Shown here one piece after another: positions 1 through 64,000 of a DNA stretch of 64,000 bases; positions within the stretch are counted from its first letter, which is position 1, and each line of letters starts with the position of its first letter. Origin of the DNA: Saprospiraceae bacterium (GTDB lineage: Bacteria > Bacteroidota > Bacteroidia > Chitinophagales > Saprospiraceae); contig JBEBHD010000001.1 in NCBI GenBank assembly GCA_040080915.1, forward strand, positions 83 to 64,082, in the 5' to 3' direction. The translations under genes and the position numbers were made by a program. Below the pieces are notes generated by a model, which was not told the DNA's origin, ran no database searches, and worked only from the letters and a program-made list of their open reading frames with translations.

Positions 1-129
1 TGTGAATCTGTGTGAACCTGTGTGAACCTGTGTGAATCTGTGTGAACCTGTGTGAATCTGTGTGAATCTGTGTGAATCTGTGGTGAAAAACTGTGGTGAA
101 AACCTGTGGTGAAAACCTGTGGTGACAAT
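1..129. repeat. Tandem array cut by the window edge: 8 x 10-bp unit TGTGAAYCTG, then about 4 x 13-bp unit CTGTGGTGAAAAC
   Basis: Read directly. Positions 1-80 are eight head-to-tail 10-mers differing only at the Y position. Positions 78-129 are 13-mer copies. There are no spacers between units. Confidence 0.9.
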
Positions 130-276
130 TACTCGCCTCAGGAGAGGCAAAACAGTTACGTGCGAGGTATAAAAACACGCGGTTCATGTTCCCATCTTGC
201 TGGGCGGGAATATGAACCAAACACGCCGGTTGGCGCAATCGGTTTTTGCCGTACTTTTGCAAAAAATTTCACCAAG

Positions 277-755
277 ATGGACACGCTTTTCGCAACCACC
301 CGATCTGATTACGAAATCGAACGCGGAAAACCTATGCCCAGCTTCAACCACGGTACTATTCAAGCCAACTTGCTCGTAGCGCTGATTAACCGCTTCCGCG
401 TAAAATTTCGCTTCACCTCCGAAACCAGCCTCGATCTGGCAGGCTGGCCCAGCACGCCGACATTTTGATCTTTCCGCCCATTGCCCTCAATTTGAAGGCC
501 GACAAGATCAAGGTCAAGGAGCCGCCGTTGGGCGTGATCGAAATACTGTATCCCACGCAAAACCTCAACGACCTCGTGGACAAAGCCGACCAGTACTTCG
601 CCCATGGGGTCAAATCGTGCTGGATCATTATCCCCAGTTTGGGTGGCGTGGCCATCTATTCCGAGCCGGGCAAGTACGCATTTTACAATGAGGACGACAC
701 TGCCCTGGATACCGTGCTGGGCCTTGAAGTGCCCGTTGCCGAAATTTTTCAATAA
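277..755 (+). pseudogene. Uma2-family (DUF820, PD-(D/E)xK) endonuclease, split by a 1-nt frameshift near 458-468
   Basis: The N-terminal half (ATG 277 to stop 468, MDTLFATTRSDYEIERGKPMPSFNHGTIQANL...) and the C-terminal half (frame of 465-755, ...DILIFPPIALNLKADKIKVKEPPLGVIEILYPTQ...DKADQYFAHGVKSCWIIIP) together resemble the intact Uma2 paralog at 10403-11020. The two frames join at ..STP/DILIF.. if one base is restored. Confidence 0.65.
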
Positions 756-757
756 AC

Positions 758-1735
758 ATGCACAACCGCTACGCCCAAATGCCCTACCGCCGCTGCGGCC
801 GTAGCGGCCTGTTTTTGCCCGCCGTGTCGCTGGGTTTGTGGCACAATTTCGGCCACGTGGACGTGCAATCCAACTGCCGGGCCATCCTGCGCCTCGCCTT
901 CGATTCCGGCATCACCCACTTCGACCTGGCCAACAATTACGGCCCGCCGCCCGGCTCGGCAGAGGAAAACTTCGGGCGGCTGTTGCGCAGCGACTTTCGC
1001 GATCACCGCGATGAAATGATCATTTCCACCAAAGCAGGGTACCGGATGTGGGACGGCCCCTACGGCGAGTGGGGTTCCAAAAAATACCTCGTGGCCAGCC
1101 TCGACCAAAGCCTGCACCGGATGGGGCTGGACTATGTGGACATTTTTTACAGCCACCGCCCCGACCCGAACACCCCCTTGGAAGAAACCATGAGCGCACT
1201 CGATCTTGTGGTGCGGCAGGGCAAGGCCTTGTACGTGGGTATTTCCAGTTATTCTGCCGAACAGACCGCTGAAGCCTGCCGCATCCTGCGCACCCTCGGC
1301 ACGCCCTGCCTCATCCACCAGCCCAAGTACTCCATGTTCGAGCGCTGGATCGAGGGCGAACTGCTGGAAGTACTGGAAGATGCGGGCATAGGTTGCATCC
1401 CCTTCTCGCCGCTCGCCCAAGGGCTACTCACCGACAAGTACCTGCGCGGTATTCCCGCCGATTCCCGCGCCGCCAAAAAGCACGGTTTTTTGAAAGAAAC
1501 CGACGTGACGGACGAGCGCCTGCGGCAAATCCGAAGCCTGAACACCTTGGCGCAACAACGCGGCCAATCGCTGGCCCAAATGGCACTCGCCTGGGTGTTG
1601 CGCGATACCCGCGTGACTTCCGTGCTGGTGGGTGCCAGCCGACCGGAACAACTGGCAGACTCGCTGGGCTGCCTGAAAAATACCGTTTTTGAAGCGGGCG
1701 AATTGGCAGAGATTGAGGTCGTGCTGGCGACGTGA
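758..1735 (+). CDS. yghZ: Aldo/keto reductase, L-glyceraldehyde-3-phosphate reductase (YghZ/Gpr-like)
   Basis: 325-aa ORF with long stretches matching my recollection of E. coli YghZ: SGLxLPAxSLGLWHNFGH, ITHFDLANNYGPPPGSAEENFGRLL, IISTKAGYxMWxGPYG, DYVDIFYSHR, GKALYVGISSYS, RVTSVLxGASR. Confidence 0.9.
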   Translation: MHNRYAQMPYRRCGRSGLFLPAVSLGLWHNFGHVDVQSNCRAILRLAFDSGITHFDLANNYGPPPGSAEENFGRLLRSDFRDHRDEMIISTKAGYRMWDGPYGEWGSKKYLVASLDQSLHRMGLDYVDIFYSHRPDPNTPLEETMSALDLVVRQGKALYVGISSYSAEQTAEACRILRTLGTPCLIHQPKYSMFERWIEGELLEVLEDAGIGCIPFSPLAQGLLTDKYLRGIPADSRAAKKHGFLKETDVTDERLRQIRSLNTLAQQRGQSLAQMALAWVLRDTRVTSVLVGASRPEQLADSLGCLKNTVFEAGELAEIEVVLAT

Positions 1736-1750
1736 GGTATATCTTCAAAC

Positions 1751-4126
1751 CTAATTTTTCACTACTTTCTCAACCGCACTTTGCCTTCCCTCCGAGTGTA
1801 GCACCACCAGGTATAGGCCTGTAGGCAGTTCTTGCCCGAACCGAACCGTGCCCCGGTCGCTGCCCAAGGGTTGTACCAACATGGTCTGGCCCAGCAAGTT
1901 GCGCACGTCCAACGTGATGTTGTCAGCGCCCGGCCAGTCATAGCGCAGAGCAAAGTCGTCGCTCGACGGGTTGGGGGCGAGTGCGAGCACGGCTGTCGGG
2001 TCCGGTTCCGGAGCGGAAACCACGCCCGGTGTCACCTGGAACACATCCACGCCTGCCTCAACAAGGTGGCCGGGGGTGGTATCCGAGGCTACAAAAATGA
2101 TCTGCATATTGTTGGTCAGCGGAAGGTAGTCTTTCAGGTGAATATCGCCAGAAGACCGCCAAGCACTTCCCGAGGTTTCTTCGGTAAAAATGGTAACGGT
2201 CTGTTGTCCGTTGGTGGCCAGCACCTCGAATTTGTCGTTGGGCGTACCCGTGCCACCGGCGTTGAAAAACCAGTACTCGAATGTCAGTTTGGCATCGGCG
2301 TGGCCAGCCAACCGCATGACCGGGGACGCGAGCGTAACAGTGCCGTTGTCCACATCATCGGCACCGGCCTGGCCGCCGCCGTTGCCAGTGACGTAGCATT
2401 TGTCGCTGTTGTCGAAATTGACATCGTCGCCGGGGTTCGAGATTTGTTGCTGAAAAGTCGTTTGTACAGGATTGCCCCGTTCCCATAAGCCGTCAAGGGC
2501 AGTAGCCGTTTTGATCCAGCCGAGGTCAAGTTCGAAGTCGTCGTAATAGGCCGGATCGAGCGAAATAGTGGCCGGGCCGTCATTCGCCACGTTCAGGTCG
2601 GCTACCCGGTAGCCCCATGCTCCTACGCGGTAGTTGCCGCCAGCGAGGCATTCGAGGTCAAATTGGCCGTTGGCATCGGTCTGAACCTGGTAGTTCTGGA
2701 TCGGGCCGGAGATGGACACGGTCTTGTTTGCCAACACTGCACCCGATAGCTTGTCAACCGCTTTGCCTGTCAAATCAAATGCGGAAATGGGCTGTAGGAT
2801 TACGTTAAGAATGGTCACCTGCCCGGCCACGAGGTTCAGGTTGACAACCCCGTCAATGAATCCGGCTTTGCTGATGATGGCCTGGGCAGTACCCGTTTGG
2901 GCAAGCCCCGTTTTAAATGTGCCGTTGTTTTTGGTCAATTCCCGTGGCGAATAGGCCGTGCCGTTGATCCTGACCTCGGCCCCGGCGAGCGGCTGGCCGT
3001 TGCATCCGTTGAGAATTTGGCCCTCCACGTAACTGGCCCGCTTGTAGGTCGGAGTGAGGATGAAAAGTCGTCCGGTCCCGTTGCCGTTGGTCATGGGGAT
3101 GTTGGTGGCCAGCAGGTTGCCGGAAGGCAGGAACGGGTACACGCCCCAACAGCCGTCGAACGAAGGCCCGGTGCCAGTTGGCCAGGTGTCGTATTGGCCC
3201 ACCATGACCAAGTTTTCGGGGCGGCTTGCGTCCACGATGTTCAGACCGTCGGTGTACCAAGAGGTGACGGCCCAGTCGTTGAGGATGTGGGTGTTGTGGC
3301 CGATGGAGCCGTTGCCGTCATTGGTGGAGAAGCGGTCTAACTCCTTGATGTCGGTGGGGTCGCTCACGTCATAGGCGGTGAGGAAGGACGGCACGCGCTC
3401 GTCGGTGGTGAGCACGGTTTTGCGGTCGCTCAGAATCCAGGAATTGTGCGTGAACCGGGCAGGTGTCTCGACGCTGCCCAGCAAAACAGGATTGGCCTTG
3501 TCGCGCATGTCCACCACAGACATTCGCCCGGCGTTGATGTGGCAGGCGTAGAGCGTGTCGTTGTCCACAAAGCCGTCGTGGATGTAGCCCAACTGGTCAA
3601 ACAGGCCAACATAAGTCGGGTTGTACGGGTCAACATTCAGGTCATGTACGCGGGCGCTGCTGAAGATGCCGCCGTATGTGTACAGGTACCCCGTGGTCAC
3701 GTCAATGTGCAGGGCGTGAATGGCATCCAACTGGTCGAGGATATCGCCGGTGCCTTTGTAGTGGTGGTAGTTCAGATTAGGATTTGGCAGGTTACTCAGG
3801 TCAACGATCTGCACGCCGTCGCCACCCTCGGAGGTGACGTAGGCGTAGTGTTTGTACACTTTTATTTCTTTCCAAAGGTTGTCCGGGCCGGGTATCTGCA
3901 CGATCTGGACGGGGTTTGCCGGGTTGGTGACGTTGACGATGGAAAGGCCCTTGGACGCGCCGACCAGCGCGTATTCCTGCCCGTTTTGGGCGTAGCCGCA
4001 GATGTTGGCGAGGGTTTGGCCGGGATAGTCCAGCGTACCGCGCAGTTGGATATTGAAGTCTTGGGAAAAAAGTGAAGCGGAAGCAAGCACGAAAGCCAGA
4101 GCCGGAAGGAAGGATTGTTGTTTCAT
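1751..4126 (-). CDS. Secreted LVIVD-repeat / choice-of-anchor-B-like beta-propeller protein with Ig-like/carboxypeptidase-regulatory-like middle region and T9SS type-A C-terminal sorting domain
   Basis: Start chosen at MKQQSFLPALAFVLASASLFSQ (signal peptide, ATG complement ending at 4126). The longer ORF to 4408 overlaps the neighbouring gene. Propeller-like repeats (LSIVNVTNP, VQIVDLSNL, MSVVDMRD, LNIVDASRP). C-terminus LAPNPSSDDFALRY...GLYLVVLHSEGRQSAVEKVVKN resembles a Por secretion tail. Confidence 0.7.
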   Translation of the reverse strand: MKQQSFLPALAFVLASASLFSQDFNIQLRGTLDYPGQTLANICGYAQNGQEYALVGASKGLSIVNVTNPANPVQIVQIPGPDNLWKEIKVYKHYAYVTSEGGDGVQIVDLSNLPNPNLNYHHYKGTGDILDQLDAIHALHIDVTTGYLYTYGGIFSSARVHDLNVDPYNPTYVGLFDQLGYIHDGFVDNDTLYACHINAGRMSVVDMRDKANPVLLGSVETPARFTHNSWILSDRKTVLTTDERVPSFLTAYDVSDPTDIKELDRFSTNDGNGSIGHNTHILNDWAVTSWYTDGLNIVDASRPENLVMVGQYDTWPTGTGPSFDGCWGVYPFLPSGNLLATNIPMTNGNGTGRLFILTPTYKRASYVEGQILNGCNGQPLAGAEVRINGTAYSPRELTKNNGTFKTGLAQTGTAQAIISKAGFIDGVVNLNLVAGQVTILNVILQPISAFDLTGKAVDKLSGAVLANKTVSISGPIQNYQVQTDANGQFDLECLAGGNYRVGAWGYRVADLNVANDGPATISLDPAYYDDFELDLGWIKTATALDGLWERGNPVQTTFQQQISNPGDDVNFDNSDKCYVTGNGGGQAGADDVDNGTVTLASPVMRLAGHADAKLTFEYWFFNAGGTGTPNDKFEVLATNGQQTVTIFTEETSGSAWRSSGDIHLKDYLPLTNNMQIIFVASDTTPGHLVEAGVDVFQVTPGVVSAPEPDPTAVLALAPNPSSDDFALRYDWPGADNITLDVRNLLGQTMLVQPLGSDRGTVRFGQELPTGLYLVVLHSEGRQSAVEKVVKN

Positions 4127-4259
4127 GAAATCAAGGTCAGAAAAGTAGTGTGCTGGTGAAAAACGCGGCGAAGGTACACCTGCGCCGTGCGCGAAGAAGC
4201 CCGGGCGCAGCGCAAAACCAATATTGTCGGCTACTGGGCGACAGATGTGGGAGAAAAAG

Positions 4260-5138
4260 TCAGGCGCTCGCCCGTTTGTTGGAAATGTAGGCAAACAGGC
4301 AGGCTGTCCAAAACGAGTACAGGGAATACACCAAGGCGGGTTTGACCATTTCCTGATTGCCGAGCATGACACTGGCGATGAGAAAAGCCAGGGTAGTATT
4401 TTGCACACCGCACTCGATGGCTGCGGTCAGGCGCGAGGGATGTGCCTGGCCCATGTACCGAAGAAAATAGTACCCTGCGAACAAGCAGCAGGCATTTTGA
4501 ATCAGGGCTACCGGGGTGATGATCAAAAAGTCGGACCAGTCCAAACCTGCCCCGCCCTGTTTTTCACCGGCAAACATTTTCACCAAAAAAACTATGGCGA
4601 GCAGCACCAGCATGATGTACTTGGCCGGTTTGCTGATCAGCTGGGCATGGTACGGGAAGTAGTGCCGCATGGCCACGCCAAGCGAGGCCGGTATGACGGT
4701 GATGAAAAAAACCTGCTGCACCGTGTCCCAAAACGGCAGGTGCAGGTCCGTTTCGCGGCCCATGAAAATGCGCAGGGCAAGGTTGACCACCAGCGGGATG
4801 GAAAAAAGTGCGAGGATGCTGTTCACCGACGTGAGCGCCAGGGACAGGGCCACGTTGCCGCGCCAAATGTAGGTCAGATACCCGGAAGTGGCACCGCCCG
4901 GGCTGGCGCTCAGGATCAGGAACCCGACTTTAAGTACCGCAGGCAACGGAGCCACGAGGTTGATCAACAGAGCGATGACCGGTAGCCCCAGCATCTGGAT
5001 TCCCAAGGCTGAAAAAAACGCTTTCGGGTGGCGCACGATCCGGGCAAAGTCGCCAAATGTGAGCGACAATCCGACACCGAACATGATCATGCCGAGTACG
5101 AGACTGACAGCGAGGTCAATAACTTGAGTAGGCGCCAA
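4260..5138 (-). CDS. Bile acid:sodium symporter (BASS/SBF) family transporter
   Basis: 292-aa polytopic membrane ORF with an SBF-like N-terminus (LVLGMIMFGVGLSLTFGDF) and the motif ILSASPGGATSG. Confidence 0.85.
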   Translation of the reverse strand: MAPTQVIDLAVSLVLGMIMFGVGLSLTFGDFARIVRHPKAFFSALGIQMLGLPVIALLINLVAPLPAVLKVGFLILSASPGGATSGYLTYIWRGNVALSLALTSVNSILALFSIPLVVNLALRIFMGRETDLHLPFWDTVQQVFFITVIPASLGVAMRHYFPYHAQLISKPAKYIMLVLLAIVFLVKMFAGEKQGGAGLDWSDFLIITPVALIQNACCLFAGYYFLRYMGQAHPSRLTAAIECGVQNTTLAFLIASVMLGNQEMVKPALVYSLYSFWTACLFAYISNKRASA

Positions 5139-5349
5139 AGCGAGCAGGAGTGTTTAGTGGCGACAAAGGTATTGAACGCAAATCGTGGAAATGCAATACC
5201 AGTACCATTGTTGCAAGATTTATCCGGGTGTTTGGCAGGAATGTCCCAGACCTTGGCACCCGTGTCCGAGCCGTTCGAAAAGCGGTGCCCGCACCTTTGT
5301 GGCATCAAATTTTTCAAACAAACTCGTTCACCATCAAAATTGTCTTGCT

Positions 5350-5841
5350 ATGAAAATGCACTTGAATCTGATCATCGCCGCCTTGTTCACGGTTTTTGCC
5401 ACACGTACCGCCGCTGCGCAAACCTGCACGAAAACAACACCGGAGTCGCTGTCCGCAACTGAAATAAATGCCGCGTACACGCCCGGCGGCCTGCTGCTCA
5501 ATGCCGGTGGAACACGCCGCGTTATCGCCCGCCTCAGTATGGAAGGCACGCACACCATGCGCATGCAGTTGGCCAACTTGCAGGAGTACGCCACTGAAAT
5601 TGCGCTCGTGGCCCCCGACGGCAGCACGCGCTGGGAACAAAAAGTGGCCAATCAACCGGCGTTCGCCAAAATGCTAGACCTGCGGGCGCTGGCTGTAGAA
5701 CCGGGAACCTACGTCCTCCTCATCAAGGCCGGTGTAGCCACCCTTTCGCAAGAATTGATCGCCGGAAACAAAAGTGTTGCTTTCGGCAACTTACACCACT
5801 ATGCCGCCCCGGCCACGCCGGCAACAATGGCCGGAAAATGA
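5350..5841 (+). CDS. Hypothetical secreted protein
   Basis: Start placed at MKMHLNLIIAALFTVFATRTAAAQT (signal peptide). I recognise no family. The upstream part of the 5185 ORF looks non-coding. Confidence 0.45.
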   Translation: MKMHLNLIIAALFTVFATRTAAAQTCTKTTPESLSATEINAAYTPGGLLLNAGGTRRVIARLSMEGTHTMRMQLANLQEYATEIALVAPDGSTRWEQKVANQPAFAKMLDLRALAVEPGTYVLLIKAGVATLSQELIAGNKSVAFGNLHHYAAPATPATMAGK

Positions 5842-5923
5842 CCGGCAGCTCAAAATACTTCATACATTTGGCAGGGCTGGTCGCAACGATCGGCCCTGTT
5901 TGTGTCTCGAATCGCAACAGGTT

Positions 5924-6013
5924 TTCACCACAGATTCACACAGATTCACCACAGATTTTTCTCCTTCTTACTTAGAGCGTGTTTAAATTTCAGTGCGAAT
6001 CTGTGGTAAAAAA
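5924..6013. repeat. Composite intergenic repeat: CACAGATT word cluster, a solo copy of the MITE terminal repeat, and an inverted AATCTGTGG word
   Basis: 5924-5960 is ttcaccacagattcacacagattcaccacagattttt. 5974-5995 is agagcgtgtttaaatttcagtg, one mismatch from the 21-bp terminus of the element at 15830-15990. 5995-6013 is gcgaatctgtggtaaaaaa. Lies 60 bp upstream of the HTCS start at 6073. Confidence 0.8.
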
Positions 6014-6072
6014 TAGTTCGCCGAGGCGTACCCTAAATAGCGACCCTGAACCGCTACTAAAACGAAAAATTC

Positions 6073-9000
6073 ATGCCAGTCCGAATAACACTACTCCCGC
6101 TGCTGCTCGCCCTTGTCGTGTCCGGCCCGGCTCAGAACCTGCGGGACTTCCATCCCCGATTTGAGTCGTTCAGCCTGCCGGGCGAGATTATGGGAAACTA
6201 TGTGCAGTGCATCGCTCAGGACTCTCTCGGTCTTTTGTGGTTTGCCACCCAGGACGGCCTCCAACGTTACGACGGGCGCAGCCTGACCACCGTTTATCAC
6301 GACCCATTGCAGGACAACTCCCTGATCGGCAACTCCGTGCAGTGGATTTGTGTAGGCAATGACGGCATGCTTTGGCTGGCTGACTACGGCAAGGGACTCA
6401 CCCGATACGACCAGTCATCGGGTTTGCATTACCGCTACAAACACGATCCAAATGACCCGAACAGCCTGAGCAGCGACACGGTTTCTATGGTCGTGCAGGA
6501 TCGGGCGGGATTCGTGTGGGTGGGTACGCACCGGGGCCTGAATCGCTTGGACCCCAAGACCGGAAAAGTCAAACGCTTTTTTTCCGACCCCGCCAACCCG
6601 CACAGCCTGAGCGCCAACTTAGTGCGGGCGCTCTATGTGGACCGGCAGGGCACGCTCTGGGTCGGTTGCGGGTTCCCGTGGGACGAAACGGACCCAACCG
6701 GCAAAACCGGCGGCCTGAACCGCTACCACCCCGATTCCGAAACATTTACCCGCTACCTGCACGATCCCGCTGACCCCAACAGCCTCGCCGACAACCGCGT
6801 GCGGGCCTTGTTCGAGGATTCCCGTGGCAATTTTTGGGTGGGAACAATCGGCAGCCACGGCCTGCAGCACCTCGACCGAAAAACGGGCCGGTTCGAGCGG
6901 CTGCCGCCCGCCCCGGACAAACTCGGCACGCCCTTCCTTCGGGACAAGGTATTCGCTCCGCAAACCTTTCAGCAGGTTTTGTCCATACTTGAGGATCGGA
7001 ACGGCTGGCTGTGGATCGGGTCCATGTCGGGTTTGGAGATTTACGACCCGGCCACTGGCATCGTCCGGCATTTTGAAATGAGCAAGCAGCCGGGCAGCAT
7101 TCCCATAAATTTTTTGTGGAACCTCTGCCTCGCCCGAGATGGTACCGTGTGGGCTGGTGGAGGCATCACAGGAGGCATGGCGTTGAAAATTTCCGCCAAA
7201 ACCCAATTGTTCACCTTGCACGAAACGGGCAACCTGTTGGCCTACATTCGAACCGTGCATGAAGATGCCCAAGGCAATATTTGGTTGGGCGGCGATGACC
7301 CAACTCCGAACAGGTTAGTACGAGTTGACCGAAAAACCGGCCAAAAAACACTCGTTGTTTTTGAAAAAGAAGCCCGTACAACCGGTGGTGGCGGTAATAT
7401 TTTCACCATTTGGCCAGACCCGGACGGCGATTTGTGGCTCTGCACCGGAAACGGGCTTTACCGCTTCAATCCCAAAACAAACACCACGGTGCAACGCTAC
7501 CGCCACGACCCGAACGACCCCAACAGCCTGGCGACAAGTTTTGTGACCAATATTCTGAAAGACCGGCGCGGCTACTACTGGGTCACCACTTGGGGCGGCG
7601 GGCTGAATTGCCTCGATCCAAAAACGGGCAAATTCAAACGCTTTTTGCACCACCCGGCGACCCCCCGCAGTATCAGCGGCAACCAAACCATTGGTTTGTA
7701 CCAGGACAACCAAGGCCACATCTGGGTAGGCGGAGGCGTACAGCCGGGTGACGATGTCGCTCTTCAGCCAATGTTTTTGGATCGCCTTGACCCAAATACA
7801 GGGCAATTCACGCACTTTTTTTCCAAGGACGAGCGCGGGTGCGCGGGCACGATCACCGGCGACGGCGAGGGCAATATTTGGGCATTGACCCTGATCCAGG
7901 GGTTGATCAAACTGAACCCCGCCACCGGGCAGATGAAAAAGTACACCTCCGCCAACAGCGGTATCCCGACCAACTACGTGCGCTCCTTGGTCAGGGCCAG
8001 AAACGGCAAAATGTGGATGACCACCGACCACAAGTTGGTTGAGTTTGACCCCAAGAGCGAATTCTTTTACACCTACGACATTTTCCGGGGCATCAAAACC
8101 TGCGAACTGGCTTTCCTGTCCATCCATGTTGCCCAAAATGGCGAGATACTTTTCGGCGGCAATGGCGGATTTATCACGTTTTTTCCCAAAAACACCGCAC
8201 AAGCGGGAATCGGAACCGGTCCTGATATCCAAATCGTCGGCTTCAAATTGGCCAACGAACCGATCCTGCCCGCCCCCGGCTCCATCCTCCAGCAGCCCAT
8301 TTGGGAAACATCCGAAATCCGCCTTGCCCACGACCAAAACGTGTTCGCCTTCAACCTGGCCTGCTTCGACTACCAAAACCCGGAGGGCAACCACATCGAG
8401 TTTATGCTCGAAAACTACGACAAAAACTGGCGAAACGACCTGCGCGACGGGGAAATAGCCTACTTCAATGTGCCGCCGGGCGAATACACGTTCCGGGTGC
8501 GCGGTACTAACGGCCTCGGTATTTGGAACGAAACGGGCACGAGCATCCTGGTTACGGTAAGCCCCCCGTGGTGGCAAACACTCTGGGCTTACCTCGTCTA
8601 TCTCGCTCTGGCAGGCGGTATTGCCTACGGGGTTTACCGTTTTTTGCTCAACCGGCGACTCGCCCGCGCCGAGGCCGAGCGCCTTCTGGAACTTGACACC
8701 GTCAAAACCCGACTGTACACCAACATTACACACGAGTTTCGCACCCCGCTTACCGTCATCTCCGGCATGGCCGACCAAATCCGCGAAAACCCGACGGCAT
8801 GGTTGGACGAGGGCACCAAAATGATCCAGCGAAACAGCAACCGCCTGCTTGATCTGGTCAACCAGATGCTCGACCTCGCCAAATTGGAAGGCGGGAAAAT
8901 GGCCCTGCATATACAGCAGGGCGATGTGGTGGGCTACCTCAAGTATTTGGTGGAAAGTTTTCACTCATTTGCCCAAAGCCGGGGCGTTCAGATACATTTC

Positions 9001-10350
9001 CTTTCCGATGCCGAAACGCTCGAAATGGGCTTCGACCCCGAACGCCTCCAGCAAGTGGTGGGCAACCTGATCTCCAACGCCGTCAAGTTCACGCCCTCCG
9101 GCGGCCACGTGTACGTGGACTTGCGTTTGACTACCGACCAGCCCACGAAACGCCTCCCGCTCGGCCAGCAGCACCTCGTCGTTCGCGTGCGCGACACCGG
9201 CACCGGCATACCCGAAGAACACCTGCCCTACATTTTCGACCGGTTTTACCAAGCCCCCGCCGTTCATTCCGGCTCGGAAATCGGCAGTGCCGACAGTTCA
9301 TACCGAGCCGAGGGCGGCACCGGCATCGGTCTGGCGCTTACCAGAGAGTTGGTCAAACTGATGGGCGGCGACATAGCGGCCAAAAGCCAGTCCGGCAAGG
9401 GCGCGGAGTTCATCGTCACCCTTCCGATTCCTGTCGCCGAGCCGCAATCCAACAGCCAGCGGTTGGAAAGCGAGCCGGACTACCCGGCGTTTTCGTTTGA
9501 AAACCAAACCGAAACAGCGGCCTCGGCTACCAGCCCGCCGCTGCCTGCCAACCGACCGGCACCAATCCACGCCCCCCTCATCTTGCTGGCCGAGGACAAT
9601 CCCGACGTGGTCACCTATCTGGCTTCCTGCTTAGCGGGCGAATACCGCCTCGCCGTGGCCAAGGACGGTCAGGAAGCCATCGAAATCGCCTCGGAAACCG
9701 TGCCCGACCTGCTCGTGACCGACGTGATGATGCCCCGCAAGGATGGCTTCGAGGTTTGCCGTACCTTGCGCACCGATACCCGGACGAGCCATATCCCCAT
9801 TGTCATGCTCACGGCCAAGGCCGACATGGACAGCAAACTCGAGGGCTTGGAACATGGTGCCGACGTGTACCTCGCCAAGCCGTTCAACAAGGAGGAACTA
9901 CGCCTGCGCATCCGCAAACTGCTCGAAATGCGGAAAAACCTCCAACAACACTACCTCGCCGCCGCAGGGCTGGCCGAGGGCGCGGTGTTGCCCCGCGACC
10001 TGCCCGCCATTCCCGGCGAGGAAGACCGATTCGTACGCAAGGTGCGCGAGATCGTGGACGCGCACCTCGACGACAGCAACTTCGACGTGGAGCAGCTCTG
10101 CCGCGCCATGGCCATGAGCCACTCCCAATTGCACCGCAAACTATCCGCGCTGACAGGACTTTCAGCCACGAAATTCGTCCGCCACATCCGGCTGAGCAAG
10201 GCCAAGGAAATGCTCCGGGACTCGAACCTGACCATCGCCGCCGTCGCGTACGACACCGGATTCACCGACCCCAGTTATTTCGGTCGTGTGTTCCGGCAGG
10301 AGTTAGGCCTGTCGCCGCAGGAATGGCGCGAGCGGGTTTATCAGAACTAA
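6073..10350 (+). CDS. Hybrid two-component system protein (HTCS-1): periplasmic two-component-regulator propeller repeats + Y_Y_Y, TM, HisKA/HATPase, REC, AraC-type HTH
   Basis: Signal/TM N-terminus. Repeated WFATxxGLxRYD-type propeller motifs. YTFRVRGTN (Y_Y_Y). H-box ITHEFRTPLT. GTGIGLALTRELV (G2 box). REC (LLAEDNPD...LVTDVMMPRKDG...LTAK). C-terminal AraC HTH (GFTDPSYFGRVFRQELGLSPQEWR). Confidence 0.9.
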   Translation: MPVRITLLPLLLALVVSGPAQNLRDFHPRFESFSLPGEIMGNYVQCIAQDSLGLLWFATQDGLQRYDGRSLTTVYHDPLQDNSLIGNSVQWICVGNDGMLWLADYGKGLTRYDQSSGLHYRYKHDPNDPNSLSSDTVSMVVQDRAGFVWVGTHRGLNRLDPKTGKVKRFFSDPANPHSLSANLVRALYVDRQGTLWVGCGFPWDETDPTGKTGGLNRYHPDSETFTRYLHDPADPNSLADNRVRALFEDSRGNFWVGTIGSHGLQHLDRKTGRFERLPPAPDKLGTPFLRDKVFAPQTFQQVLSILEDRNGWLWIGSMSGLEIYDPATGIVRHFEMSKQPGSIPINFLWNLCLARDGTVWAGGGITGGMALKISAKTQLFTLHETGNLLAYIRTVHEDAQGNIWLGGDDPTPNRLVRVDRKTGQKTLVVFEKEARTTGGGGNIFTIWPDPDGDLWLCTGNGLYRFNPKTNTTVQRYRHDPNDPNSLATSFVTNILKDRRGYYWVTTWGGGLNCLDPKTGKFKRFLHHPATPRSISGNQTIGLYQDNQGHIWVGGGVQPGDDVALQPMFLDRLDPNTGQFTHFFSKDERGCAGTITGDGEGNIWALTLIQGLIKLNPATGQMKKYTSANSGIPTNYVRSLVRARNGKMWMTTDHKLVEFDPKSEFFYTYDIFRGIKTCELAFLSIHVAQNGEILFGGNGGFITFFPKNTAQAGIGTGPDIQIVGFKLANEPILPAPGSILQQPIWETSEIRLAHDQNVFAFNLACFDYQNPEGNHIEFMLENYDKNWRNDLRDGEIAYFNVPPGEYTFRVRGTNGLGIWNETGTSILVTVSPPWWQTLWAYLVYLALAGGIAYGVYRFLLNRRLARAEAERLLELDTVKTRLYTNITHEFRTPLTVISGMADQIRENPTAWLDEGTKMIQRNSNRLLDLVNQMLDLAKLEGGKMALHIQQGDVVGYLKYLVESFHSFAQSRGVQIHFLSDAETLEMGFDPERLQQVVGNLISNAVKFTPSGGHVYVDLRLTTDQPTKRLPLGQQHLVVRVRDTGTGIPEEHLPYIFDRFYQAPAVHSGSEIGSADSSYRAEGGTGIGLALTRELVKLMGGDIAAKSQSGKGAEFIVTLPIPVAEPQSNSQRLESEPDYPAFSFENQTETAASATSPPLPANRPAPIHAPLILLAEDNPDVVTYLASCLAGEYRLAVAKDGQEAIEIASETVPDLLVTDVMMPRKDGFEVCRTLRTDTRTSHIPIVMLTAKADMDSKLEGLEHGADVYLAKPFNKEELRLRIRKLLEMRKNLQQHYLAAAGLAEGAVLPRDLPAIPGEEDRFVRKVREIVDAHLDDSNFDVEQLCRAMAMSHSQLHRKLSALTGLSATKFVRHIRLSKAKEMLRDSNLTIAAVAYDTGFTDPSYFGRVFRQELGLSPQEWRERVYQN

Positions 10351-10402
10351 AAAATGTGCTGGTATTTTTCATTCTGCCTACATTTGTCAAAAAGAAACAA
10401 GA

Positions 10403-11020
10403 ATGCCTACTGAAGCAATGGTGTCCAATCCTCTGGCGGTACTGAAACCCCAAAAAGCGGTGCGGCTGTACACCCTGGAGGAGTATCTCCAGCGGGAGGC
10501 CCGTTCGGTGGACAAACACGAATATTTCAACGGAAAAATAACCAAAATGCCCTACGCCCGAGGACCGCACAACGAAATCGCCGCCAACATCATCGCCGCC
10601 TTCAAAACGGCGTTCAAGCAATTGGACAAAACCTACCGGATATTCGCTTCCGATCAGAAAATCTATTTCCCGGAACTGAACTACGGCGTGTATGCCGACA
10701 CTCTGGTCGTGTGCGAGGAACCTGCGTACTTCGACAATGGGGAACTCCTGTTGACCAATCCGCTGATTGTGGTGGAAGTGTTGTCAAAAAGCACACAGGT
10801 ATATGACCGGGCTGGCAAATTCGAGGAGTACAAAACCCTGCCTGCTTTCCGGGAATACGTGTTGGTGCGGCAGGACAAATACGAAGTGGAAACCCGTTTC
10901 CGCGAAGCGCCCGATCTGTGGCGCGAAACCCGCACGACCGACCTGAATGCCGCTTTCCCGCTGCGGGCCGTGGGCTGCTCGATTGGGCTGCGGGATGTGT
11001 ACGAGCACATTGCCCTTTGA
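10403..11020 (+). CDS. Uma2-family (DUF820) PD-(D/E)xK endonuclease, intact
   Basis: 205-aa ORF with the Uma2 layout: YTLEEYLQ...HEYFNGKI..MP..RGPHNEIAANI, then DQKIYFPE....YADTLVVCE and LIVVEVLSKST...D...KFEEY. Its stop codon lies 3 nt before the start of the next gene. Confidence 0.8.
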   Translation: MPTEAMVSNPLAVLKPQKAVRLYTLEEYLQREARSVDKHEYFNGKITKMPYARGPHNEIAANIIAAFKTAFKQLDKTYRIFASDQKIYFPELNYGVYADTLVVCEEPAYFDNGELLLTNPLIVVEVLSKSTQVYDRAGKFEEYKTLPAFREYVLVRQDKYEVETRFREAPDLWRETRTTDLNAAFPLRAVGCSIGLRDVYEHIAL

Positions 11021-11023
11021 GAC

Positions 11024-13705
11024 ATGCCCAATCCATCCATTTTCATCAGTTACCGCAATGCCGATGCCTACTCGGAGGCGCGGCAATTGTACACAGACTT
11101 GGCAAACCGCTACGGAGAAGACGCGGTTTTTTGGGACAAAAAACGCCTCGAATCGGGCGACGACTGGCCCGCTGAACTGGAGGCAAACGTCCGATTGGCT
11201 GCAGTACTGCTCGTCCTGCTCAAGGACGAAGCCAAATGGTTGGGTGTCGAACGCCTCGGCGGCAGGCGCCTGGACAACGCCGGCGACTGGGTGCGCCGCG
11301 AAATTGAAACCGCTTTAGCCGACAAAAACAAGCGCATCGTGCCTCTGTTGGTGGACGGCGCCGGGCTGCCCACAGAAGAGCATTTGCCGAAGGAAATACA
11401 TGAACTGCTGGCCAAACAGGGCCGGAAAATCGCCACCGACAAGTGGGACTCCGACCTCGCCGCGCTGTTTGCCGACCTTGAAAAACACGGCTTCCAACCC
11501 CGCCCCGGCACCTCCCTCGACCCGCTTGCCGACTACCCGCTGCCCGACGACGTGCCCGACCCGCGCGACCACCACGCGGCCCCCTTCCTCGGCCTGCGCT
11601 ACTTCGACGAGACGGCGGCAAGGCTGTTTTTCGGGCGCACCCGCGAATTGCTGGAGTTTTTCAGCCTCGTCGAAAATCCCGAGATACGCCTCGTCAGCCT
11701 GTTCGGCCACAGCGGCGTGGGCAAATCGTCCTTCCTCGCAGCCGGCGTGTTGCCGAGGCTCCGCGCCATCGGCACGCCGCACTACACGCGCCGCGACAAA
11801 ACCGCGGCCCGGGGCCTGGCTACCCAACTGGATGCCCAGCGCGAACGGCCCAAGATGCCCGGCCAACCGCCCGTGTACATCCTCGATCAGGTGGAGGAAA
11901 TGTTTGCCGACCCGCTGCCCGGTGAACGAGAGGCGTTCCTGCAGCGCCTGCGCGCCGCCCTACAGGAAGAACCGGAGACTACGCTCGTGCTCGGTTTCCG
12001 CAGCGAGTACCTGCTCGACCTGTCCGATCTGCTCGCCCGGGTGGACTGCCGGCAAGAATCACTTCCGCTGCGCCCGCTCGGGCAGCCGGCCCTCATGGAG
12101 GCCATCGAGGGCGTATGGCGCGACCCCGTCCTGAAAAACCGCTACCATCTCGATCTGGAGAACGGCTTTGCCGCCTTTGTGGCCCGCAACCTCATGCATA
12201 CCGAGAGCGGCGGCGCGGCGGCCATCCTGCAAAACCGCCTGTTGAAACTGTACGAGCAGGCCCGCGCCTCCCGCACGCCCGCCAACCTTCTGGCGCGGCT
12301 CGCCATCGCCGATTACGATGAACTGCTCCGGCACTCCACGGCCGAAAAGGAACTGCTCGACTTTCAGGTACAGCGCCTGCGCACCGAAATGGGCATCGCC
12401 GCCGACGACCGCAGCCTGTACGAGGCCCTCAACCACTTTGTGGTGGACAAGGCCACCGCGGGCACCTTGCCCAAGAGCAAACTGCCCGACGACACGCACA
12501 ACCTGCACGCCGCCCTGCGCCGCGTGAACCTGCTGACCGAACTGCCTGAAAGTGAGGCCCTGCGCCTGTCGCACGACCTGCTGGCGCCCGTGGTGCGCGA
12601 GCGGTACCAGCAGGCACTGCTGAATGAAACCGAGCGACTCGAAATCGAAAACGTACGCTTGCGTTTGCAGGAAATCCGCAAACAACTGGTCAACATTGAG
12701 TTTGAAAATGCGCTGGAAGGTTTAAAGACAGCCGCCTTGCGCAACGTTGTTCCAAATGAAATCTGGCCCGTAGCCTTCGAACTGGCGTTTGTTTTTTTGC
12801 AGGCTGGACGCCGCGATTCTGGTACCTACGCCCTGATCGAATGCGCCAACCATCTGGATTTTGCCGAAAAACTGCGCCCGCCCTTCCCCGACATCACCTT
12901 CCCAGACGGCCGCGACTGCCCCGCACTGCTCGACTTCCTGCGCCGCTGCGAACCGGCCCTGTACATTCAACTGAAGCACCGCTATTTCCCGACCATGATT
13001 CCCATCGAAGGCGGGACCTTCGAGATGGGCAATGTGTTGGCGGACTTGGGGCGCGACAATGAAACCGTGCACGCCGTCACCCTTTCCGGCTATGGTCTGG
13101 CCGAAACGCCGACAACCTGGCAACAGTACGGGCTGTACTGCCTGACCACCGGTACCGAAGTCCCGAATGACTCTGGTTTTGGGCGGGGGGAACGCCCGGT
13201 CATCAATGTCAGTTGGAAAGACGCGGCGGCGTATGCAGCCTGGTTGGCGAAACACAAAGGTGATCGGTACCGCCTGCCCACCGAAGCCGAATGGGAGTAC
13301 GCGGCCCGCGAGTGCGGCAAGCCTGTGCGTTTCGGCAACGGAAAAAATATGGCCGATAGAGGGGAGATGAACTACGGTACATCGGAGTATGATTTAGAGC
13401 CGTATCAAGTCATCGAAGGTGAATACAGGGAAAAAACCACATCGGTACGTTTGTTCGCCCCCAATGCCCTGGGGCTGTACGACATGAGCGGAAACGTGTG
13501 GGAATGGTGTGGCGATTGGTACGGTGAGTACCCCAAAGCGGCGCAAACAAATCCGACTGGGCCGAAGGCAGGCTCGTTCCGCGTGCATCGAGGCGGCTCG
13601 TGGTATCACCCTGCGTTTACCTGCCGCGTGTCGACGCGCAACTACTGGCCGCCGTTTAACTGGGACTTCGCTCACGGCTTCCGCGTGGCTTCTTCCTCGC
13701 TGTGA
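11024..13705 (+). CDS. TIR domain / STAND (nSTAND1-like) P-loop NTPase / helical region / C-terminal FGE-sulfatase (SUMF1)-like domain protein; candidate conflict/defence effector-sensor
   Basis: TIR (aa ~5-155): IFISYRNAD...DWVRREIETAL, with a candidate catalytic Glu at codon 93 (nt 11300-11302). STAND N-terminal signature PFLGLRYFDETAARLFFGRTRE. Walker A GHSGVGKS (nt 11705-11728). Walker B-like VYILDQVEEMF (about nt 11885). FGE-like domain (nt ~12992-13693): IEGGTFEMG, INVSWKDAAAYAAWL, YRLPTEAEWEYAAR, GLYDMSGNVWEWCGDWY, HRGGSW, GFRVA. Confidence 0.85.
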   Translation: MPNPSIFISYRNADAYSEARQLYTDLANRYGEDAVFWDKKRLESGDDWPAELEANVRLAAVLLVLLKDEAKWLGVERLGGRRLDNAGDWVRREIETALADKNKRIVPLLVDGAGLPTEEHLPKEIHELLAKQGRKIATDKWDSDLAALFADLEKHGFQPRPGTSLDPLADYPLPDDVPDPRDHHAAPFLGLRYFDETAARLFFGRTRELLEFFSLVENPEIRLVSLFGHSGVGKSSFLAAGVLPRLRAIGTPHYTRRDKTAARGLATQLDAQRERPKMPGQPPVYILDQVEEMFADPLPGEREAFLQRLRAALQEEPETTLVLGFRSEYLLDLSDLLARVDCRQESLPLRPLGQPALMEAIEGVWRDPVLKNRYHLDLENGFAAFVARNLMHTESGGAAAILQNRLLKLYEQARASRTPANLLARLAIADYDELLRHSTAEKELLDFQVQRLRTEMGIAADDRSLYEALNHFVVDKATAGTLPKSKLPDDTHNLHAALRRVNLLTELPESEALRLSHDLLAPVVRERYQQALLNETERLEIENVRLRLQEIRKQLVNIEFENALEGLKTAALRNVVPNEIWPVAFELAFVFLQAGRRDSGTYALIECANHLDFAEKLRPPFPDITFPDGRDCPALLDFLRRCEPALYIQLKHRYFPTMIPIEGGTFEMGNVLADLGRDNETVHAVTLSGYGLAETPTTWQQYGLYCLTTGTEVPNDSGFGRGERPVINVSWKDAAAYAAWLAKHKGDRYRLPTEAEWEYAARECGKPVRFGNGKNMADRGEMNYGTSEYDLEPYQVIEGEYREKTTSVRLFAPNALGLYDMSGNVWEWCGDWYGEYPKAAQTNPTGPKAGSFRVHRGGSWYHPAFTCRVSTRNYWPPFNWDFAHGFRVASSSL

Positions 13706-13856
13706 GGTGGATGTCGTTCGGCCAATGGTGTGTACTCTACGTTTTGTCACCTCGAAGAGGCCCGTCCGCGCTATGGTGGGTAGCGTACTTGTTAAGCGGA
13801 CGGGTTTCATTCTGTTTTTCAACATCGTACCTTTGCCTCCACAAAATACACGCCGC

Positions 13857-14072
13857 ATGAACACAGTGCCAGTGCATCCACCATTCACCAACCTTCAATT
13901 GGAAATACTCAAGTTATTTGCCCGGCAATTGCCGGACGCGGACTTGTTGGCTATTCGGGACATGATTGCCCGGTATTTGCTGGAAAGAGCACTTTTGGAG
14001 GCCGACAAGGCTTGGAATGAAAAAGGCTATACAGTAGAATCCTTCCAGCAAAACGTGCATGAAAAGTCCTGA
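13857..14072 (+). CDS. Small helical protein, putative antitoxin partner of the downstream PIN toxin
   Basis: 71-aa ORF (MNTVPVHPPFTNLQLEILKLFARQL...). Its 3' end overlaps the PIN gene start by 14 nt. I recognise no family, so the antitoxin call rests on position only. Confidence 0.45.
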   Translation: MNTVPVHPPFTNLQLEILKLFARQLPDADLLAIRDMIARYLLERALLEADKAWNEKGYTVESFQQNVHEKS

Positions 14073-14484
14073 AAAACTGCGCCTCGTATTCGACACGAAT
14101 GTGGTACTGAATGCATTGTCTCCAAAATTACCCTTTCGAAGTGTGTTGCAGGAGGTGATCGCCGGGCGGCATCACTTATGTGTTACCACCGAAATCCTGC
14201 TCGAATACGAGGAAAAAATATCGGAGTTTTATAGCCCGTCAACGGCCACTCTTTTACTTGATGCCTTGGCCGTTTCAAATCATGTCATCCGCTCCGAGGT
14301 TTTCTATCGCTTCAACTTGCTTGAGGATGAGGATGACAACAAATTCATTGACTGTGCATTTGCGGCAAATGCGCACTACTTGATTTCTGACGACAAGGGC
14401 TTCAGGATGCTGGAAACCGTGGGGTTTCCCAGAATTGAATGGCTGACCTTGAAGAGGTGGCATGAGATTTTGCAGGAAACGTAA
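14059..14484 (+). CDS. PIN-domain toxin (putative toxin-antitoxin system toxin, PIN family)
   Basis: 141 aa with the PIN acidic residue pattern: LVFDTNVVLNAL, TTEILLEYEEK, DEDDNKFIDCAFAANAHYLISDDKGF. Confidence 0.8.
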   Translation: MKSPEKLRLVFDTNVVLNALSPKLPFRSVLQEVIAGRHHLCVTTEILLEYEEKISEFYSPSTATLLLDALAVSNHVIRSEVFYRFNLLEDEDDNKFIDCAFAANAHYLISDDKGFRMLETVGFPRIEWLTLKRWHEILQET

Positions 14485-14496
14485 AAAAAACACCCC

Positions 14497-15789
14497 GTGC
14501 TCACCATCACCCGCTCCATGCAACTGTACCAGCTCCTGCGCCTGGGGTCGGTCGTGCTTACCAGCATCCTGCTGGCCAAGAGCGGCTTGAGTCTCGGCGA
14601 GATCGGTGCGTACGAGGCGCTGTTGTACATCGGCAGCGTGGCGGCTTTTTTTTGGGCCAACGGCCTACTACAAGGTATCGCCCCGGTGTACGCCCGGCTG
14701 GACGAGCAAGAGCGGCCTGCGTTTTTGTTTTCCGTTTTTGGCCTTTTTTGCGGCGCGGCGTTGGTTGTTTCGGCGGCTATTTGGTTTAGCCAGCAATGGG
14801 CCGTGCCTGCGCTCACCGGCCTCGGCGGGGTGCCGGACCTCGGCTGGTTTGTGCTGTACCTGTTTTTCAACCTCGCTACTCTGCCCGTAGAGCACCTGTA
14901 CCTGCTGCGCAAAAAGCCGGGGGCACTCGCCGGGTGGGGGTTTGCCTCGTTCGGCCTGTATGTAGTAGCGTTGGCCTGGCCGGTTTTTTGCGGGTGGGGC
15001 TTGCAGGCCGGGCTACAAGCGTTGGCTGTACTGGGTGCCCTTCGGTTTTTGTGGGCTGTTGGCCTGATGGCAAAACAAGGTGCCTGGTATTGGCGGCCCG
15101 ACCTGCTCCGGCAGTATGGTTGGTTTTCTGCCCCCCTGGTCGCCAATTTGTTGGTGGGCAATCTGGTGCTGCTTTTCGACAGCTGGCTGGTTGGCTGGTA
15201 TTTTCAGGATGAATCGGTTTTTGCGCTATTCCGCTACGGGTCGCGAGAGTTCCCACTGGCCACGGCGTTGGCCACGGCGCTTGGCACGGCCATGACGGCT
15301 CACATCGCCGCGAATCCTGCCAGAGCAGGCCTGACCGAACTGAAAAACCAGGGCATACGACTTTTTCACATCGTTTTCCCGTCCACCATTGTGCTGCTTT
15401 TTTTGTCAAAAAAACTGTTCCCGGTCGTGTTCAGCCCGGCTTTTGCCGCTGCTGCCCCCTTGTTCAATATTTACCTCCTGCTTACGGCCAGCCGGGTGTT
15501 GTTGCCCAACGCCATTGTGCTGGCAAAGGGGCAACCCCGGGCCATATTGGCCGTCGGCTTGGCCGAACTGGCGATTAAGATCATCCTCGGTTTATTGTTC
15601 GTGCAGGCGTGGGGCCTGGCCGGGTTGGCGTGGTCAGCAGTCCTGGCCTTTTGGGTGGAAAAAATCGGTCTGATTTGGTATCTGGAAAAACGCATGGGCG
15701 TGCGCACCTCCGATTGGCTGGATCTGCGCTGGTATATGGGTTACGCCATGACTTTGTTACTCGCCTGGCATGTATCCACCCTTTTGTGA
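14497..15789 (+). CDS. Polysaccharide/oligosaccharide flippase-like membrane protein (MOP/Wzx-type superfamily)
   Basis: 430-aa ORF with roughly 12 hydrophobic segments, resembling polysaccharide biosynthesis (flippase) proteins. GTG start at 14497, with an alternative ATG at 14518. Confidence 0.65.
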   Translation: MLTITRSMQLYQLLRLGSVVLTSILLAKSGLSLGEIGAYEALLYIGSVAAFFWANGLLQGIAPVYARLDEQERPAFLFSVFGLFCGAALVVSAAIWFSQQWAVPALTGLGGVPDLGWFVLYLFFNLATLPVEHLYLLRKKPGALAGWGFASFGLYVVALAWPVFCGWGLQAGLQALAVLGALRFLWAVGLMAKQGAWYWRPDLLRQYGWFSAPLVANLLVGNLVLLFDSWLVGWYFQDESVFALFRYGSREFPLATALATALGTAMTAHIAANPARAGLTELKNQGIRLFHIVFPSTIVLLFLSKKLFPVVFSPAFAAAAPLFNIYLLLTASRVLLPNAIVLAKGQPRAILAVGLAELAIKIILGLLFVQAWGLAGLAWSAVLAFWVEKIGLIWYLEKRMGVRTSDWLDLRWYMGYAMTLLLAWHVSTLL

Positions 15790-15829
15790 TGGAAAAATTC
15801 CGAGCGGCAATACCTACTTTTGCGGCCTA

Positions 15830-15990
15830 AGAGCGTGTTTATATTTCAGTCACCGGGCTGCAAGCGGCAAATTTTGCTTCATGCAGCGTTGAAATTTTCG
15901 CCATAGAAAACCACTATGCCTGCAAAATTCGCCTTGCCTGAAACAAAATTCGCTCGCTTTCGCCTCGGCACTGAAATATAAACACGCTCT
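15830..15990. mobile_element. MITE-like non-autonomous element, 161 bp, with perfect 21-bp terminal inverted repeats
   Basis: The left end AGAGCGTGTTTATATTTCAGT (15830-15850) is the exact reverse complement of the right end ACTGAAATATAAACACGCTCT (15970-15990). It has no coding capacity. It fills the gap between the flippase stop (15789) and the next start codon (15992). A solo end is present at 5974-5995. Confidence 0.6.
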
Positions 15991-15991
15991 A

Positions 15992-17203
15992 ATGCTGAAC
16001 CTGATACTTTTCGATTCCGACGACCGAAACCACCTGCTGCCGCTTACGGCCACACGCCCTATGGGCGAACTGCGGGTCGGCATTCTTACGCTGCGCGAAA
16101 AGTGGGAACGCCGACTGAACGCAACGGCATCCTACATCACGCAGGAGCATCTGCATGACAAATACCCTATCCGGGTGGAAAACGAAAACCTCGTCGTCAA
16201 TGCCGGTGTCATACCCACCGAGGCCCTTTGCCAGCGCATTCGGGAGATCGAGCTCAACCAAGCCCTGCTACTGAACGGCGAACTGATCGCCGCCCGCCTT
16301 GACGAGGCGCAGTTCGAAACACTTATCGAAGACGAAGAGGTACACGAACTACAGGGCAGGGAAGCCGACGACAGTCTGGTGATCACCCGCATCCGCCGCC
16401 CATGGGATTTGTTCCTGCTCAACGGCCAGGCAATTCGCGACGATTTCGACCTGCTGACGAAAGACCGGTCATCACAACGCGTATCGCCGTCCAACCGGAT
16501 CATCGGCTCTGCTGCAAACGTATTTTTGGAGAGCGGTGCCAAAATGGAGTGCTGCACCCTGAACACGACCGATGGCCCGATCTACATCGGAAAAAACGCC
16601 GAGGTCATGGAAGGCAGCATCCTGCGCGGCTCGGTAGCCGTGTGTGACGGAGCCACGGTAAAAATGGGTGCCCGCATCTACGGCCCCACCACCATTGGCC
16701 CGGCTTGCAAAGTGGGTGGTGAGGTGGCCCGTTCCGTACTTTTTGCCAACTCCAACAAGGCCCATGACGGGTTCCTCGGCGACGCAGTCGTGGGCGAATG
16801 GTGCAACCTCGGTGCCGATACCAACAATTCCAACCTGAAAAACAACTACAGCGAGGTCAAACTCTGGGATTACGAAGAAGAGCGTTTTGCCAAGACAGGC
16901 CTGCAATTTTGCGGCCTCATCATGGGTGACCACGCCAAATGCGGCATCAACACGATGTTCAACACGGGCACCGTCGTAGGCGTGTTCGCCAACGTGTTCG
17001 GAGCCGGATACCCCCGCAATTTCGTGCCCGACTTCTCCTGGGGAAGCGCCGATGCAGGCTACCGCACGTACCGTTTCGACGAAGCCTGCGAAACCGCCCG
17101 CCTCGTCATGGCCCGCCGAAATCTGCCGTTCACCGATCTCGAAAAATCAATCCTCAACCACGTTTTTGACCAAACTGCCAAGTTCCGCACTTGGGAAAAA
17201 TGA
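15992..17203 (+). CDS. Putative sugar nucleotidyltransferase with left-handed beta-helix (alternative bacterial GlmU-like family)
   Basis: 403 aa. The N-terminus (LILFDSDDRNHLLPLTATRPMGELRVGILTLREKWE) resembles the Bacteroidota GlmU-like family. The C-terminal half has hexapeptide-repeat character (GSILRGSVAVCDGATVKMGARIYGPTTIGPACKVGGEV...). Confidence 0.7.
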   Translation: MLNLILFDSDDRNHLLPLTATRPMGELRVGILTLREKWERRLNATASYITQEHLHDKYPIRVENENLVVNAGVIPTEALCQRIREIELNQALLLNGELIAARLDEAQFETLIEDEEVHELQGREADDSLVITRIRRPWDLFLLNGQAIRDDFDLLTKDRSSQRVSPSNRIIGSAANVFLESGAKMECCTLNTTDGPIYIGKNAEVMEGSILRGSVAVCDGATVKMGARIYGPTTIGPACKVGGEVARSVLFANSNKAHDGFLGDAVVGEWCNLGADTNNSNLKNNYSEVKLWDYEEERFAKTGLQFCGLIMGDHAKCGINTMFNTGTVVGVFANVFGAGYPRNFVPDFSWGSADAGYRTYRFDEACETARLVMARRNLPFTDLEKSILNHVFDQTAKFRTWEK

Positions 17204-17209
17204 AAAAAG

Positions 17210-18418
17210 ATGGCCCGAAAACCCGAACACGACACCATGGAAAATCGGTCAAAATACGATCAGCGCGGCGTATCTGCATCGAAAGATGAAGTACACGCGG
17301 CCATACGGCACTTGGACAAGGGCCTGTTCTCCAATGCATTTTGCAAAATATTGCCCGATATTGCCGCTGGCGACCCTGCGTTTTGCAACCTGCTGCACGC
17401 CGACACAGCGGGCACCAAAACCAGTTTGGCTTACTTGTATTGGCGCGAAACGGGCGACTTGTCCGTATGGGCCGGCGTGGCACAGGATGCCATCGTGATG
17501 AACCTCGACGATATGGCCTGCGCCGGCTGCACCGGCCCCATCCTGTTGTCGAGTACCATCGGACGGAACAAAAATCTGGTTCCGGGCGAGGTAATCGCGG
17601 CAGTAATCCGCGGCACCTCCGATTTTGTGGACACTATGCGGCGCTTCGGCGTGGACCTGCACTTGGCTGGTGGCGAAACCGCCGACGTGGGCGACATCGT
17701 GCGCACAATAGATGTGGGGGTTACGGCCTTTGCGCGTATGCGGCGCAGCGCGGTTTTGGAAGCTGATATCCGCCCCGGCGACGTAGTGGTGGGGCTGGCA
17801 TCGGCCGGGCAAGCCAACTATGAAACCGAGTACAACGGCGGCATGGGCAGCAATGGCCTGACCGCCGCCCGGCACGATGTTTTCTCCAATGAATACGCAA
17901 CACGCTACCCCGAAAGTTTTGACCCGAACGTGCCCGCCGACCTGGTGTACACCGGAAAAAATCGGCTGACCGATCCCGTCGTGGCGGACGGGCGGCTAAC
18001 CACCGTCGGCAAACTGATCCTCTCGCCCACGCGGACATACCTGCCCGTGCTGCAGGCAATTCTGGCCAAACACCGGGAACATGTACACGGCTTGATCCAC
18101 TGCACCGGAGGCGGCCAAACCAAGGTGCTCAAGTTTTTGAAGGGCGGACATGTGGTCAAGGACAACCTGCACAACTTACCTCCGCTTTTTCGCCTGATTC
18201 AGGAAAGCAGCGGTACCGCCTGGCGCGAAATGTACCAGGTGTTCAACATGGGCCACCGCATGGAAATTTACCTGCCGAAAGAGCACGCGGAATCAACCAT
18301 TCAGATCGCCGCCGGTTTTGGTATCGAGGCCCGCGTTGTGGGGCGGGTGGAATCTCACCCGTCCGCCAAGGTGACCGTGGCGAGCGCCCAAGGAATATTT
18401 GAATACGTTGAAAATTAG
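17210..18418 (+). CDS. purM: AIR synthase-related protein / phosphoribosylformylglycinamidine cyclo-ligase (Bacteroidota-type PurM)
   Basis: 402 aa with a PurM-fold signature: HADTAGTKTSLAY, DAIVMNLDDMACAG, HLAGGETAD, LASAGQANYE...GMGSNGLT, IHCTGGGQTK, FNMGHRMEIY. Divergent from E. coli PurM, so the symbol is tentative. Confidence 0.7.
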   Translation: MARKPEHDTMENRSKYDQRGVSASKDEVHAAIRHLDKGLFSNAFCKILPDIAAGDPAFCNLLHADTAGTKTSLAYLYWRETGDLSVWAGVAQDAIVMNLDDMACAGCTGPILLSSTIGRNKNLVPGEVIAAVIRGTSDFVDTMRRFGVDLHLAGGETADVGDIVRTIDVGVTAFARMRRSAVLEADIRPGDVVVGLASAGQANYETEYNGGMGSNGLTAARHDVFSNEYATRYPESFDPNVPADLVYTGKNRLTDPVVADGRLTTVGKLILSPTRTYLPVLQAILAKHREHVHGLIHCTGGGQTKVLKFLKGGHVVKDNLHNLPPLFRLIQESSGTAWREMYQVFNMGHRMEIYLPKEHAESTIQIAAGFGIEARVVGRVESHPSAKVTVASAQGIFEYVEN

Positions 18419-18503
18419 CAAAATACGCGGTTGCCCGGCGCAATCGAATCCAGCAAAACTTGTTAACTCCGAACCTCCCTTTTTTCCAGCAAACAAACAC
18501 GAC

Positions 18504-19379
18504 ATGAGAATACTAAACTTGCTTTTCATTGCCTTGCTGCCCAGCCTCGTGTTGGTCTCCTGCGACGAGAATTTTACCAAAAAAATCGCGGCCTTGGAGC
18601 AACAGGTGGCCGCCAGCAGCGACCCTGCTCTGGCCGACTCACTCGCCCGCACCTACCTCGCTGCCGTGACCGCCAACCCGAACAACCACGCCGACAACCT
18701 GCGCTATCTGACCAAGGCCGCCGAGATCAAATTTTCCCAAAAAGACGTGCTCGGTGCCGCTCGCTTGGTGAACGGCGCTCTCAAAACCCATGGTGAGGGG
18801 CAAGACCTGGCGGAACCCGTGGGCTTGCTCGCCCGCGTTTGGCGCATGTACCAGCACAAGGCAACACCCGACCTGTCCAGTAACCCCGACGACATAGACC
18901 AGACCAAACTCAACTTGGAGCGCAACCTGTTTTGGATTGACTCGGCCCTGATCCGCCTTGAAAGCGGCATGGGCGGTGCCGCCGCCCCCGACAAAACCAA
19001 GGCAGCGCTGTTTTTGCAACTTTCCGAAGGCTATGCCACGCTGGTGCAGACCGTGGATCCGAACAAGTTCGTGGAACTGAACCTGAAAGCGGCCGGCCTC
19101 GCCAAAACGGTGGGCGAACCGAACACGGCTCTGCGTTTTTACTACAACGTAGCCGACAAAACGCCTACACACGCCAAGGCTCCGACCGCACTGTTTATGA
19201 TGGGCTTTATCTACGAAAACGACTTACGGGACATCGCTTCGGCCAAAAGCACCTACGAGGATTTTCTGAAGCGCTATCCCAACGACCCCGACTACGTGGA
19301 CGATGCGCAAAATGCCCTGCGGTACCTCGGCATGTCGCCGGAGGAGATCATCAAGCAGTTTGAAAAAAATCCACAGTAG
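18504..19379 (+). CDS. Lipoprotein with TPR-like C-terminal region
   Basis: Start at MRILNLLFIALLPSLVLVSC (lipobox L-V-S-C). The C-terminal segment AKAPTALFMMGFIYENDLRDIASAKSTYEDFLKRYPNDPDYVDDAQNAL resembles YbgF/TPR-type repeats. Confidence 0.55.
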   Translation: MRILNLLFIALLPSLVLVSCDENFTKKIAALEQQVAASSDPALADSLARTYLAAVTANPNNHADNLRYLTKAAEIKFSQKDVLGAARLVNGALKTHGEGQDLAEPVGLLARVWRMYQHKATPDLSSNPDDIDQTKLNLERNLFWIDSALIRLESGMGGAAAPDKTKAALFLQLSEGYATLVQTVDPNKFVELNLKAAGLAKTVGEPNTALRFYYNVADKTPTHAKAPTALFMMGFIYENDLRDIASAKSTYEDFLKRYPNDPDYVDDAQNALRYLGMSPEEIIKQFEKNPQ

Positions 19380-19386
19380 CCCCGGT

Positions 19387-20265
19387 ATGGGCACTCCTTT
19401 CGCCACGGCGTTCCATGAATTTGTCCGCACGGTGGGGCCGACAAGCCGATTGCGCCTGGCCCCTACCCCATCGGGCTATTTGCACCTCGGCAACGCTTAC
19501 AACTTCATACTCAACTGGGTCGCCGCCCGGCACACGCCCGGTGCCCGTATCCTGCTGCGCGTGGACGACCTTGATGCCGAACGCAAGCGCCCGGAGTACG
19601 TGCAGGACGTATTCGATACGCTCGAATGGTTGGGTTTGGACTGGGACGACGGCCCTCATTCGGCTGCGGATTTCGAGGCCAACTGGTCGCAGCACTACCG
19701 GTTGCCGCTGTACGAGCGGGCGTTGGAGCAGTTGCGCCACGGCGGCCACTTGTTTGCCTGCGGCAAATCCCGCCGTGATTTGGCACCATTCGGCGGCGAT
19801 TACCCCTTGCATTTTCGGGAACAAACCTGCTCACTGAACGACCCCGACGTGGCTTGGCGCATCAAAACGCCCGTGCCCCGGCCTCCAGGCCTGCCGCCCG
19901 ATTTTGTGGTACGCCGCCGCGACGGCATTCCCGCCTATCAGGTGGCGAGCGTGGCCGATGACCTGCATTTGGGCATCACCCACGTGGTTCGAGGTGCCGA
20001 CCTGGCCGACTCGACAGCCGCGCAGCGGTATTTGGCCGGGTGTATGGGCCAGCCGGAATTTGCCAATATTCGGTTCTTGCATCACCCGCTTTTGCTTAAC
20101 GATTCTGGCGAAAAATTGTCCAAGTCTGCCGGAGCAGCGGCGCTTAAAACACATCGGGACACAGGGCTTACACCGGCAGCGGTATACCGCGGGTTGGCGA
20201 GGTGGTTGGGCCTGGAACCGGTGGCAGAAACCTCAAATGGCTTGTTGGAAATCATTGGAAGGTAA
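19387..20265 (+). CDS. gluQ: tRNA glutamyl-Q(34) synthetase (GluQRS, truncated GluRS paralog)
   Basis: About 292 aa with a class I catalytic core and no anticodon-binding domain: RLAPTPSGYLHLGNAYNFILNW, LLRVDDLD, PAYQVASVADDLHLGITHVVRGADL, KLSKS. Start placed at ATG 19387 (MGTPFATAF..). Confidence 0.75.
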   Translation: MGTPFATAFHEFVRTVGPTSRLRLAPTPSGYLHLGNAYNFILNWVAARHTPGARILLRVDDLDAERKRPEYVQDVFDTLEWLGLDWDDGPHSAADFEANWSQHYRLPLYERALEQLRHGGHLFACGKSRRDLAPFGGDYPLHFREQTCSLNDPDVAWRIKTPVPRPPGLPPDFVVRRRDGIPAYQVASVADDLHLGITHVVRGADLADSTAAQRYLAGCMGQPEFANIRFLHHPLLLNDSGEKLSKSAGAAALKTHRDTGLTPAAVYRGLARWLGLEPVAETSNGLLEIIGR

Positions 20266-20358
20266 CTGGTTGAATTTTCGCAGTTTTGCGCGTTTTTTTC
20301 CCGTACGCTACAGCACCGTTCCTAAGCGGGCAAACTGTACTAATCAACCCGTACTCGA

Positions 20359-21762
20359 ATGTACCAACCAATCCAGCAGACTGATGCCCTGGCCAAACGC
20401 CAGACAAACATCCTGGGTAACAAGTCTGCCGTGCATAAAATCGGCCCTGTGGTTCGTATCGCCCTGTTTGCAGTGGCAACAGGCGTATTGGTGGCAGGCG
20501 TATATTTCCCTAAGACAATCGGGTTGTCGCTGTTTGTCGCTGGTTTTTTCAACTACCTGATCCTCATTGCTTTTCGGCTGAGCAACAACGTGGGTCAACT
20601 GACAGAGTCGGCCCCAAAACAAGCCCTGGCCGATCCGTTGTACTGGCCGTCATTCACCATCATCGTTCCGTTGAAGAACGAGGGGGAAGTGGTGCATGGC
20701 ACGTTGCAGGCCATTGCCGACCTGGACTACCCGGACGTGCTGAAACAGGTGATCGTGGTGGTGGAAGAAACCGATACCATGACCCTTTCGGCGTTGAGTG
20801 ATGCCGACCTGCCATCCAATTTTGAACGCCTGCTGATCCCCGAAAAGCTACCCTTCACCAAAGGGCGTGCCCTGTTGCACGCACTTCGGTCGGCGCGGGG
20901 GGAGTACGTCACCGTGTACGATGCCGAAAGCCGGCCTGAGCCCTTTCAGTTGCGCCAAGCGGCTCAAGCACTGGCGGTACCCGGCGGCCCTTGGTGTTTG
21001 CAGGCCAGCATCCGAATTTCAAATCAGAGTGTCAACTGGATCACCCGCAATTTCGCCGGTGAATACTATGAGTGGTACGAACGCCACCTGCGCGAATTGT
21101 CCGATCAGGACATGCCGTTTGGGTTAGGCGGCAACTCGTTTTTCATTTCCCGTGCTCTGCTGGAAGAGGCCGGTGCCTGGGACCCCTACAACGTGACCGA
21201 AGATGCCGACCTCGCCGTGCGGCTGATTGAAAAGAATGTTCGCCTGCGCCTGTTAGACAGTGTGACCACCGAAACCTGCCCGGAGCGCATGGCAGACTGG
21301 ACCAATCAGCGCACGCGCTGGAACAAGGGTTTGTTCGTCACCCAGTTGGTACACCTGCCGCGGTCGGTCGCCATCCGGCAGTTTGGCCATGTTGGTTGGA
21401 TAAATTTTTGGTTGCCCATGACGTGCGCGGGCTTAGTAACTTTTTTTAATACTTTTGTGCCCGTGTTTTTGATGTTCGGCGGGTTCCCGTTTCAGTGGCT
21501 GTTTGTGTTGAGCGGCAGTTTGTGGACATTGTTTTTCGTCAACCTCGTGAGCTCCACATTGATAAACAAACTGACCTACAAACGCTTGGGCATTCGGGTG
21601 GGCGCGACAAGAGCATTTTTGGACGTGCTGGCCTACCTCGTTTTGCACTTGGGGGCTGGCTACAAAGCCTACGCGGAGTATTTTTGGTCGCCCTTACACT
21701 GGCACAAAACCGCACACAAAGAATCCCAAAAGCCCGAAAAAACTGTCTTGAACATTCATTGA
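20359..21762 (+). CDS. Membrane-embedded family 2 glycosyltransferase, processive synthase type
   Basis: N-terminal TM helices. GT2 core (FTIIVPLKNEG, VYDAESRP, TEDADL). QRTRW (Q-x-x-R-W) motif followed by C-terminal TM helices. Confidence 0.85.
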   Translation: MYQPIQQTDALAKRQTNILGNKSAVHKIGPVVRIALFAVATGVLVAGVYFPKTIGLSLFVAGFFNYLILIAFRLSNNVGQLTESAPKQALADPLYWPSFTIIVPLKNEGEVVHGTLQAIADLDYPDVLKQVIVVVEETDTMTLSALSDADLPSNFERLLIPEKLPFTKGRALLHALRSARGEYVTVYDAESRPEPFQLRQAAQALAVPGGPWCLQASIRISNQSVNWITRNFAGEYYEWYERHLRELSDQDMPFGLGGNSFFISRALLEEAGAWDPYNVTEDADLAVRLIEKNVRLRLLDSVTTETCPERMADWTNQRTRWNKGLFVTQLVHLPRSVAIRQFGHVGWINFWLPMTCAGLVTFFNTFVPVFLMFGGFPFQWLFVLSGSLWTLFFVNLVSSTLINKLTYKRLGIRVGATRAFLDVLAYLVLHLGAGYKAYAEYFWSPLHWHKTAHKESQKPEKTVLNIH

Positions 21763-21782
21763 TTTTAATAGCATTGTCTCTC

Positions 21783-24700
21783 ATGAAAGTCTGTATCCGT
21801 ACATTACTGCTCGCTGGCCTGTTTCTGCTTGGCATTTTTCCCCTCAATATCGCTAACGCCGCACCGGCAGGATGCCCTTCCGGCAACCCTGAGACCACCG
21901 TTGTTCCCCCCATTCTGATAACCTACACCTGGACCGGCACCGTGAGCACCGACTGGCACGACCCCTTCAACTGGTCGCCCATGGGTACGCCCCTGTCCGG
22001 GAGCCTTGCGGGCGACGACGTGGTGATCCCCGTCGTGGTCAGTGGGAACTACCCCGTTGTCATGGCCTCTGCCCGCGCACGCTCCATCAGCATCGCCTCC
22101 GGTGCTTCGCTGACGGTAAACGTGGGCGGCACCCTGAACGTAATCGCCAGCACCACCGACGGCGTGACCAACGCGGGCACACTGACCAACAACGGCACCA
22201 TGCGAGTGGACTCGTCCGCCAACGACGGCATCGTGAACCAGCTCAACGCCCTGATCTCCAACTCGGGCAGTCTGCTCATCATTGAAGGCGCGGGCAACCG
22301 CCTGGAAAACTACAGCACGGTGACCAACACCGGCGGCACGTTCACCGTGGACGGCGGCCTCGGCATCGGCCTGATCAACCACCCCGGCGCCACGATCACC
22401 AACTCCGGCGGCACCTTCCGGGTGCAATACGGCACCAACCAGCGTGTGGACAACTACGGCACCATTACCAACTCGGCCACTTTTACCATTGATGGCGCTT
22501 CTGCCGGGACGGGCCTGATCAATAGGGCCAACGCCAGCATCGCCAACAATGCCGGAACATTTAAGGTGCAATTCGGCACCGACAGGCGCGTGGACAACTA
22601 CGGCACCATCAGCAACTCGGCCACCTTTACCATTGACGGCGCTTCTACTGGCGAAGGTTTGATCAACCGGGCCAACGCCAGTATCACCAATAACGGCGGC
22701 ACGTTCACCGTGTCTGGTGGAACTGCTACACTCGTGGACAACTACAGCACCATCACCAATGCGGCTACCTTTAGAATCAATGGCTCTGGCGGCGGGCCGC
22801 TCCTGATTAACAGAACAGGTGCCAAGGCACTGAACAACACCGGGACTTTTTCCGTGGGGGCAGGCACCACTACCTTAGTGGAAAACGATGGCAGGATCGA
22901 AAACAACGGCACCTTTTCCATCGAGAACACCGGTGGAAGTGAAACCTTGGTGAACCGCGACTCGGTGATCAACAAAGCAGGCGCGACGTTCAATGTGCAA
23001 TTCTCTACCGGGCGCATCTTGAAAAACTCGAAATACGTAGGTAACTCCGGTACGATGAACCTCCAAAACGCAATATCTTCCGGCTTCCCCGAGCTCGTTA
23101 TAAACGACCAAGATGCCGTCATTTTCAACGACAATGGCGCTGTGCTGTACATGGGCAATACCGGTGCTAATCAGCAGATATTCAGCAACCACGGAACATT
23201 TCAAAACAACGGAAAGGCATCCTTAATTGCGTGCAGAAGCAAGGCCCTCTACAACTCGGGCACCGGGGTGGTGGACGTACAGGATTCGTTAGGAATAAAT
23301 AGCATTGGTGGCCAGGCCGTCACGAACGAGAATTCGTTCACACTCGGCGCGAACGGCAAATTAAGCATCGGAAACAACATTGGCGGCGGCGGGATCAAAA
23401 ACAGTGCCTTGTTTGTGAGCAACATCGGTTGCCGGCTGTCCACCGGTACCATGACCGGTAGCGCCATCACCAACGATGCCGGTGCTGTGTTCACCAACAA
23501 TTGTGCGACCACTATTTTACAAGCTAATCCAGACAGGATCGCAAACAACGGACACTACACCCACCTGAACGGCAGTATGACCCTGACCGGTTTTGGCATG
23601 AACAGGTTTATGGGCAATAACGGATACGCCGAGATGAACATACCTTTTTATATTGACGTAGTCGTAGCCAACTATTTTTACAACTCCGATACCCTGATTC
23701 TCGGCGACCAATGCATTTTCCCGCATCGAACGGGCATCAATCGGGTATTCGAAAACACGGCAGGTGCCTACCTGTACTCCGATGCTGAATTCAGTTTCCA
23801 AAGCATGAATAATTTCCTGGACAACAAAGGCAAAGCCATTCTCGGGCCGAGTTCAACGTATTTGGGCCGCAATTTGTCTATCACGAATGTGATCGCCAAC
23901 ACCGATTCGCTTTTTCTGCAAGGAACGATCGAGATAAGCCGCTTTTATGGATATGGCATCCAAAACACCGGGTACACCGAAAATTCCGGCTCCTTTTTCA
24001 GCAACTATACCGGCAATGGCATTTTGAACGACGGCGGCACATTCGTTAACTCCGGTTCGCTGCGCCTGGACTCCATAAGCAACAGTGGCCTGCTGCTGCA
24101 AGGGGCGCAAACGTTTACCAACACCTCCAGCGGGACGATCTCCACGTCGGTCGTTATGTCCAACAGCATCAAGAACGAAGCCGGTTCGTTCCTTAACGAA
24201 GGCGAAATCGAACTCGGCGTTCGGGACAGCATGGGGAATACGGGTATTTATAACCAGGCCCAGTTTACCAATAAAAACCTGATCACCATCGGTGGCGACG
24301 GCGATGTGATTGGCCAGAACGGCATTCAAAATGCTGGCGGCGGCAACCTCCTCAATCGAGGCACCATCAATATCGGAACCGGCACAGCCGTATTTCTCGG
24401 CGATGGCATTCACAACCAAGAGACCTTCACCAACGACTACTGCGCCGAAATCAACCTGAACGACAACCTGAATAACTCCGGCACCTTCGACAACAACGGC
24501 GTGCTGAACATCAACACCAACCAGGTGCATACGAACTCGGGCACCTTCACCAACCGCGGCACCGTCAACTTCCTGCAGCCGGGCAGCATCCCCGGACTGA
24601 TCAACGACCCCTTTGTGCTGACCTGCCCCGACGACCAGACCATCTGCCAGTACGCATCTGCGCTCGACCTAAGCACACTGAGCGCCAACCCAAGCGGCGG

Positions 24701-26720
24701 CACGTACAGCGGCACCACCGTGAGCAGCAACATGTTCGACCCGACCGCAGCAGGTCCGGGTATGCATACGATTACCTACACCTACACCCACTACGACGGA
24801 TGCGAACAGTCTTGCATGTTCGACATCGAAGTGATCGCGGCACCCGTGGCCACTGCCACGCCTTCGCCGGAGTCCATCTGTTCGGGCGAAGAAACCGATA
24901 TTGATCTGAGCAGCGATGTACCCGGCAGCACCTTCACCTGGGTGGTGCAGAGCACAAGCGGCAACGTGAACGGGCAGGCCGACGATAGTGGAAGCACCAT
25001 TGCCCAAACGCTCAGCGTCAACGACGGTAACCCCGGCACCATAGTGTACCGGATCACCCCCACCGGCCCGGCACCGCACTACTGCGTCGGCCAAACTACC
25101 GATGTGACGGTGAACATAACCGCAAACCAGATAACCAGCATCACCTGCCCCGGCCCTGTCACGGTCACCTGTGCCAGCCAGGTTCCGGCTCCCGACCCGG
25201 ACCTCGTATCGGCCACCGACTTGTGTGGAAACACGCTCGTAGCCAGCCACTTGTTTACATCCCCGCCCTATAATGTTGATTGCCTCAACCGTTTCCAGCG
25301 CACGCGCTGGTATCAGGTGGAGGACGAAGGCGGCAACACGGCGAGCTGCTCGCAGGTCATCACGGTGTACGACGACGTGAAGCCCAACTTTACCGCCGTT
25401 CCGGCAAACGTAACGGTGCAGTGCAACAGCGTACCCACCGTGGGCAACCCAACGGCCACCGACGGCTGCGCCGGTGCCGTCAACATTTCTTACGACGGCC
25501 AGGCGGTTGTCGCTGGCGCTTGCACGGATGCCTACACCATCACCCGCACCTGGACGGCCACCGATGCCTGCGGCAACACCCGAACCGCCACCCAACGCAT
25601 CACGGTCATTGACACCCAGAAGCCTAATTTCACCAGCACCCCGGCCAACGTCACCGTGCAGTGCGATGCCGTACCGGCCGCTGCCACACTCACTGCCACC
25701 GACAACTGTGACCCCGTGGTAGCCATCACCTACAACGGCGAAACCCGCACGAACGGAACTTGTGCAAACGCCTACTCCTTGACCCGTCGGTGGACCGCCG
25801 CCGACAACTGCGGCAATACCCGCACCATTTCCCAACGCATCACCGTGGTTGACAATGGCAAGCCGGCATTCTCCACGTTCCCAGCCAACGCCACCGTCTC
25901 CTGCACCGACCCGATACCGCCAGTCGGCACCGCCACCGCCACCGACGGCTGCGGCTCGGCCACGGTGACCTACCTCGGCCAGAGCACCGTAAGCGGCACC
26001 TGCCCCTCCAGTTACCAGATCCGCCGCACCTGGCGTGCCACAGATGCCTGCGGCAACAGTACTGCGGCAACACAAACGATCCAGGTGTCGGACACCGGGG
26101 CACCGACATTTACCTCCGTTCCCGGCCCGCTCACCATCGAATGCACCGAGACCATCCCGCCGCTCGTCAACCCCACCGCCACGGATGCCTGCGGCGGCTA
26201 CGCTTTCATCACCTTCCTCGGGCAAGTGGCCAGCGGAAGCGGCTGCTCGGCAGACTACACCATCACCCGCACCTGGCAGGCCTCGGATTTGTGCGGAAAC
26301 TCAATCTCGACGGTGCAGGTGATCACCGTGCTGGGCACGAGTTATGGCCCGCAGGAAACGGAAAACCGGACGCAGGATGCAGGGCGACCGGATGCAGGGC
26401 GACCGGATGCAGGGCGACCGGATGCAGGGCGACCGGATGCAGGGCGACCGCAAGGGTCGCCCCTACCGACCGTTCGCCTGCAACCCAACCCGACGAGCGA
26501 CAAGATTTGGATTGATTTGTCGGATTTTGTTGGCGAGGCGGTGACGGTTTCGATTGTGAGCGACCTGGGCCAGTTGGTTTGGGAACAGAAAATACCTGTT
26601 GTGGAAGAGCGAAAATTGTTGGTGAGCCTGCGCCACGCGGGCGCTGCGGCGGGGATTTACACCCTGAGTGTGTACGGGAAGCAAGCAGTGGCTGCCGAAC
26701 GAGTAGTTTTGGTGGAGTGA
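21783..26720 (+). CDS. Giant T9SS cargo protein 1: beta-helix-like NxGT repeat head + HYR-like repeat stalk + T9SS type-A sorting domain
   Basis: Start at MKVCIRTLLLAGLFLLGIFPLNIANA (signal peptide). The ORF extension back to 21495 overlaps the GT2 gene. Long run of degenerate TNxGTFxV/NNGT repeats. From about 25141, five ~80-aa modules with paired TATDxCGN motifs. C-terminal RLQPNPTSDKIWIDL...GIYTLSVYG...VVLVE sorting domain. Confidence 0.8.
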   Translation: MKVCIRTLLLAGLFLLGIFPLNIANAAPAGCPSGNPETTVVPPILITYTWTGTVSTDWHDPFNWSPMGTPLSGSLAGDDVVIPVVVSGNYPVVMASARARSISIASGASLTVNVGGTLNVIASTTDGVTNAGTLTNNGTMRVDSSANDGIVNQLNALISNSGSLLIIEGAGNRLENYSTVTNTGGTFTVDGGLGIGLINHPGATITNSGGTFRVQYGTNQRVDNYGTITNSATFTIDGASAGTGLINRANASIANNAGTFKVQFGTDRRVDNYGTISNSATFTIDGASTGEGLINRANASITNNGGTFTVSGGTATLVDNYSTITNAATFRINGSGGGPLLINRTGAKALNNTGTFSVGAGTTTLVENDGRIENNGTFSIENTGGSETLVNRDSVINKAGATFNVQFSTGRILKNSKYVGNSGTMNLQNAISSGFPELVINDQDAVIFNDNGAVLYMGNTGANQQIFSNHGTFQNNGKASLIACRSKALYNSGTGVVDVQDSLGINSIGGQAVTNENSFTLGANGKLSIGNNIGGGGIKNSALFVSNIGCRLSTGTMTGSAITNDAGAVFTNNCATTILQANPDRIANNGHYTHLNGSMTLTGFGMNRFMGNNGYAEMNIPFYIDVVVANYFYNSDTLILGDQCIFPHRTGINRVFENTAGAYLYSDAEFSFQSMNNFLDNKGKAILGPSSTYLGRNLSITNVIANTDSLFLQGTIEISRFYGYGIQNTGYTENSGSFFSNYTGNGILNDGGTFVNSGSLRLDSISNSGLLLQGAQTFTNTSSGTISTSVVMSNSIKNEAGSFLNEGEIELGVRDSMGNTGIYNQAQFTNKNLITIGGDGDVIGQNGIQNAGGGNLLNRGTINIGTGTAVFLGDGIHNQETFTNDYCAEINLNDNLNNSGTFDNNGVLNINTNQVHTNSGTFTNRGTVNFLQPGSIPGLINDPFVLTCPDDQTICQYASALDLSTLSANPSGGTYSGTTVSSNMFDPTAAGPGMHTITYTYTHYDGCEQSCMFDIEVIAAPVATATPSPESICSGEETDIDLSSDVPGSTFTWVVQSTSGNVNGQADDSGSTIAQTLSVNDGNPGTIVYRITPTGPAPHYCVGQTTDVTVNITANQITSITCPGPVTVTCASQVPAPDPDLVSATDLCGNTLVASHLFTSPPYNVDCLNRFQRTRWYQVEDEGGNTASCSQVITVYDDVKPNFTAVPANVTVQCNSVPTVGNPTATDGCAGAVNISYDGQAVVAGACTDAYTITRTWTATDACGNTRTATQRITVIDTQKPNFTSTPANVTVQCDAVPAAATLTATDNCDPVVAITYNGETRTNGTCANAYSLTRRWTAADNCGNTRTISQRITVVDNGKPAFSTFPANATVSCTDPIPPVGTATATDGCGSATVTYLGQSTVSGTCPSSYQIRRTWRATDACGNSTAATQTIQVSDTGAPTFTSVPGPLTIECTETIPPLVNPTATDACGGYAFITFLGQVASGSGCSADYTITRTWQASDLCGNSISTVQVITVLGTSYGPQETENRTQDAGRPDAGRPDAGRPDAGRPDAGRPQGSPLPTVRLQPNPTSDKIWIDLSDFVGEAVTVSIVSDLGQLVWEQKIPVVEERKLLVSLRHAGAAAGIYTLSVYGKQAVAAERVVLVE
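26377..26451 (+). repeat. Perfect 15-bp tandem repeat x5 (GATGCAGGGCGACCG) inside the cargo gene linker, encoding (DAGRP)5
   Basis: Read directly. The last copy runs into GGGCGACC-GCAA-GGTCGCCC (about 26443-26462), an 8-bp stem with a GNRA-type loop. Confidence 0.95.
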
Positions 26721-26739
26721 TTCAGTTCAGACTATTCAA

Positions 26740-26823
26740 TTCACCACAGATTTTCACAGATTCACACACATTTTTCAAAAAAAGAGGGAAAATCTGTGTG
26801 AACCTGTGAAAATCTGTGGTGAA
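26740..26823. repeat. 29-bp inverted repeat (1 mismatch) with 26-nt spacer, built from the CACAGATT/AATCTGTG word family
   Basis: The left arm TTCACCACAGATTTTCACAGATTCACACA (26740-26768) matches the reverse complement of the right arm TGTGTGAACCTGTGAAAATCTGTGGTGAA (26795-26823). Located between the cargo-1 stop (26720) and the HTCS-2 start (26982). Confidence 0.9.
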
Positions 26824-26981
26824 AAATGACTCGCCGAAACTTGGCCGTTGACCATGTTTGGAATGGCCTGGCCACCAGAGTGGGGTATCCGAAGCGGGTA
26901 CATGGCCGCCTACCGCTGGTGCTGGTAGCAGGGTCAGGCAGTTTCCCTACTTTTGCTGCGCGAAAAAATGCCTGCTCGGCC

Positions 26982-31088
<4,107 letters not shown>

Positions 31089-31377
31089 GCGCGAGACCTT
31101 CCGGGTTTTCAAAACCTACGGTATGTACACAAGTTCGCCTAAAACGTCAACCTTCCGCCGCGCTGTGAAAACACCAAGCGCGGCGGAATATTCGACCTCT
31201 CCGAGGTCGGCAACCGTTGTTTAAGTGATTTTTTTAAACAGAAAAGCGTAGCCCTTGTGTATCGTTTTTTGCAGGAAACGCAGGTCTGACTGCTAATCGG
31301 CGGCGCTGAGAATGGTTTGGGCGTGGATGTAAACCAGCAATATGCCGGAGAAGAGGAGCGTCAGTAGGTGTTTCATG

Positions 31378-31869
31378 GTGGGCGCTCTCACCGCTACCGA
31401 CGGCTGCGGCGCGGCAACGGTTTCTTATCTCGGTCAAACCACCGTCAGCGGCACCTGCCCGACCAGTTACCAGATCCGCCGCACGTGGCGTGTCACCAAT
31501 GCCTGCGGCAACAGCACGGCGGCCACACAGACCATCTTGGTCTCGGACAGTGGAGTGCCGGTGTTCATCTTCGTGCCCGGCCCACTCACCATCGAATGTA
31601 CCGACTTCCCGCCGCCGTTGGTGAACCCCACGGCCTCGGATGCCTGCGGCGGATACGTACACATCACCTTCCTCGGCAACGAGGCCACGGGCAGTGACTG
31701 CGCGGCAGACTACACCATCACCCGCACCTGGCGTGCCGCATACCGGCGGTGGAGGATTTGAAACTGTCTGTCAGCCTGCGCGAGGCGGGCGCTGCGGCGG
31801 GGGTTTACACGGTGAGCGTGCATGGCAAACAGGTCGTGGCTACCGACCGGGTCGTGTTGGTGGAGCGAG
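31378..31869 (+). pseudogene. Decayed 3' fragment of a HYR-repeat/T9SS cargo gene (paralog of 38938-39671)
   Basis: 31378-31740 translates to ..TATDGCGAATVSYLGQTTVSGTCPTSYQIRRTWRVTNACGNSTAATQTI... The DNA is nearly identical to 38938-39080 of cargo 2. An internal deletion and frame change then lead to the sorting-domain remnant LKLSVSLREAGAAAGVYTVSVHGKQVVATDRVVLVE. No N-terminus or signal peptide is present. The paralogs' terminal TGA reads CGA here. Confidence 0.7.
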
Positions 31870-33615
31870 ATGCTACCTTTGCGTCCCATGCGACATCTCC
31901 TCTTTTTTGCCCTGCTCGCGCCGTTTTTATTTCCACCCCGTTTGGGCTTTGCCCAACGGGGTGGAAATTTTTTGCCAGCCGAAAGCCTTGACTCCCAGTC
32001 GAGCCGTCTGCTCAACGCATACCTGCACGAGCCGGATAGCGCTGATGCGAGGATCATAGCCTTGGTCGCCGAATCCGAGCGGTATTTGAAAAAGCAGGAC
32101 AACCTCACAGCGCTCAACCACCTGCTCATGGCCCTCATTCTGGAGGCTTATGCGGGGGGATGCTGCACCTATGCCAGTTACCGCCTCAACCAGCGCTTGG
32201 GTGCTGTTTTGTCTGACATGAACCCGCCTCAAGCCTTGACCCACCTAAAAAAAGCCGTGGCCTTGAGCAGCGCCTTTTCTGCGGGACAGGCTGCCGAGAG
32301 TAGGTTTCAAATGATGGGGACTGTAGCAGGGCTGCATCATCTGTTGGCCGAGCCGGACAGCGCCTTGTGCTGGCACAGAAATGCGATTGGCGAGGCATCC
32401 TCTTTACTAAAAAACATCGCCGAGGCCTCTGCGCTGAACAACCTCGGTGTCCATTTTGCCAACTGTCAGCGCTACGACAGCGCCATGTTCTACTACCGTC
32501 TGGCGCTGCGTACGCTGGGGCCGATGGAAAACAACAGGGTGCTTTTTTGCAGCATCCGCGACAACATAGCCCAAGAGCGCGAACGCCAGGGCGACGTTGC
32601 TTACGCCTACGGCATTTACCGGTTCAACGATTCGGTGTTCGTCCGGCACAACAAGTGGGTTCGTGTGGTGCCCAACCGCATTCGCCTGCTAACGGCTGCC
32701 CGAAAACTGAGCCGCCCGGACTTCGGACAGGAGCTGGAAAATCTGGGCCGTTTCGTGGCCGAAAATCGCAGCAGCGTGCTGGTGCGGGATCAGTTGGCGT
32801 TCTACCGATTTGCTGAAAACCATTACCTCGAGGCCGGGCCTGTCGAGGCGGCGCGGCACTACGACCGCTTGTACGCCACCATAAAAGACAGTCTGGAGCA
32901 ACGGGCCAAGGAGCAGGCCGACTTGATCGCCGCCGCGTTTTTGAGGGTGCAGACCATTCGTTTTCAACGCGATGCGGACGTTTACCGGCTGGAGTCTGAA
33001 ACGGCGCAGCAGGCCCTGCGATTTACCCGACAAATGACGGTGGTCTTGGTTTTGGCCGGAGTTGTCGGCACCGGACTGCTGATCTTGTTCGTGCGCAAGC
33101 GCAAGCGCGAGCTCGATTTGGCGTACCGCCTCACCAGCGCCGAACTTCGGGCCAAAGAACTGGAGGCAAGAGCAATGACACAGGCCTTGGAGGTTCAGAA
33201 ACGCGATATTACTACGGTCGCGCTGCACAATACGCAGGTGCTGGACAACCGCCGCCAGGTTATTGAGCGCCTGACGGAGATCGCCCGGCAGAAGAAAAAT
33301 GCCGAAGAATCTCTACGGGCATTCATAACAGAACTGCAAACCCAAGAGCAGGTGGGCGACCGCGCCCGCCTTGTGCAGGAAAACATAGACCGGGCGAATA
33401 CCGAATTTTACCGGACGCTGTCGGCCCGTTTTCCCGCCCTGTCCAAATCCGAAGTGGAGTTGTGCGGATACCTGCGTGTCAACTTGTCGAGTAAGGATAT
33501 TGCCGCCTTGAAAAACGTAGCACCTGCTTCCGTCAAGATGAGCAAGAACCGCTTGCGCAAAAAACTATACTTAGGGCCGGAGGCGGATTTGTATGCCTTC
33601 ATGCATAAGATTTAG
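31870..33615 (+). CDS. Membrane-anchored TPR-like sensor with C-terminal LuxR-type HTH (one-component regulator)
   Basis: N-terminal signal/TM (MRHLLFFALLAPFLFPP). TPR-like helical repeats. Internal TM (MTVVLVLAGVVGTGLLILFV). Coiled-coil region. C-terminal LSKSEVELCGYLRVNLSSKDIAALKNVAPASVKMSKNRLRKKL, resembling a LuxR/GerE HTH. Start 31870, with an alternative at 31888. Confidence 0.7.
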   Translation: MLPLRPMRHLLFFALLAPFLFPPRLGFAQRGGNFLPAESLDSQSSRLLNAYLHEPDSADARIIALVAESERYLKKQDNLTALNHLLMALILEAYAGGCCTYASYRLNQRLGAVLSDMNPPQALTHLKKAVALSSAFSAGQAAESRFQMMGTVAGLHHLLAEPDSALCWHRNAIGEASSLLKNIAEASALNNLGVHFANCQRYDSAMFYYRLALRTLGPMENNRVLFCSIRDNIAQERERQGDVAYAYGIYRFNDSVFVRHNKWVRVVPNRIRLLTAARKLSRPDFGQELENLGRFVAENRSSVLVRDQLAFYRFAENHYLEAGPVEAARHYDRLYATIKDSLEQRAKEQADLIAAAFLRVQTIRFQRDADVYRLESETAQQALRFTRQMTVVLVLAGVVGTGLLILFVRKRKRELDLAYRLTSAELRAKELEARAMTQALEVQKRDITTVALHNTQVLDNRRQVIERLTEIARQKKNAEESLRAFITELQTQEQVGDRARLVQENIDRANTEFYRTLSARFPALSKSEVELCGYLRVNLSSKDIAALKNVAPASVKMSKNRLRKKLYLGPEADLYAFMHKI

Positions 33616-33711
33616 CAGTTTGTAATCCATTTGTAACCCCTCCCGTTCCACCTTTTCGTACAGAGGTTCATGACTTTTGCAGCATTGAACATTGTCTAAT
33701 AATTCAATCTC

Positions 33712-36700
33712 ATGCAAAAGCACAGCACCCTTCGCATGCTGGCCCTCGCGGCTGGCCTCTCCCTGATTGTTTCTACTATTTCGGCGCAAGCCCCCCAGGC
33801 TATTCCCTACCAGGCCGTGGCTCGCAACGCGGCGGGCAACCTGCTGCAAAACCAAACCGTGGGTGTGCGTTTTACCATCCACGATGGTACCGCCACAGGA
33901 ACGGTGGTTTATCAGGAAACCCACAACACGGCGACCAACCAACTGGGGCTTTTCAGCCTCAACATCGGCTCGGGAACAGTCGTGTCCGGCTCCTTCGCGG
34001 GCATCAACTGGGGCATCAGTAGCAAGTTTGCCCAAGTGGAAATAGACCCTGCGGGCGGTATGTCCTTCGTGGACATGGGCACGGTGCAAATGCTCAGCGT
34101 GCCATACGCGCTGTACGCAGCCAGCAGCGGCAGTGCCGTCACAGAAAACGATCCAAAGGTGGGTTCTTCTTCCACCAACTACCTCCCGAAATGGAACGGT
34201 ACGACGTTGGTGGACGGACAGATTTTTGACGACGGCACGAACGTGGGCATCGGTACTACCTCGCCCAGCCAAAAATTGGACGTGAGCGGCACCACCAAAA
34301 CCACCAATTTCCAGATGACCGACGGTGCTACCGACGGTTATGTGCTGCAAAGCGACGCGAGCGGCAACGCTACTTGGGTAGCCCCGAGCAGCGTGTTCTC
34401 CGACACCGATACCGACGGCCAAAATCTTTCGCTCTCCGGTGTCACGCTGAGTATTGATAATGGCAATTCGGTGGATCTCTCCGGTTTGGCTGACAACCTC
34501 GGCAACCATACCGCCACCCAAAACCTTCAAACCAATGGAAATTGGCTGAGCAATGACGGTGACAACGAGGGCGTGTTTATCAAAACCGATGGCAAAGTGG
34601 GCATTGCGACCAATGACCCGGCGACGGAATTGCACGTAAAAGATGGCGATACGCCAACGCTCCGCATGGAGCAAAACGGCGGCTCTTTTTCACCTTATAT
34701 CTGGGACATCGGTGCCAACGAAGCCAATTTCTTTGTGCGCGACCTGACGTTTGGTGGCGACAAACTGCCTTTCCGCATTTTCCCCGGCAACAACTCCAAC
34801 CGAATAGCCATCAAGAGCAACAACGTCGGCATTGGCACCACCAGCCCGGCTTCCCTACTCGACGTGAACGGGACCACCAAAACCATCGGTTTCCAGATGC
34901 CTACTGGCGCGGGCGCGGGCCTCGTGCTGCAAAGCGACGCGAGCGGCAATGCCACTTGGGTAGCGCCCACCGGCCTTTCCGTCACCGAGACCGACCCACA
35001 GGTGAGTTCATCTGCGACCAACTATGTACCGAAGTGGAACGGCACGGCACTGACCGACGGCTTGCTGTTCGACAACGGCACCAACATCGGCATCGGCACT
35101 ACCTCACCCGGTGCCCTCTTGGATATTCAAGCCGCTACACTGGCACGGCTCAACCTGCAAAGTAATCTTTTCAGCAGTTATCTGCGCCTGACCTCGCCCG
35201 GCTCTGGCGACAACAGCAGAGAGTCAGCCATTGAAGCATCGAGTTATGTGAGCGGCACCGCCTACAAGCGCTGGCTTTTTGGAAAAGGCTCCGGCAACGA
35301 AATAGGGGGCAATGCAGGCTCCGACTTTTTCCTCAACCGCTACGACGACAACGGTAATTACTTGGGCCAGCCATTGGTCATCCGGCGCAGCACCGGCTTC
35401 GTCAGTGTCGGCCATGCCGATCCTCAAACCCAACTGGACGTGAGCGGCACCACCAAAACCACCAATTTCCAAATGACCAACGGCGCAACCAGCGGCTATG
35501 TCCTGCAAAGCGATGCCAGCGGAAACGCCTCGTGGGTGGCTGCGACCAGCCTTTCCGTCACGGAAAACGACCCGCAGGTGAGTTCCAGCACGACTAACCG
35601 CGTCCCGCGCTGGACGGGCAGCACGCTGAGCGACGGGACGATGTTTGACAATGGCACCAACGTCGGTATCGGCACCACTTCGCCCGCCAGCAAATTGGAC
35701 GTGGAAGGCGGTCTCGCCGTTGGCAGCACCTATTCCGGCCTTTTTCCCGCGCCGACCGACGGGGCCATTATTCAAGGCACCGTCGGCATTGGCACGTCTA
35801 CCCCCATCAATAAATTGGACGTGGAAGGCAACCTTGCCATCGGAAACAATTACTCCGGCACGTCTTCCGCGCCGAGCAACGGGGCTATTATTCAAGGCAG
35901 CGTCGGCATCGGCACCAATTCGCCCGCCAACAAATTGGACGTGGAAGGCAGCCTTGCCATTGGCATCAACTACTCCGGCACGACCGCTGCGCCCTCCAAC
36001 GGAGCCATCATTGAGGGCAACGTCGGCATCGGCACGTCCTCGCCCAGCCAAAAGTTGGATGTCAGCGGCACCACCAAAACCACCAATTTCCAAATGACAA
36101 ATGGCGCAGCCAACGGCTATGTACTGCAAAGCGACGCGAGCGGCAACGCCTCATGGGTCGCGCCCGCAACGCTCACAACAGCCGCACCAGCCCAAATCCA
36201 AGATGCCGATGCAGACACCAAAATCCAAGTGGAAGAAAGCAGCAACGAGAACAAAATCCGCTTCGACCTCGGGGGCACGGAGCGCTGGGTGATGCAAGGT
36301 GCCCGCTTGGAGTCGAACAATAGCGGGCACTCCGTCTTCATAGGAGAAGGCGCCGGCGCGAATGACAATCTAACCGACAATCAAAATGTTTTCTTGGGCT
36401 ATCTCACCGGCGCTGCAAATACCACTGGCTTCAATAATGTGGCAATAGGCACAGGCGCTTTGAATGCCAATACAACAGGCAATAACAATACAATGATTGG
36501 GAGTTTTGCTGGGAATAGTACAACAGGCTCTGGCAACGTGTTCATCGGTGCTGGGGCAGGAGTAAATGAATCAGGCAGCGACAAACTGTACATAACTAAC
36601 ACGATTACGACCACCCCACTCATTGATGGCGACTTTGCCCTCAGCCAGCTCAAGATCAATGGCAACCTCGTCATTGATGGCAGCGTATCTCAAAACATCG

Positions 36701-37398
36701 GCGGCTACGGCTACATCAACAAAAGCGGCAACACCGGCACCTCCTCCGGCACGCACGACTACTCCATCTACGCCAGCGACCGCATCGCAGGTTCCGAGTT
36801 CAACGCCCACTCCGATGCCCGCATCAAGCACGTGCGCGGCCGCAGCGACAACGCCGCCGACCTCGAAACCTTGATGCAGTTGAAAATCACCGACTACACC
36901 CTGATTGACACGGTGGCAAAAGGCACAAAGCCCTACAAAAAAGTCATCGCCCAAGAGGTCGAGCAGGCCTACCCGCAGGCCGTTTCGACCATCCCTGGCG
37001 TGACGGTGCCAGACATTTACCGCCTGAGCAAAATCGAGGGCGGCTTTGTTGCTTTGGAAAATTCAAACCTGAAACCCGGCGAGCGCGTCAAACTCATTTT
37101 TGGGGAAAAACAAGACATCGCCGAGGTCACGGCGGTGTCCGAAAAAGGGTTCCAGACCAAATTGACCGCTGAAAACGGCCAGGTCTTCGTGTTTGGCCGC
37201 GAGGTATCCGACTTCCGCACGGTGGATTACGAGGCACTTTCGATGCTCAACATCTCCGCGACGCAGGAATTGGTGAAAACCATCGCCCGCCAGAACGAGA
37301 CCATCAGCGCACTAAAATCGGAGATCTCGAGCATGAAAAACGACATTCAACTCATCAAAGCGGCTTTGCAAAAGGGCGCAACGACAACGGAGAAATAG
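33712..37398 (+). CDS. Tail-fibre-like secreted protein with C-terminal peptidase S74 (intramolecular chaperone of endosialidase/tail spike) domain
   Basis: Signal peptide MQKHSTLRMLALAAGLSLIVSTISAQA. Four copies of the module GIGTTSPxxKLDVSGTTKTTNFQMTxGAxxGYVLQSDASGNAxWVA. Three GIGTxxPxNKLDVEGxLAIG units. Near the C-terminus EFNAHSDARIKHVRGRS...LMQLKITDYTLID...KKVIAQEVEQAYPQAVS (S74-like), followed by a terminal coiled coil. Confidence 0.8.
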   Translation: MQKHSTLRMLALAAGLSLIVSTISAQAPQAIPYQAVARNAAGNLLQNQTVGVRFTIHDGTATGTVVYQETHNTATNQLGLFSLNIGSGTVVSGSFAGINWGISSKFAQVEIDPAGGMSFVDMGTVQMLSVPYALYAASSGSAVTENDPKVGSSSTNYLPKWNGTTLVDGQIFDDGTNVGIGTTSPSQKLDVSGTTKTTNFQMTDGATDGYVLQSDASGNATWVAPSSVFSDTDTDGQNLSLSGVTLSIDNGNSVDLSGLADNLGNHTATQNLQTNGNWLSNDGDNEGVFIKTDGKVGIATNDPATELHVKDGDTPTLRMEQNGGSFSPYIWDIGANEANFFVRDLTFGGDKLPFRIFPGNNSNRIAIKSNNVGIGTTSPASLLDVNGTTKTIGFQMPTGAGAGLVLQSDASGNATWVAPTGLSVTETDPQVSSSATNYVPKWNGTALTDGLLFDNGTNIGIGTTSPGALLDIQAATLARLNLQSNLFSSYLRLTSPGSGDNSRESAIEASSYVSGTAYKRWLFGKGSGNEIGGNAGSDFFLNRYDDNGNYLGQPLVIRRSTGFVSVGHADPQTQLDVSGTTKTTNFQMTNGATSGYVLQSDASGNASWVAATSLSVTENDPQVSSSTTNRVPRWTGSTLSDGTMFDNGTNVGIGTTSPASKLDVEGGLAVGSTYSGLFPAPTDGAIIQGTVGIGTSTPINKLDVEGNLAIGNNYSGTSSAPSNGAIIQGSVGIGTNSPANKLDVEGSLAIGINYSGTTAAPSNGAIIEGNVGIGTSSPSQKLDVSGTTKTTNFQMTNGAANGYVLQSDASGNASWVAPATLTTAAPAQIQDADADTKIQVEESSNENKIRFDLGGTERWVMQGARLESNNSGHSVFIGEGAGANDNLTDNQNVFLGYLTGAANTTGFNNVAIGTGALNANTTGNNNTMIGSFAGNSTTGSGNVFIGAGAGVNESGSDKLYITNTITTTPLIDGDFALSQLKINGNLVIDGSVSQNIGGYGYINKSGNTGTSSGTHDYSIYASDRIAGSEFNAHSDARIKHVRGRSDNAADLETLMQLKITDYTLIDTVAKGTKPYKKVIAQEVEQAYPQAVSTIPGVTVPDIYRLSKIEGGFVALENSNLKPGERVKLIFGEKQDIAEVTAVSEKGFQTKLTAENGQVFVFGREVSDFRTVDYEALSMLNISATQELVKTIARQNETISALKSEISSMKNDIQLIKAALQKGATTTEK

Positions 37399-37406
37399 CC
37401 TTTTTT

Positions 37407-39671
37407 ATGAAAAAAATACGCTTCACCGGCCTCTTCGCCCTCCTTGCGCTGGCCGCCTCCGCCCAAACGCTCGCTCCAAAAGTCACCTCAACAGCGGGCG
37501 GCTCTGTGAGCAGCGGCGGCGTTTCGTTGTCGTTCACCATCGGCGAAACCCTCACGCCCACGTTTTTGGCCGCAGGCCAAACACTCACGCAAGGCCAGCA
37601 ACAGCCCGAAATAGACCTGCTCACCGCCAGCGCTACGGGCGACCTGTGCCCCGGCGGTCAATTGGAAGTGGCCTATTCGGCCACGGGCTTCGTGGCCGCC
37701 GCCAATGTGTTCACCCTGCAGTTGAGCGATGGCGGCGGCAGTTTCGCCGCCCCGCTTGCGCTCGGCACACTGAACGGCACGGTGGGCGGCAGTTTTGTCG
37801 TCACCATTCCGAACGGCTCCTACCCCGGCTCGGGCTACCGGGTGCGGGTCGTGAGCAGTCACCCGGTTTTTGCGGGCACCGAAAAGCCGATCGCCGTTTG
37901 CACCTGTACCATGCCAGTCGCCACCTGCAAACCTGCCTCCCTCGGGCTGAATGCCGCTGGCCAGGCCGCACTGACCGTGGCCGACATCAACGACGGCAGC
38001 GCGTTCGGTTGTGGACTGCAAGCGATAAGCGCGTCACTTACCGCGTTGACCTGCGCCCATCTGGGGCCAAACCCCGTGGTGCTGACGATTACTGATGTGC
38101 ATAATCAGGTATCCACCTGTACCACTACGGTCGCCGTTTTCGATCTGCTTGTCCCCGTGATCTCGTGCCCGGGTGCTGTCACCGTCAGTTGTTCGGCCAA
38201 CGTACCTGCCGTCAGCCTGGCTGCCGTCACGGCCACGGACAACTGTGGCGCACCGGTGAAATCGCACGTCGGTGATGGTGTCAGCAACCAGACTTGCGCC
38301 AACCGCAAAACCATCACCCGCACCTACCAGGCCACCGATGGCTCTGGCAACAGCAACATTTGCGCCCAGGTGATCACCGTGTACGATTCTACCTTGCCGG
38401 TATTTACCAGCATGCCAGCCAATGTGACGGTGCAGTGCAGCAGCATCCCGGCCGTGGGTACGCCTTCCGCTTCCGACGGCTGCGGTGGCTCCGTCTCCGT
38501 CGCCTACAATGGACAAACCACTGCTGCAGGCACCTGCCCCGACTCCTACTTGCTTACCCGCCAGTGGACGGCCACCGATGTCTGCGGCAATACCAAAACC
38601 GCCACCCAACGCATTTCGGTCATTGATACGCAGCAACCGAATTTCACCGGTACACCAGCCAACGTGACGGTGCAGTGCGATGCCGTGCCGAGTCCGGCCA
38701 CACCTTCGGCTACCGATAATTGCGACACTGCGGTTGCTATCACCTACAACGGTCAAACGCAAACAACCGGCACCTGCACCAACGCATACGCCCTGACCCG
38801 CCGCTGGACCGCCACCGACAACTGCGGCAATACCCGCAGCATTTCCCAGCGCATCACCGTGGTGGACAACGGCAAGCCGACCTTCACCACTTTCCCGGCC
38901 AACGCCACTGTTTCCTGCACTGACCCGATCCCGACCGTGGGCGCTCCCACCGCTACCGACGGCTGCGGCGCGGCAACGGTTACTTATCTCGGTCAGACCA
39001 CCATCAGCGGCACCTGCCCGACCAGTTACCAGATCCGCCGCACGTGGCGGGCCACCGATGCCTGCGGCAACAGCACTGCAGCAACGCAAACGATTCAGGT
39101 TTCGGACACCGGGGCACCGATGTTTACCTCCGTTCCCGGCCCGCTTACCATCGAATGCACCGAGACCATCCCAACGCTCGTCAACCCCACCGCCACGGAT
39201 GCCTGCGGCGGCTACGCTTTCATCACATTCCTCGGGCAAGTGGCCAGCGGCTGCTCGGCAGACTACACCATCACCCGTACCTGGCAGGCTTCGGATTTGT
39301 GCGGAAATACGGCTACGACGACGCAATTGATCACGGTGTTGGGGAACAACTTCGAGGAAGAAGGTGCGGAAAACCGTGCAAGCGGACCACCTGGTCGGAC
39401 GACTGGAGGTCGCCCGACGAATCTGGTGCTACAGCCCAATCCGACAACTGACCAAATTATACTCGACCTGACGGACTTTTCCGGCGAAGCAGTGACAGTT
39501 TCGATACACAGCGATCTGGGTAAATTGATTTGGGAACGCCGCATACCAACGGTAGAGGACTTGAAACAGCCGGTGAGCATGCGCGAAGCGGGCGCTGCGG
39601 CGGGGGGGTATACCGTCAGCGTGCGCTCGACGAGCGGGGTAGTGGCGAAGCGGGTGGTGTTGGCAGAGTAG
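37407..39671 (+). CDS. T9SS cargo protein 2: Ig-like N-terminal region + HYR-like repeat stalk + T9SS type-A sorting domain
   Basis: Signal peptide MKKIRFTGLFALLALAASAQ. Starts 8 nt after the tail-fibre-like gene stop. From about 38150, the same five-module TATDxCGN stalk as the other cargo genes. C-terminal LQPNPTTDQIILDL...GGYTVSVRS...VVLAE. Confidence 0.8.
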   Translation: MKKIRFTGLFALLALAASAQTLAPKVTSTAGGSVSSGGVSLSFTIGETLTPTFLAAGQTLTQGQQQPEIDLLTASATGDLCPGGQLEVAYSATGFVAAANVFTLQLSDGGGSFAAPLALGTLNGTVGGSFVVTIPNGSYPGSGYRVRVVSSHPVFAGTEKPIAVCTCTMPVATCKPASLGLNAAGQAALTVADINDGSAFGCGLQAISASLTALTCAHLGPNPVVLTITDVHNQVSTCTTTVAVFDLLVPVISCPGAVTVSCSANVPAVSLAAVTATDNCGAPVKSHVGDGVSNQTCANRKTITRTYQATDGSGNSNICAQVITVYDSTLPVFTSMPANVTVQCSSIPAVGTPSASDGCGGSVSVAYNGQTTAAGTCPDSYLLTRQWTATDVCGNTKTATQRISVIDTQQPNFTGTPANVTVQCDAVPSPATPSATDNCDTAVAITYNGQTQTTGTCTNAYALTRRWTATDNCGNTRSISQRITVVDNGKPTFTTFPANATVSCTDPIPTVGAPTATDGCGAATVTYLGQTTISGTCPTSYQIRRTWRATDACGNSTAATQTIQVSDTGAPMFTSVPGPLTIECTETIPTLVNPTATDACGGYAFITFLGQVASGCSADYTITRTWQASDLCGNTATTTQLITVLGNNFEEEGAENRASGPPGRTTGGRPTNLVLQPNPTTDQIILDLTDFSGEAVTVSIHSDLGKLIWERRIPTVEDLKQPVSMREAGAAAGGYTVSVRSTSGVVAKRVVLAE

Positions 39672-39682
39672 GTGCGCGCCTT

Positions 39683-39730
39683 GCGGCCGTATGGGGACGT
39701 GACCCGTCTGCGCCTCCATACGGCCGTTTT
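39683..39730 (+). terminator. Candidate intrinsic terminator between convergent genes
   Basis: An 11-bp perfect stem (cggccgtatgg, 39684-39694, pairing with ccatacggccg, 39716-39726) followed by TTTT. The loop is long at 21 nt, hence moderate confidence. Confidence 0.45.
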
Positions 39731-39737
39731 GGGGCAC

Positions 39738-40532
39738 TTAGAAATCTCCTCCGAGCATGGCCACGAAATCATCTTTTTTTCGGCGAGAGATTTCCACTTT
39801 CGAGCCATCGCTCATTTCGACATAACCGCCGTCGGTTTTTATGTAGCGGCGCAGGTGGGCGAGGTTGATGATATGCGAATGGTGTACACGGCAAAAATTT
39901 TGCTTTTCGAGAACGGCCTCGTATTCGCCCATCGTGCGCGACACGACCACTTTGTCGTGGTTGGCTAAATAGAATGTCGTGTAGTTGGAGTCCGATTGAA
40001 GCCGAACAATGTCGGCCACCAGCACGAACATCAATCCGTCTCCAAGTGGCAGGGCAATCCGTTGAGGTTCCGGTTTTTGTACCTGCTGGAAGAGCCGTTC
40101 CAGTGCGCTGAAATCCGTTAGTGCTGCTGCCCGCTGCTGGCGTACTTTTCTGACGGCAGCCTCCAGTTCGTCAAGGTCTATGGGCTTCAACAGGTAATCG
40201 GCCGCCGACACTTTGAAGGCCTGCAGCGCGTATTGGTCGTAGGCGGTGGTGAAAATGACGGCGCAGTTAAATTTGCCGAGTTTTTCAAGCAATTCAAAAC
40301 CGGTCATGTGCGGCATCTGGATATCGAGGAACAGCAAATCGGGCTGCCGTTCCCGGATGAGTTCCAGGCCCTGGTTCGGGTCGTTGGCAACAGCCATTAC
40401 CTCCACGTCGGGGCTGGTCATGCGGAGCATATTGGTGAGGGCTTCGGTGGCGTTGGGTTCGTCGTCTACAAGTATGGCAGTCATGATCGGTGTTGGTTTG
40501 ATTTGTTTGTTGATGTGTTGCTTCGGCTTCAT
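39738..40532 (-). CDS. LytR/AlgR-family response regulator (REC + LytTR DNA-binding domain)
   Basis: ILVDDEPNATEAL...DLLFLDIQMPHMTGFELL...VIFTTAYDQYALQAFKVSAADYLLKP, then a LytTR-like C-terminus (VRLQSDSNYTTFYL...HHSHIINLAHL). The start at 40532 overlaps the kinase stop by 4 nt (ATGA). Alternative ATG at 40484 (MTAILVDDEP). Confidence 0.9.
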   Translation of the reverse strand: MKPKQHINKQIKPTPIMTAILVDDEPNATEALTNMLRMTSPDVEVMAVANDPNQGLELIRERQPDLLFLDIQMPHMTGFELLEKLGKFNCAVIFTTAYDQYALQAFKVSAADYLLKPIDLDELEAAVRKVRQQRAAALTDFSALERLFQQVQKPEPQRIALPLGDGLMFVLVADIVRLQSDSNYTTFYLANHDKVVVSRTMGEYEAVLEKQNFCRVHHSHIINLAHLRRYIKTDGGYVEMSDGSKVEISRRKKDDFVAMLGGDF

Positions 40533-43500
40533 CCGATCATCGGCATCCGCACGACTACCTTCGTCCCGCGTGCCAGCCCCTGCTCGTCGTACAAGTCTTC
40601 AAAATGTAGTCGAATGTCCTGATCTAATTGGGTGTTGAGCAGATCGAGGCGGTGGCGGATGTTGGCAAGGCCCGTGGACCGATAGTTTTTCGGGCGATCT
40701 TTTTCGATTTCTCCTGCACGTGTACGACCCACACCGTCGTCCTCGATTTCGCAAACAATGGTTTTTTCATCGGCTTTCAGGAAGCGTATCAGGAGTTGGC
40801 CCGGTTCGGTTTTGTGCATCAGGCCGTGCCAGATGGCATTCTCGATATGGGGCTGGACAAGCATCCCCGGAATGGAGAGCGATTCGGGATTCAGGTTGCT
40901 ATCTATTTGGAAATCAAATGAAAACCGATTATTGAAGCGCAACTGCTCCAACTCGGTGTAGTAGCGCAGCAACTCGATCTCGCGGGCGAGCGGCACCATC
41001 GGCGACTCGGAGTTTTCCAGAATGAGCCGCATCAGGCGGGCGAACTTGGTCAAGTATTTACTGGCCTCGCGGGGGTCGTTTTTCAGGATAAAGTTCTGCA
41101 CCGAGTTGAGTGCATTGAACACGAAGTGCGGGTTCATCTGGGAGCGCAATGCCTTCATCTCGAGATCGGCCAATTGCTGGCGTATCTGCGCTTTTTCTTT
41201 CTCCCGGCCTTCCACAACGCTGATTTGACGGCGGTACAGCCACCAGCCTACAGCGATTAAAGCAGCCAATAGCGAAAATTGGAACGTCCAGGTTTGCCAC
41301 CAGGGCGGGTAAATTATGATGTTCAGCGCGGCTTCTTCTGTGCCCCACACGCCATCGCTGTTGGCCGTGCGGGCGCGGAAGACATAGTGGCCGGGAGCAA
41401 GGTTGAGGAAGTTGGCGAAGTTGTCGGTTCCGGCCTCCTTCCAAGCGGCGGGGCTACCTTTCGGTTCCATGCTGTATTGGTAGCGGTTTGCCGGACCGTT
41501 GATGTAGTTAACCCCGGTGAACTCGATCCGCAGATCGTTTTGGCTGTACCGCAAGGCCAACGGGCCGGATGTAGGCATCGAAAGGGGTTGGTCGGACACC
41601 CGCAGCCCGGTGATGAATGTGGGCAGTGCGGGCGCAGCAGCGCCAACTTTGTCCGGTTCGAACAGGCACATTCCCCGATCGGTAGAAACAAACAGGATGT
41701 TGCGGACCGTATCCAAAAGTTCAACATGGACGATCGTGTTGGAGAGCAGCCCGTCCGTCTGGTAGAAGCTGCGCAGTTGGCGGCTACGCGAGTCGTACCG
41801 GCTCAGGCCGTATGCGGTGGCAAACCAAACATTGCCGTCTCTGTCGAGACACGCTCCTTCCGGGTCATTGGTAACCAAGCCGTTGTTTTTCCCGAAGGGC
41901 CGCACTTGCCGGGTACGGGTGTCCATGACAAACCACCCTTGCACGGTATGCAGCCAGAGGTTGCCGTGTGGGTCGGCCATGAGGTCGAAGGCTTTGGCAC
42001 AGGCCATGTTGGCCGGGCAGTTGGGTTCAATTTTTTCAAAAACGCCTGTTGTGCGCCGCCAACGAGCAAGGTATTTTTCTTCATCGCCAAAACTAAACCA
42101 CATATCGCCGTCGGGGCTTTCGGCGCAAGCGGTGGCCGAAACGAGCGGGAACGGCGCTCCTTCTCCCCGGCTCTGGAAGTGGGTTAATTGGCGGCTACGG
42201 GTGTCGAAATAGCACACGCCATTGTCGCGAACCCGCCCCCAGATGCGGCCATAATGGTCGCGACAGATGAACCGATGATCCAGAGAATCCAGCCCCCGGA
42301 AGCGTTCTTTGAGCGGGCCGTTGGTATTGCGCACGGGATTGTACCAGTACAGGCCCGCCATGGTGTTCATCCAGAGCGTGTCGCCCCGGTCGGGCGCGAA
42401 ATCGCGGACGTAGGCGTAACTGCGAAAATCATTATCGAGCACCGGCCCGGTCACGCCAAGGCTGGTTTTGTCCATGCTGTACAGGCCGCCGTTGCGGCTG
42501 CTCACGACCCATTTGCCCGCGCGTTCGGCACAGGTGAAGCCAAACCACTCTTCGGAGACGCCCATGGCGGCCATCATTTTTTTATGCGCCGTGTTGAGTG
42601 CGGCCATGTGGGTAGTTGGCAGTTTTTTGAGGGTCAAAAAATAGATGCCCTCGAAGCGCGGGCAAAGCCAGAGGTTGCCGTCGCGGTCCACGAAATTGAC
42701 GATCCCCTTGCCGTCGGGGGCGGAGGTTTTCCAGGCGGGCAGGTCGGTGGTGGAGCCATCCCGCAGGTCATAGATGACGGGGGCGCCGAAGTAGCGTTGG
42801 AGGAACAGCAGGCTGTCGGGCAGCAAAAAAGGCAGGTAGTAGTGGCCTTTGCGCTGTTCAATGGGGTCGGCAAATGTGTTCCGCAGCAAGGTGCGGGTCG
42901 TGCGGGTTGCCCAGTCGAAGCGGTAAAGTGTGACAGGCGATTTGGTGCCGATCATGGTGTACCAAACGCTGGTCAGGTTGCCGTCCCAGGCAACACAGTC
43001 GCTTCGAATAGCGGTATCAAGCACCCCGCTCCCCGGCAGATGCTGTGCCAACGGCGTTGTTTTCTGTTTTTGAAAATCAATAATTTGCCAGGGGAGGTAG
43101 TATGGAGGAACGGGTTGCCGGCACTTCACGGCGACGATACCGTCGGGAAGTTCCAAAAAATCAAGGACGAAATAGTTGTCGATTGCCTCGCCGGGCCGCA
43201 CAGGTTTGAGATAGGATTGTGTCACCCGGAGCCGGTCGTCCAGCAGATGCACGCCTGTGCCCGTTCCGACCCAAATCTGCCCGTTTCGGGAGCGGTGCAG
43301 TTTAAGGATTACCAGCTCGTTTTTCAAAAACTCTTTTCGGGTAGGCAGCACGACGGGTTCAAATTCCAGGCGGCGGGTGTGCAGCACGAACAACCCTTTC
43401 TCGGTGCCCACGAGCAGCCGGTGCCCGGACAGTGCGAGCACTTTGGTGATTCGGTCCGTTGGCAAACCCTTCCCGTCGGCGTGGTGGAAAAACGACGTGA

Positions 43501-43858
43501 ATCGCTCGCCGTCGAAGCGATTTAGCCCTTCGACCGTACCAAACCACAGGAACCCGCCGTCGTCCTGCGCGATACTCGTGACCCAATTGCTCGACAAGCC
43601 CTGCTCCATCGTGTAGTGCTGGAAACGAGAGAATTTGTCTGTGATTTGCTGATTGGGGAATTTAGGCGCTGTTTGAGTATACGAGCAGGTGGCTGTAGCC
43701 AGCAGCAGCACAATGTACACCAGAACGCTGTTCGGGCGGAACGTGCAGACACACCATATAAACCGTATCGGGTGAGCACTCATCATTTGGCTCAAAGGTC
43801 GGTCAAGTGCCCGAAACCGACGTAACCAATTGCTCGGCCAAAGTTGCCAGTTGCTCAT
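40529..43858 (-). CDS. Sensor histidine kinase: two-component-regulator propeller + Y_Y_Y sensor, TM, LytS-type His_kinase + HATPase
   Basis: Propeller motifs (GLSSNWVTSIAQDDGGFLWFGTVEGLNRFDG). HYVFRARTANSDGVW (Y_Y_Y). TM helix. LRSQMNPHFVFNALNSVQNFI (PF06580-like). PGMLVQPHIENAIWHG and EDDGVG. The true start may be the internal MMSAHP at about 43786. Confidence 0.85.
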   Translation of the reverse strand: MSNWQLWPSNWLRRFRALDRPLSQMMSAHPIRFIWCVCTFRPNSVLVYIVLLLATATCSYTQTAPKFPNQQITDKFSRFQHYTMEQGLSSNWVTSIAQDDGGFLWFGTVEGLNRFDGERFTSFFHHADGKGLPTDRITKVLALSGHRLLVGTEKGLFVLHTRRLEFEPVVLPTRKEFLKNELVILKLHRSRNGQIWVGTGTGVHLLDDRLRVTQSYLKPVRPGEAIDNYFVLDFLELPDGIVAVKCRQPVPPYYLPWQIIDFQKQKTTPLAQHLPGSGVLDTAIRSDCVAWDGNLTSVWYTMIGTKSPVTLYRFDWATRTTRTLLRNTFADPIEQRKGHYYLPFLLPDSLLFLQRYFGAPVIYDLRDGSTTDLPAWKTSAPDGKGIVNFVDRDGNLWLCPRFEGIYFLTLKKLPTTHMAALNTAHKKMMAAMGVSEEWFGFTCAERAGKWVVSSRNGGLYSMDKTSLGVTGPVLDNDFRSYAYVRDFAPDRGDTLWMNTMAGLYWYNPVRNTNGPLKERFRGLDSLDHRFICRDHYGRIWGRVRDNGVCYFDTRSRQLTHFQSRGEGAPFPLVSATACAESPDGDMWFSFGDEEKYLARWRRTTGVFEKIEPNCPANMACAKAFDLMADPHGNLWLHTVQGWFVMDTRTRQVRPFGKNNGLVTNDPEGACLDRDGNVWFATAYGLSRYDSRSRQLRSFYQTDGLLSNTIVHVELLDTVRNILFVSTDRGMCLFEPDKVGAAAPALPTFITGLRVSDQPLSMPTSGPLALRYSQNDLRIEFTGVNYINGPANRYQYSMEPKGSPAAWKEAGTDNFANFLNLAPGHYVFRARTANSDGVWGTEEAALNIIIYPPWWQTWTFQFSLLAALIAVGWWLYRRQISVVEGREKEKAQIRQQLADLEMKALRSQMNPHFVFNALNSVQNFILKNDPREASKYLTKFARLMRLILENSESPMVPLAREIELLRYYTELEQLRFNNRFSFDFQIDSNLNPESLSIPGMLVQPHIENAIWHGLMHKTEPGQLLIRFLKADEKTIVCEIEDDGVGRTRAGEIEKDRPKNYRSTGLANIRHRLDLLNTQLDQDIRLHFEDLYDEQGLARGTKVVVRMPMIG

Positions 43859-43869
43859 TGGGGTAGATA

Positions 43870-43968
43870 GACGTTCCAGGTTTCAAAAACCTGGAACGTC
43901 TGGGCACTTGCCAGATGCTCACGGGCGCGGGCCATTTGCTCGCGGGGGTTGGGGGCGGGCGACAGGGC
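43870..43968. repeat. Perfect 14-bp-stem palindrome, followed by copy A of a ~60-bp dispersed repeat
   Basis: GACGTTCCAGGTTT-caa-AAACCTGGAACGTC (43870-43900). Then GCCAGATGCTCACGGgcgcggGCCATTTGCTCGCggGGGTTGGGGGCGGGCGACAGGGC (about 43910-43968), which recurs at 46571-46630. Confidence 0.85.
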
Positions 43969-44110
43969 AGTGTGGCGGATAGAAATTGTCTTTTTATCGA
44001 AGGTTACCAGTTCTTACTTCCCATTTCCGTCAGCATACGGCGCGCATTTTCCCCCGTGCTGCTGTCGGGGGCGAGCATTGCAGCCCGACCCCCGCTCCTC
44101 GATCCTTCTC

Positions 44111-45508
44111 TCAGGGTCTTTTCTCTGCTTTCGCCTCCACCTTTTTCAAATTTTCCTCGAAAAGGCCCAGGTTGGGGTCGTTGCCCGATTTGCCGATTTC
44201 CACTGCTTTCCGATAGGCTTTGACCGCTTCTGTATTTTTGCCGTTTACCACAAGCGCCTCTCCGTAGCTGTCGTACACGTTGGCTGAATTGGGAAACAGC
44301 ACCGTGTTGCAGTAAAAAATAGCCTCGGCGGTTTTGGGGTTGTTGTGGCCCATCAGGTACTCGTAGCCCAAGCCGTTGATGTCGGGTTCGTCCAACAAGC
44401 CTGCTTCCGTTATTTTTTTCAGGCTCGTCAAAAGTTTGTCCGTCGCGCCGGAGTACTTGTCCAACTGGTTGAATGCTTCGAGCAGCAGGGCCGCGTGTTG
44501 CTCTTTGTTTTTCCGGCGATAATCGGCGGCGGCGGCTTTAGCCAGTTCCAGTGCCTTGTCCAGCGCCCCGGCTTCGGGTACCGACACCTCGGGTACCACC
44601 CCAACGCCTTCCCAGTTGGTTTTCGTGACCGGATTGATGGCTCTGCCGGTTGGCAAAAAGACGGCGAGTTTGTCGTTCACCGGCATCATGCCGCCTGGGT
44701 TGGCGCCGCCGCCGGTGGTTTCGCCCACGAGTGTTGCCCGTTTTTGGGTCTGCATGTTGTAGGAAAACTCTTCTGCGCCCGAAAACGTGAACTTGCTGGT
44801 GAGCACGAACAGGGGCACGTCGGGCATTTTTTTGCCGCCCACTTTGTCGAGCGTCCAGAACTCCTCCGTGCGGTCGCCCTCCCGCCAGTAGAGGCTGTTC
44901 AGGTGTACGCGTTTGTCGAAGAAGTAGCTGCACAGGTACTGCACCATTTTCGGGCTGCCGCCGCCGTTTTTCCGAAGGTCAATGATGACAGCATCCGAGG
45001 TGGCGAGAAGGGCCATGGAGTGATCTGCGATGGGTGAGCCTGCTTGTGGATGTGCAAAGCCCCGCAGGTCGAGGTAGCCAATATTGCCTTCGAGTTTTTG
45101 GGCGGCGGCAAATCCTGCGTTGACTTCCCGCTGCCGCGCCCGGTCTTGCAGGCGGCCTTCGGCCATCTGCTCTGCCGTGGCTGTTTGCCCCTTTTGCGCC
45201 GGCGCCGGGCGGACACGCAAGTGTTTGTCATTCGCGATAACCTGTGCTTCCCGGGTGAGCGCATCGGCGAAGGATTTTACGTCCTGGTGTTTGTCAAAAT
45301 CACCTGCCTTGAGCCGATTTTTCAGGTGTTCTCCGGTGGCTTTGGCCGCTTCCGGAGACACGTAGTGCTGCTGGAGCAGGGCGTCAAGTTGTTCAATAGT
45401 CGTTTGCTTGAACTCCGGCGTAAGTACGGATTCTTGCGAAACGGCGTGTTGTGTGGTCGAGAGGAAAAGCAGGCACAGCAATGTCAGTGATGACAGGTTT
45501 TGTTTCAT
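44111..45508 (-). CDS. S41-family (tail-specific/C-terminal processing type) serine peptidase with C-terminal TPR-like region
   Basis: Start at MKQNLSSLTLLCLLFLSTTQHAVSQ (signal peptide, ATG complement at 45506-45508). GNIGYLDLRGF, IIDLRKNGGG, TSKFTFSGAEEF (Ser nucleophile context), VGETTGGGA. The C-terminal helical repeats resemble TPRs. Confidence 0.85.
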   Translation of the reverse strand: MKQNLSSLTLLCLLFLSTTQHAVSQESVLTPEFKQTTIEQLDALLQQHYVSPEAAKATGEHLKNRLKAGDFDKHQDVKSFADALTREAQVIANDKHLRVRPAPAQKGQTATAEQMAEGRLQDRARQREVNAGFAAAQKLEGNIGYLDLRGFAHPQAGSPIADHSMALLATSDAVIIDLRKNGGGSPKMVQYLCSYFFDKRVHLNSLYWREGDRTEEFWTLDKVGGKKMPDVPLFVLTSKFTFSGAEEFSYNMQTQKRATLVGETTGGGANPGGMMPVNDKLAVFLPTGRAINPVTKTNWEGVGVVPEVSVPEAGALDKALELAKAAAADYRRKNKEQHAALLLEAFNQLDKYSGATDKLLTSLKKITEAGLLDEPDINGLGYEYLMGHNNPKTAEAIFYCNTVLFPNSANVYDSYGEALVVNGKNTEAVKAYRKAVEIGKSGNDPNLGLFEENLKKVEAKAEKRP

Positions 45509-45800
45509 AGCATCGGTATAGTTTGTGAACGAAAAATTTCGGAAGCAGGCTCCCGGACACCGGCCTGCCTTCACGGGTTACAAGATGCGACTACGAATGT
45601 TCCGTTAGGGGAAAATTCGATGACACTTCTCCAGATGCCTGTGAAGGGGATTTATATGGGTGCCGACGGAACCGTTCCGTTTTCGGGAAAAGGCCACAAA
45701 CTGGGACATAAAAAAACGGGTTGGTTTGCGAGCAGCAGGGGTACCACCCCAAACCAACCCGTAAACCAACCCGTTTGAAACCGGCAAATAGAACGGCCTC

Positions 45801-46376
45801 TTACTTTTTAAGAAACTTTTCCAGCACCGACTGGGGTGTCTGACCCGCGCCGAGGTTTTTGGGCTTGCCCGAAGCGTCTTTCCACTCGAACTTAATTTTT
45901 GTAAAATTGAGGCTGAACGAATCCGTCGGGGCTGCGTTGCTGCTTCCTTGCGTTCCAGCGCTAAAGCTGGAGACCAACACATCTTTCAACTCGTAGGTAA
46001 GTTGGTCACCACCACCTTTGCGGACAAACAAAATAGCCTCCTTGTGGTGCTTACCTGTTGCTGATGACCTCATTAGGTCGGGCGAAGACTTATCGGTTAT
46101 TTTCATGATACTGATATCGTGTACGGAGACCTTCCCGGCTCCACCGCTGCTGCCTTGCTCCCTTGTGCCCTGGTTGGATATTACCCAACTGAAAGAATCA
46201 AGAACGATGCATCCCCTGCATTTTGGGTCGGATGACTCGCCGTCAATTCCGTCGATTTTGAGGAAGTAGTCCACATGGGCGGCCTGGGGTTTGTTTGGAT
46301 TGGCAATGGGTTTGTTTTGGGAGAAAGCAAGCAGCGGAGCGGCTGCGAAAAGAGTCGCAATTAATACGTTTTTCAT
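45801..46376 (-). CDS. Hcp (type VI secretion tube protein) family homolog carrying an N-terminal Sec signal peptide
   Basis: After MKNVLIATLFAAAPLLAFSQ plus a short linker, the sequence follows canonical Hcp1: YFLKIDGIDGES, LDSFSWVIS, GGAGKVSVHDISIMKITDKSSPDLMRSSATGKHHKEAILFVRKGGGDQLTYELKDVLVSS, SFSLNFTKIKFEW. Compare P. aeruginosa Hcp1 from memory: GGAGKVNVQDLSFTKYIDKSTPNLMMACSSGKHYPQAKLTIRKAGG. Confidence 0.8.
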   Translation of the reverse strand: MKNVLIATLFAAAPLLAFSQNKPIANPNKPQAAHVDYFLKIDGIDGESSDPKCRGCIVLDSFSWVISNQGTREQGSSGGAGKVSVHDISIMKITDKSSPDLMRSSATGKHHKEAILFVRKGGGDQLTYELKDVLVSSFSAGTQGSSNAAPTDSFSLNFTKIKFEWKDASGKPKNLGAGQTPQSVLEKFLKK

Positions 46377-46544
46377 GACTGAGAGTGTGTGTTTGCAAAT
46401 GTGGTGAACAATCGTTTTTGACACAACAAAGGTCATTGCCCGGGGCAGCGCAAGTGTTCAAGGTATTATCAAAAAGGATAAAAAAGTGCAAAAATCAACG
46501 GCCTGCGCTGCCAACCGAATCGAGCGCCGGTAATGACCAGGCTT

Positions 46545-46630
46545 TTTAGGTTTTGAAACCTGCCGTGTGTGCCAGATGCTCACGGACATCTGCCATTTGC
46601 TCGCCGGGGGTTTGGGGCGGACGACAGGGC
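46545..46630. repeat. Copy B of the dispersed repeat seen at 43870-43968 (weaker palindrome + conserved ~60-bp core)
   Basis: AGGTTTtgAAACCT (about 46549-46562), then GCCAGATGCTCACGGacatctGCCATTTGCTCGCcgGGGGTTTGGGGCGGACGACAGGGC (46571-46630). Same orientation as copy A. Confidence 0.8.
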
Positions 46631-46683
46631 GGGCACTTTTGTGTCACCAATCTCCTCGAACTACATTTCTATACAGCCCTCCC

Positions 46684-47205
46684 ATGTACACAGAAAAGCA
46701 GTATTTCCAGAACCGACACACCCGATGGCTTAAATGGCTATGCGCCGGAGTCGCGATCGTGCAATTGATCCTGCTCATCGCCGCCGAAACCGGCCAATCT
46801 TGGCTGCCGCTGGGGGATACTGCGCATTGGGGCATTTTACTGGTTTCAGGGCTGGCATTCAGCCTGCTTTCGCATATCGTTTTGGTGCTGCGGGTGGGCG
46901 CGCGTGGAGTCTCCCTGCGGTATTTTCCCTTCCAGTTGCGCTTCCAACATGTCTGCTGGGACGAGATTCGCCAACTGCGCCTGCTTCCATTGGGCGAATG
47001 CCCGACGGGTGCGCAGTTTGGGTTGCCGGGGCGCGATTTCACGCATGCCTACTGGCTCAGTACACCCAGGCACGCTGTGTTGCACATCACCTTAGTGAAC
47101 GGCACCCAACTCTACGTCTCGACCGAGCGGCCAGCGGAGCTGCTGGATTTTTTGCGGCATGGGCTGCAAGTACATGGTAGGAAAGTCTGTGCGGAGTGGG
47201 TGTGA
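46684..47205 (+). CDS. Hypothetical small membrane protein
   Basis: Start at MYTEKQYFQNRHTRWLKW. Two predicted TM helices, then a soluble C-terminal region. I recognise no family. The upstream part of the 46567 ORF lies in the repeat and is unlikely to be coding. Confidence 0.45.
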   Translation: MYTEKQYFQNRHTRWLKWLCAGVAIVQLILLIAAETGQSWLPLGDTAHWGILLVSGLAFSLLSHIVLVLRVGARGVSLRYFPFQLRFQHVCWDEIRQLRLLPLGECPTGAQFGLPGRDFTHAYWLSTPRHAVLHITLVNGTQLYVSTERPAELLDFLRHGLQVHGRKVCAEWV

Positions 47206-47319
47206 AACCACTTACGCACCCGTCCCCGCCACTTGCGCAGTGCCTCTTTCCCGCCCCTCTCCGCCGCCTGACTTTTGTATCGTCAATCAAAATTTTTTTC
47301 AAAAAAACTGCCCGACGAT

Positions 47320-50300
47320 ATGAAATATCTGTTCGCAACCCTACTCTTCCTTGCCGCCTTCACGGCGCAAACCTCCGCTGCCATCTGGTACGTCAACCCC
47401 AACGGCAGCGATGCCAACACGGGCGACTCCTGGGGGGCTGCTTTCCAAAATGTCCAAACAGCCATTAGTGCAAGCACCGATGGCGACGAAATCTGGGTGG
47501 CCGAAGGCACATACCTGCCCACGTTAATGTGGGCAGGCAATACCAACCGCCACAGGACATTTTTTGTCAACTTCGATGTCAAACTCTTCGGCGGCTTTAC
47601 CGGCGCCGAGACGATGCGCGACCAGCGCGACTGGGTAGCCCACCCGACCATCCTTAGCGGCGACCTCGGCGTGCAGGACAACTTTTCCGACAACGCCTAC
47701 CACGTCGTATGGATCAATGGCCGAAGCAGCGCGATGGAGCTGGACGGATTTACCATTACCAAGGGCATGTGTGATGGCCTGAACAGCAATGTCAACGACC
47801 GGGGCGCAGGCATTTACAACACCGCCGAAAACTACAACTCCACCCCGACTATCCGCAACTGTACCGTCACGGGCAACTTTGGCGGTTCGTTCGGCTATGG
47901 GGCCGGGATGTACAACTACGGCGCACACGATGCCTCGGCAACGCTGACAGACTGCACGTTCTTCGGCAACGCCGAGACGGAAGACGGCGGCGCGATGTAC
48001 AACTACGCGGCTTCTCAGGGCATCGCCTCGCCGGTGCTGACGAACTGCGCGTTCACCAACAACTCCGCAGGGTATGGCGGCGCGGTGGCTAACAAGGCTG
48101 AATATGGCGGTGTTTGCGCCCCGGTGCTGACCAACTGCACGTTCAACAACAACTACGCATTGGTCAATGGCGGCGCGATGTTCAACTGGGATAACATCAG
48201 CGCCCCGGTGCTGAACAACTGCACATTCAGCACTAACTCGGCAGGGAACCAAGGTGGCGCCATTTTCCACCAGGCGGAAATCCTCACCCTCAACAATTGC
48301 TCTTTGAACAACAACACGGCGGAGAACGGGGGCGGGCTGCTGGTGCTCGCCGGAGGGGTGCTCGCTACGGACTGCACGTTTTCGGGCAATACTGCGACCA
48401 TGACAAGCGGCGGGGCGGTAGATATCTGGGGATTTCCCTCCGAGGCGTTTACGTTCCTGCGTTGCACCTTTTCGGACAATTCGGCAACCAACGGCGGGGC
48501 TGTAAGTTTGGACATAGACTACACCCTCACCCTCGAGGCGCTGTTCGACCGCTGCACGTTTTCGGGCAATTCGGCAACCAACGGCGGGGCACTGTACACT
48601 GCGGGCAGCCATGATGCCGGCACCCTGAACGTCACGCTGCTCAACTGCCGCCTCTTCGACAACACCGCCGGCGAGCGCGGCGGGGCGTTTTGTTCTGGCG
48701 GCAACTACGGCAGCGGCTTTTCGAAGATGTACCACTGCACATTCTACAACAACACCGCCACTCTCGGCGGCGGCGCGGTAGGCACCTCTAACTATATCGC
48801 CAACCAGCCAACGCCCTCTCTGCACAACTGCATCGCCTGGAACAACTCTTCCACCTTCGGCCAAACAGTGAATGGTCAGGGCGGAGTCCTCATCCAATAC
48901 TCGCTTATCCAGGAATCTGGCTGCCCGACGGGCGCAGGTTGTGGTGTGAGCCTCTACAACCTCGACCCGCTCTTCATCAACGTTGCCGCCCACGACTTTC
49001 ACTTACAAAGTAACTCGCCCGCCAAAAATACCGGCGCGAATGTTCCCGTGACGCAAGATTTTGACGGCACTTCCCGTCCGCAAGGGCCTGCGTTTGACAT
49101 GGGCGCGTTCGAGGTGCCGGTGGTGTGCCCACCCGGCCCGGTAGTTTTTGTGGACAAAGACGCGACCAGCGGTGCCGATAACGGTACGTCCTGGGGGGAT
49201 GCTTTCGTCCACCTGCAAGATGCGCTTGATGCGGCGGCTGACTGCCCCGGTACCGTGGAAGAAATCTGGGTGGCTGAAGGCACCTACCTGCCCACCGCCA
49301 TGTGGGCCGGCAATACCGACCGCCACAAAACATTTTTTGTCAATCACGATGTCAAAATCTTCGGCGGCTTCGACGGCACGGAAATCCTGCGCGACGAGCG
49401 CGACTGGGTGGCGCACCCGACCATCCTGAGCGGCGACCTCGGCGTGGCGAACAACATGGCCGACAACACCTACCACGTCGTGTGGATCGAAGGACGCAGC
49501 AGCGCGATGGAGCTCGACGGCTTCACCATCACCAAAGGAAAGTTGCACCACAGCGACCAGATACATAGTTGGGGCGCAGGCATTTACAACAACGCCGACC
49601 ATCAGGCTTCGACCCCGACCATTCGCAACTGCACCATCACCGGCAACGAAGGCAACACAAATACGCGCGGCGCGGGCATGTTCAACAAAGGGTACTTCGG
49701 CGATGCCTCGCCGACGATGACGGACTGTACGTTTTCCAACAACACTGTGCCCGGCAACTCCAACGGCGGCGCGATGTACAATTATGCCTTTGGCCCAACA
49801 GGCATCGCTTCACCGGTGATGACCGATTGCGCGTTCACGAACAACTACGCGGCGTTTCGCGGCGGCGTATTATACAACTCGGTGGAGAACAGCGGCACCT
49901 GCGCCCCGGTGCTAACCGACTGCACCTTCACGGGCAATACGACCACCTACCAGAGCGGCGGTGCCATCTACCACGTCGGGCAAGAACTCACGCTGGACAA
50001 CTGCACCTTCACCAACAACTCTGCCTTTATCGGCGGAGCGATAGGCGTAACCCAAGGGTTTGTGACCGCAACAGATTGCTCCTTTTTGGGCAATAGCGCC
50101 CCTGCCAACTCGGGCGCGGTCAGCATTTCAGGTGCCGACGTGACCTCCACCTTCACGCGCTGCACTTTCTCGAACAACAGCACCCCGGCAAAAGGCGGTG
50201 CGGTAACGGTGTACTCTTCCTTCGGCTCCACACTTGTCGTGGCGTTCGACCGATGCACTTTTTCCAACAACTCGGCGGCCAACGGCGGCGCGGTGTACAC

Positions 50301-52608
50301 TTCCGGAATCAGTGATGCCAACTTGATCGTCACCCTGTACAACTGCCGCTTGTTTGGCAACACCGCCACCGGGCGCGGCGGCGCGCTCTGCTCTGGCCGC
50401 AACGATGGCTTGGGCTACACCCTGTGCGTCAACTCCACTTTTTACAACAACACCGCCCCGCAGGGCGGCGGCGGCGCGATGGGCACCTTGGATGTGCGGC
50501 CTAACCAGGCAGTTCCCGCGCTCATCAACTGCATCGCTTGGGGCAACTCCTCCACCTTCGGCCAAACGGCTGGCGGTCAGGGCGGGCTGAGCATCGAGTT
50601 CAGCCTCATACAAGAGGCCGCTTGCCCGACGGGCGCAACTTGTGGCAACGGCATGATTTACAACAAAAACCCGCTCTTCGTGAATGCAGCCGCCAACAAC
50701 TTCCACCTCCAAGCCTGCTCTCCGGCAGTGGATATGGCCGACATGGGCTATTCACCCGCCATTGATTTTGACAACATGGCGCGCCCGCAAAACGGCGGCT
50801 ACGACATGGGCGCGTTCGAGTACGTCGGCGTGCCATGCCTACCGGAGGCGAAGTGCAAAAATAGCACGGTCAACCTCAGCGCGGCAGGAACCGTCAGCGT
50901 CCCGGCAGGCAGTATTGACAACGGGAGCACCGGCTGCGAGCTGCAATTCCAGATCAACAACCAGAGCGCCCATATCTACACTTGTGCCAACGTCGGGGCC
51001 AACGTCGCCACGCTAACCGTCACCGACTGCAACAACAACACCGACGATTGCACGGCCACTGTGACCGTGGTGGATAACATCGCGCCTACCATTACCTGCC
51101 CCGGCCCCGTCAGCGTGTCCTGTACCGGCAACGCCCCCGTCAACCTCGCTTCGGTCACCGCTAATGACAACTGCGGCTCACCGGCCAAATCGCACGTCGG
51201 CGACGTAAGCTCCAACCAAACCTGCGTCAACCGCAAAACTATCACCCGAACCTACCGCGCCACCGATGGCTCCGGCAACAGCATCACCTGCGCCCAGATT
51301 ATCACCGTGTACGACGACGTAAAACCGAACTTCTCCTCACTGCCCGCCAACGTGACCGTTCAGTGCAACAGTGTGCCCGCTGCGGGTAGTCCTGCGGCCT
51401 CCGACGGCTGCGGCGGCACGGTGACCATTGCCTACAACGGCCAGACTACCGTGCCCGGCGCTTGCCTGGATGCCTATACGATCACCCGCCAATGGACGGC
51501 CACCGATGCCTGCGGCAACACGAAAACCGCCACGCAACGCATCACGGTAGTGGATACGCAAAAGCCCAATTTCACTGGCACGCCAGCCAATATCACGGTG
51601 CAGTGCAGCGCCATCCCGAACCCGGCTACTCCCACGGCAACTGATAACTGCGATGCGGTAGTAGCCATTACCTACAACGGCCAAACGACCACCGCCGGCA
51701 CTTGCGCCAATGCCTACACGCTGACCCGAACCTGGACTGCCACCGACAACTGCGGCAATACGCGCACCATTACGCAGCGCATTGCGGTGGTGGACAACGG
51801 CAAACCGGTGTTCACGTCATTCCCGGAAAACACTACCATCACTTGCAATGAAACACCGCCAGCAGTGGGCAACCCCACGGCTTCGGACGGATGCGGAAAC
51901 ACCACCGTGACGTACCTCGGCCAATCCTCCACGGGCGGTTCGTGCCCGGGCAACCATCAACTCAAACGTACCTGGCGCGCTACCGATGCCTGTGGCAACA
52001 GCACCGTGGCCACGCAAACGATCCAGGTGTCGGATGTTGGAGCACCGGAGTTCACCTCGGTACCCGGACCGCTCACCATCGAGTGCACCGACCCGCTGCC
52101 GCCGCTCGTGAACCCGACGGCCACGGATGCCTGCAGCGGGTATGTACACATCACCTTCCTCGGCAATGCGGCCTCCGGCAGCGGTTGCTCGGCGGACTAC
52201 ATCATCACGCGCACCTGGCGGGCTGATGATTTGTGCGGAAATACGGCTACGACGACTCAGGTGGTCACCGTGCTGGGGAATAATTACGGAGAAGAAGGCA
52301 CGGAAAACCGGGATGCGATCAGACAACCGACGGAGGACGGGCGACCACTAGTATCTTCCATACGGGTACATCCGAATCCGACGACGGATCGGGTTTGGCT
52401 CGACCTGACGGACTATGCTGGCGAAGCTATCACGGTTTCGATTTTTAGCGATTTGGGGCAGTTGATTTGGGAAAACCGGATTCCGGCTGTGGAAGATTTG
52501 AAAATGTCGGTCAGCCTGCTTGAAGCGGGCGCAAAGGCGGGAATGTACACCGTCAGCGTGAACTCGGCATGCGGAGTAATGGCGAAGCGGATGGTGCTGG
52601 TGGAGTAA
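47320..52608 (+). CDS. Giant T9SS cargo protein 3: duplicated right-handed parallel beta-helix head (polymorphic-membrane-protein / choice-of-anchor-Q-like) + HYR-like stalk + T9SS sorting domain
   Basis: Signal peptide MKYLFATLLFLAAFTAQTSA. Two ~570-aa modules, each beginning GxSWGxAF..LQxA....EIWVAEGTYLPT..WAGNT.RH.TFFVN.DVK.FGGF.GTE..RD.RDWVAHPTILSGDLG and continuing with GGA(I/M/V)(Y/F)N / C(T/A)F..N repeats. HYR-like stalk from about 51075. C-terminal VHPNPTTDRVWLDL...GMYTVSVNS...MVLVE. Confidence 0.8.
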   Translation: MKYLFATLLFLAAFTAQTSAAIWYVNPNGSDANTGDSWGAAFQNVQTAISASTDGDEIWVAEGTYLPTLMWAGNTNRHRTFFVNFDVKLFGGFTGAETMRDQRDWVAHPTILSGDLGVQDNFSDNAYHVVWINGRSSAMELDGFTITKGMCDGLNSNVNDRGAGIYNTAENYNSTPTIRNCTVTGNFGGSFGYGAGMYNYGAHDASATLTDCTFFGNAETEDGGAMYNYAASQGIASPVLTNCAFTNNSAGYGGAVANKAEYGGVCAPVLTNCTFNNNYALVNGGAMFNWDNISAPVLNNCTFSTNSAGNQGGAIFHQAEILTLNNCSLNNNTAENGGGLLVLAGGVLATDCTFSGNTATMTSGGAVDIWGFPSEAFTFLRCTFSDNSATNGGAVSLDIDYTLTLEALFDRCTFSGNSATNGGALYTAGSHDAGTLNVTLLNCRLFDNTAGERGGAFCSGGNYGSGFSKMYHCTFYNNTATLGGGAVGTSNYIANQPTPSLHNCIAWNNSSTFGQTVNGQGGVLIQYSLIQESGCPTGAGCGVSLYNLDPLFINVAAHDFHLQSNSPAKNTGANVPVTQDFDGTSRPQGPAFDMGAFEVPVVCPPGPVVFVDKDATSGADNGTSWGDAFVHLQDALDAAADCPGTVEEIWVAEGTYLPTAMWAGNTDRHKTFFVNHDVKIFGGFDGTEILRDERDWVAHPTILSGDLGVANNMADNTYHVVWIEGRSSAMELDGFTITKGKLHHSDQIHSWGAGIYNNADHQASTPTIRNCTITGNEGNTNTRGAGMFNKGYFGDASPTMTDCTFSNNTVPGNSNGGAMYNYAFGPTGIASPVMTDCAFTNNYAAFRGGVLYNSVENSGTCAPVLTDCTFTGNTTTYQSGGAIYHVGQELTLDNCTFTNNSAFIGGAIGVTQGFVTATDCSFLGNSAPANSGAVSISGADVTSTFTRCTFSNNSTPAKGGAVTVYSSFGSTLVVAFDRCTFSNNSAANGGAVYTSGISDANLIVTLYNCRLFGNTATGRGGALCSGRNDGLGYTLCVNSTFYNNTAPQGGGGAMGTLDVRPNQAVPALINCIAWGNSSTFGQTAGGQGGLSIEFSLIQEAACPTGATCGNGMIYNKNPLFVNAAANNFHLQACSPAVDMADMGYSPAIDFDNMARPQNGGYDMGAFEYVGVPCLPEAKCKNSTVNLSAAGTVSVPAGSIDNGSTGCELQFQINNQSAHIYTCANVGANVATLTVTDCNNNTDDCTATVTVVDNIAPTITCPGPVSVSCTGNAPVNLASVTANDNCGSPAKSHVGDVSSNQTCVNRKTITRTYRATDGSGNSITCAQIITVYDDVKPNFSSLPANVTVQCNSVPAAGSPAASDGCGGTVTIAYNGQTTVPGACLDAYTITRQWTATDACGNTKTATQRITVVDTQKPNFTGTPANITVQCSAIPNPATPTATDNCDAVVAITYNGQTTTAGTCANAYTLTRTWTATDNCGNTRTITQRIAVVDNGKPVFTSFPENTTITCNETPPAVGNPTASDGCGNTTVTYLGQSSTGGSCPGNHQLKRTWRATDACGNSTVATQTIQVSDVGAPEFTSVPGPLTIECTDPLPPLVNPTATDACSGYVHITFLGNAASGSGCSADYIITRTWRADDLCGNTATTTQVVTVLGNNYGEEGTENRDAIRQPTEDGRPLVSSIRVHPNPTTDRVWLDLTDYAGEAITVSIFSDLGQLIWENRIPAVEDLKMSVSLLEAGAKAGMYTVSVNSACGVMAKRMVLVE

Positions 52609-52686
52609 AACCAATTGAAAACTTGACGGTGTGCGGTTTACTTTTGCATCTGATATTCCCCGATAGTTAATTATCCCGCCGCCCGG

Positions 52687-55600
52687 ATGCTCAAGTGCCT
52701 GCTCCTCATACGGAATTCATACGGTAGACACCGGTGGCTGTTATCCGGTTCCTGGCTGTGCGGCATGCTGTTTTTCCATGTCTTTCGGCTGCACAGCCAG
52801 GACATGAGCCAACTCACGCACTTTTCCACCGCAGACGGCCTCCCGGCCAATCAAATCCAAAAGGTGGAATCCGACTCGGAAGGCTTTATCTGGGCACAGA
52901 CCCGGCTGGGGCCAGCGCGGTACGACGGCCGCCGTTTTGTGCCGCTTACAGATCTGCACCCGGACATTGGCCTGCCGAAGCAGGGTTTTACTTACATGCT
53001 GATTGACGGGCACGACCACATGTGGATCAGCACAACCATTGGCTTGTACCGGATTTCACTGGCGACGTTCGAGTCGGTGTTTTATAAAAAAAACCTGACA
53101 CCCCACTGCACCGACGCACAAGGAAACACCTGGTTTACGTCGGCAAAAAATATGGTTCGGTACCAATGGAAACAGGGTGTATTTCAGGAATTGCCCCTTG
53201 TCAAAAATGGCGATACCCTTGCAGTACACGCAGTTTTCCAAGGCAGGGAAAATCTGATGATTGTTCGGGCTTTGAACCGGTTTTATCGGTACCACACCGA
53301 AAAGCAAACGTTTGAGCCGCTTCAGGCCTTGCCGCCGGCAGATGTCAACTCCGCGCTTGTTGGAGCTCCGGATGCGGGCGGTATGCTTTGGCTTTCTATC
53401 TGGTACCGCAAAACGGGCGGGTTGGTGCATTACGACCCGTACCGGGATACGGTGTTGCGCAGTTTCGGCAGTACCACACACCCCGTCGCTGGCACCGACA
53501 TCAACGCCATGTTACCGGTCAGCGACCGGGTCTGGCTGGCCACCAATTCCGGCGGCTTGTGCAGGTATTCCCTGTCGGAAAACCGGTTTCACAGGTACCC
53601 GTCGGATGATAAAAACCCGAACGGACTATGGCCCCAACAACTGACAGAAGTGTTTCAGGATGCTTTTGGAAACCTCTGGGTGGGCACCCTGTTCGGCCTG
53701 TACATGGCGCCGGCAAACAGGCAGACGACACAACTGTTAGCATACGCGCCATTTAATCCCAATAGTCTGGTATCGCGGCCGGTTACATGCCAGGAGTTCA
53801 TCACCGACACCCTCCTGGCTATCGGTACCATGAACGGCTTAAGCCTGTATGACCGACACCGCAAAACCTACCTGAACCGGCACTTGCCCCTCTACAACGA
53901 CAACCCCTACAATGACCAGATCCGGGCCTTCGCCCGGGATGCGCCCGGCAGTTTTTGGGTGGCCAGTTGGTCAGGGTTGTATCGTTTGAACAGCCGGAAC
54001 GGACAGGTGCTGGAGTATTATATTACGCACCCCAATGCTGGCGACAACCATCCGGCTGCCGTAAAAAAGCAGGATTTGGGGGCAATTTACCGGCTCTTTA
54101 AAGACCGTGAGGGTATCCTGTGGGCCAGTACCTTCACGGAAGAGCTGATCCGCATTACAGGGACTGCCGATGCCCGCCGGTTTGAGTTTCTGAACCGGGT
54201 GGAAAAAAACAGGCAACTATTGGTCAACCGGGTGGAATGTATGCTCGACCTGGACGAACAGCGCCTGCTGCTCGGCACAGCCGACGGCCTCTTGCTGTTC
54301 GACCGCCCGACGCAGCAGTTGCACGCGGTTGCGGTTACGTTCCCGGCCCTGGAGCCACCTGTGGCAATATCGGGTATGGTACGCTCCCGGCAGGGCGATG
54401 TGTTGCTCCTTGCGAAAAATATGCCTTTTCGCTTGCGGCTAAATGGCGCTTCCGGCACCGCCACTCCGATCCCCAGCCCGCTGAACCTGAAACCCTGCCA
54501 GCAGATCATCGAAGACGATGCTGGTGCCGTATGGCTTACGCAGGAAGACGGTGTCGTACAACTTGATGCCGGCAAAAATATCGGGTGCCTGTACGACTCC
54601 CGCCACTTCCTGCTCGAAAACGTGCTGGCCGTCCGGCCACCATTTCCTCCGGTAAAAGACCACGACGGCAACCTGTATTTCGGTGGCGTTCGGGGTGTCA
54701 CAGTATTGAACCCGGAGCATTTTTCCAGCAGGCAAACAGCCCTGCCCGTCCTCAAAATCACCGGGCTGAAAGTAAACGGGGTGGTTTTTGTGCCGGACAG
54801 TTCGATTTCCCGCACCCAAACACTGGCTTTGTCCTGGAAACAGGCCAACCTCGGGTTCGAGTTTTCGGTGCTGAATGCAACGGTACCCGCGCTCTGCCGG
54901 TTTGCCTACAGCCTCGATGGAGCCAATACAGTAGATTTGGGGAGCCAAAACACGGTAAACCTCAGCAACCTCTCTCCCGGGAAGTACCAGCTGCATGTGA
55001 CGGCTACCAACAGCGACGGTGTCTGGAACCGGCAGGGCGTCATGCTCCGAATCGTGATTCGTCCACCCTGGTGGCGCAGCGGCTGGGCGTACCTTGCCTA
55101 TGTGTTGTTGCTGGGGTACTCGGTCTTTTGGCTCTACCGGTTCCAACTGCGCCAAAAACTGGCGAAGCAGGAAGCGGTGCAATTGCGGGAAATGGATGCG
55201 TTCAAAAGCCGGTTTTTCACCAACATCACCCACGAGTTCCGCACGCCGCTGACGGTGATTTTGGGCATGACCGAACGGGTGCTGAGTGACGGGGTGACTT
55301 CGAGTCACCCCGTCACTATTGCCCAGCCCCTCGCCCTCATCCGGCGCAACGGCGAAAATCTGTTGCGCCTCATCAACCAAATCCTCGATTTGTCGAAATT
55401 AGAAAGCAAGGCCCTGAAGATCAACTACGTGCAGGGCGATGCCCTGGCCTACCTGCGCTACATTGCCGAAAGCCTGCAATCGCTGGCGAATGCACAAAAC
55501 CTGACGCTGTATGTGGGCAGTGATCAGGACAGTATCGTCATGGATTACGACCCGGAGCGGCTCCTGCAAATCGTGTACAACCTGCTGTCCAATGCCGTTA

Positions 55601-56793
55601 AATTCACACCGGCAGGCGGGAAAGTGGTTTTGCGTGTAACGTCGAAAGAGTTAAAAAACCTGCCGACATTGACGGTAACTGTGTCCGACACCGGTATCGG
55701 CATTCCGGCGCACGAACTGCCGTTTTTGTTTGATCGCTTTTTTCAGGCAAACAATCAGGAGCGCTCCAAGGCTGGTGGCACGGGCATCGGGTTGTCTCTC
55801 ACGAAAGAACTGGTACTCGCGATGGGCGGCGATATTGCCGTAGAAAGCACGGTCGGGAAAGGAACGATGGTTACTGTTCATCTCCCGATTACGCGCGTCG
55901 GCCCTGCCCTCGCCCCAGCCACGACGGAGCGGGCAGCCATATTGGAAACCACGTCCCCTCTTCCGTTTGGAACTGGAATTGACACACGATCAGATTCATC
56001 AGTCAATATGCATCATTCATCATTGCCCCACCTGCTGATCATTGAGGACAATCCGGATGTCATGGCGTATGTGGTCGCTTGCCTGCAAAGCGAGTACCGG
56101 ATTGACTGTGCATACAATGGCCGGGAAGGCATTGAAAAAGCCGTGGAAACAATACCCGACCTCATCCTCAGCGACGTGATGATGCCGGAAAAAGACGGCC
56201 TCGAAGTGTGCGATGCGTTGAAAAACGACGAGCGCACCAGCCACATTCCCATCGTGCTGCTTACCGCCAAAGCCGATGTGGAGAGCCGCCTGGCCGGTTT
56301 GCGACGCGGTGCGGATGCCTACTTGTCGAAACCGTTTCACCAGGAAGAATTGCAGCTCACGCTGACCAATTTGCTGGAACGGCGCAGGAAATGGCAGGAG
56401 CGTTTTGCAGGACTGGGACTGGTATCCGGCCCGGCTGCACCGGCTACGCCCGATGTGCCCAAAGCCGACCTGGAACTGGAAGACGCTTTCCTGAAAAAAA
56501 TCCGCGAACAGCTCGAGCAGCACCTCGCCGATGCCGACTTCGACGGCCCGCGCCTCGCCCGCGCCATGCTCCTGAGCGAGGTGCAGTTGTATCGCAAGAT
56601 CAAAGCCCTGACGGGTAAATCCACAGCAATTTACATGCGCAGTATCCGCCTGCACAAGGGACTTGAGTTGTTGCGCAGCACCAGCCTCACCGTGTCCGAA
56701 ATTGCCTACGATGTCGGGTTTGAAGACCCCAACTATTTTTCGCGGACCTTTTCCCAGGAGTTCGGGATAGCGCCGAGCGAAGTGCGCAAGTAG
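52687..56793 (+). CDS. Hybrid two-component system protein (HTCS-3): propeller/Y_Y_Y, HisKA/HATPase, REC, AraC HTH
   Basis: FSTADGLPANQIQKVESDSEGFIWAQT. PGKYQLHVTATNSDGVW. H-box ITHEFRTPLTVILGMT. GTGIGLSLTKELV. REC (LLIIEDNPD...ILSDVMMPEKDG...LTAK). AraC HTH (GFEDPNYFSRTFSQEFGIAPSEVRK). Confidence 0.9.
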   Translation: MLKCLLLIRNSYGRHRWLLSGSWLCGMLFFHVFRLHSQDMSQLTHFSTADGLPANQIQKVESDSEGFIWAQTRLGPARYDGRRFVPLTDLHPDIGLPKQGFTYMLIDGHDHMWISTTIGLYRISLATFESVFYKKNLTPHCTDAQGNTWFTSAKNMVRYQWKQGVFQELPLVKNGDTLAVHAVFQGRENLMIVRALNRFYRYHTEKQTFEPLQALPPADVNSALVGAPDAGGMLWLSIWYRKTGGLVHYDPYRDTVLRSFGSTTHPVAGTDINAMLPVSDRVWLATNSGGLCRYSLSENRFHRYPSDDKNPNGLWPQQLTEVFQDAFGNLWVGTLFGLYMAPANRQTTQLLAYAPFNPNSLVSRPVTCQEFITDTLLAIGTMNGLSLYDRHRKTYLNRHLPLYNDNPYNDQIRAFARDAPGSFWVASWSGLYRLNSRNGQVLEYYITHPNAGDNHPAAVKKQDLGAIYRLFKDREGILWASTFTEELIRITGTADARRFEFLNRVEKNRQLLVNRVECMLDLDEQRLLLGTADGLLLFDRPTQQLHAVAVTFPALEPPVAISGMVRSRQGDVLLLAKNMPFRLRLNGASGTATPIPSPLNLKPCQQIIEDDAGAVWLTQEDGVVQLDAGKNIGCLYDSRHFLLENVLAVRPPFPPVKDHDGNLYFGGVRGVTVLNPEHFSSRQTALPVLKITGLKVNGVVFVPDSSISRTQTLALSWKQANLGFEFSVLNATVPALCRFAYSLDGANTVDLGSQNTVNLSNLSPGKYQLHVTATNSDGVWNRQGVMLRIVIRPPWWRSGWAYLAYVLLLGYSVFWLYRFQLRQKLAKQEAVQLREMDAFKSRFFTNITHEFRTPLTVILGMTERVLSDGVTSSHPVTIAQPLALIRRNGENLLRLINQILDLSKLESKALKINYVQGDALAYLRYIAESLQSLANAQNLTLYVGSDQDSIVMDYDPERLLQIVYNLLSNAVKFTPAGGKVVLRVTSKELKNLPTLTVTVSDTGIGIPAHELPFLFDRFFQANNQERSKAGGTGIGLSLTKELVLAMGGDIAVESTVGKGTMVTVHLPITRVGPALAPATTERAAILETTSPLPFGTGIDTRSDSSVNMHHSSLPHLLIIEDNPDVMAYVVACLQSEYRIDCAYNGREGIEKAVETIPDLILSDVMMPEKDGLEVCDALKNDERTSHIPIVLLTAKADVESRLAGLRRGADAYLSKPFHQEELQLTLTNLLERRRKWQERFAGLGLVSGPAAPATPDVPKADLELEDAFLKKIREQLEQHLADADFDGPRLARAMLLSEVQLYRKIKALTGKSTAIYMRSIRLHKGLELLRSTSLTVSEIAYDVGFEDPNYFSRTFSQEFGIAPSEVRK

Positions 56794-57009
56794 CCAAAAA
56801 GGATGTCACAGCGGTTCACATGAAAGAATAGTCCAGCCTTTTGAAAGAATGGTGAAGGCCCGCCCGGGGCTGCTCCCAACACCTTTGTCTCCGTACAACG
56901 AAAGTTCATTTCCGACACTTTTCGGGCGGGTGTAGCGCACTTCGGTGCACTGCTCCGCCCGGTTCGGAAAGGACTCTCGGCAATTTTTTCACACAAAAAA
57001 ATTTCGGAG

Positions 57010-60000
57010 ATGACACACAAACTTTTGCTTTCACTTTTGCTGCTTTTTGCCGCCGCTGCCGCGCTGGCGCAACCCCACAAAATATGGAATGGCTCGGCCA
57101 GCACCGACTGGAATAATGCCGCCAACTGGACACCCGCGGCGGTGCCGGTTGCTGGCGACTCGGTTTGGATATTAGTGCTTCCGGGCAAATTCCAACCCAC
57201 TATTTTTTCAGGGACGATGGCCAAGGCGAAAAACGTGTTTGTCAGTTACCAGGACCACCTGACCATCAACGCTGGCGCTGAACTGGAGTTGGCCAGTACC
57301 TTGAACGTGACGGCTCTTTATATTAGTGACCAAGCCGCTGTAACGAACAATGGTACGCTGAAGGCCAAGTCTGGTTTCCACGGGATTGACATTAACGGCT
57401 CCCTGATCAACAACGGCACAGTCGTGGTCGGGCAGCCGGGCTCCAGCCCGTATTCCACCGGGGAAGAGGGTATCCGGGTATTGGGGGGAGGCCGCCATTT
57501 GACCAACAACAGTACCGGTACCATCACCATTTACCGGCCAGCCAACAACGGCATCCTGCTCAATGCAACCGGCGCCACTATGACCAACCACGGAACGATC
57601 ACAATTTGGGAAACCGGGTTGAACCCTAACCCTGTAGTAGCAGCCACCGGCGACGGTATTGATGCGCGGGGTGGCACGTTTGTAAACGAAATCACCGGCG
57701 AGGTTTTTATCACCAAAACCAGCGCCAACGGACTCAACTGCCGAAATTCGAGCGGCAGCATGACCAATAAGGGCCAGATCACCATTCATAACGTCGGTCT
57801 GACGGACGAAAATGAACTCAAGGAAGGTATCTGGGTTGATTTGGCAACTTTCACCAATACGGCCACCGGTATGATCTGGATTGACACGACCGGAAACAAC
57901 GGCATTTCCAATCAGGGGTTTTTCAACAACAGCGGTGAAATATCCATTCGGAAAACGTCAAACGGCCTTGCCAACCTCATGGCGTTCAACAACCAAAGCG
58001 GGGCCATTCTGACGATCAACCATGTGGACAGATCGGGGTTGCTCTCCGGCGGGTTTGGAGGCATGGTCACCAACTTCGGCACGATCACGATTGACTCTGC
58101 GGCGGAAAACGGTGTGACAACCTTAGGATTCGGAGGAGTGGATAACCGCAGCATCCTAAACATCGGAAACGTCGGGTATATCGGCGAACACGGTATTCTG
58201 AACGGTGCCGGTTTTGTCAATCAATCCTCCGGTACTGTGACCATCAACCGCGCTGCCGACAGTGGCATCAAGAATGAAGTAACTATTGATGGGATTGCGC
58301 CGGATTTCATCAATGCCGGTCAGTTCACCATCGGCGGCGCGGGCGATGTCAATTCCGCCACCCCGGGCATCGAAAACCTGAACGAAGCCAAATTTCGCAA
58401 CCTGGGCTGCGGAAACCTGACAACCTACCAGGCTATTGTTAGCGCCGACAGTTTTGTGAACGAAGCGTTCCTGTTTATGCGCAGCAACCTGCCCAACACC
58501 ATCTCCGGCGACTTTATCAACAAGGGCATCATCCATGACCCCAACGACGGCTTCAACGGCGAACCGGTCACAAACCTCGATTTCATCATCAGCACCGCCG
58601 CCGGCGAATGCGTCATCGCCGATGCCCTGCAAAAAGGCACCGGCGCAAACGTCACCATCGCCGGAACCTGGTACAAAGACCAGGCCCTCACCATGCCTGC
58701 GGGTACGTACAGCCAGGCAGCCAACACCTTCACGGTCACAAACCTAAACGAAGGCACACATACCCTGTATTTCAGAGCCACCGACAATGCCTACGGATGC
58801 AGCACGGTCGTATCCATCGCAGTTACCTACGACGACGTGACTCCGCCTTCCATCACCTGCCCGATGGATGCCACGGTTTCCTGTGCCGGTCTGGTACCGG
58901 CGTACAACATCGGCTTGGTCACCGCAACCGACAACTGCGGAACGCCTGTCAAATCACATCAAGGCGACGAAATCAGTGATCAAACCTGTCCCAACCGCTA
59001 TACCCTGACCCGCACCTACCGGGCCGACGACAACCGGGGCAACACCAACACCTGCGAGCAGATAATAACCGTGTACGACGAAACCATTCCCACCTTTGCC
59101 GGCGTACCGAGCGACGTGACCGTGCAATGCAATGCCGTACCGCCACCGGCCAACCCTACCGCAACCGACAACTGTGGTGGAAACACGCCCGTTTCGTTTG
59201 AGCAGGAGCGCACCAACGGCGATTGCCCCTACCGATACACCCTGACACGAATCTGGACATCCACCGACCTGTGCGACAATACCGGCAACACGTCGCAGGT
59301 AATCACTGTGATTGATACGCAGGGGCCGACGTTTTCCGGCGTGCCGAACAACGTCACCGTGCAATGCAATGCCGTACCGCCGCCGGCCAACCCCACCGCT
59401 TCGGACAACTGTGCAACCGGCGTGAGCCTGTCGTACAACCAGGTGCGTACAAACGGCAACTGCCCCGATTCCTACATCCTGACCCGTACCTGGACATCGG
59501 CCGACTCTTGCGGCAATGTGAACACGGCTACACAGGTGATTACCGTGCGCGATACGCAGGCGCCGACGTTCACCAGCGTGCCGGGCAACGTGACCGTGCA
59601 ATGCAATTCAGTACCTGCACCGGGTTCTGCAACAGCTACGGACAACTGCGACGCATCGGCAGCCGTAACCTACAACGGCCAGACGCGACAGGATGGATCC
59701 TGCGCCGACACATACACGCTCATCCGGCAGTGGACAGCCACGGACAACTGCGGCAATACCAAGACCGCCACACAGCGTATCACGGTGCGCGATACACAAA
59801 AGCCGGCCTTCACCAGCACGCCAGCCCACATCACTGTGCAGTGCGACGCCGTGCCGGCACCTGCTGTACCTGCGGCATCCGACAACTGCGATGCCGATGT
59901 CGCCGTGACATACAACGGCCAGACACAAACCGCCGGCTCCTGCCCCAACGCCTACACCATCACCCGCACGTGGACTGCCGCCGACAACTGCGGCAACACC

Positions 60001-60837
60001 AAAACCGTCACCCAGCGCATTTCGGTTGTGGACAACGGCAAGCCGGTGTTCACATCCTTCCCGGAAAACACCACCATCGCCTGCGACGAAACACCGCCCG
60101 AAGTGGGAACGCCCACGGCTTCGGACGGATGCGGAAACGCCACAGTCACCTACCTTGGCCAAAGCACGACGAGCGGAAACTGTCCGGGTAATTATCAGAT
60201 CAAACGCACCTGGCGCGCCACCGACGCCTGCGGCAACAGCACCGCAGCCACACAGACCATCCAGGTGGTGGACAATGATGCGCCAGTGTTCACTTCCGTG
60301 CCAGGCCCGGTCACCATCGAGTGCAATCAGCCACTGCCCCCAATTGTGAACCCGGCAGCCACGGATGCCTGCGGCGGGTATGTGACAATTATGTTCCTGG
60401 GGAACGATCCTTCGGGAAGCGGTTGTGCACAGGACTACACGATCACCCGCACCTGGGAGGCCGTGGACTTATGCGGAAATACCACCACGACGACGCAAGT
60501 GATTACCGTGCTGGGGAATAACTATGGAGAAGAAGGCGCGGAAAGCCGGGAGCAGAGCGCTCAACTCAACACTCAACACTCAAAACTCGTAACTGTCAAC
60601 CCAAATCCGACCACAGATCGGGTTTGGATTGACCTGGCAGATTTTGCCGACGAGGCGGTGACGATTTCGATTTTCGGGGATTTGGGGCAGTTGGTTTGGG
60701 AAAACCACATACCGGCTGTGGAGGAACAAAAACTATCCGTGAGCCTGCGCGAAACAGGCGCTGCGGCGGGGATGTACACCGTCAGCGTGCGGAGTGTGCG
60801 TGGTGTAGCGACGAAGCGGGTGGTGCTGATAGATTGA
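57010..60837 (+). CDS. T9SS cargo protein 4: beta-helix-like NNGT repeat head + extended HYR-like stalk (about 7 modules) + T9SS sorting domain
   Basis: Signal peptide MTHKLLLSLLLLFAAAAALAQ. The head resembles cargo 1 (WNGSASTDWNNAANWTP...TNNGT...). Stalk from about 58845. C-terminal VNPNPTTDRVWIDL...GMYTVSVRS...VVLID. Confidence 0.8.
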   Translation: MTHKLLLSLLLLFAAAAALAQPHKIWNGSASTDWNNAANWTPAAVPVAGDSVWILVLPGKFQPTIFSGTMAKAKNVFVSYQDHLTINAGAELELASTLNVTALYISDQAAVTNNGTLKAKSGFHGIDINGSLINNGTVVVGQPGSSPYSTGEEGIRVLGGGRHLTNNSTGTITIYRPANNGILLNATGATMTNHGTITIWETGLNPNPVVAATGDGIDARGGTFVNEITGEVFITKTSANGLNCRNSSGSMTNKGQITIHNVGLTDENELKEGIWVDLATFTNTATGMIWIDTTGNNGISNQGFFNNSGEISIRKTSNGLANLMAFNNQSGAILTINHVDRSGLLSGGFGGMVTNFGTITIDSAAENGVTTLGFGGVDNRSILNIGNVGYIGEHGILNGAGFVNQSSGTVTINRAADSGIKNEVTIDGIAPDFINAGQFTIGGAGDVNSATPGIENLNEAKFRNLGCGNLTTYQAIVSADSFVNEAFLFMRSNLPNTISGDFINKGIIHDPNDGFNGEPVTNLDFIISTAAGECVIADALQKGTGANVTIAGTWYKDQALTMPAGTYSQAANTFTVTNLNEGTHTLYFRATDNAYGCSTVVSIAVTYDDVTPPSITCPMDATVSCAGLVPAYNIGLVTATDNCGTPVKSHQGDEISDQTCPNRYTLTRTYRADDNRGNTNTCEQIITVYDETIPTFAGVPSDVTVQCNAVPPPANPTATDNCGGNTPVSFEQERTNGDCPYRYTLTRIWTSTDLCDNTGNTSQVITVIDTQGPTFSGVPNNVTVQCNAVPPPANPTASDNCATGVSLSYNQVRTNGNCPDSYILTRTWTSADSCGNVNTATQVITVRDTQAPTFTSVPGNVTVQCNSVPAPGSATATDNCDASAAVTYNGQTRQDGSCADTYTLIRQWTATDNCGNTKTATQRITVRDTQKPAFTSTPAHITVQCDAVPAPAVPAASDNCDADVAVTYNGQTQTAGSCPNAYTITRTWTAADNCGNTKTVTQRISVVDNGKPVFTSFPENTTIACDETPPEVGTPTASDGCGNATVTYLGQSTTSGNCPGNYQIKRTWRATDACGNSTAATQTIQVVDNDAPVFTSVPGPVTIECNQPLPPIVNPAATDACGGYVTIMFLGNDPSGSGCAQDYTITRTWEAVDLCGNTTTTTQVITVLGNNYGEEGAESREQSAQLNTQHSKLVTVNPNPTTDRVWIDLADFADEAVTISIFGDLGQLVWENHIPAVEEQKLSVSLRETGAAAGMYTVSVRSVRGVATKRVVLID

Positions 60838-60882
60838 TGCGATTTTTCCGCCCGTGGTTTTGAATTGGGGACGGAAGAAAGG

Positions 60883-60942
60883 ATGCTGCGAAACGCGGAC
60901 TACTACGGAAAAAAATCCGTTGAAATCCGCGTTTCGCAGCAT
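60883..60942 (+). terminator. 17-bp perfect inverted repeat followed by a T-rich tract; possible terminator or regulatory hairpin between cargo 4 and HTCS-4
   Basis: ATGCTGCGAAACGCGGA (60883-60899) pairs with TCCGCGTTTCGCAGCAT (60926-60942). The 26-nt loop contains a nested ACGGA/TCCGT pair. Followed by tcttttta. Confidence 0.35.
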
Positions 60943-60982
60943 TCTTTTTATCCGTACGGCATGGCCTATATTTGCGGCCACC

Positions 60983-63900
60983 ATGTACATCCGCTCTGCC
61001 TTTATTCTGTTGATGTGGTTCATGCCGGGCATGGCGACGTATGCTCAGCAGCAGCAATACGAGGCCATCACCGTCAACGACGGCCTCTCGCAGGGCATGG
61101 TATACGACATCTTGCAGGGCCGGGACGGCTATATCTGGATAGCCACCAATGACGGGCTGAACCGCTACGACGGCTCCCGGATTGAGGTATTTTCGCCAGA
61201 CCCGTTCAACGCATTCTCCATCAGCGGCAGCGAGGTAACCAGCTTGTTTGAAGATCGCAGCGGCTTGATTTGGGTAAGCACGCCCGACCAACTGGAGCTA
61301 TTCGACCCCAATAGCAGGCGCTTTTTCCATCTGATGCATGGAGGGCAACCGGTATCCAGTCAAGGTTACGCGTTTTTTGCAGAAACGCCGGATGGCGCCG
61401 TTTGGCTTACCGACGATTTCCATATCTGGAAAATACACGTACCGGAAGGTTTGCTGGAAAAAGCCGTGACAACCGGCAATGCCACCATCACACCATCTTG
61501 CAAGCACCTTGCCCTGCAGCGGGCAGACGGCGGAGCAGGCACACCGCTGCGAGCGACAAGAGTATTGCATACCCAAAATCAAAAATTGCTGATCGGCACC
61601 AATCAGGGGCTATTTCGTTTCGACCCCTCTACGGAAAAGGTTTTCCCCGAATACAGCATTCCGGATATTGCAATTCGGGGTATTGCCGAAAACAAGGCCG
61701 GTGAACTTTTGCTAATAGGGAAACTCCCCTCGGAACAAAAAATCTGGATTTGGATATCAGGTTCCAACGTCAGGGAATATAAAGAGACCTCCACTCCAGT
61801 TTATCCACGTACTGTTTTTTCGTTGGATGCAGCGGGATATTTATGGACGTTTCGGGGGAAAGCCATTCAAAAATGGCAGGTATCTGCTTTTTTTAATCAA
61901 GGCAAACCCGAACTGGAGATCGGTACCGATGCCTCTTTATTGAAGGATAATTATGCCTTTTGCACCAAATTTCTGTTTGATCAAAGTGGCGTGTGCTGGA
62001 TCGGTACAAGTGGCTTTGGCATGATCAAACTGAATGAAACGGTACCGGTATTTAAAACCTGCCTCCGGGATGTCACCCAACGTATCGTGGTGGAAGTCCC
62101 AGACGGAGGCTTCTCCAGCATAGAGTCTCCCGGGATAAAATACCTTTCCCAAACCTTTGACCAACAAGCGCCTAACACGGATTATTACGGCAATTTTCAT
62201 CCACTTGACAATAATTCGGTGGGGCGCCTTGCCGTATGCTTTGACAAAGCCGGCAACGGATGGTCGTCGAGCCGCGACGATTCTCTCTTGTACCGAATGG
62301 ATGCCGCGACGAAATCCCAAAAATCGTTTCCCTGGCGTGGCGTCGGTTTGTTGTGCGACCGTACCGGTGCCCTGTTGAGCGTGGAAGAAACCGGCTTGCG
62401 CAAATTTGACCCCCGAACAAATACCAGCCGGAAGTATCCGTTCGACAAACCGCAGAAAAGGGTTTCCGAATATTCCTTCTACCTGTTCGAGGATACCAAT
62501 GGCGCAATCTGGATATTCGGCTTCGAGGGATTGACCAAAGCCACCCCGGAAAATACAGGCTACCGCTTCGAGTATTTCAGAAACAACCCCAACAACCGGT
62601 CCTCAATCAGCAGCAACATTGTGCTCAGCGTAGCCGACGACCCGCTCGAACCCCGGCGATACCTCTGGGTAGGCACCAAGTCCGGCGGACTTAACCGCCT
62701 CGACAAACAGTCGGGACAATGGAAATACTACAAAAAGGAACAAGGACTGCCCGATAATGTCGTGTACGGCATTCTGGCCGAAGGCACCGGCACGCCCCGG
62801 GAGAGGAGACCCTTTATCTGGCTAAGCACCAACAAAGGCCTTTGCCGCTTTCAGGTCCGGACGGAAACGACCAAAAATTTTACCGCTGCCGACGGCCTGC
62901 AAGACAACGAGTTCAACAGTTCCAGTTACCTGAAAACCCGGGACGGCACCATGATTTTTGGCGGCGTAAAAGGCCTGACCGTGTTCCATCCCGACAGCCT
63001 GCGCTTCAACAAACATCTGCCGCTAACGCATATCGTCGGTCTGCTGGTCAATAACCGGAAGTTCGACCTTTCAGGGAAATCGTCCATTACCCTTTCCCAC
63101 GACCAAAACCTGCTCACGTTCGAATTCGCGGCGCTCGAATTCACCAATCCCGCGCAAAACCAGTACCGCTACCAACTCGTGGGTGTGGACAAAGGCTGGG
63201 TGCCGCTGGGCAACAAAAACAGCATCCAATTCGCCAACCTCGCCCCCGGCACTTACACATTCAAGGTGCTGGGCAGCAACAACGACGGTGCCTGGAGCGA
63301 GCAACCCGCCGAACTGCGATTTGTCATCCGCCCACCATGGTGGGCTTCCTGGTTGGCTTACCTGCTGTACCTCGTGCTGGCCGCCACAGGCATTTGGTGG
63401 TATTATCGGCACCTGCTCCGTCAACGGTTTGCAGAACAGGAACGCTTGCATCTGCGCGAACTCGACGATTTTAAAAACCGGTTTTTTACCAATATCACCC
63501 ACGAATTTCGGACGCCGCTGACGGTGATCCTCGGCATGAGCGAGCGGGTGCTGCGCGACGAGGTGACGCAGCATCACCCTGTTGCAATTGCTCAGCCCCT
63601 TACCCTGATCAAACGCAGCGGCGAAAACCTCCTGCGACTCGTCAACCAAATCCTCGACCTGGCCAAATTGGAGTCGAAAACCCTGAAAATGAATTATATC
63701 CAGGGCGATATCCTGACCTACATCAAGTACATCGCCGAAAGTTTGCACTCGCTGGCAAACGCGCAGAATCTGATGCTCCGGGTCGAAAGCGATCAGGCCC
63801 AAATCGTGATGGACTACGACCCGGAGCGTTTTTTGCAAATTGTCCACAACCTGCTGTCCAACGCCATCAAGTTTACGCCTTCCGGCGGCAAGGTGGTCTT

Positions 63901-64000
63901 GCGGGCTACCATAGACCCGGCAGGTTTTAAAAACCTGCCGGGTCTGAATCTCATAGTCACTGACTCCGGCGCAGGTATTCCGGCGGAAGACATACCCCAT
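60983..64000 (+). CDS. Hybrid two-component system protein (HTCS-4), 5' partial; runs off the window end inside the HATPase domain
   Basis: Not in the supplied ORF track, presumably because there is no stop in the window. By my reading the frame from ATG 60983 stays open to 64000. MYIRSAFILLMWFMPGMATYAQ. GLSQGMVYDILQGRDGYIWIATNDGLNRYDG. PGTYTFKVLGSNNDGAW. TM helix. H-box ITHEFRTPLTVILGMS. Ends ...VTDSGAGIPAEDIPH. The kinase core is very similar to HTCS-3. Confidence 0.85.
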   Translation, partial: MYIRSAFILLMWFMPGMATYAQQQQYEAITVNDGLSQGMVYDILQGRDGYIWIATNDGLNRYDGSRIEVFSPDPFNAFSISGSEVTSLFEDRSGLIWVSTPDQLELFDPNSRRFFHLMHGGQPVSSQGYAFFAETPDGAVWLTDDFHIWKIHVPEGLLEKAVTTGNATITPSCKHLALQRADGGAGTPLRATRVLHTQNQKLLIGTNQGLFRFDPSTEKVFPEYSIPDIAIRGIAENKAGELLLIGKLPSEQKIWIWISGSNVREYKETSTPVYPRTVFSLDAAGYLWTFRGKAIQKWQVSAFFNQGKPELEIGTDASLLKDNYAFCTKFLFDQSGVCWIGTSGFGMIKLNETVPVFKTCLRDVTQRIVVEVPDGGFSSIESPGIKYLSQTFDQQAPNTDYYGNFHPLDNNSVGRLAVCFDKAGNGWSSSRDDSLLYRMDAATKSQKSFPWRGVGLLCDRTGALLSVEETGLRKFDPRTNTSRKYPFDKPQKRVSEYSFYLFEDTNGAIWIFGFEGLTKATPENTGYRFEYFRNNPNNRSSISSNIVLSVADDPLEPRRYLWVGTKSGGLNRLDKQSGQWKYYKKEQGLPDNVVYGILAEGTGTPRERRPFIWLSTNKGLCRFQVRTETTKNFTAADGLQDNEFNSSSYLKTRDGTMIFGGVKGLTVFHPDSLRFNKHLPLTHIVGLLVNNRKFDLSGKSSITLSHDQNLLTFEFAALEFTNPAQNQYRYQLVGVDKGWVPLGNKNSIQFANLAPGTYTFKVLGSNNDGAWSEQPAELRFVIRPPWWASWLAYLLYLVLAATGIWWYYRHLLRQRFAEQERLHLRELDDFKNRFFTNITHEFRTPLTVILGMSERVLRDEVTQHHPVAIAQPLTLIKRSGENLLRLVNQILDLAKLESKTLKMNYIQGDILTYIKYIAESLHSLANAQNLMLRVESDQAQIVMDYDPERFLQIVHNLLSNAIKFTPSGGKVVLRATIDPAGFKNLPGLNLIVTDSGAGIPAEDIPH

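Follow-up and report, generated by a model that had tools for sequence, protein, structure and literature searches.

A TIR-nSTAND1-lectin protein of a Saprospiraceae bacterium as a predicted NLR-like sensor with a recombinant sensor half and an adjacent, lineage-specific Uma2 gene

The 893-aa protein encoded in the 64-kb stretch of Saprospiraceae DNA analysed here (hereafter, the window) is, in the reading that we favour and regard as fairly probable, a self-contained cytoplasmic NLR-like STAND sensor that has been diversified by recombination, with the Uma2 gene upstream of it being a captured add-on that it does not require. Of the elements of this reading, the analyses show the domains with their conserved catalytic residues, the pattern of synteny, a signal of recombination and the lack of a DGR encoded in cis. 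The initial annotation of the locus had described an effector, a switch and a sensor in one chain, and both that logic and the domain calls beneath it stand, whereas its proposals of a two-gene system with Uma2 and of a defence island do not; a novel Uma2 partnership in such an island was mostly not borne out. The features on which our analyses drew are listed in Table 1.

Table 1. Features of the Uma2/STAND locus and its downstream neighbours (positions are those of the window).
Feature	Position	Strand	Details
Bacteroidota-type -7 promoter-like box TACATTTG (TAnnTTTG)	10379..10386	+	pattern search
Uma2 ORF	10403..11020	+	205 aa; NCBI MEQ1743788.1
Uma2/STAND junction TGA-GAC-ATG	11018..11026	+	Uma2 stop, 3-nt spacer, STAND start
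TIR-nSTAND1-FGS ORF (FGE-fold lectin, STAND/NLR-like)	11024..13705	+	893 aa; NCBI MEQ1743789.1
TIR domain	11039..11371	+	residues 6-116; Pfam TIR_2 E=3.2e-12, 47.5 bits vs cut-off 28
nSTAND1 P-loop NTPase	11582..12391	+	residues 187-456; Pfam PF20703 E=6.3e-25, 89 bits vs cut-off 27.1
Approximate recombination breakpoint	12290..12440	+	Nei-Gojobori by segment, 150-nt identity profile
All-helical region, NTPase to lectin domain	12392..12988	+	residues 457-655; AF2 secondary structure, pLDDT
FGE-sulfatase/FGS C-type-lectin-fold domain	12989..13690	+	residues 656-889; PF03781 E=3.8e-47, 161 bits
Region equivalent to DGR variable repeat (RGGSW...GFR)	13589..13684	+	residues 856-887
TAccTTTG box ahead of 71-aa ORF	13828-13835		pattern search
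71-aa ORF, presumed antitoxin	13857..14072	+	overlaps PIN gene by 14 nt; no family match
PIN_3 toxin-like protein	14059..14484	+	141 aa; Pfam PIN_3 E=3.2e-15

Domain architecture of the 893-aa protein

Profile searches for Uma2, TIR_2, nSTAND1 and FGE-sulfatase, which the initial annotation had suggested as a check on its domain calls, all gave matches above the Pfam cut-offs. The TIR domain has the W89xxxE93 motif, within DWVRRE93IETAL (E93 codon, 11300-11302), so that the Glu reported at codon 93 is indeed in the WxxxE position. E93 aligns with E642 (DWVHKE642IVTAL), the catalytic residue of SARM1, and is invariant in 51 of 51 full-length homologues; moreover, the top PDB sequence matches of the domain are the TIR domains of SARM1 (E=2e-5). 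We predict that the TIR domain is an NADase with a SARM1-type Glu. The nSTAND1 pattern that had been noted for the central NTPase is likewise complete, with the lead-in motif P187..FFGR205, a Walker A motif (GHSGVGKS, residues 228-235; K234 codon, 11723-11725) and a Walker B motif (LDQVEE, with D288/E291/E292, within LDQVEEMF at residues 287-294) all present, and residues G228-S236, K234, D288, E291 and E292 are invariant in the 51 full-length homologues. Structure prediction and Foldseek, also suggested earlier, gave an AF2 model of the protein with a pLDDT of 90, the N-terminal two-thirds of which match the resistosome core of the plant TIR-NLR RPP1 (7dfv_A, E=2.8e-10). The Pfam search of the helical region found no family beyond the nSTAND1 model.

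The C-terminal domain is an FGE-sulfatase domain, as had been called, with Foldseek matches to human FGE (E=1e-16, TMt 0.71), TvpA (2y3c, E=3e-15) and PvdO in addition to its Pfam match. The reference for the catalytic Cys pair of FGE was C336/C341 of the human enzyme, which bind Cu, and GGSFLCHESYC of the T. curvata enzyme. Aligned to 5nxl/6s07 with HMMER, the window protein lacks this pair, the first Cys being deleted and the second aligning to Thr (GGSWY-HPAFTC--R vs GGSFLCHESYCNRYR in the alignment to T. curvata FGE from the PDB), and the sole Cys kept relative to true FGEs in that motif is the downstream structural Cys. Since the catalytic pair is missing, the domain is probably a non-catalytic binding module. 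Its sequence and fold do strongly resemble those of FGE, PvdO and the C-domains of EgtB, and the NCBI name of the protein, 'SUMF1/EgtB/PvdO family nonheme iron enzyme', agrees with a regulated enzyme that has a catalytic FGE-like domain and no role in immunity. That such an enzyme is encoded here appears to us hardly credible, given the loss of the Cys pair and the scores of the NCBIfam enzyme equivalogs, all of which were far under their cut-offs for the 893-aa protein (e.g., 75 vs 360 bits for EgtB). In addition, the fusion to TIR and STAND domains, the swapping of effectors and sensors, and the targeting by DGRs in relatives point to a binding role. About 65 homologues have the same TIR-nSTAND1-FGS architecture, and in more distant nSTAND1 relatives both the effectors (CHAT, trypsin) and the sensors (WD40) are swapped, a modularity which is typical of conflict systems.

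Diversification of the sensor half

Comparison of the window gene with its counterpart at locus L094 revealed two segments with different histories. On the 5' side of the breakpoint dS is 0.34-0.60, whereas on the 3' side, from about residue 450 on, synonymous sites are saturated (pS 0.87-0.91). The closest relative of the 893-aa protein differs by segment, making it a mosaic, and in the loci L082 and L083 the TIR domain and flanks are near-identical and the remainder is divergent. The sensor half appears to have been diversified in the window lineage by recombination between alleles or paralogues, and not by a cis-encoded DGR. This mosaicism had not been remarked upon when the locus was first annotated.

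Variability in the family is greatest over the last ~50 residues and in the stretch equivalent to a DGR variable repeat (VR), which has 31-47% identity to relatives. Searches of the 64-kb window found no repeat of 13200-13720 that could serve as a template repeat (TR), no TR/VR pair in an adenine-mismatch scan that was positive for the controls, L088 and L099, and no ORF with an RT motif or a Pfam RT match. Similarly, the seven closest relatives had neither TR nor RT in the ±8-10 kb around them. Adenine-specific TR/VR pairs do occur in two more distant members, at the corresponding C-terminal position: in L099 a textbook TR lies between two targets, and in L088 the TR is 3'-truncated. The window stretch was tried as a VR of the recovered TRs and rejected, as identity at non-A positions was 0.68-0.74, the level of ordinary homology, vs 0.96 in a true pair. 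The DGR connection of the STAND-FGS family is a further point that the earlier description did not contain.

The pairs in L099 and L088 and the variability of the C-terminus would suit a gene that is targeted by a DGR in trans, its RGGSW...GFR stretch being hypermutated from a TR elsewhere in the genome, as would the many NNC/NNT codons at positions equivalent to Asn in the TR; for systems of this kind the RT may sit 'elsewhere in the genome' (PMC8195603). We consider targeting in trans improbable. Apart from the negative searches and the ordinary-homology fit to the recovered TRs, the differences between L082 and L083 in this stretch fall on all codon positions, unlike the pattern left by a DGR, the truncated TR of L088 suggests decay of the DGR in the lineage, and G+C-rich codon usage alone also predicts the NNC/NNT bias. 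Recombination is the preferred account of the sensor half, and the pattern across the family is one of a conserved effector head with a recombining or hypervariable sensor tail, some members having a DGR and one a decayed TR. The combination of a conserved head with tails varied in these ways suggests that receptors of a single family can be diversified by alternative routes.

The Uma2 gene and its neighbourhood

Both ORFs were found where they had been placed by the initial annotation, with the reported 3-nt spacer between them. They share a reading frame, and the window junction recurs unchanged at the second paired locus (L094 and L089). The sole TAnnTTTG box on the + strand ahead of the STAND gene is located 17 nt 5' of the Uma2 ATG, within a block (GTTTTTCATTCTGCCTACATTTGTCAAAAAGAAACA) that is conserved in L094 and at which homology with that locus begins, and the STAND gene itself has none. 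The box is a putative promoter, and the 3-nt gap, the conserved junction and the single box lead us to predict that the two genes are co-transcribed. The shared frame, with only TGA GAC between the ORFs, would also accommodate a single gene, by TGA read-through or recent fission, whose product would be a nuclease-TIR-NTPase-lectin protein with two effectors; PD-(D/E)xK effectors are common at the N-terminus of STAND defence proteins. The likelihood of this appears very small, as the stop codon is kept in both divergent loci, a fused homologue was not found among the homologue matches, and the STAND start, Met-Pro-x-Pro-Ser, is the same in all homologues without Uma2.

The call of a Uma2 domain is upheld by a full-length match to Pfam Uma2 (PF05685; E=3.4e-27, 95 bits vs cut-off 27), matches to the four models of the PADLOC candidate PDC-S03 (E=3e-20), a match to PDB entry 9y1l (E=7e-5) and retention of the core residues E40, H56, D99, E125, S128 and K129, of which E40, D99, E125, S128 and K129 are conserved in 105-121 of 121 sequences. 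The proposal that Uma2 and the STAND protein form a two-gene system, and the accompanying suggestion that their adjacency may be conserved across genomes, fared less well. The genes are adjacent at just two independent loci, that of the window and that of L089/L094, counted once because these are the same locus at 99.6% nucleotide identity. Uma2 is absent next to the STAND gene in about 15 other loci of the family (L081-L088, L096-L104), including the 70%-identical L081. Furthermore, the closest orthologues of Uma2 beyond the paired loci (L090-L093; 85, 80 and 79% identity) are solitary amid housekeeping genes, and no Uma2-STAND fusion was found among 165 and 414 homologues. The Uma2 gene is a lineage-specific add-on and not a conserved partner. 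Most likely, its product is an independently acting predicted nuclease, a PADLOC candidate for single-gene defence, that was captured into the operon and is not a required component.

Uma2 has co-diverged with the TIR-NTPase 'head' in two genomes, as Uma2, TIR and NTPase have similar dS values between the window and L094, and Uma2 is under purifying selection (dN/dS = 0.15, Nei-Gojobori). Because the predicted operon is tight, its junction is conserved and Uma2 and the head have co-diverged, a genuine partnership within the subclade would fit too, in which Uma2 would work with the TIR-STAND-FGS protein, either as an obligatory second effector that cleaves DNA or in a regulatory role. The position of the one promoter-like box upstream of Uma2, the match to PDC-S03 and the extent of homology between the window and L094, which is confined to 10362..13705 with both flanks unrelated so that the boundary of the module is that of the pair, also speak for it. 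Against these points stand the synteny pattern described above, the nature of Uma2 as a bare 205-aa nuclease core without a signal-sensing domain, and the behaviour of the Uma2 family, which is multi-copy and lands within unrelated operons (PMC9403480, PMC4963859, PMC3424549); on balance, a required partnership is unlikely. Also unlikely is that Uma2 and the TIR and nSTAND1 head are a co-inherited dual-effector module, in which the activated STAND oligomer would license Uma2 as a second output and onto which interchangeable helical and lectin cassettes would have been recombined. If true, this would represent an NLR-like receptor that is re-targeted by swapping sensor cassettes through recombination, independently of a DGR.

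A PIN toxin-antitoxin pair is present downstream, in agreement with the initial annotation, consisting of the PIN_3 protein (NCBIfam TIGR00305, 44.6 bits vs cut-off 29.15) and the small overlapping ORF before it. This pair is the only such element adjacent to the locus, and the remaining 64-kb window, with its housekeeping enzymes, hybrid two-component regulators, T9SS cargo proteins and one Hcp, is not defence-rich, contrary to the defence-island context that had been envisaged.

Proposed function

The reading of the 893-aa protein as effector, switch and sensor fits its SARM1-type Glu, its invariant NTPase motifs and an FGE fold that lacks the catalytic Cys pair. We infer from this architecture that it may sense a ligand, oligomerise, produce an NADase output and serve in immunity. 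Its non-catalytic FGE-fold lectin domain would bind a ligand derived from an invader, freeing the nSTAND1 NTPase for NTP-dependent oligomerisation; the oligomer would then gather the SARM1-like TIR domains into active NAD+-cleaving sites, and their activation would cause NAD+ depletion or release a TIR-derived signal, with abortive infection or death of the cell as the outcome. Proteins of the TIR-STAND-lectin type are predicted to be the bacterial equivalents of NLR or antigen receptors, and the window locus, being DGR-free, of one or two genes, with intact catalytic residues and a high-confidence AF2 model, represents a compact candidate for experiment.

Comparison with known systems

The window TIR domain retains the catalytic motif of the SARM1 TIR NADase, including its Glu (DWVhkE-I-TAL), although overall identity is only about 25-30% (E=2e-5), and SARM1 is controlled by ARM and SAM domains whereas the window TIR is joined to a STAND NTPase. 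The window Uma2 protein has a full-length match to the Uma2 family (DUF820, TT1808; PF05685), with a conserved PD-(D/E)xK-type core, and also matches PDC-S03. Members of that family are usually solitary and multi-copy, whereas the window copy shares a predicted operon with a STAND gene. With Avs/AVAST proteins and plant TIR-NLRs (RPP1, PDB 7dfv) the 893-aa protein shares the order of effector, NTPase and sensor in one chain, and presumably the logic of ligand-induced oligomerisation activating an N-terminal effector. It differs from them in that its NTPase is of the nSTAND1 clade and its sensor is a lectin fold and not TPR or LRR repeats; in PADLOC, no Avs or other system model matched the protein, and its TIR domain had weak matches to Aga_TIR (E about 1e-3).

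Surveys of FGE-like domains in NTPase conflict systems, to which the initial annotation had alluded, do exist. Doré et al. (PNAS 2024, e2316469121, PMC10907252) described CLec proteins with nSTAND1 or NACHT as 'antigen sensors' that are targets of clade-5D DGRs, stating that these putative sensors, often DGR-diversified, are experimentally uncharacterised. The window protein resembles those targets, some of which have a TIR or peptidase N-terminus, in that its STAND NTPase carries a CLec/FGE-fold domain at the C-terminus, and the TR/VR pairs of its relatives L099 and L088 lie at this same position; it differs in the lack of a detectable TR, VR pair or RT in the 64-kb window or near its seven closest homologues, and in diversification that looks recombinational. 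The class of effector-nSTAND1-FGS proteins, TIR versions included, was predicted computationally by Kaur, Iyer, Burroughs & Aravind (eLife 2021;10:e70394, PMC8195603), who proposed FGS (PF03781) as the sensor of invaders, nSTAND1, along with NACHT and MNS STAND modules, as the central NTPase and TIR as one of the N-terminal effectors, and found NTPase-FGS systems to be enriched in filamentous or multicellular bacteria. That paper stresses DGR components and multiple EAD-linked effectors, neither of which is present at the window locus, and mentions Uma2, which lies upstream here, 0 times. The three-part architecture is the same, however, and Saprospiraceae fit the filamentous or multicellular enrichment. 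As the class has already been described in these two studies, the 893-aa protein represents a further member of a known predicted class.

Domain architecture and predicted activities of the two proteins

The Uma2 and STAND genes lie where the initial annotation had placed them, with a 3-nt spacer between the open reading frames, and both proteins are represented at NCBI from a Saprospiraceae MAG. The four domain calls made for the pair were upheld by profile searches in which every match exceeded its curated Pfam cut-off: Uma2 in the small protein (E=3.4e-27) and TIR_2 (residues 6-116, E=3e-12), nSTAND1 (residues 187-456, E=6e-25) and FGE-sulfatase (residues 656-889, E=4e-47) in the large one. 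The motifs quoted for the STAND protein were also found in its sequence, and E93, Walker A residues G228/G231/G233/K234/S235/S236 and Walker B residues D288/Q289/E291/E292 are invariant across 51 aligned full-length homologues. An AlphaFold2 model based on that alignment was of high confidence, with a mean pLDDT of 90 and every segment at 50 or higher, and its Foldseek matches were of two kinds. The C-terminal domain matched FGE from human and bacteria (E=1e-16, TMt ~0.7), as well as PvdO and TvpA (2y3c, E=3e-15), the variable protein of a diversity-generating retroelement (DGR), while the N-terminal two-thirds matched the resistosome core of the plant TIR-NLR RPP1 (7dfv_A, E=2.8e-10), with a poor global superposition that is expected since the chain is multi-domain.

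Features of the window and of the loci compared with it
Locus	Feature	Position	Strand	Details
Window	Uma2 ORF	10403..11020	+	205 aa; NCBI MEQ1743788.1
Window	STAND ORF	11024..13705	+	893 aa; NCBI MEQ1743789.1
Window	TAnnTTTG box	10379-10386		
Window	TGA-GAC-ATG junction	11018-11026		
Window	Homology with L094	10362..13705		
Window	TA genes beside STAND	13857-14484		PIN_3 pair
L094	TA genes beside STAND	4315-5006		DUF433 + DUF5615
L082	TA genes beside STAND	7631-7879		DUF433
L083	TA genes beside STAND	3531-4125		small ORF + PIN
L096	TA genes beside STAND	325-579		UPF0175
Window	Giant-protein cassettes	6073-10350, 21783-31088, 37407-43858, 47320-64000		
Window	Peptidase_S74 protein	33712-37398	+	1228 aa
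Window	Hcp homologue	45801-46436	-	T6SS_HCP, E=1.6e-29
L084	AbiGi + EAD11-TIR genes	1048-2728		
L086/L087	Tandem array	3793-13659		
L099	DGR	1760-6027		TR 2909-3038
L088	VR	10565-10654		
L088	TR	10886-10975		

The TIR domain looks competent as an NADase. In the PDB its sequence is closest to the TIR domains of SARM1 (E=2e-5), and DWVRRE93IETAL of the window protein aligns with DWVHKE642IVTAL of SARM1, placing E93 opposite E642, the established SARM1 catalytic Glu. The FGE-like domain, by comparison with known enzymes, is most likely a non-catalytic binding module of lectin fold, because the catalytic Cys pair is absent and none of the NCBIfam enzyme equivalogs EgtB, SenA, PvdO and GldK comes near its cut-off on the STAND protein. 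Alignment by HMMER with FGEs of T. curvata and Streptomyces pairs GGSWY-HPAFTC--R with GGSFLCHESYCNRYR, the first catalytic Cys being deleted and the second standing opposite Thr. The NCBI name of MEQ1743789.1, 'SUMF1/EgtB/PvdO family nonheme iron enzyme', is misleading. The Uma2 protein matches PDB 9y1l and retains E40, H56, D99, E125, S128 and K129, which are kept in 105-121 of 121 family members. It also matches the PADLOC candidate PDC-S03 (E=3e-20), for which literature searches gave no papers.

Uma2 as a probable lineage-specific operon partner

About 65 database proteins, nearly all from Saprospiraceae MAGs or metagenomes, have the full TIR-nSTAND1-FGE architecture, with identities to the window protein that range from 72% to 30%; in remoter nSTAND1 relatives the heads are replaced by CHAT or trypsin and the tails by WD40. 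A profile search of contigs with the full-length STAND alignment returned mostly lone FGE domains, covering the NTPase only in L028 and L055, and was unusable for synteny.

The initial annotation had viewed the pair as a candidate two-gene conflict system. Adjacency and a tight junction were borne out in two independent loci, the window and that of its closest homologue, L094, where a 205-aa Uma2 gene also stands 3 nt upstream (72% identity for STAND, 90.7% for Uma2); L089 has the same arrangement, although it counts as one locus with L094 since the two are 99.6% identical over 2.9 kb. Homology between the window and L094 opens at a conserved block with a promoter-like TAnnTTTG box of Bacteroidota type and closes at the STAND stop, both flanks being unrelated. 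The junction is identical in both paired loci, neither of which has such a box directly before the STAND ATG. Comparison of the window with L094 gives a dN/dS of 0.15 for Uma2, indicating purifying selection, and a Uma2 dS (0.34) close to the values for the TIR (0.44) and NTPase (0.60) segments. Together, the shared boundaries, junction, single upstream box, purifying selection and similar dS argue for co-transcription and co-inheritance of the two genes. The two ORFs are in-frame with each other, parted only by TGA GAC, and as the second paired locus also keeps the TGA stop, read-through or gene fission is unlikely.

A conserved, obligate Uma2-STAND system is not supported by the wider family. 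Uma2 is missing beside STAND in L081 (70% identity to the window STAND protein), L082 (67%), L083 (66%), L084 (61%), L085 (57%), L086/87 (50%, two tandem paralogues) and L088 (43%). It is also absent beside STAND in the metagenome loci L096-L104, where the upstream genes encode a UPF0175 antitoxin, FGE-domain proteins, an integrase fragment, DUF4231 and an acyl-CoA dehydrogenase. Conversely, the Uma2 orthologues that share 85%, 80% and 79% identity stand alone among housekeeping genes. One of them derives from a JGI sample that also yielded a STAND orthologue without Uma2, and no fusion occurs among the homologue search matches of either protein. Published work treats the Uma2/DUF820 family as uncharacterised and multi-copy, and reports it also inside unrelated operons beside toxin-antitoxin (TA) modules (PMC9403480, PMC4963859, PMC3424549). 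Because of these solitary orthologues, Uma2-less loci, absent fusions and multi-copy nature, we conclude that Uma2 would be a lineage-specific operon partner rather than a defining component; the link is real locally but shallow. Uma2, presumably co-expressed, probably acts independently as a nuclease, although it is possibly an accessory effector in this subclade.

Genomic setting

The PIN toxin-antitoxin pair noted downstream of the STAND gene is a PIN_3 TA module that adjoins the Uma2-STAND pair, but the proposed defence-island context was not found, as the rest of the 64-kb window is not defence-rich by Pfam content and is no defence island. It encodes an aldo-keto reductase, transporters, a MurJ-like flippase, nucleotidyl- and glycosyl-transferases, AIR-synthase-like and GluRS-like proteins, and several giant HYR_4C/T9SS cargo proteins, each adjoining a hybrid two-component/AraC regulator. 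This cassette occurs at least four times, pairing a secreted protein of 754-1762 aa (HYR_4C repeats and a Por_Secre_tail T9SS signal) with a ~1400-aa regulator (Reg_prop/Y_Y_Y/HisKA/HATPase/receiver/AraC-HTH), which suggests paralogous sensor-cargo modules. An isolated Hcp homologue has no other T6SS genes recognised nearby, and a 1228-aa protein has, near its C-terminus, a domain of the Peptidase_S74 family (endosialidase/tail-fibre intramolecular chaperone), which is reminiscent of phage tail fibres but lies in a chromosomal setting.

In five loci, TA-type genes of differing families are immediate neighbours of the STAND gene, which seems to inhabit small variable TA-rich spots, not classic defence islands. 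The setting of L084 is more defence- or MGE-like than that of the window, with AbiGi and EAD11-TIR genes ~5 kb from its STAND homologue P0007 and Bro-N and DUF6575 genes immediately downstream.

Variation of the sensor half

The sensor half bears signs of recombination. Which relative is nearest to the window protein depends on the segment: L094 in the TIR and NTPase segments, L081 in the helical region and L082/L083 in the FGE domain. When the window is compared with L094, synonymous sites reach saturation on the 3' side of residue ~450 (pS 0.87-0.91), against dS 0.34-0.60 upstream. L082 and L083, which are syntenic, have flanks of 93-98% identity and a TIR pS of ≈0.05, whereas beyond the TIR the STAND gene has pS 0.27-0.73 and its last 53 residues are 50% identical. 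A crude estimate gave no sign of positive selection in the C-terminus (dN/dS 0.25-0.29 for window/L094 and L082/L083). Since dN/dS is below 1 throughout, we claim exchange of the sensor half between alleles or paralogues, and no demonstrated positive selection.

The window has no DGR in cis. No template repeat (TR) was found in it by low-stringency blastn or by a generic scan for TR/variable repeat (VR) pairs, defined as imperfect repeats with ≥80% of mismatches at adenines of one copy. The scan picked up positive controls in lone-FGE loci from the contig search and flagged two STAND-family members, L099 and L088, with no pair in the window or its seven closest relatives. No reverse transcriptase (RT) was detected in the window by Pfam on all large ORFs, and a six-frame Y[x]DD scan matched only a GluRS-like ORF. 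L099 has a textbook DGR, in which one AAC-rich TR lies between two target genes, for an FGE-domain protein and a TIR-nSTAND1-FGE protein, and two VRs have identical 3' ends, one being at the 3' end of the latter gene; its 7-kb contig has no RT. In L088 the TR, with adenine-specific mismatches to its VR, lies just downstream of the TIR-nSTAND1-FGE gene. As it lacks the 3' part due to match the VR end, and no RT occurs within 8 kb, this may be a decaying DGR relic.

Residues 856-887 of the window protein were rejected as a VR of the recovered TRs (non-A identity 0.68-0.74, versus 0.96 in a true pair), and the fit appears to be ordinary homology. As for a codon footprint of past DGR activity, the window C-terminus has many NNC/NNT codons at TR-Asn-equivalent positions, which G+C-rich codon usage would also predict. 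The L086/L087 element, which bears RteC, HTH_17 and rve integrase genes, carries a tandem array made up of two FGE-only genes (528 and 451 aa), two 885-aa TIR-nSTAND1-FGE paralogues and a gene for an EcoRII-C nuclease; neither a TR/VR pair nor an RT was detected in the array, and a repeat search at L086 returned conserved FGE motifs and no TR.

Relation to known systems

Potentially, the lectin-fold domain binds an invader ligand, upon which the nSTAND1 NTPase would oligomerise in an NTP-dependent manner and the clustered TIR domains would cleave NAD+, leading to growth arrest or cell death. The locus represents a compact, DGR-free test case for a predicted class of bacterial NLR-like receptors.

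Computational surveys of FGE-like domains in NTPase conflict systems, mentioned in the initial annotation, do exist. Kaur, Iyer, Burroughs and Aravind (eLife 2021, PMC8195603) described 'STAND NTPase-FGS' proteins whose N-terminal EADs or effectors include TIR, DRHyd, calcineurin, caspase and trypsin, and proposed direct binding of invader molecules by the FGS. Doré et al. (PNAS 2024, PMC10907252) reported DGR-driven diversification of the CLec domains of nSTAND1/NACHT proteins, some of which begin with a TIR or peptidase domain. Because these studies cover such architectures, the 893-aa protein is a further member of a class so far described computationally; PADLOC has no model for the class and gave no system-level match for the STAND protein. 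Overall, the initial interpretation is supported in its domain calls and its effector-switch-sensor reading, but not in the Uma2 two-gene system or the defence island. Uma2 is mentioned in neither study, and the Uma2 gene beside the STAND gene is a feature by which the window locus differs from the STAND NTPase-FGS proteins as described (PMC8195603).

What the first reader, a model, noticed from the sequence alone, without database searches (positions are those of the whole stretch)
45801..46376. Orphan Hcp homolog with a cleavable-looking Sec signal peptide and no T6SS genes nearby
The mature region aligns convincingly with canonical Hcp1 through the GGAGKV...DKSSP.LM....GKH......RK.GG core. 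The protein starts with a classical signal peptide (MKNVLIATLFAAAPLLAFSQ) and a ~13-aa Pro/Asn/Lys-rich linker. Hcp tube proteins are cytoplasmic and are exported through the T6SS without a signal peptide. No TssB/C, VgrG, TssK or other T6SS genes are in the window, and the neighbour is a secreted S41 protease. This suggests an Hcp fold moved to the periplasm or cell surface for a T6SS-independent role, such as a ring-shaped chaperone or carrier, or a decoy.
Basis: partly seen in the sequence, partly recalled or inferred. Interest (0 to 1): 0.65.

Follow-up and report, generated by a model that had tools for sequence, protein, structure and literature searches.

The report
Sec-exported orphan Hcp ring protein
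A freshwater Saprospiraceae bacterium encodes a real homologue of the type VI secretion tube protein Hcp that carries a standard export signal and sits far from any secretion-machine genes, and similar exported Hcps occur in many lineages, including archaea that cannot have this machine, so the Hcp fold appears to have an undescribed second role outside the cytoplasm.

Summary
The minus-strand ORF 45801-46376 (191 aa) matches Pfam T6SS_HCP over the whole profile (E 1.3e-29). It aligns to P. aeruginosa Hcp1 from residue 32, and its AF2 model matches solved Hcp structures.

Residues 1-19 look like the signal peptides of bona fide T9SS cargo on the same contig (AFS|Q, the Bacteroidetes Q-rule).

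No T6SS gene lies in the 64 kb. Across related loci, 66 of 70 Hcps without an extension have T6SS core genes within 10 kb, against 0 of 13 exported-type Hcps (p = 4.5e-12).

Exported-type Hcps occur in Saprospiraceae, Lewinellaceae, Saccharibacteria, SAR202, Pedosphaera, Nitrosopumilaceae and cultured Nitrososphaera viennensis. They have mostly lost a cysteine that is near-invariant in the cytoplasmic relatives (9/56 vs 60/62). The window's clade has instead gained an invariant CxxC.

Best reading: a Sec/SPI-exported periplasmic Hcp that works independently of T6SS and probably forms rings. Its ligand and role are unknown. I found no description in the searched literature. This is a new variant of a known kind.

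The parts
45801..46376 (-). Complete CDS of the exported Hcp homologue (191 aa; stop codon at 45801-45803).
   Evidence: ORF list and sequence. Pfam PF05638 E 1.3e-29. The MKNVL/MKHVL start is conserved in homologues. In L011 and L013 the reading frame opens only one codon upstream of this Met, so the longer ATG start at 46436 is not conserved.
46320..46376 (-). Predicted Sec/SPI signal peptide, residues 1-19 (MKNVLIATLFAAAPLLAFS). Predicted cleavage is AFS|Q.
   Evidence: Translation verified. The n/h/c-region features match T9SS cargo of the same contig. Q at +1 fits the Bacteroidetes Q-rule (PMC5837995, PMC10653852). There is no Cys, so it is not a lipoprotein. AF2 pLDDT is below 50 for residues 1-22.
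46278..46319 (-). Clade-conserved linker, residues 20-33 (QNKPIANPNKPQAA). It would be the N-terminal tail of the mature protein.
   Evidence: Conserved as Q-N-N-R-x-A-G-P-N-K-P-Q-A-A across Saprospiraceae/Lewinellaceae homologues. Codons 2-34 give dN/dS of about 0.1-0.5, similar to the first 32 domain codons.
45873..46277 (-). Hcp beta-barrel domain, residues 34-168.
   Evidence: Pfam covers 38-165. PDB 1Y12 alignment covers 32-167. In the AF2 model most 10-residue blocks of the domain have mean pLDDT 83-97, apart from the 68-81 loop and a dip at 141-150. Foldseek top hits are all Hcp structures, TM (target-normalised) 0.72-0.78, probability 1.00. The core residues shared by all Hcps are retained.
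46209..46220 (-). CxxC motif (C53-R-G-C56). It replaces the H-x-x-E/T of other Hcps.
   Evidence: Cys at both positions in 18/18 members of the window's clade and in 0/100 other relatives. A disulfide is inferred, not shown.
45804..45872 (-). Clade-specific C-terminal tail, residues 169-191 (SGKPKNLGAGQTPQSVLEKFLKK), with a predicted terminal helix at 181-190.
   Evidence: The tail KNLGAGQTPxSVLxKFLKK is conserved only in the Saprospiraceae/Lewinellaceae clade and differs from the canonical ...DG(S/T)L....K..WDLK.N tail. AF2 predicts a helix at 181-190. No Por_Secre_tail match; no PEP-CTERM motif seen by reading the tail.
45709..45762 (-). Intrinsic-terminator-like hairpin plus U7 run, about 40 nt after the hcp stop codon.
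   Evidence: RNA fold of 45690-45805(-): about 20-bp GC-rich stem followed by UUUUUUU, MFE -47.7 kcal/mol, z = -3.6 against shuffles. Sequence verified. This suggests hcp is a separate transcription unit from the S41 gene.
44111..45508 (-). Downstream neighbour: a secreted S41 peptidase (Peptidase_S41_N + Peptidase_S41 + C-terminal TPR), with likely start at the Met of MKQNLSS....
   Evidence: Pfam. Signal peptide with AVS|Q. The hcp-S41 adjacency is conserved in four Saprospiraceae species representatives (window, L001, L010, L013) but not in Lewinellaceae L005.

Best explanation
The gene encodes a true Hcp-fold protein that has been moved to the extracytoplasmic space.

Proposed pathway:
1. 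The pre-protein is targeted to the Sec translocon by a type I signal peptide.
2. Signal peptidase I cuts between S19 and Q20. As in most Bacteroidota Sec substrates, the new N-terminal Gln is probably cyclised to pyroglutamate.
3. The clade-specific CxxC probably forms a disulfide in the periplasm.
4. The mature protein is about 172 aa: a 14-residue Pro/Asn/Lys-rich tail, the Hcp barrel, and a clade-specific C-terminal helix. It folds in the periplasm of this diderm Saprospiraceae bacterium.
5. It has no T9SS C-terminal domain and no lipobox, so the periplasm (or outer-membrane vesicles) is its expected location.

It acts without sheath, baseplate or ClpV, so it is not a T6SS tube subunit. It keeps the residues shared by all Hcps, so it most likely still forms hexameric rings and uses the ring as a binding or carrier scaffold for an unknown partner.

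It belongs to a broad, so far uncharacterised class of signal-peptide or membrane-anchor-bearing orphan Hcps found in bacteria and archaea.

Shown here: Hcp homology and fold; a translated and selected N-terminal extension with signal-peptide features; absence of T6SS genes nearby; class-wide decoupling from T6SS loci; the cysteine shift.

Inferred: actual export and cleavage, the disulfide, ring formation, and the function.
For: Homology and fold:
- Pfam full-profile match, PDB Hcp1 alignment, AF2 model plus Foldseek.

Signal peptide:
- Same pattern as T9SS cargo on the same contig and absent from its cytoplasmic proteins. Q-rule literature.

The extension is coding:
- dN/dS is about 0.1-0.5 over codons 2-34, and many synonymous changes are present.
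- Codon 35 is GTA, not GTG, in the Lewinellaceae orthologue.
- The Met start is conserved.

No T6SS context:
- No T6SS genes in 64 kb.
- 0/13 exported-type loci against 66/70 canonical loci have T6SS core genes within 10 kb, Fisher p = 4.5e-12.

Distribution:
- Exported-type Hcps occur in Ca. Saccharibacteria, Nitrosopumilaceae and Nitrososphaera, including the 2.53-Mb contig (apparently the whole chromosome) of cultured N. viennensis (AIC16927.1).
- Among the nearest relatives, 55 of 118 sequences and 53 of 88 single-domain cluster representatives carry such extensions.

Compartment signature:
- The helix Cys at position 105 is present in 60/62 canonical but only 9/56 exported-type proteins (p = 5e-21).
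- 29 of 38 other exported-type domains have no Cys at all.
- The window clade has an invariant CxxC.

Type of Hcp:
- The match is to PF05638 only. No other Hcp/TssD model reached E <= 1.
Against: - No experimental or SignalP evidence for export or cleavage. The hydrophobic segment could be an uncleaved anchor.
- Hexamer formation was not tested, because only monomer prediction was available.
- The rest of the genome is unseen, so a T6SS elsewhere cannot be excluded. Some Saprospiraceae have a T6SSiv.
- No expression data: only DNA runs hold this sequence.
- The locus comparison is not phylogenetically independent. The 13 exported-type loci represent about 7 lineages.
- No conserved partner gene across lineages points to a function.
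Confidence: 0.72

Rival explanations
1. It is an ordinary cytoplasmic T6SS tube subunit. Translation would really start at the in-frame GTG (codon 35), giving M-DYFLKIDG..., and the 'signal peptide' would be untranslated leader. A T6SS elsewhere in the genome would use it.
For: A GTG sits at codon 35, exactly where canonical Hcps begin. The rest of the genome is unknown. Orphan canonical hcp genes do exist (L083 and L048).
Against: - Codons 2-34 show purifying selection like the domain.
- The Lewinellaceae orthologue has GTA at that codon.
- The extension is conserved at the protein level in 18 homologues down to 46% identity.
- The conserved cytoplasmic Cys105 is lost and a CxxC is gained.
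- All 13 exported-type loci lack T6SS genes.
- The one described Saprospiraceae contractile system is described with Cis components, and Hcp is never mentioned in that paper.
Confidence: 0.04
2. The N-terminal hydrophobic segment is not cleaved. It would act as a signal anchor that tethers the Hcp domain, through the Pro/Asn/Lys-rich linker, to the periplasmic face of the inner membrane.
For: - Many exported-type relatives have long N-terminal transmembrane-like segments followed by long linkers, collagen-like repeats or coiled-coil-like stalks (P0021, P0022, P0079, P0198, P0212, P0259). This looks like surface display rather than release.
- The linker in the window clade is conserved.
Against: - The window protein has a short (16-residue) h-region and a canonical A-x-S|Q site, identical in form to cleaved T9SS cargo signals of the same contig.
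- Q at +1 is the hallmark of SPI-cleaved Bacteroidota proteins (PMC5837995).
Confidence: 0.12
3. The exported Hcp is a defensive mimic. A ring in the periplasm (or under the S-layer in archaea and CPR bacteria) would rebind and sequester Hcp-borne effectors, or cap tubes, delivered by T6SS-armed neighbours or by phage-tail-like particles.
For: - The exported-type Hcps are 45-59% identical (best aligned segment) to T6SS-i Hcps of co-occurring Acidobacteria, Planctomycetes and Proteobacteria, and are interleaved with them in the tree. This is compatible with repeated capture.
- They occur in organisms without T6SS loci nearby, including archaea.
- The gene sits in a local GC dip.
Against: - No hit to PADLOC defence models.
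- No linkage to immunity or defence genes.
- No experimental precedent found.
- The idea is purely inferential.
Confidence: 0.1
4. It is a decaying or functionless remnant of a horizontally acquired hcp gene.
For: Orphan position and lower GC than the flanks (0.48-0.50 against 0.57-0.60).
Against: - Intact ORF with dN/dS well below 1.
- Conserved across Saprospiraceae and Lewinellaceae with clade-specific conserved additions: linker, CxxC and C-terminal tail.
- It has its own terminator.
Confidence: 0.02

Closest known systems
Hcp1 (PA0085, TssD) of the Pseudomonas aeruginosa H1-T6SS, PDB 1Y12; Pfam PF05638
   Same: Same fold and family. About 39% identity over roughly 135 residues. It shares the GGAGKV loop, the DKSSP.LM helix and the G.H......RK.GG core.
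   Different: Hcp1 has no signal peptide, is cytoplasmic, is encoded in a T6SS cluster and is expelled by sheath contraction. The window protein has a 19-aa signal peptide, a 14-aa linker, a CxxC, a different C-terminal tail and no T6SS neighbours.
Contractile systems of Bacteroidota: T6SS-iii (TssD-type tubes) and the T6SSiv of Aureispira/Saprospira (Saprospiraceae)
   Same: Same phylum or family. These are the only contractile secretion machines that a Saprospiraceae genome would be expected to carry (bioRxiv 10.1101/2024.01.29.577165).
   Different: The Aureispira paper names Cis components and never mentions Hcp. That its tube is not PF05638-type is my inference. The window protein matches only PF05638 and resembles T6SS-i Hcps of other phyla. 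That T6SS-iii tubes are a separate, divergent family is my recollection and was not tested here.
Evolved or specialised Hcps (Hcp-ET) with C-terminal toxin domains
   Same: Hcp domain with added sequence; sometimes orphan.
   Different: Those extensions are C-terminal toxins and the proteins still depend on the T6SS. Here the addition is an N-terminal export signal, and the C-terminal tail is only 23 aa with no toxin domain.
PEP-CTERM-bearing Hcp-domain genes, mentioned only as an exclusion criterion in Howard et al. 2021 (PMC8262886)
   Same: Hcp-domain proteins with a cell-surface sorting signal, which (from general knowledge of PEP-CTERM proteins) implies Sec export. Their mention shows that exported Hcp domains have been seen in databases.
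   Different: They were removed from that survey and not analysed. That survey also collected genes only from Gram-negative bacteria. The window protein has no PEP-CTERM tail.
Phage and tailocin tail-tube proteins (T4 gp19, lambda gpV). That they are structural relatives of Hcp is general knowledge.
   Same: Same ancient tube-protein fold that forms stacked hexameric rings.
   Different: Those assemble in the cytoplasm on a baseplate. None is known to me to be Sec-exported. tblastn against phage records found only domain-level matches and none with the N-terminal extension.

Membership tests
Hcp/TssD fold family (Pfam PF05638) | Significant full-length match to the family profile | tested here: met
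   E 1.3e-29, 103.5 bits against a cutoff of 23.5, profile positions 1-129 of 129. NCBIfam TIGR03344 gives 40.4 bits, below its 58.9 cutoff.
Hcp/TssD fold family (Pfam PF05638) | Hcp beta-barrel with one helix and an extended glycine-rich loop | tested here: met
   AF2 mean pLDDT 79, with most 10-residue blocks of the domain at 83-97. Strand/helix order matches Hcp. Foldseek top 50 hits are all Hcp structures or Hcp1 fusion constructs.
Hcp/TssD fold family (Pfam PF05638) | Assembly into hexameric rings | not testable with these tools
   Only monomer prediction was available. Single-sequence AF2 of a natural 6x-Hcp fusion (P0121) failed, pLDDT 34.
Functional T6SS inner-tube subunit | Cytoplasmic protein without an N-terminal signal peptide | tested here: not met
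   There is a 33-residue N-terminal extension with signal-peptide features, and it is under purifying selection.
Functional T6SS inner-tube subunit | Genetic linkage to T6SS core genes (TssA/B/C/E/F/G/K, ClpV, VgrG) | tested here: not met
   None in the 64 kb. 0/13 exported-type loci against 66/70 canonical loci.
Functional T6SS inner-tube subunit | A T6SS encoded somewhere in the same genome | not testable with these tools
   Only this contig is available (the protein's longest contig is 64,185 bp).
Sec / signal peptidase I substrate (Bacteroidota Q-rule) | Positive n-region, 7-16 residue hydrophobic h-region, small residues at -3 and -1, Gln at +1 | tested here: met
   MK / NVLIATLFAAAPLLAF / A-F-S|Q. 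The form is identical to T9SS cargo of the same contig (PMC5837995). SignalP itself was not run.
Bacterial lipoprotein (SPII substrate) | Lipobox with an invariant Cys at +1 | tested here: not met
   No Cys in residues 1-52.
T9SS cargo | C-terminal Por_Secre_tail / CTD domain | tested here: not met
   Only PF05638 was found at E <= 1. The C-terminal tail is 23 aa. Five other proteins of the window do match Por_Secre_tail at E <= 0.001, one of them above the gathering cutoff.
Evolved Hcp (Hcp-ET) | C-terminal effector/toxin domain fused to Hcp | tested here: not met
   No additional domain; 191 aa in total.
Known anti-phage defence proteins (PADLOC) | Match to a defence-system model | tested here: not met
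   No hits for Hcp, S41 or the upstream ORF.

The most novel reading that the evidence does not exclude
Sec-exported Hcp rings would be a widespread, T6SS-independent extracytoplasmic module of bacteria AND archaea that acts by molecular mimicry of incoming contractile weapons. The ring would sit in the periplasm or under the S-layer and would sequester Hcp-carried effectors, or cap the tubes of T6SS or phage-tail-like particles. That would make it a new kind of innate defence in organisms that do not have the weapon themselves.
Probability: 0.1. Interest if true: 0.9.

Novelty: new variant of a known kind. Interest (0 to 1): 0.7.

Why it matters
Hcp is treated as a diagnostic T6SS component. 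Its presence in supernatants is the standard assay for T6SS activity, and annotation pipelines name every PF05638 protein 'T6SS tube protein' (see the source names).

This analysis shows a large, phylogenetically scattered set of Hcps that carry Sec signals or membrane anchors and are never next to T6SS genes. They occur in Saccharibacteria and ammonia-oxidising archaea, where I know of no T6SS.

Three consequences follow:
1. Many 'T6SS' annotations in metagenomes are functionally wrong.
2. The phage-tail-tube fold has been domesticated for a second, unknown extracytoplasmic job. This is directly testable in a cultured organism (Nitrososphaera viennensis AIC16927.1) or by heterologous expression.
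3. The naturally fused 6x-Hcp secreted proteins suggest that the ring, not the tube, is the unit being reused.

Tried and rejected
- Alternative starts. The upstream ATG at 46436 is not conserved, because in L011 and L013 the frame opens only one codon before the Met. The GTG at codon 35 is rejected by dN/dS and by GTA in L005.
- Hexamer test. AF2 of the natural six-domain Hcp P0121 without an alignment gave pLDDT 34 and is uninformative.
- PADLOC: no hits.
- Rfam, whole window at gathering thresholds: no hits.
- Expression. Only DNA runs (drinking-water and biofilter metagenomes) hold the sequence, and no RNA runs were found.
- Phage and plasmid collections. Only Hcp-domain-level matches to canonical hcp genes, none with the extension.
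- Conserved partner genes across exported-type lineages. None was found beyond within-family synteny with the S41 peptidase.
- Literature. Nine full-text searches (plus 43 for the Q-rule) found no description of signal-peptide-bearing Hcps. The nearest is a methods note that PEP-CTERM-containing Hcp genes were discarded.
- One Pfam call failed on a coordinate error and was not repeated, because the first ten clusters already identified the T6SS markers.

Full report
**1. What is in the sequence**

The feature is a 576-nt ORF on the minus strand, 45801-46376, encoding 191 aa. Three lines of evidence place it in the Hcp family:
- Pfam gives a single, full-profile match to T6SS_HCP (PF05638): E 1.3e-29, residues 38-165, profile positions 1-129 of 129.
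- phmmer against PDB sequences puts P. aeruginosa Hcp1 (1Y12) first, E 4e-26. Query residue 32 aligns to Hcp1 residue 3, so about 31-33 residues precede the Hcp fold.
- An AF2 model built on a 66-sequence alignment has mean pLDDT 79. Most 10-residue blocks of the barrel have mean pLDDT 83-97. Confidence is low for residues 1-22 and for the glycine-rich loop at 68-81. There is an extra C-terminal helix at 181-190. Foldseek against the PDB returns only Hcp structures or Hcp1 fusion constructs among the top 50 hits, with probability 1.00 and target-normalised TM 0.72-0.78 for the best.

**2. Is the N-terminal extension real and is it a signal peptide?**

SignalP was not available, so I used internal controls. 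Bona fide exported proteins on the same contig begin as follows:
- T9SS cargo with Por_Secre_tail: MKKIRFTGLFALLALAASA|Q and MTHKLLLSLLLLFAAAAALA|Q.
- A signal-peptide-bearing protein with a Peptidase_S74 domain: ...LIVSTISA|Q.
- The S41 protease: ...TTQHAVS|Q.

The Hcp begins MKNVLIATLFAAAPLLAFS|Q. It has the same positive n-region, a 16-residue uncharged h-region, small residues at -3 and -1, and Gln at +1. Cytoplasmic proteins of the window lack these features. Gln at +1 is the 'Bacteroidetes Q-rule' for signal peptidase I substrates (PMC5837995, PMC10653852). There is no Cys, so this is not a lipoprotein. There is no T9SS C-terminal domain.

The next in-frame ATG is indeed deep in the domain, but codon 35 is GTG and would give a canonical-looking M-DYFLKI... 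Hcp. I reject this start for three reasons:
- The Lewinellaceae orthologue has GTA there.
- Codons 2-34 show many synonymous changes, with dN/dS of about 0.1-0.5, similar to the first 32 domain codons.
- The MK(N/H)V... start, the hydrophobic segment and the linker N-N-R-x-A-G-P-N-K-P-Q-A-A are conserved in 18 homologues down to 46% identity.

The longer ORF from the ATG at 46436 is not conserved.

**3. Surroundings**

Pfam scans of 32 window ORFs (the large ORFs plus some smaller ones) found no T6SS component. The contig looks like a Saprospiraceae genome. The closest Hcp homologues are named Saprospiraceae or Lewinellaceae. It carries giant T9SS cargo proteins, hybrid two-component regulators and a TIR-STAND gene. 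The sequence occurs in drinking-water and biofilter metagenomes.

The hcp gene is followed by a strong terminator-like hairpin plus U7 (45709-45762, z = -3.6). Next comes a secreted S41 peptidase. The hcp-S41 adjacency is conserved in four Saprospiraceae species representatives but not in Lewinellaceae. It may therefore be simple synteny.

**4. The wider pattern**

Signal-peptide or anchor-like N-termini are common among the closest relatives:
- 55 of 118 relatives of at least 150 aa carry a hydrophobic extension. Many have a textbook A-x-A| immediately before the conserved (A)VDYFLKI start, for example MKRSSSLLLAIAAVALFTTLPARA|AAVDYFLK. Another 62 start canonically at M-A-x-(V)-D-Y.
- An exhaustive HMMER search of 1.84 billion cluster representatives with the mature region found 7171 relatives. 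Among the single-domain proteins in the top 150, 53 have extensions of at least 20 residues, 52 of them with a hydrophobic segment, and 35 are canonical. This ranking favours relatives of an exported query, so it shows breadth, not frequency.

I scanned one genome per GTDB species and added loci fetched by exact protein. I clustered all flanking ORFs and identified the recurrent clusters with Pfam as TssA, TssB/C, TssE, TssF, TssG, ClpV, TagJ and VgrG. The result is a clean split:
- 66 of 70 loci with an Hcp lacking an extension have T6SS core genes within 10 kb.
- 0 of 13 exported-type loci do (Fisher p = 4.5e-12).

The 13 exported-type loci come from Saprospiraceae, Lewinellaceae, Ca. Saccharibacteria, SAR202, Pedosphaera, Nitrosopumilaceae and Nitrososphaera, plus one unnamed metagenome contig (L009). 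The archaeal cases are not binning artefacts. A 212-aa exported-type Hcp (AIC16927.1) lies on the 2.53-Mb contig, apparently the whole chromosome, of cultured Nitrososphaera viennensis. That contig size is the only evidence here for completeness. No T6SS genes are nearby.

In a neighbour-joining tree the window's clade is monophyletic. The other exported-type groups are interleaved with canonical ones, which suggests several independent gains. The tree is crude.

**5. A compartment signature**

I compared alignment columns between the groups:
- The Cys in the helix motif (A-C-A-T-G, window position 105) is present in 60/62 canonical relatives but only 9/56 exported-type proteins (p = 5e-21). 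It is present in 0/18 members of the window's clade.
- 29 of 38 other exported-type domains have no cysteine at all.
- The window's clade has instead an invariant C-x-x-C (C53, C56) in 18/18 members, in place of H-x-x-E/T.

Loss of a free cytoplasmic Cys and gain of a cysteine pair is what one expects after a move to an oxidising compartment. The sequences are related, so the p-value overstates independence. Even so, the exported groups are spread across the tree.

**6. Mechanism**

The most likely pathway is Sec targeting, SPI cleavage at S19|Q20, pyroglutamate formation, disulfide formation and folding in the periplasm. The residues shared by all Hcps are retained. A published survey considers these to reflect folding and ring formation (PMC8262886). 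I therefore infer a hexameric ring used as a binding scaffold, acting independently of any sheath or baseplate.

In its favour as a ring: the same sequence neighbourhood contains secreted giants with exactly six Hcp domains in one chain. These are fused to Ig-like, PKD, MBG, RTX or metalloprotease domains. What the ring binds is unknown.

Alternatives are an uncleaved membrane anchor, a defensive mimic of incoming T6SS or phage tubes, and, far less likely, a mis-started canonical Hcp or a relic. Each is listed with its test in the rival explanations.

**7. Comparison with what is known**

It is a member of the Hcp fold family. It fails two defining features of a T6SS tube subunit: it has a signal peptide, and it has no T6SS linkage.

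The contractile system described in Saprospiraceae (T6SSiv of Aureispira) is described with Cis components, and the paper's text never uses the word Hcp. A T6SS elsewhere in the genome would therefore probably not use this protein. That is my inference, and it cannot be checked on one contig.

Full-text searches found no description of Sec-signal Hcps. The largest Hcp survey collected only Gram-negative genes and explicitly discarded Hcp genes with a PEP-CTERM sorting signal. Databases name all these proteins 'T6SS tube protein Hcp'.

**8. Verdict**

This is a new variant of a known kind: a known fold with a new export route, context and phyletic range, and an unknown function. Interest is 0.7.

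Noticed in passing
not in the window; proteins P0121-P0140, P0142 and others: Giant proteins (800-3650 aa) carry exactly six Hcp domains in one chain. Two-, three- and four-domain versions also exist. Several have N-termini of the form RRxLFxExLExRRLLA and are fused to Big_13, PKD, MBG_2, RTX or Peptidase_M10 domains. They look like covalent pseudo-hexameric Hcp rings in secreted or surface proteins.
   Followed up: partly
L079:9091-9837(-) and L079:9923-10468(+); also L023, L046, L090: Ammonia-oxidising archaea (Nitrosopumilaceae, Nitrososphaera including cultured N. viennensis AIC16927.1) encode signal-peptide Hcps. In L079 two divergently transcribed paralogues sit side by side. One of them has C-terminal repeats (PDWIKNNAKWW...), and a 1116-aa S8 protease is next door.
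   Followed up: partly
proteins P0021, P0022, P0058, P0079, P0152, P0216, P0261; P0198, P0212, P0232, P0259: A subgroup has an N-terminal transmembrane segment, then a Cys-containing module and collagen-like G-x-y repeats, or coiled-coil-like heptads, before the Hcp domain. This suggests a membrane-anchored stalk that displays Hcp.
   Followed up: no
alignment column equivalent to window residue 105 (46062-46064, minus strand): A near-invariant Cys of the closest T6SS-linked Hcps (60/62) is replaced in most exported-type Hcps (47/56). This could serve as a simple sequence marker for the exported class.
   Followed up: yes
window 45250-46750: There is a local GC dip to 0.48-0.52 over hcp and its intergenic regions, against 0.57-0.60 in the flanks (the hcp CDS is 0.498 against 0.57 for the window). 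The cause (old horizontal transfer, amino-acid composition or expression) was not resolved.
   Followed up: no
window 11024-13705 (+), with 10403-11020 (+): An 893-aa protein combines TIR, nSTAND1 NTPase and a C-terminal FGE-sulfatase domain. It is preceded by a Uma2-family endonuclease. This is a defence- or signalling-like architecture.
   Followed up: no
window 6073-10350, 21495-26720, 26826-31088, 37407-39671, 40529-43858, 47275-52608, 52687-56793, 57010-60837: Giant T9SS cargo proteins (HYR_4C repeats plus Por_Secre_tail, one with Chlamydia PMP repeats) alternate repeatedly with hybrid two-component regulators (Reg_prop/Y_Y_Y + HK + RR + AraC HTH).
   Followed up: no
window 33712-37398 (+): A 1228-aa signal-peptide protein has a Peptidase_S74 (endosialidase intramolecular chaperone) domain, as in phage tail fibres.
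   Followed up: no
WIN (S41), L005 (S9), L079 and L008 (S8), L009 (M10): Peptidase genes (signal peptide checked only for the window's S41) lie from adjacent to about 4 kb from exported-type hcp in several unrelated lineages. This may be chance, since peptidases are common, and it was not tested statistically.
   Followed up: no
L048 (Actinomycetes MAG), L071 (Actinomycetota MAG), L083 (Bosea): Hcps with no N-terminal extension recognised by my scan (for L071 the motif search failed and L051 was a short locus), and without T6SS genes within the flanks. Two are from Actinomycetota, a phylum in which I would not expect a T6SS (my recollection).
   Followed up: no
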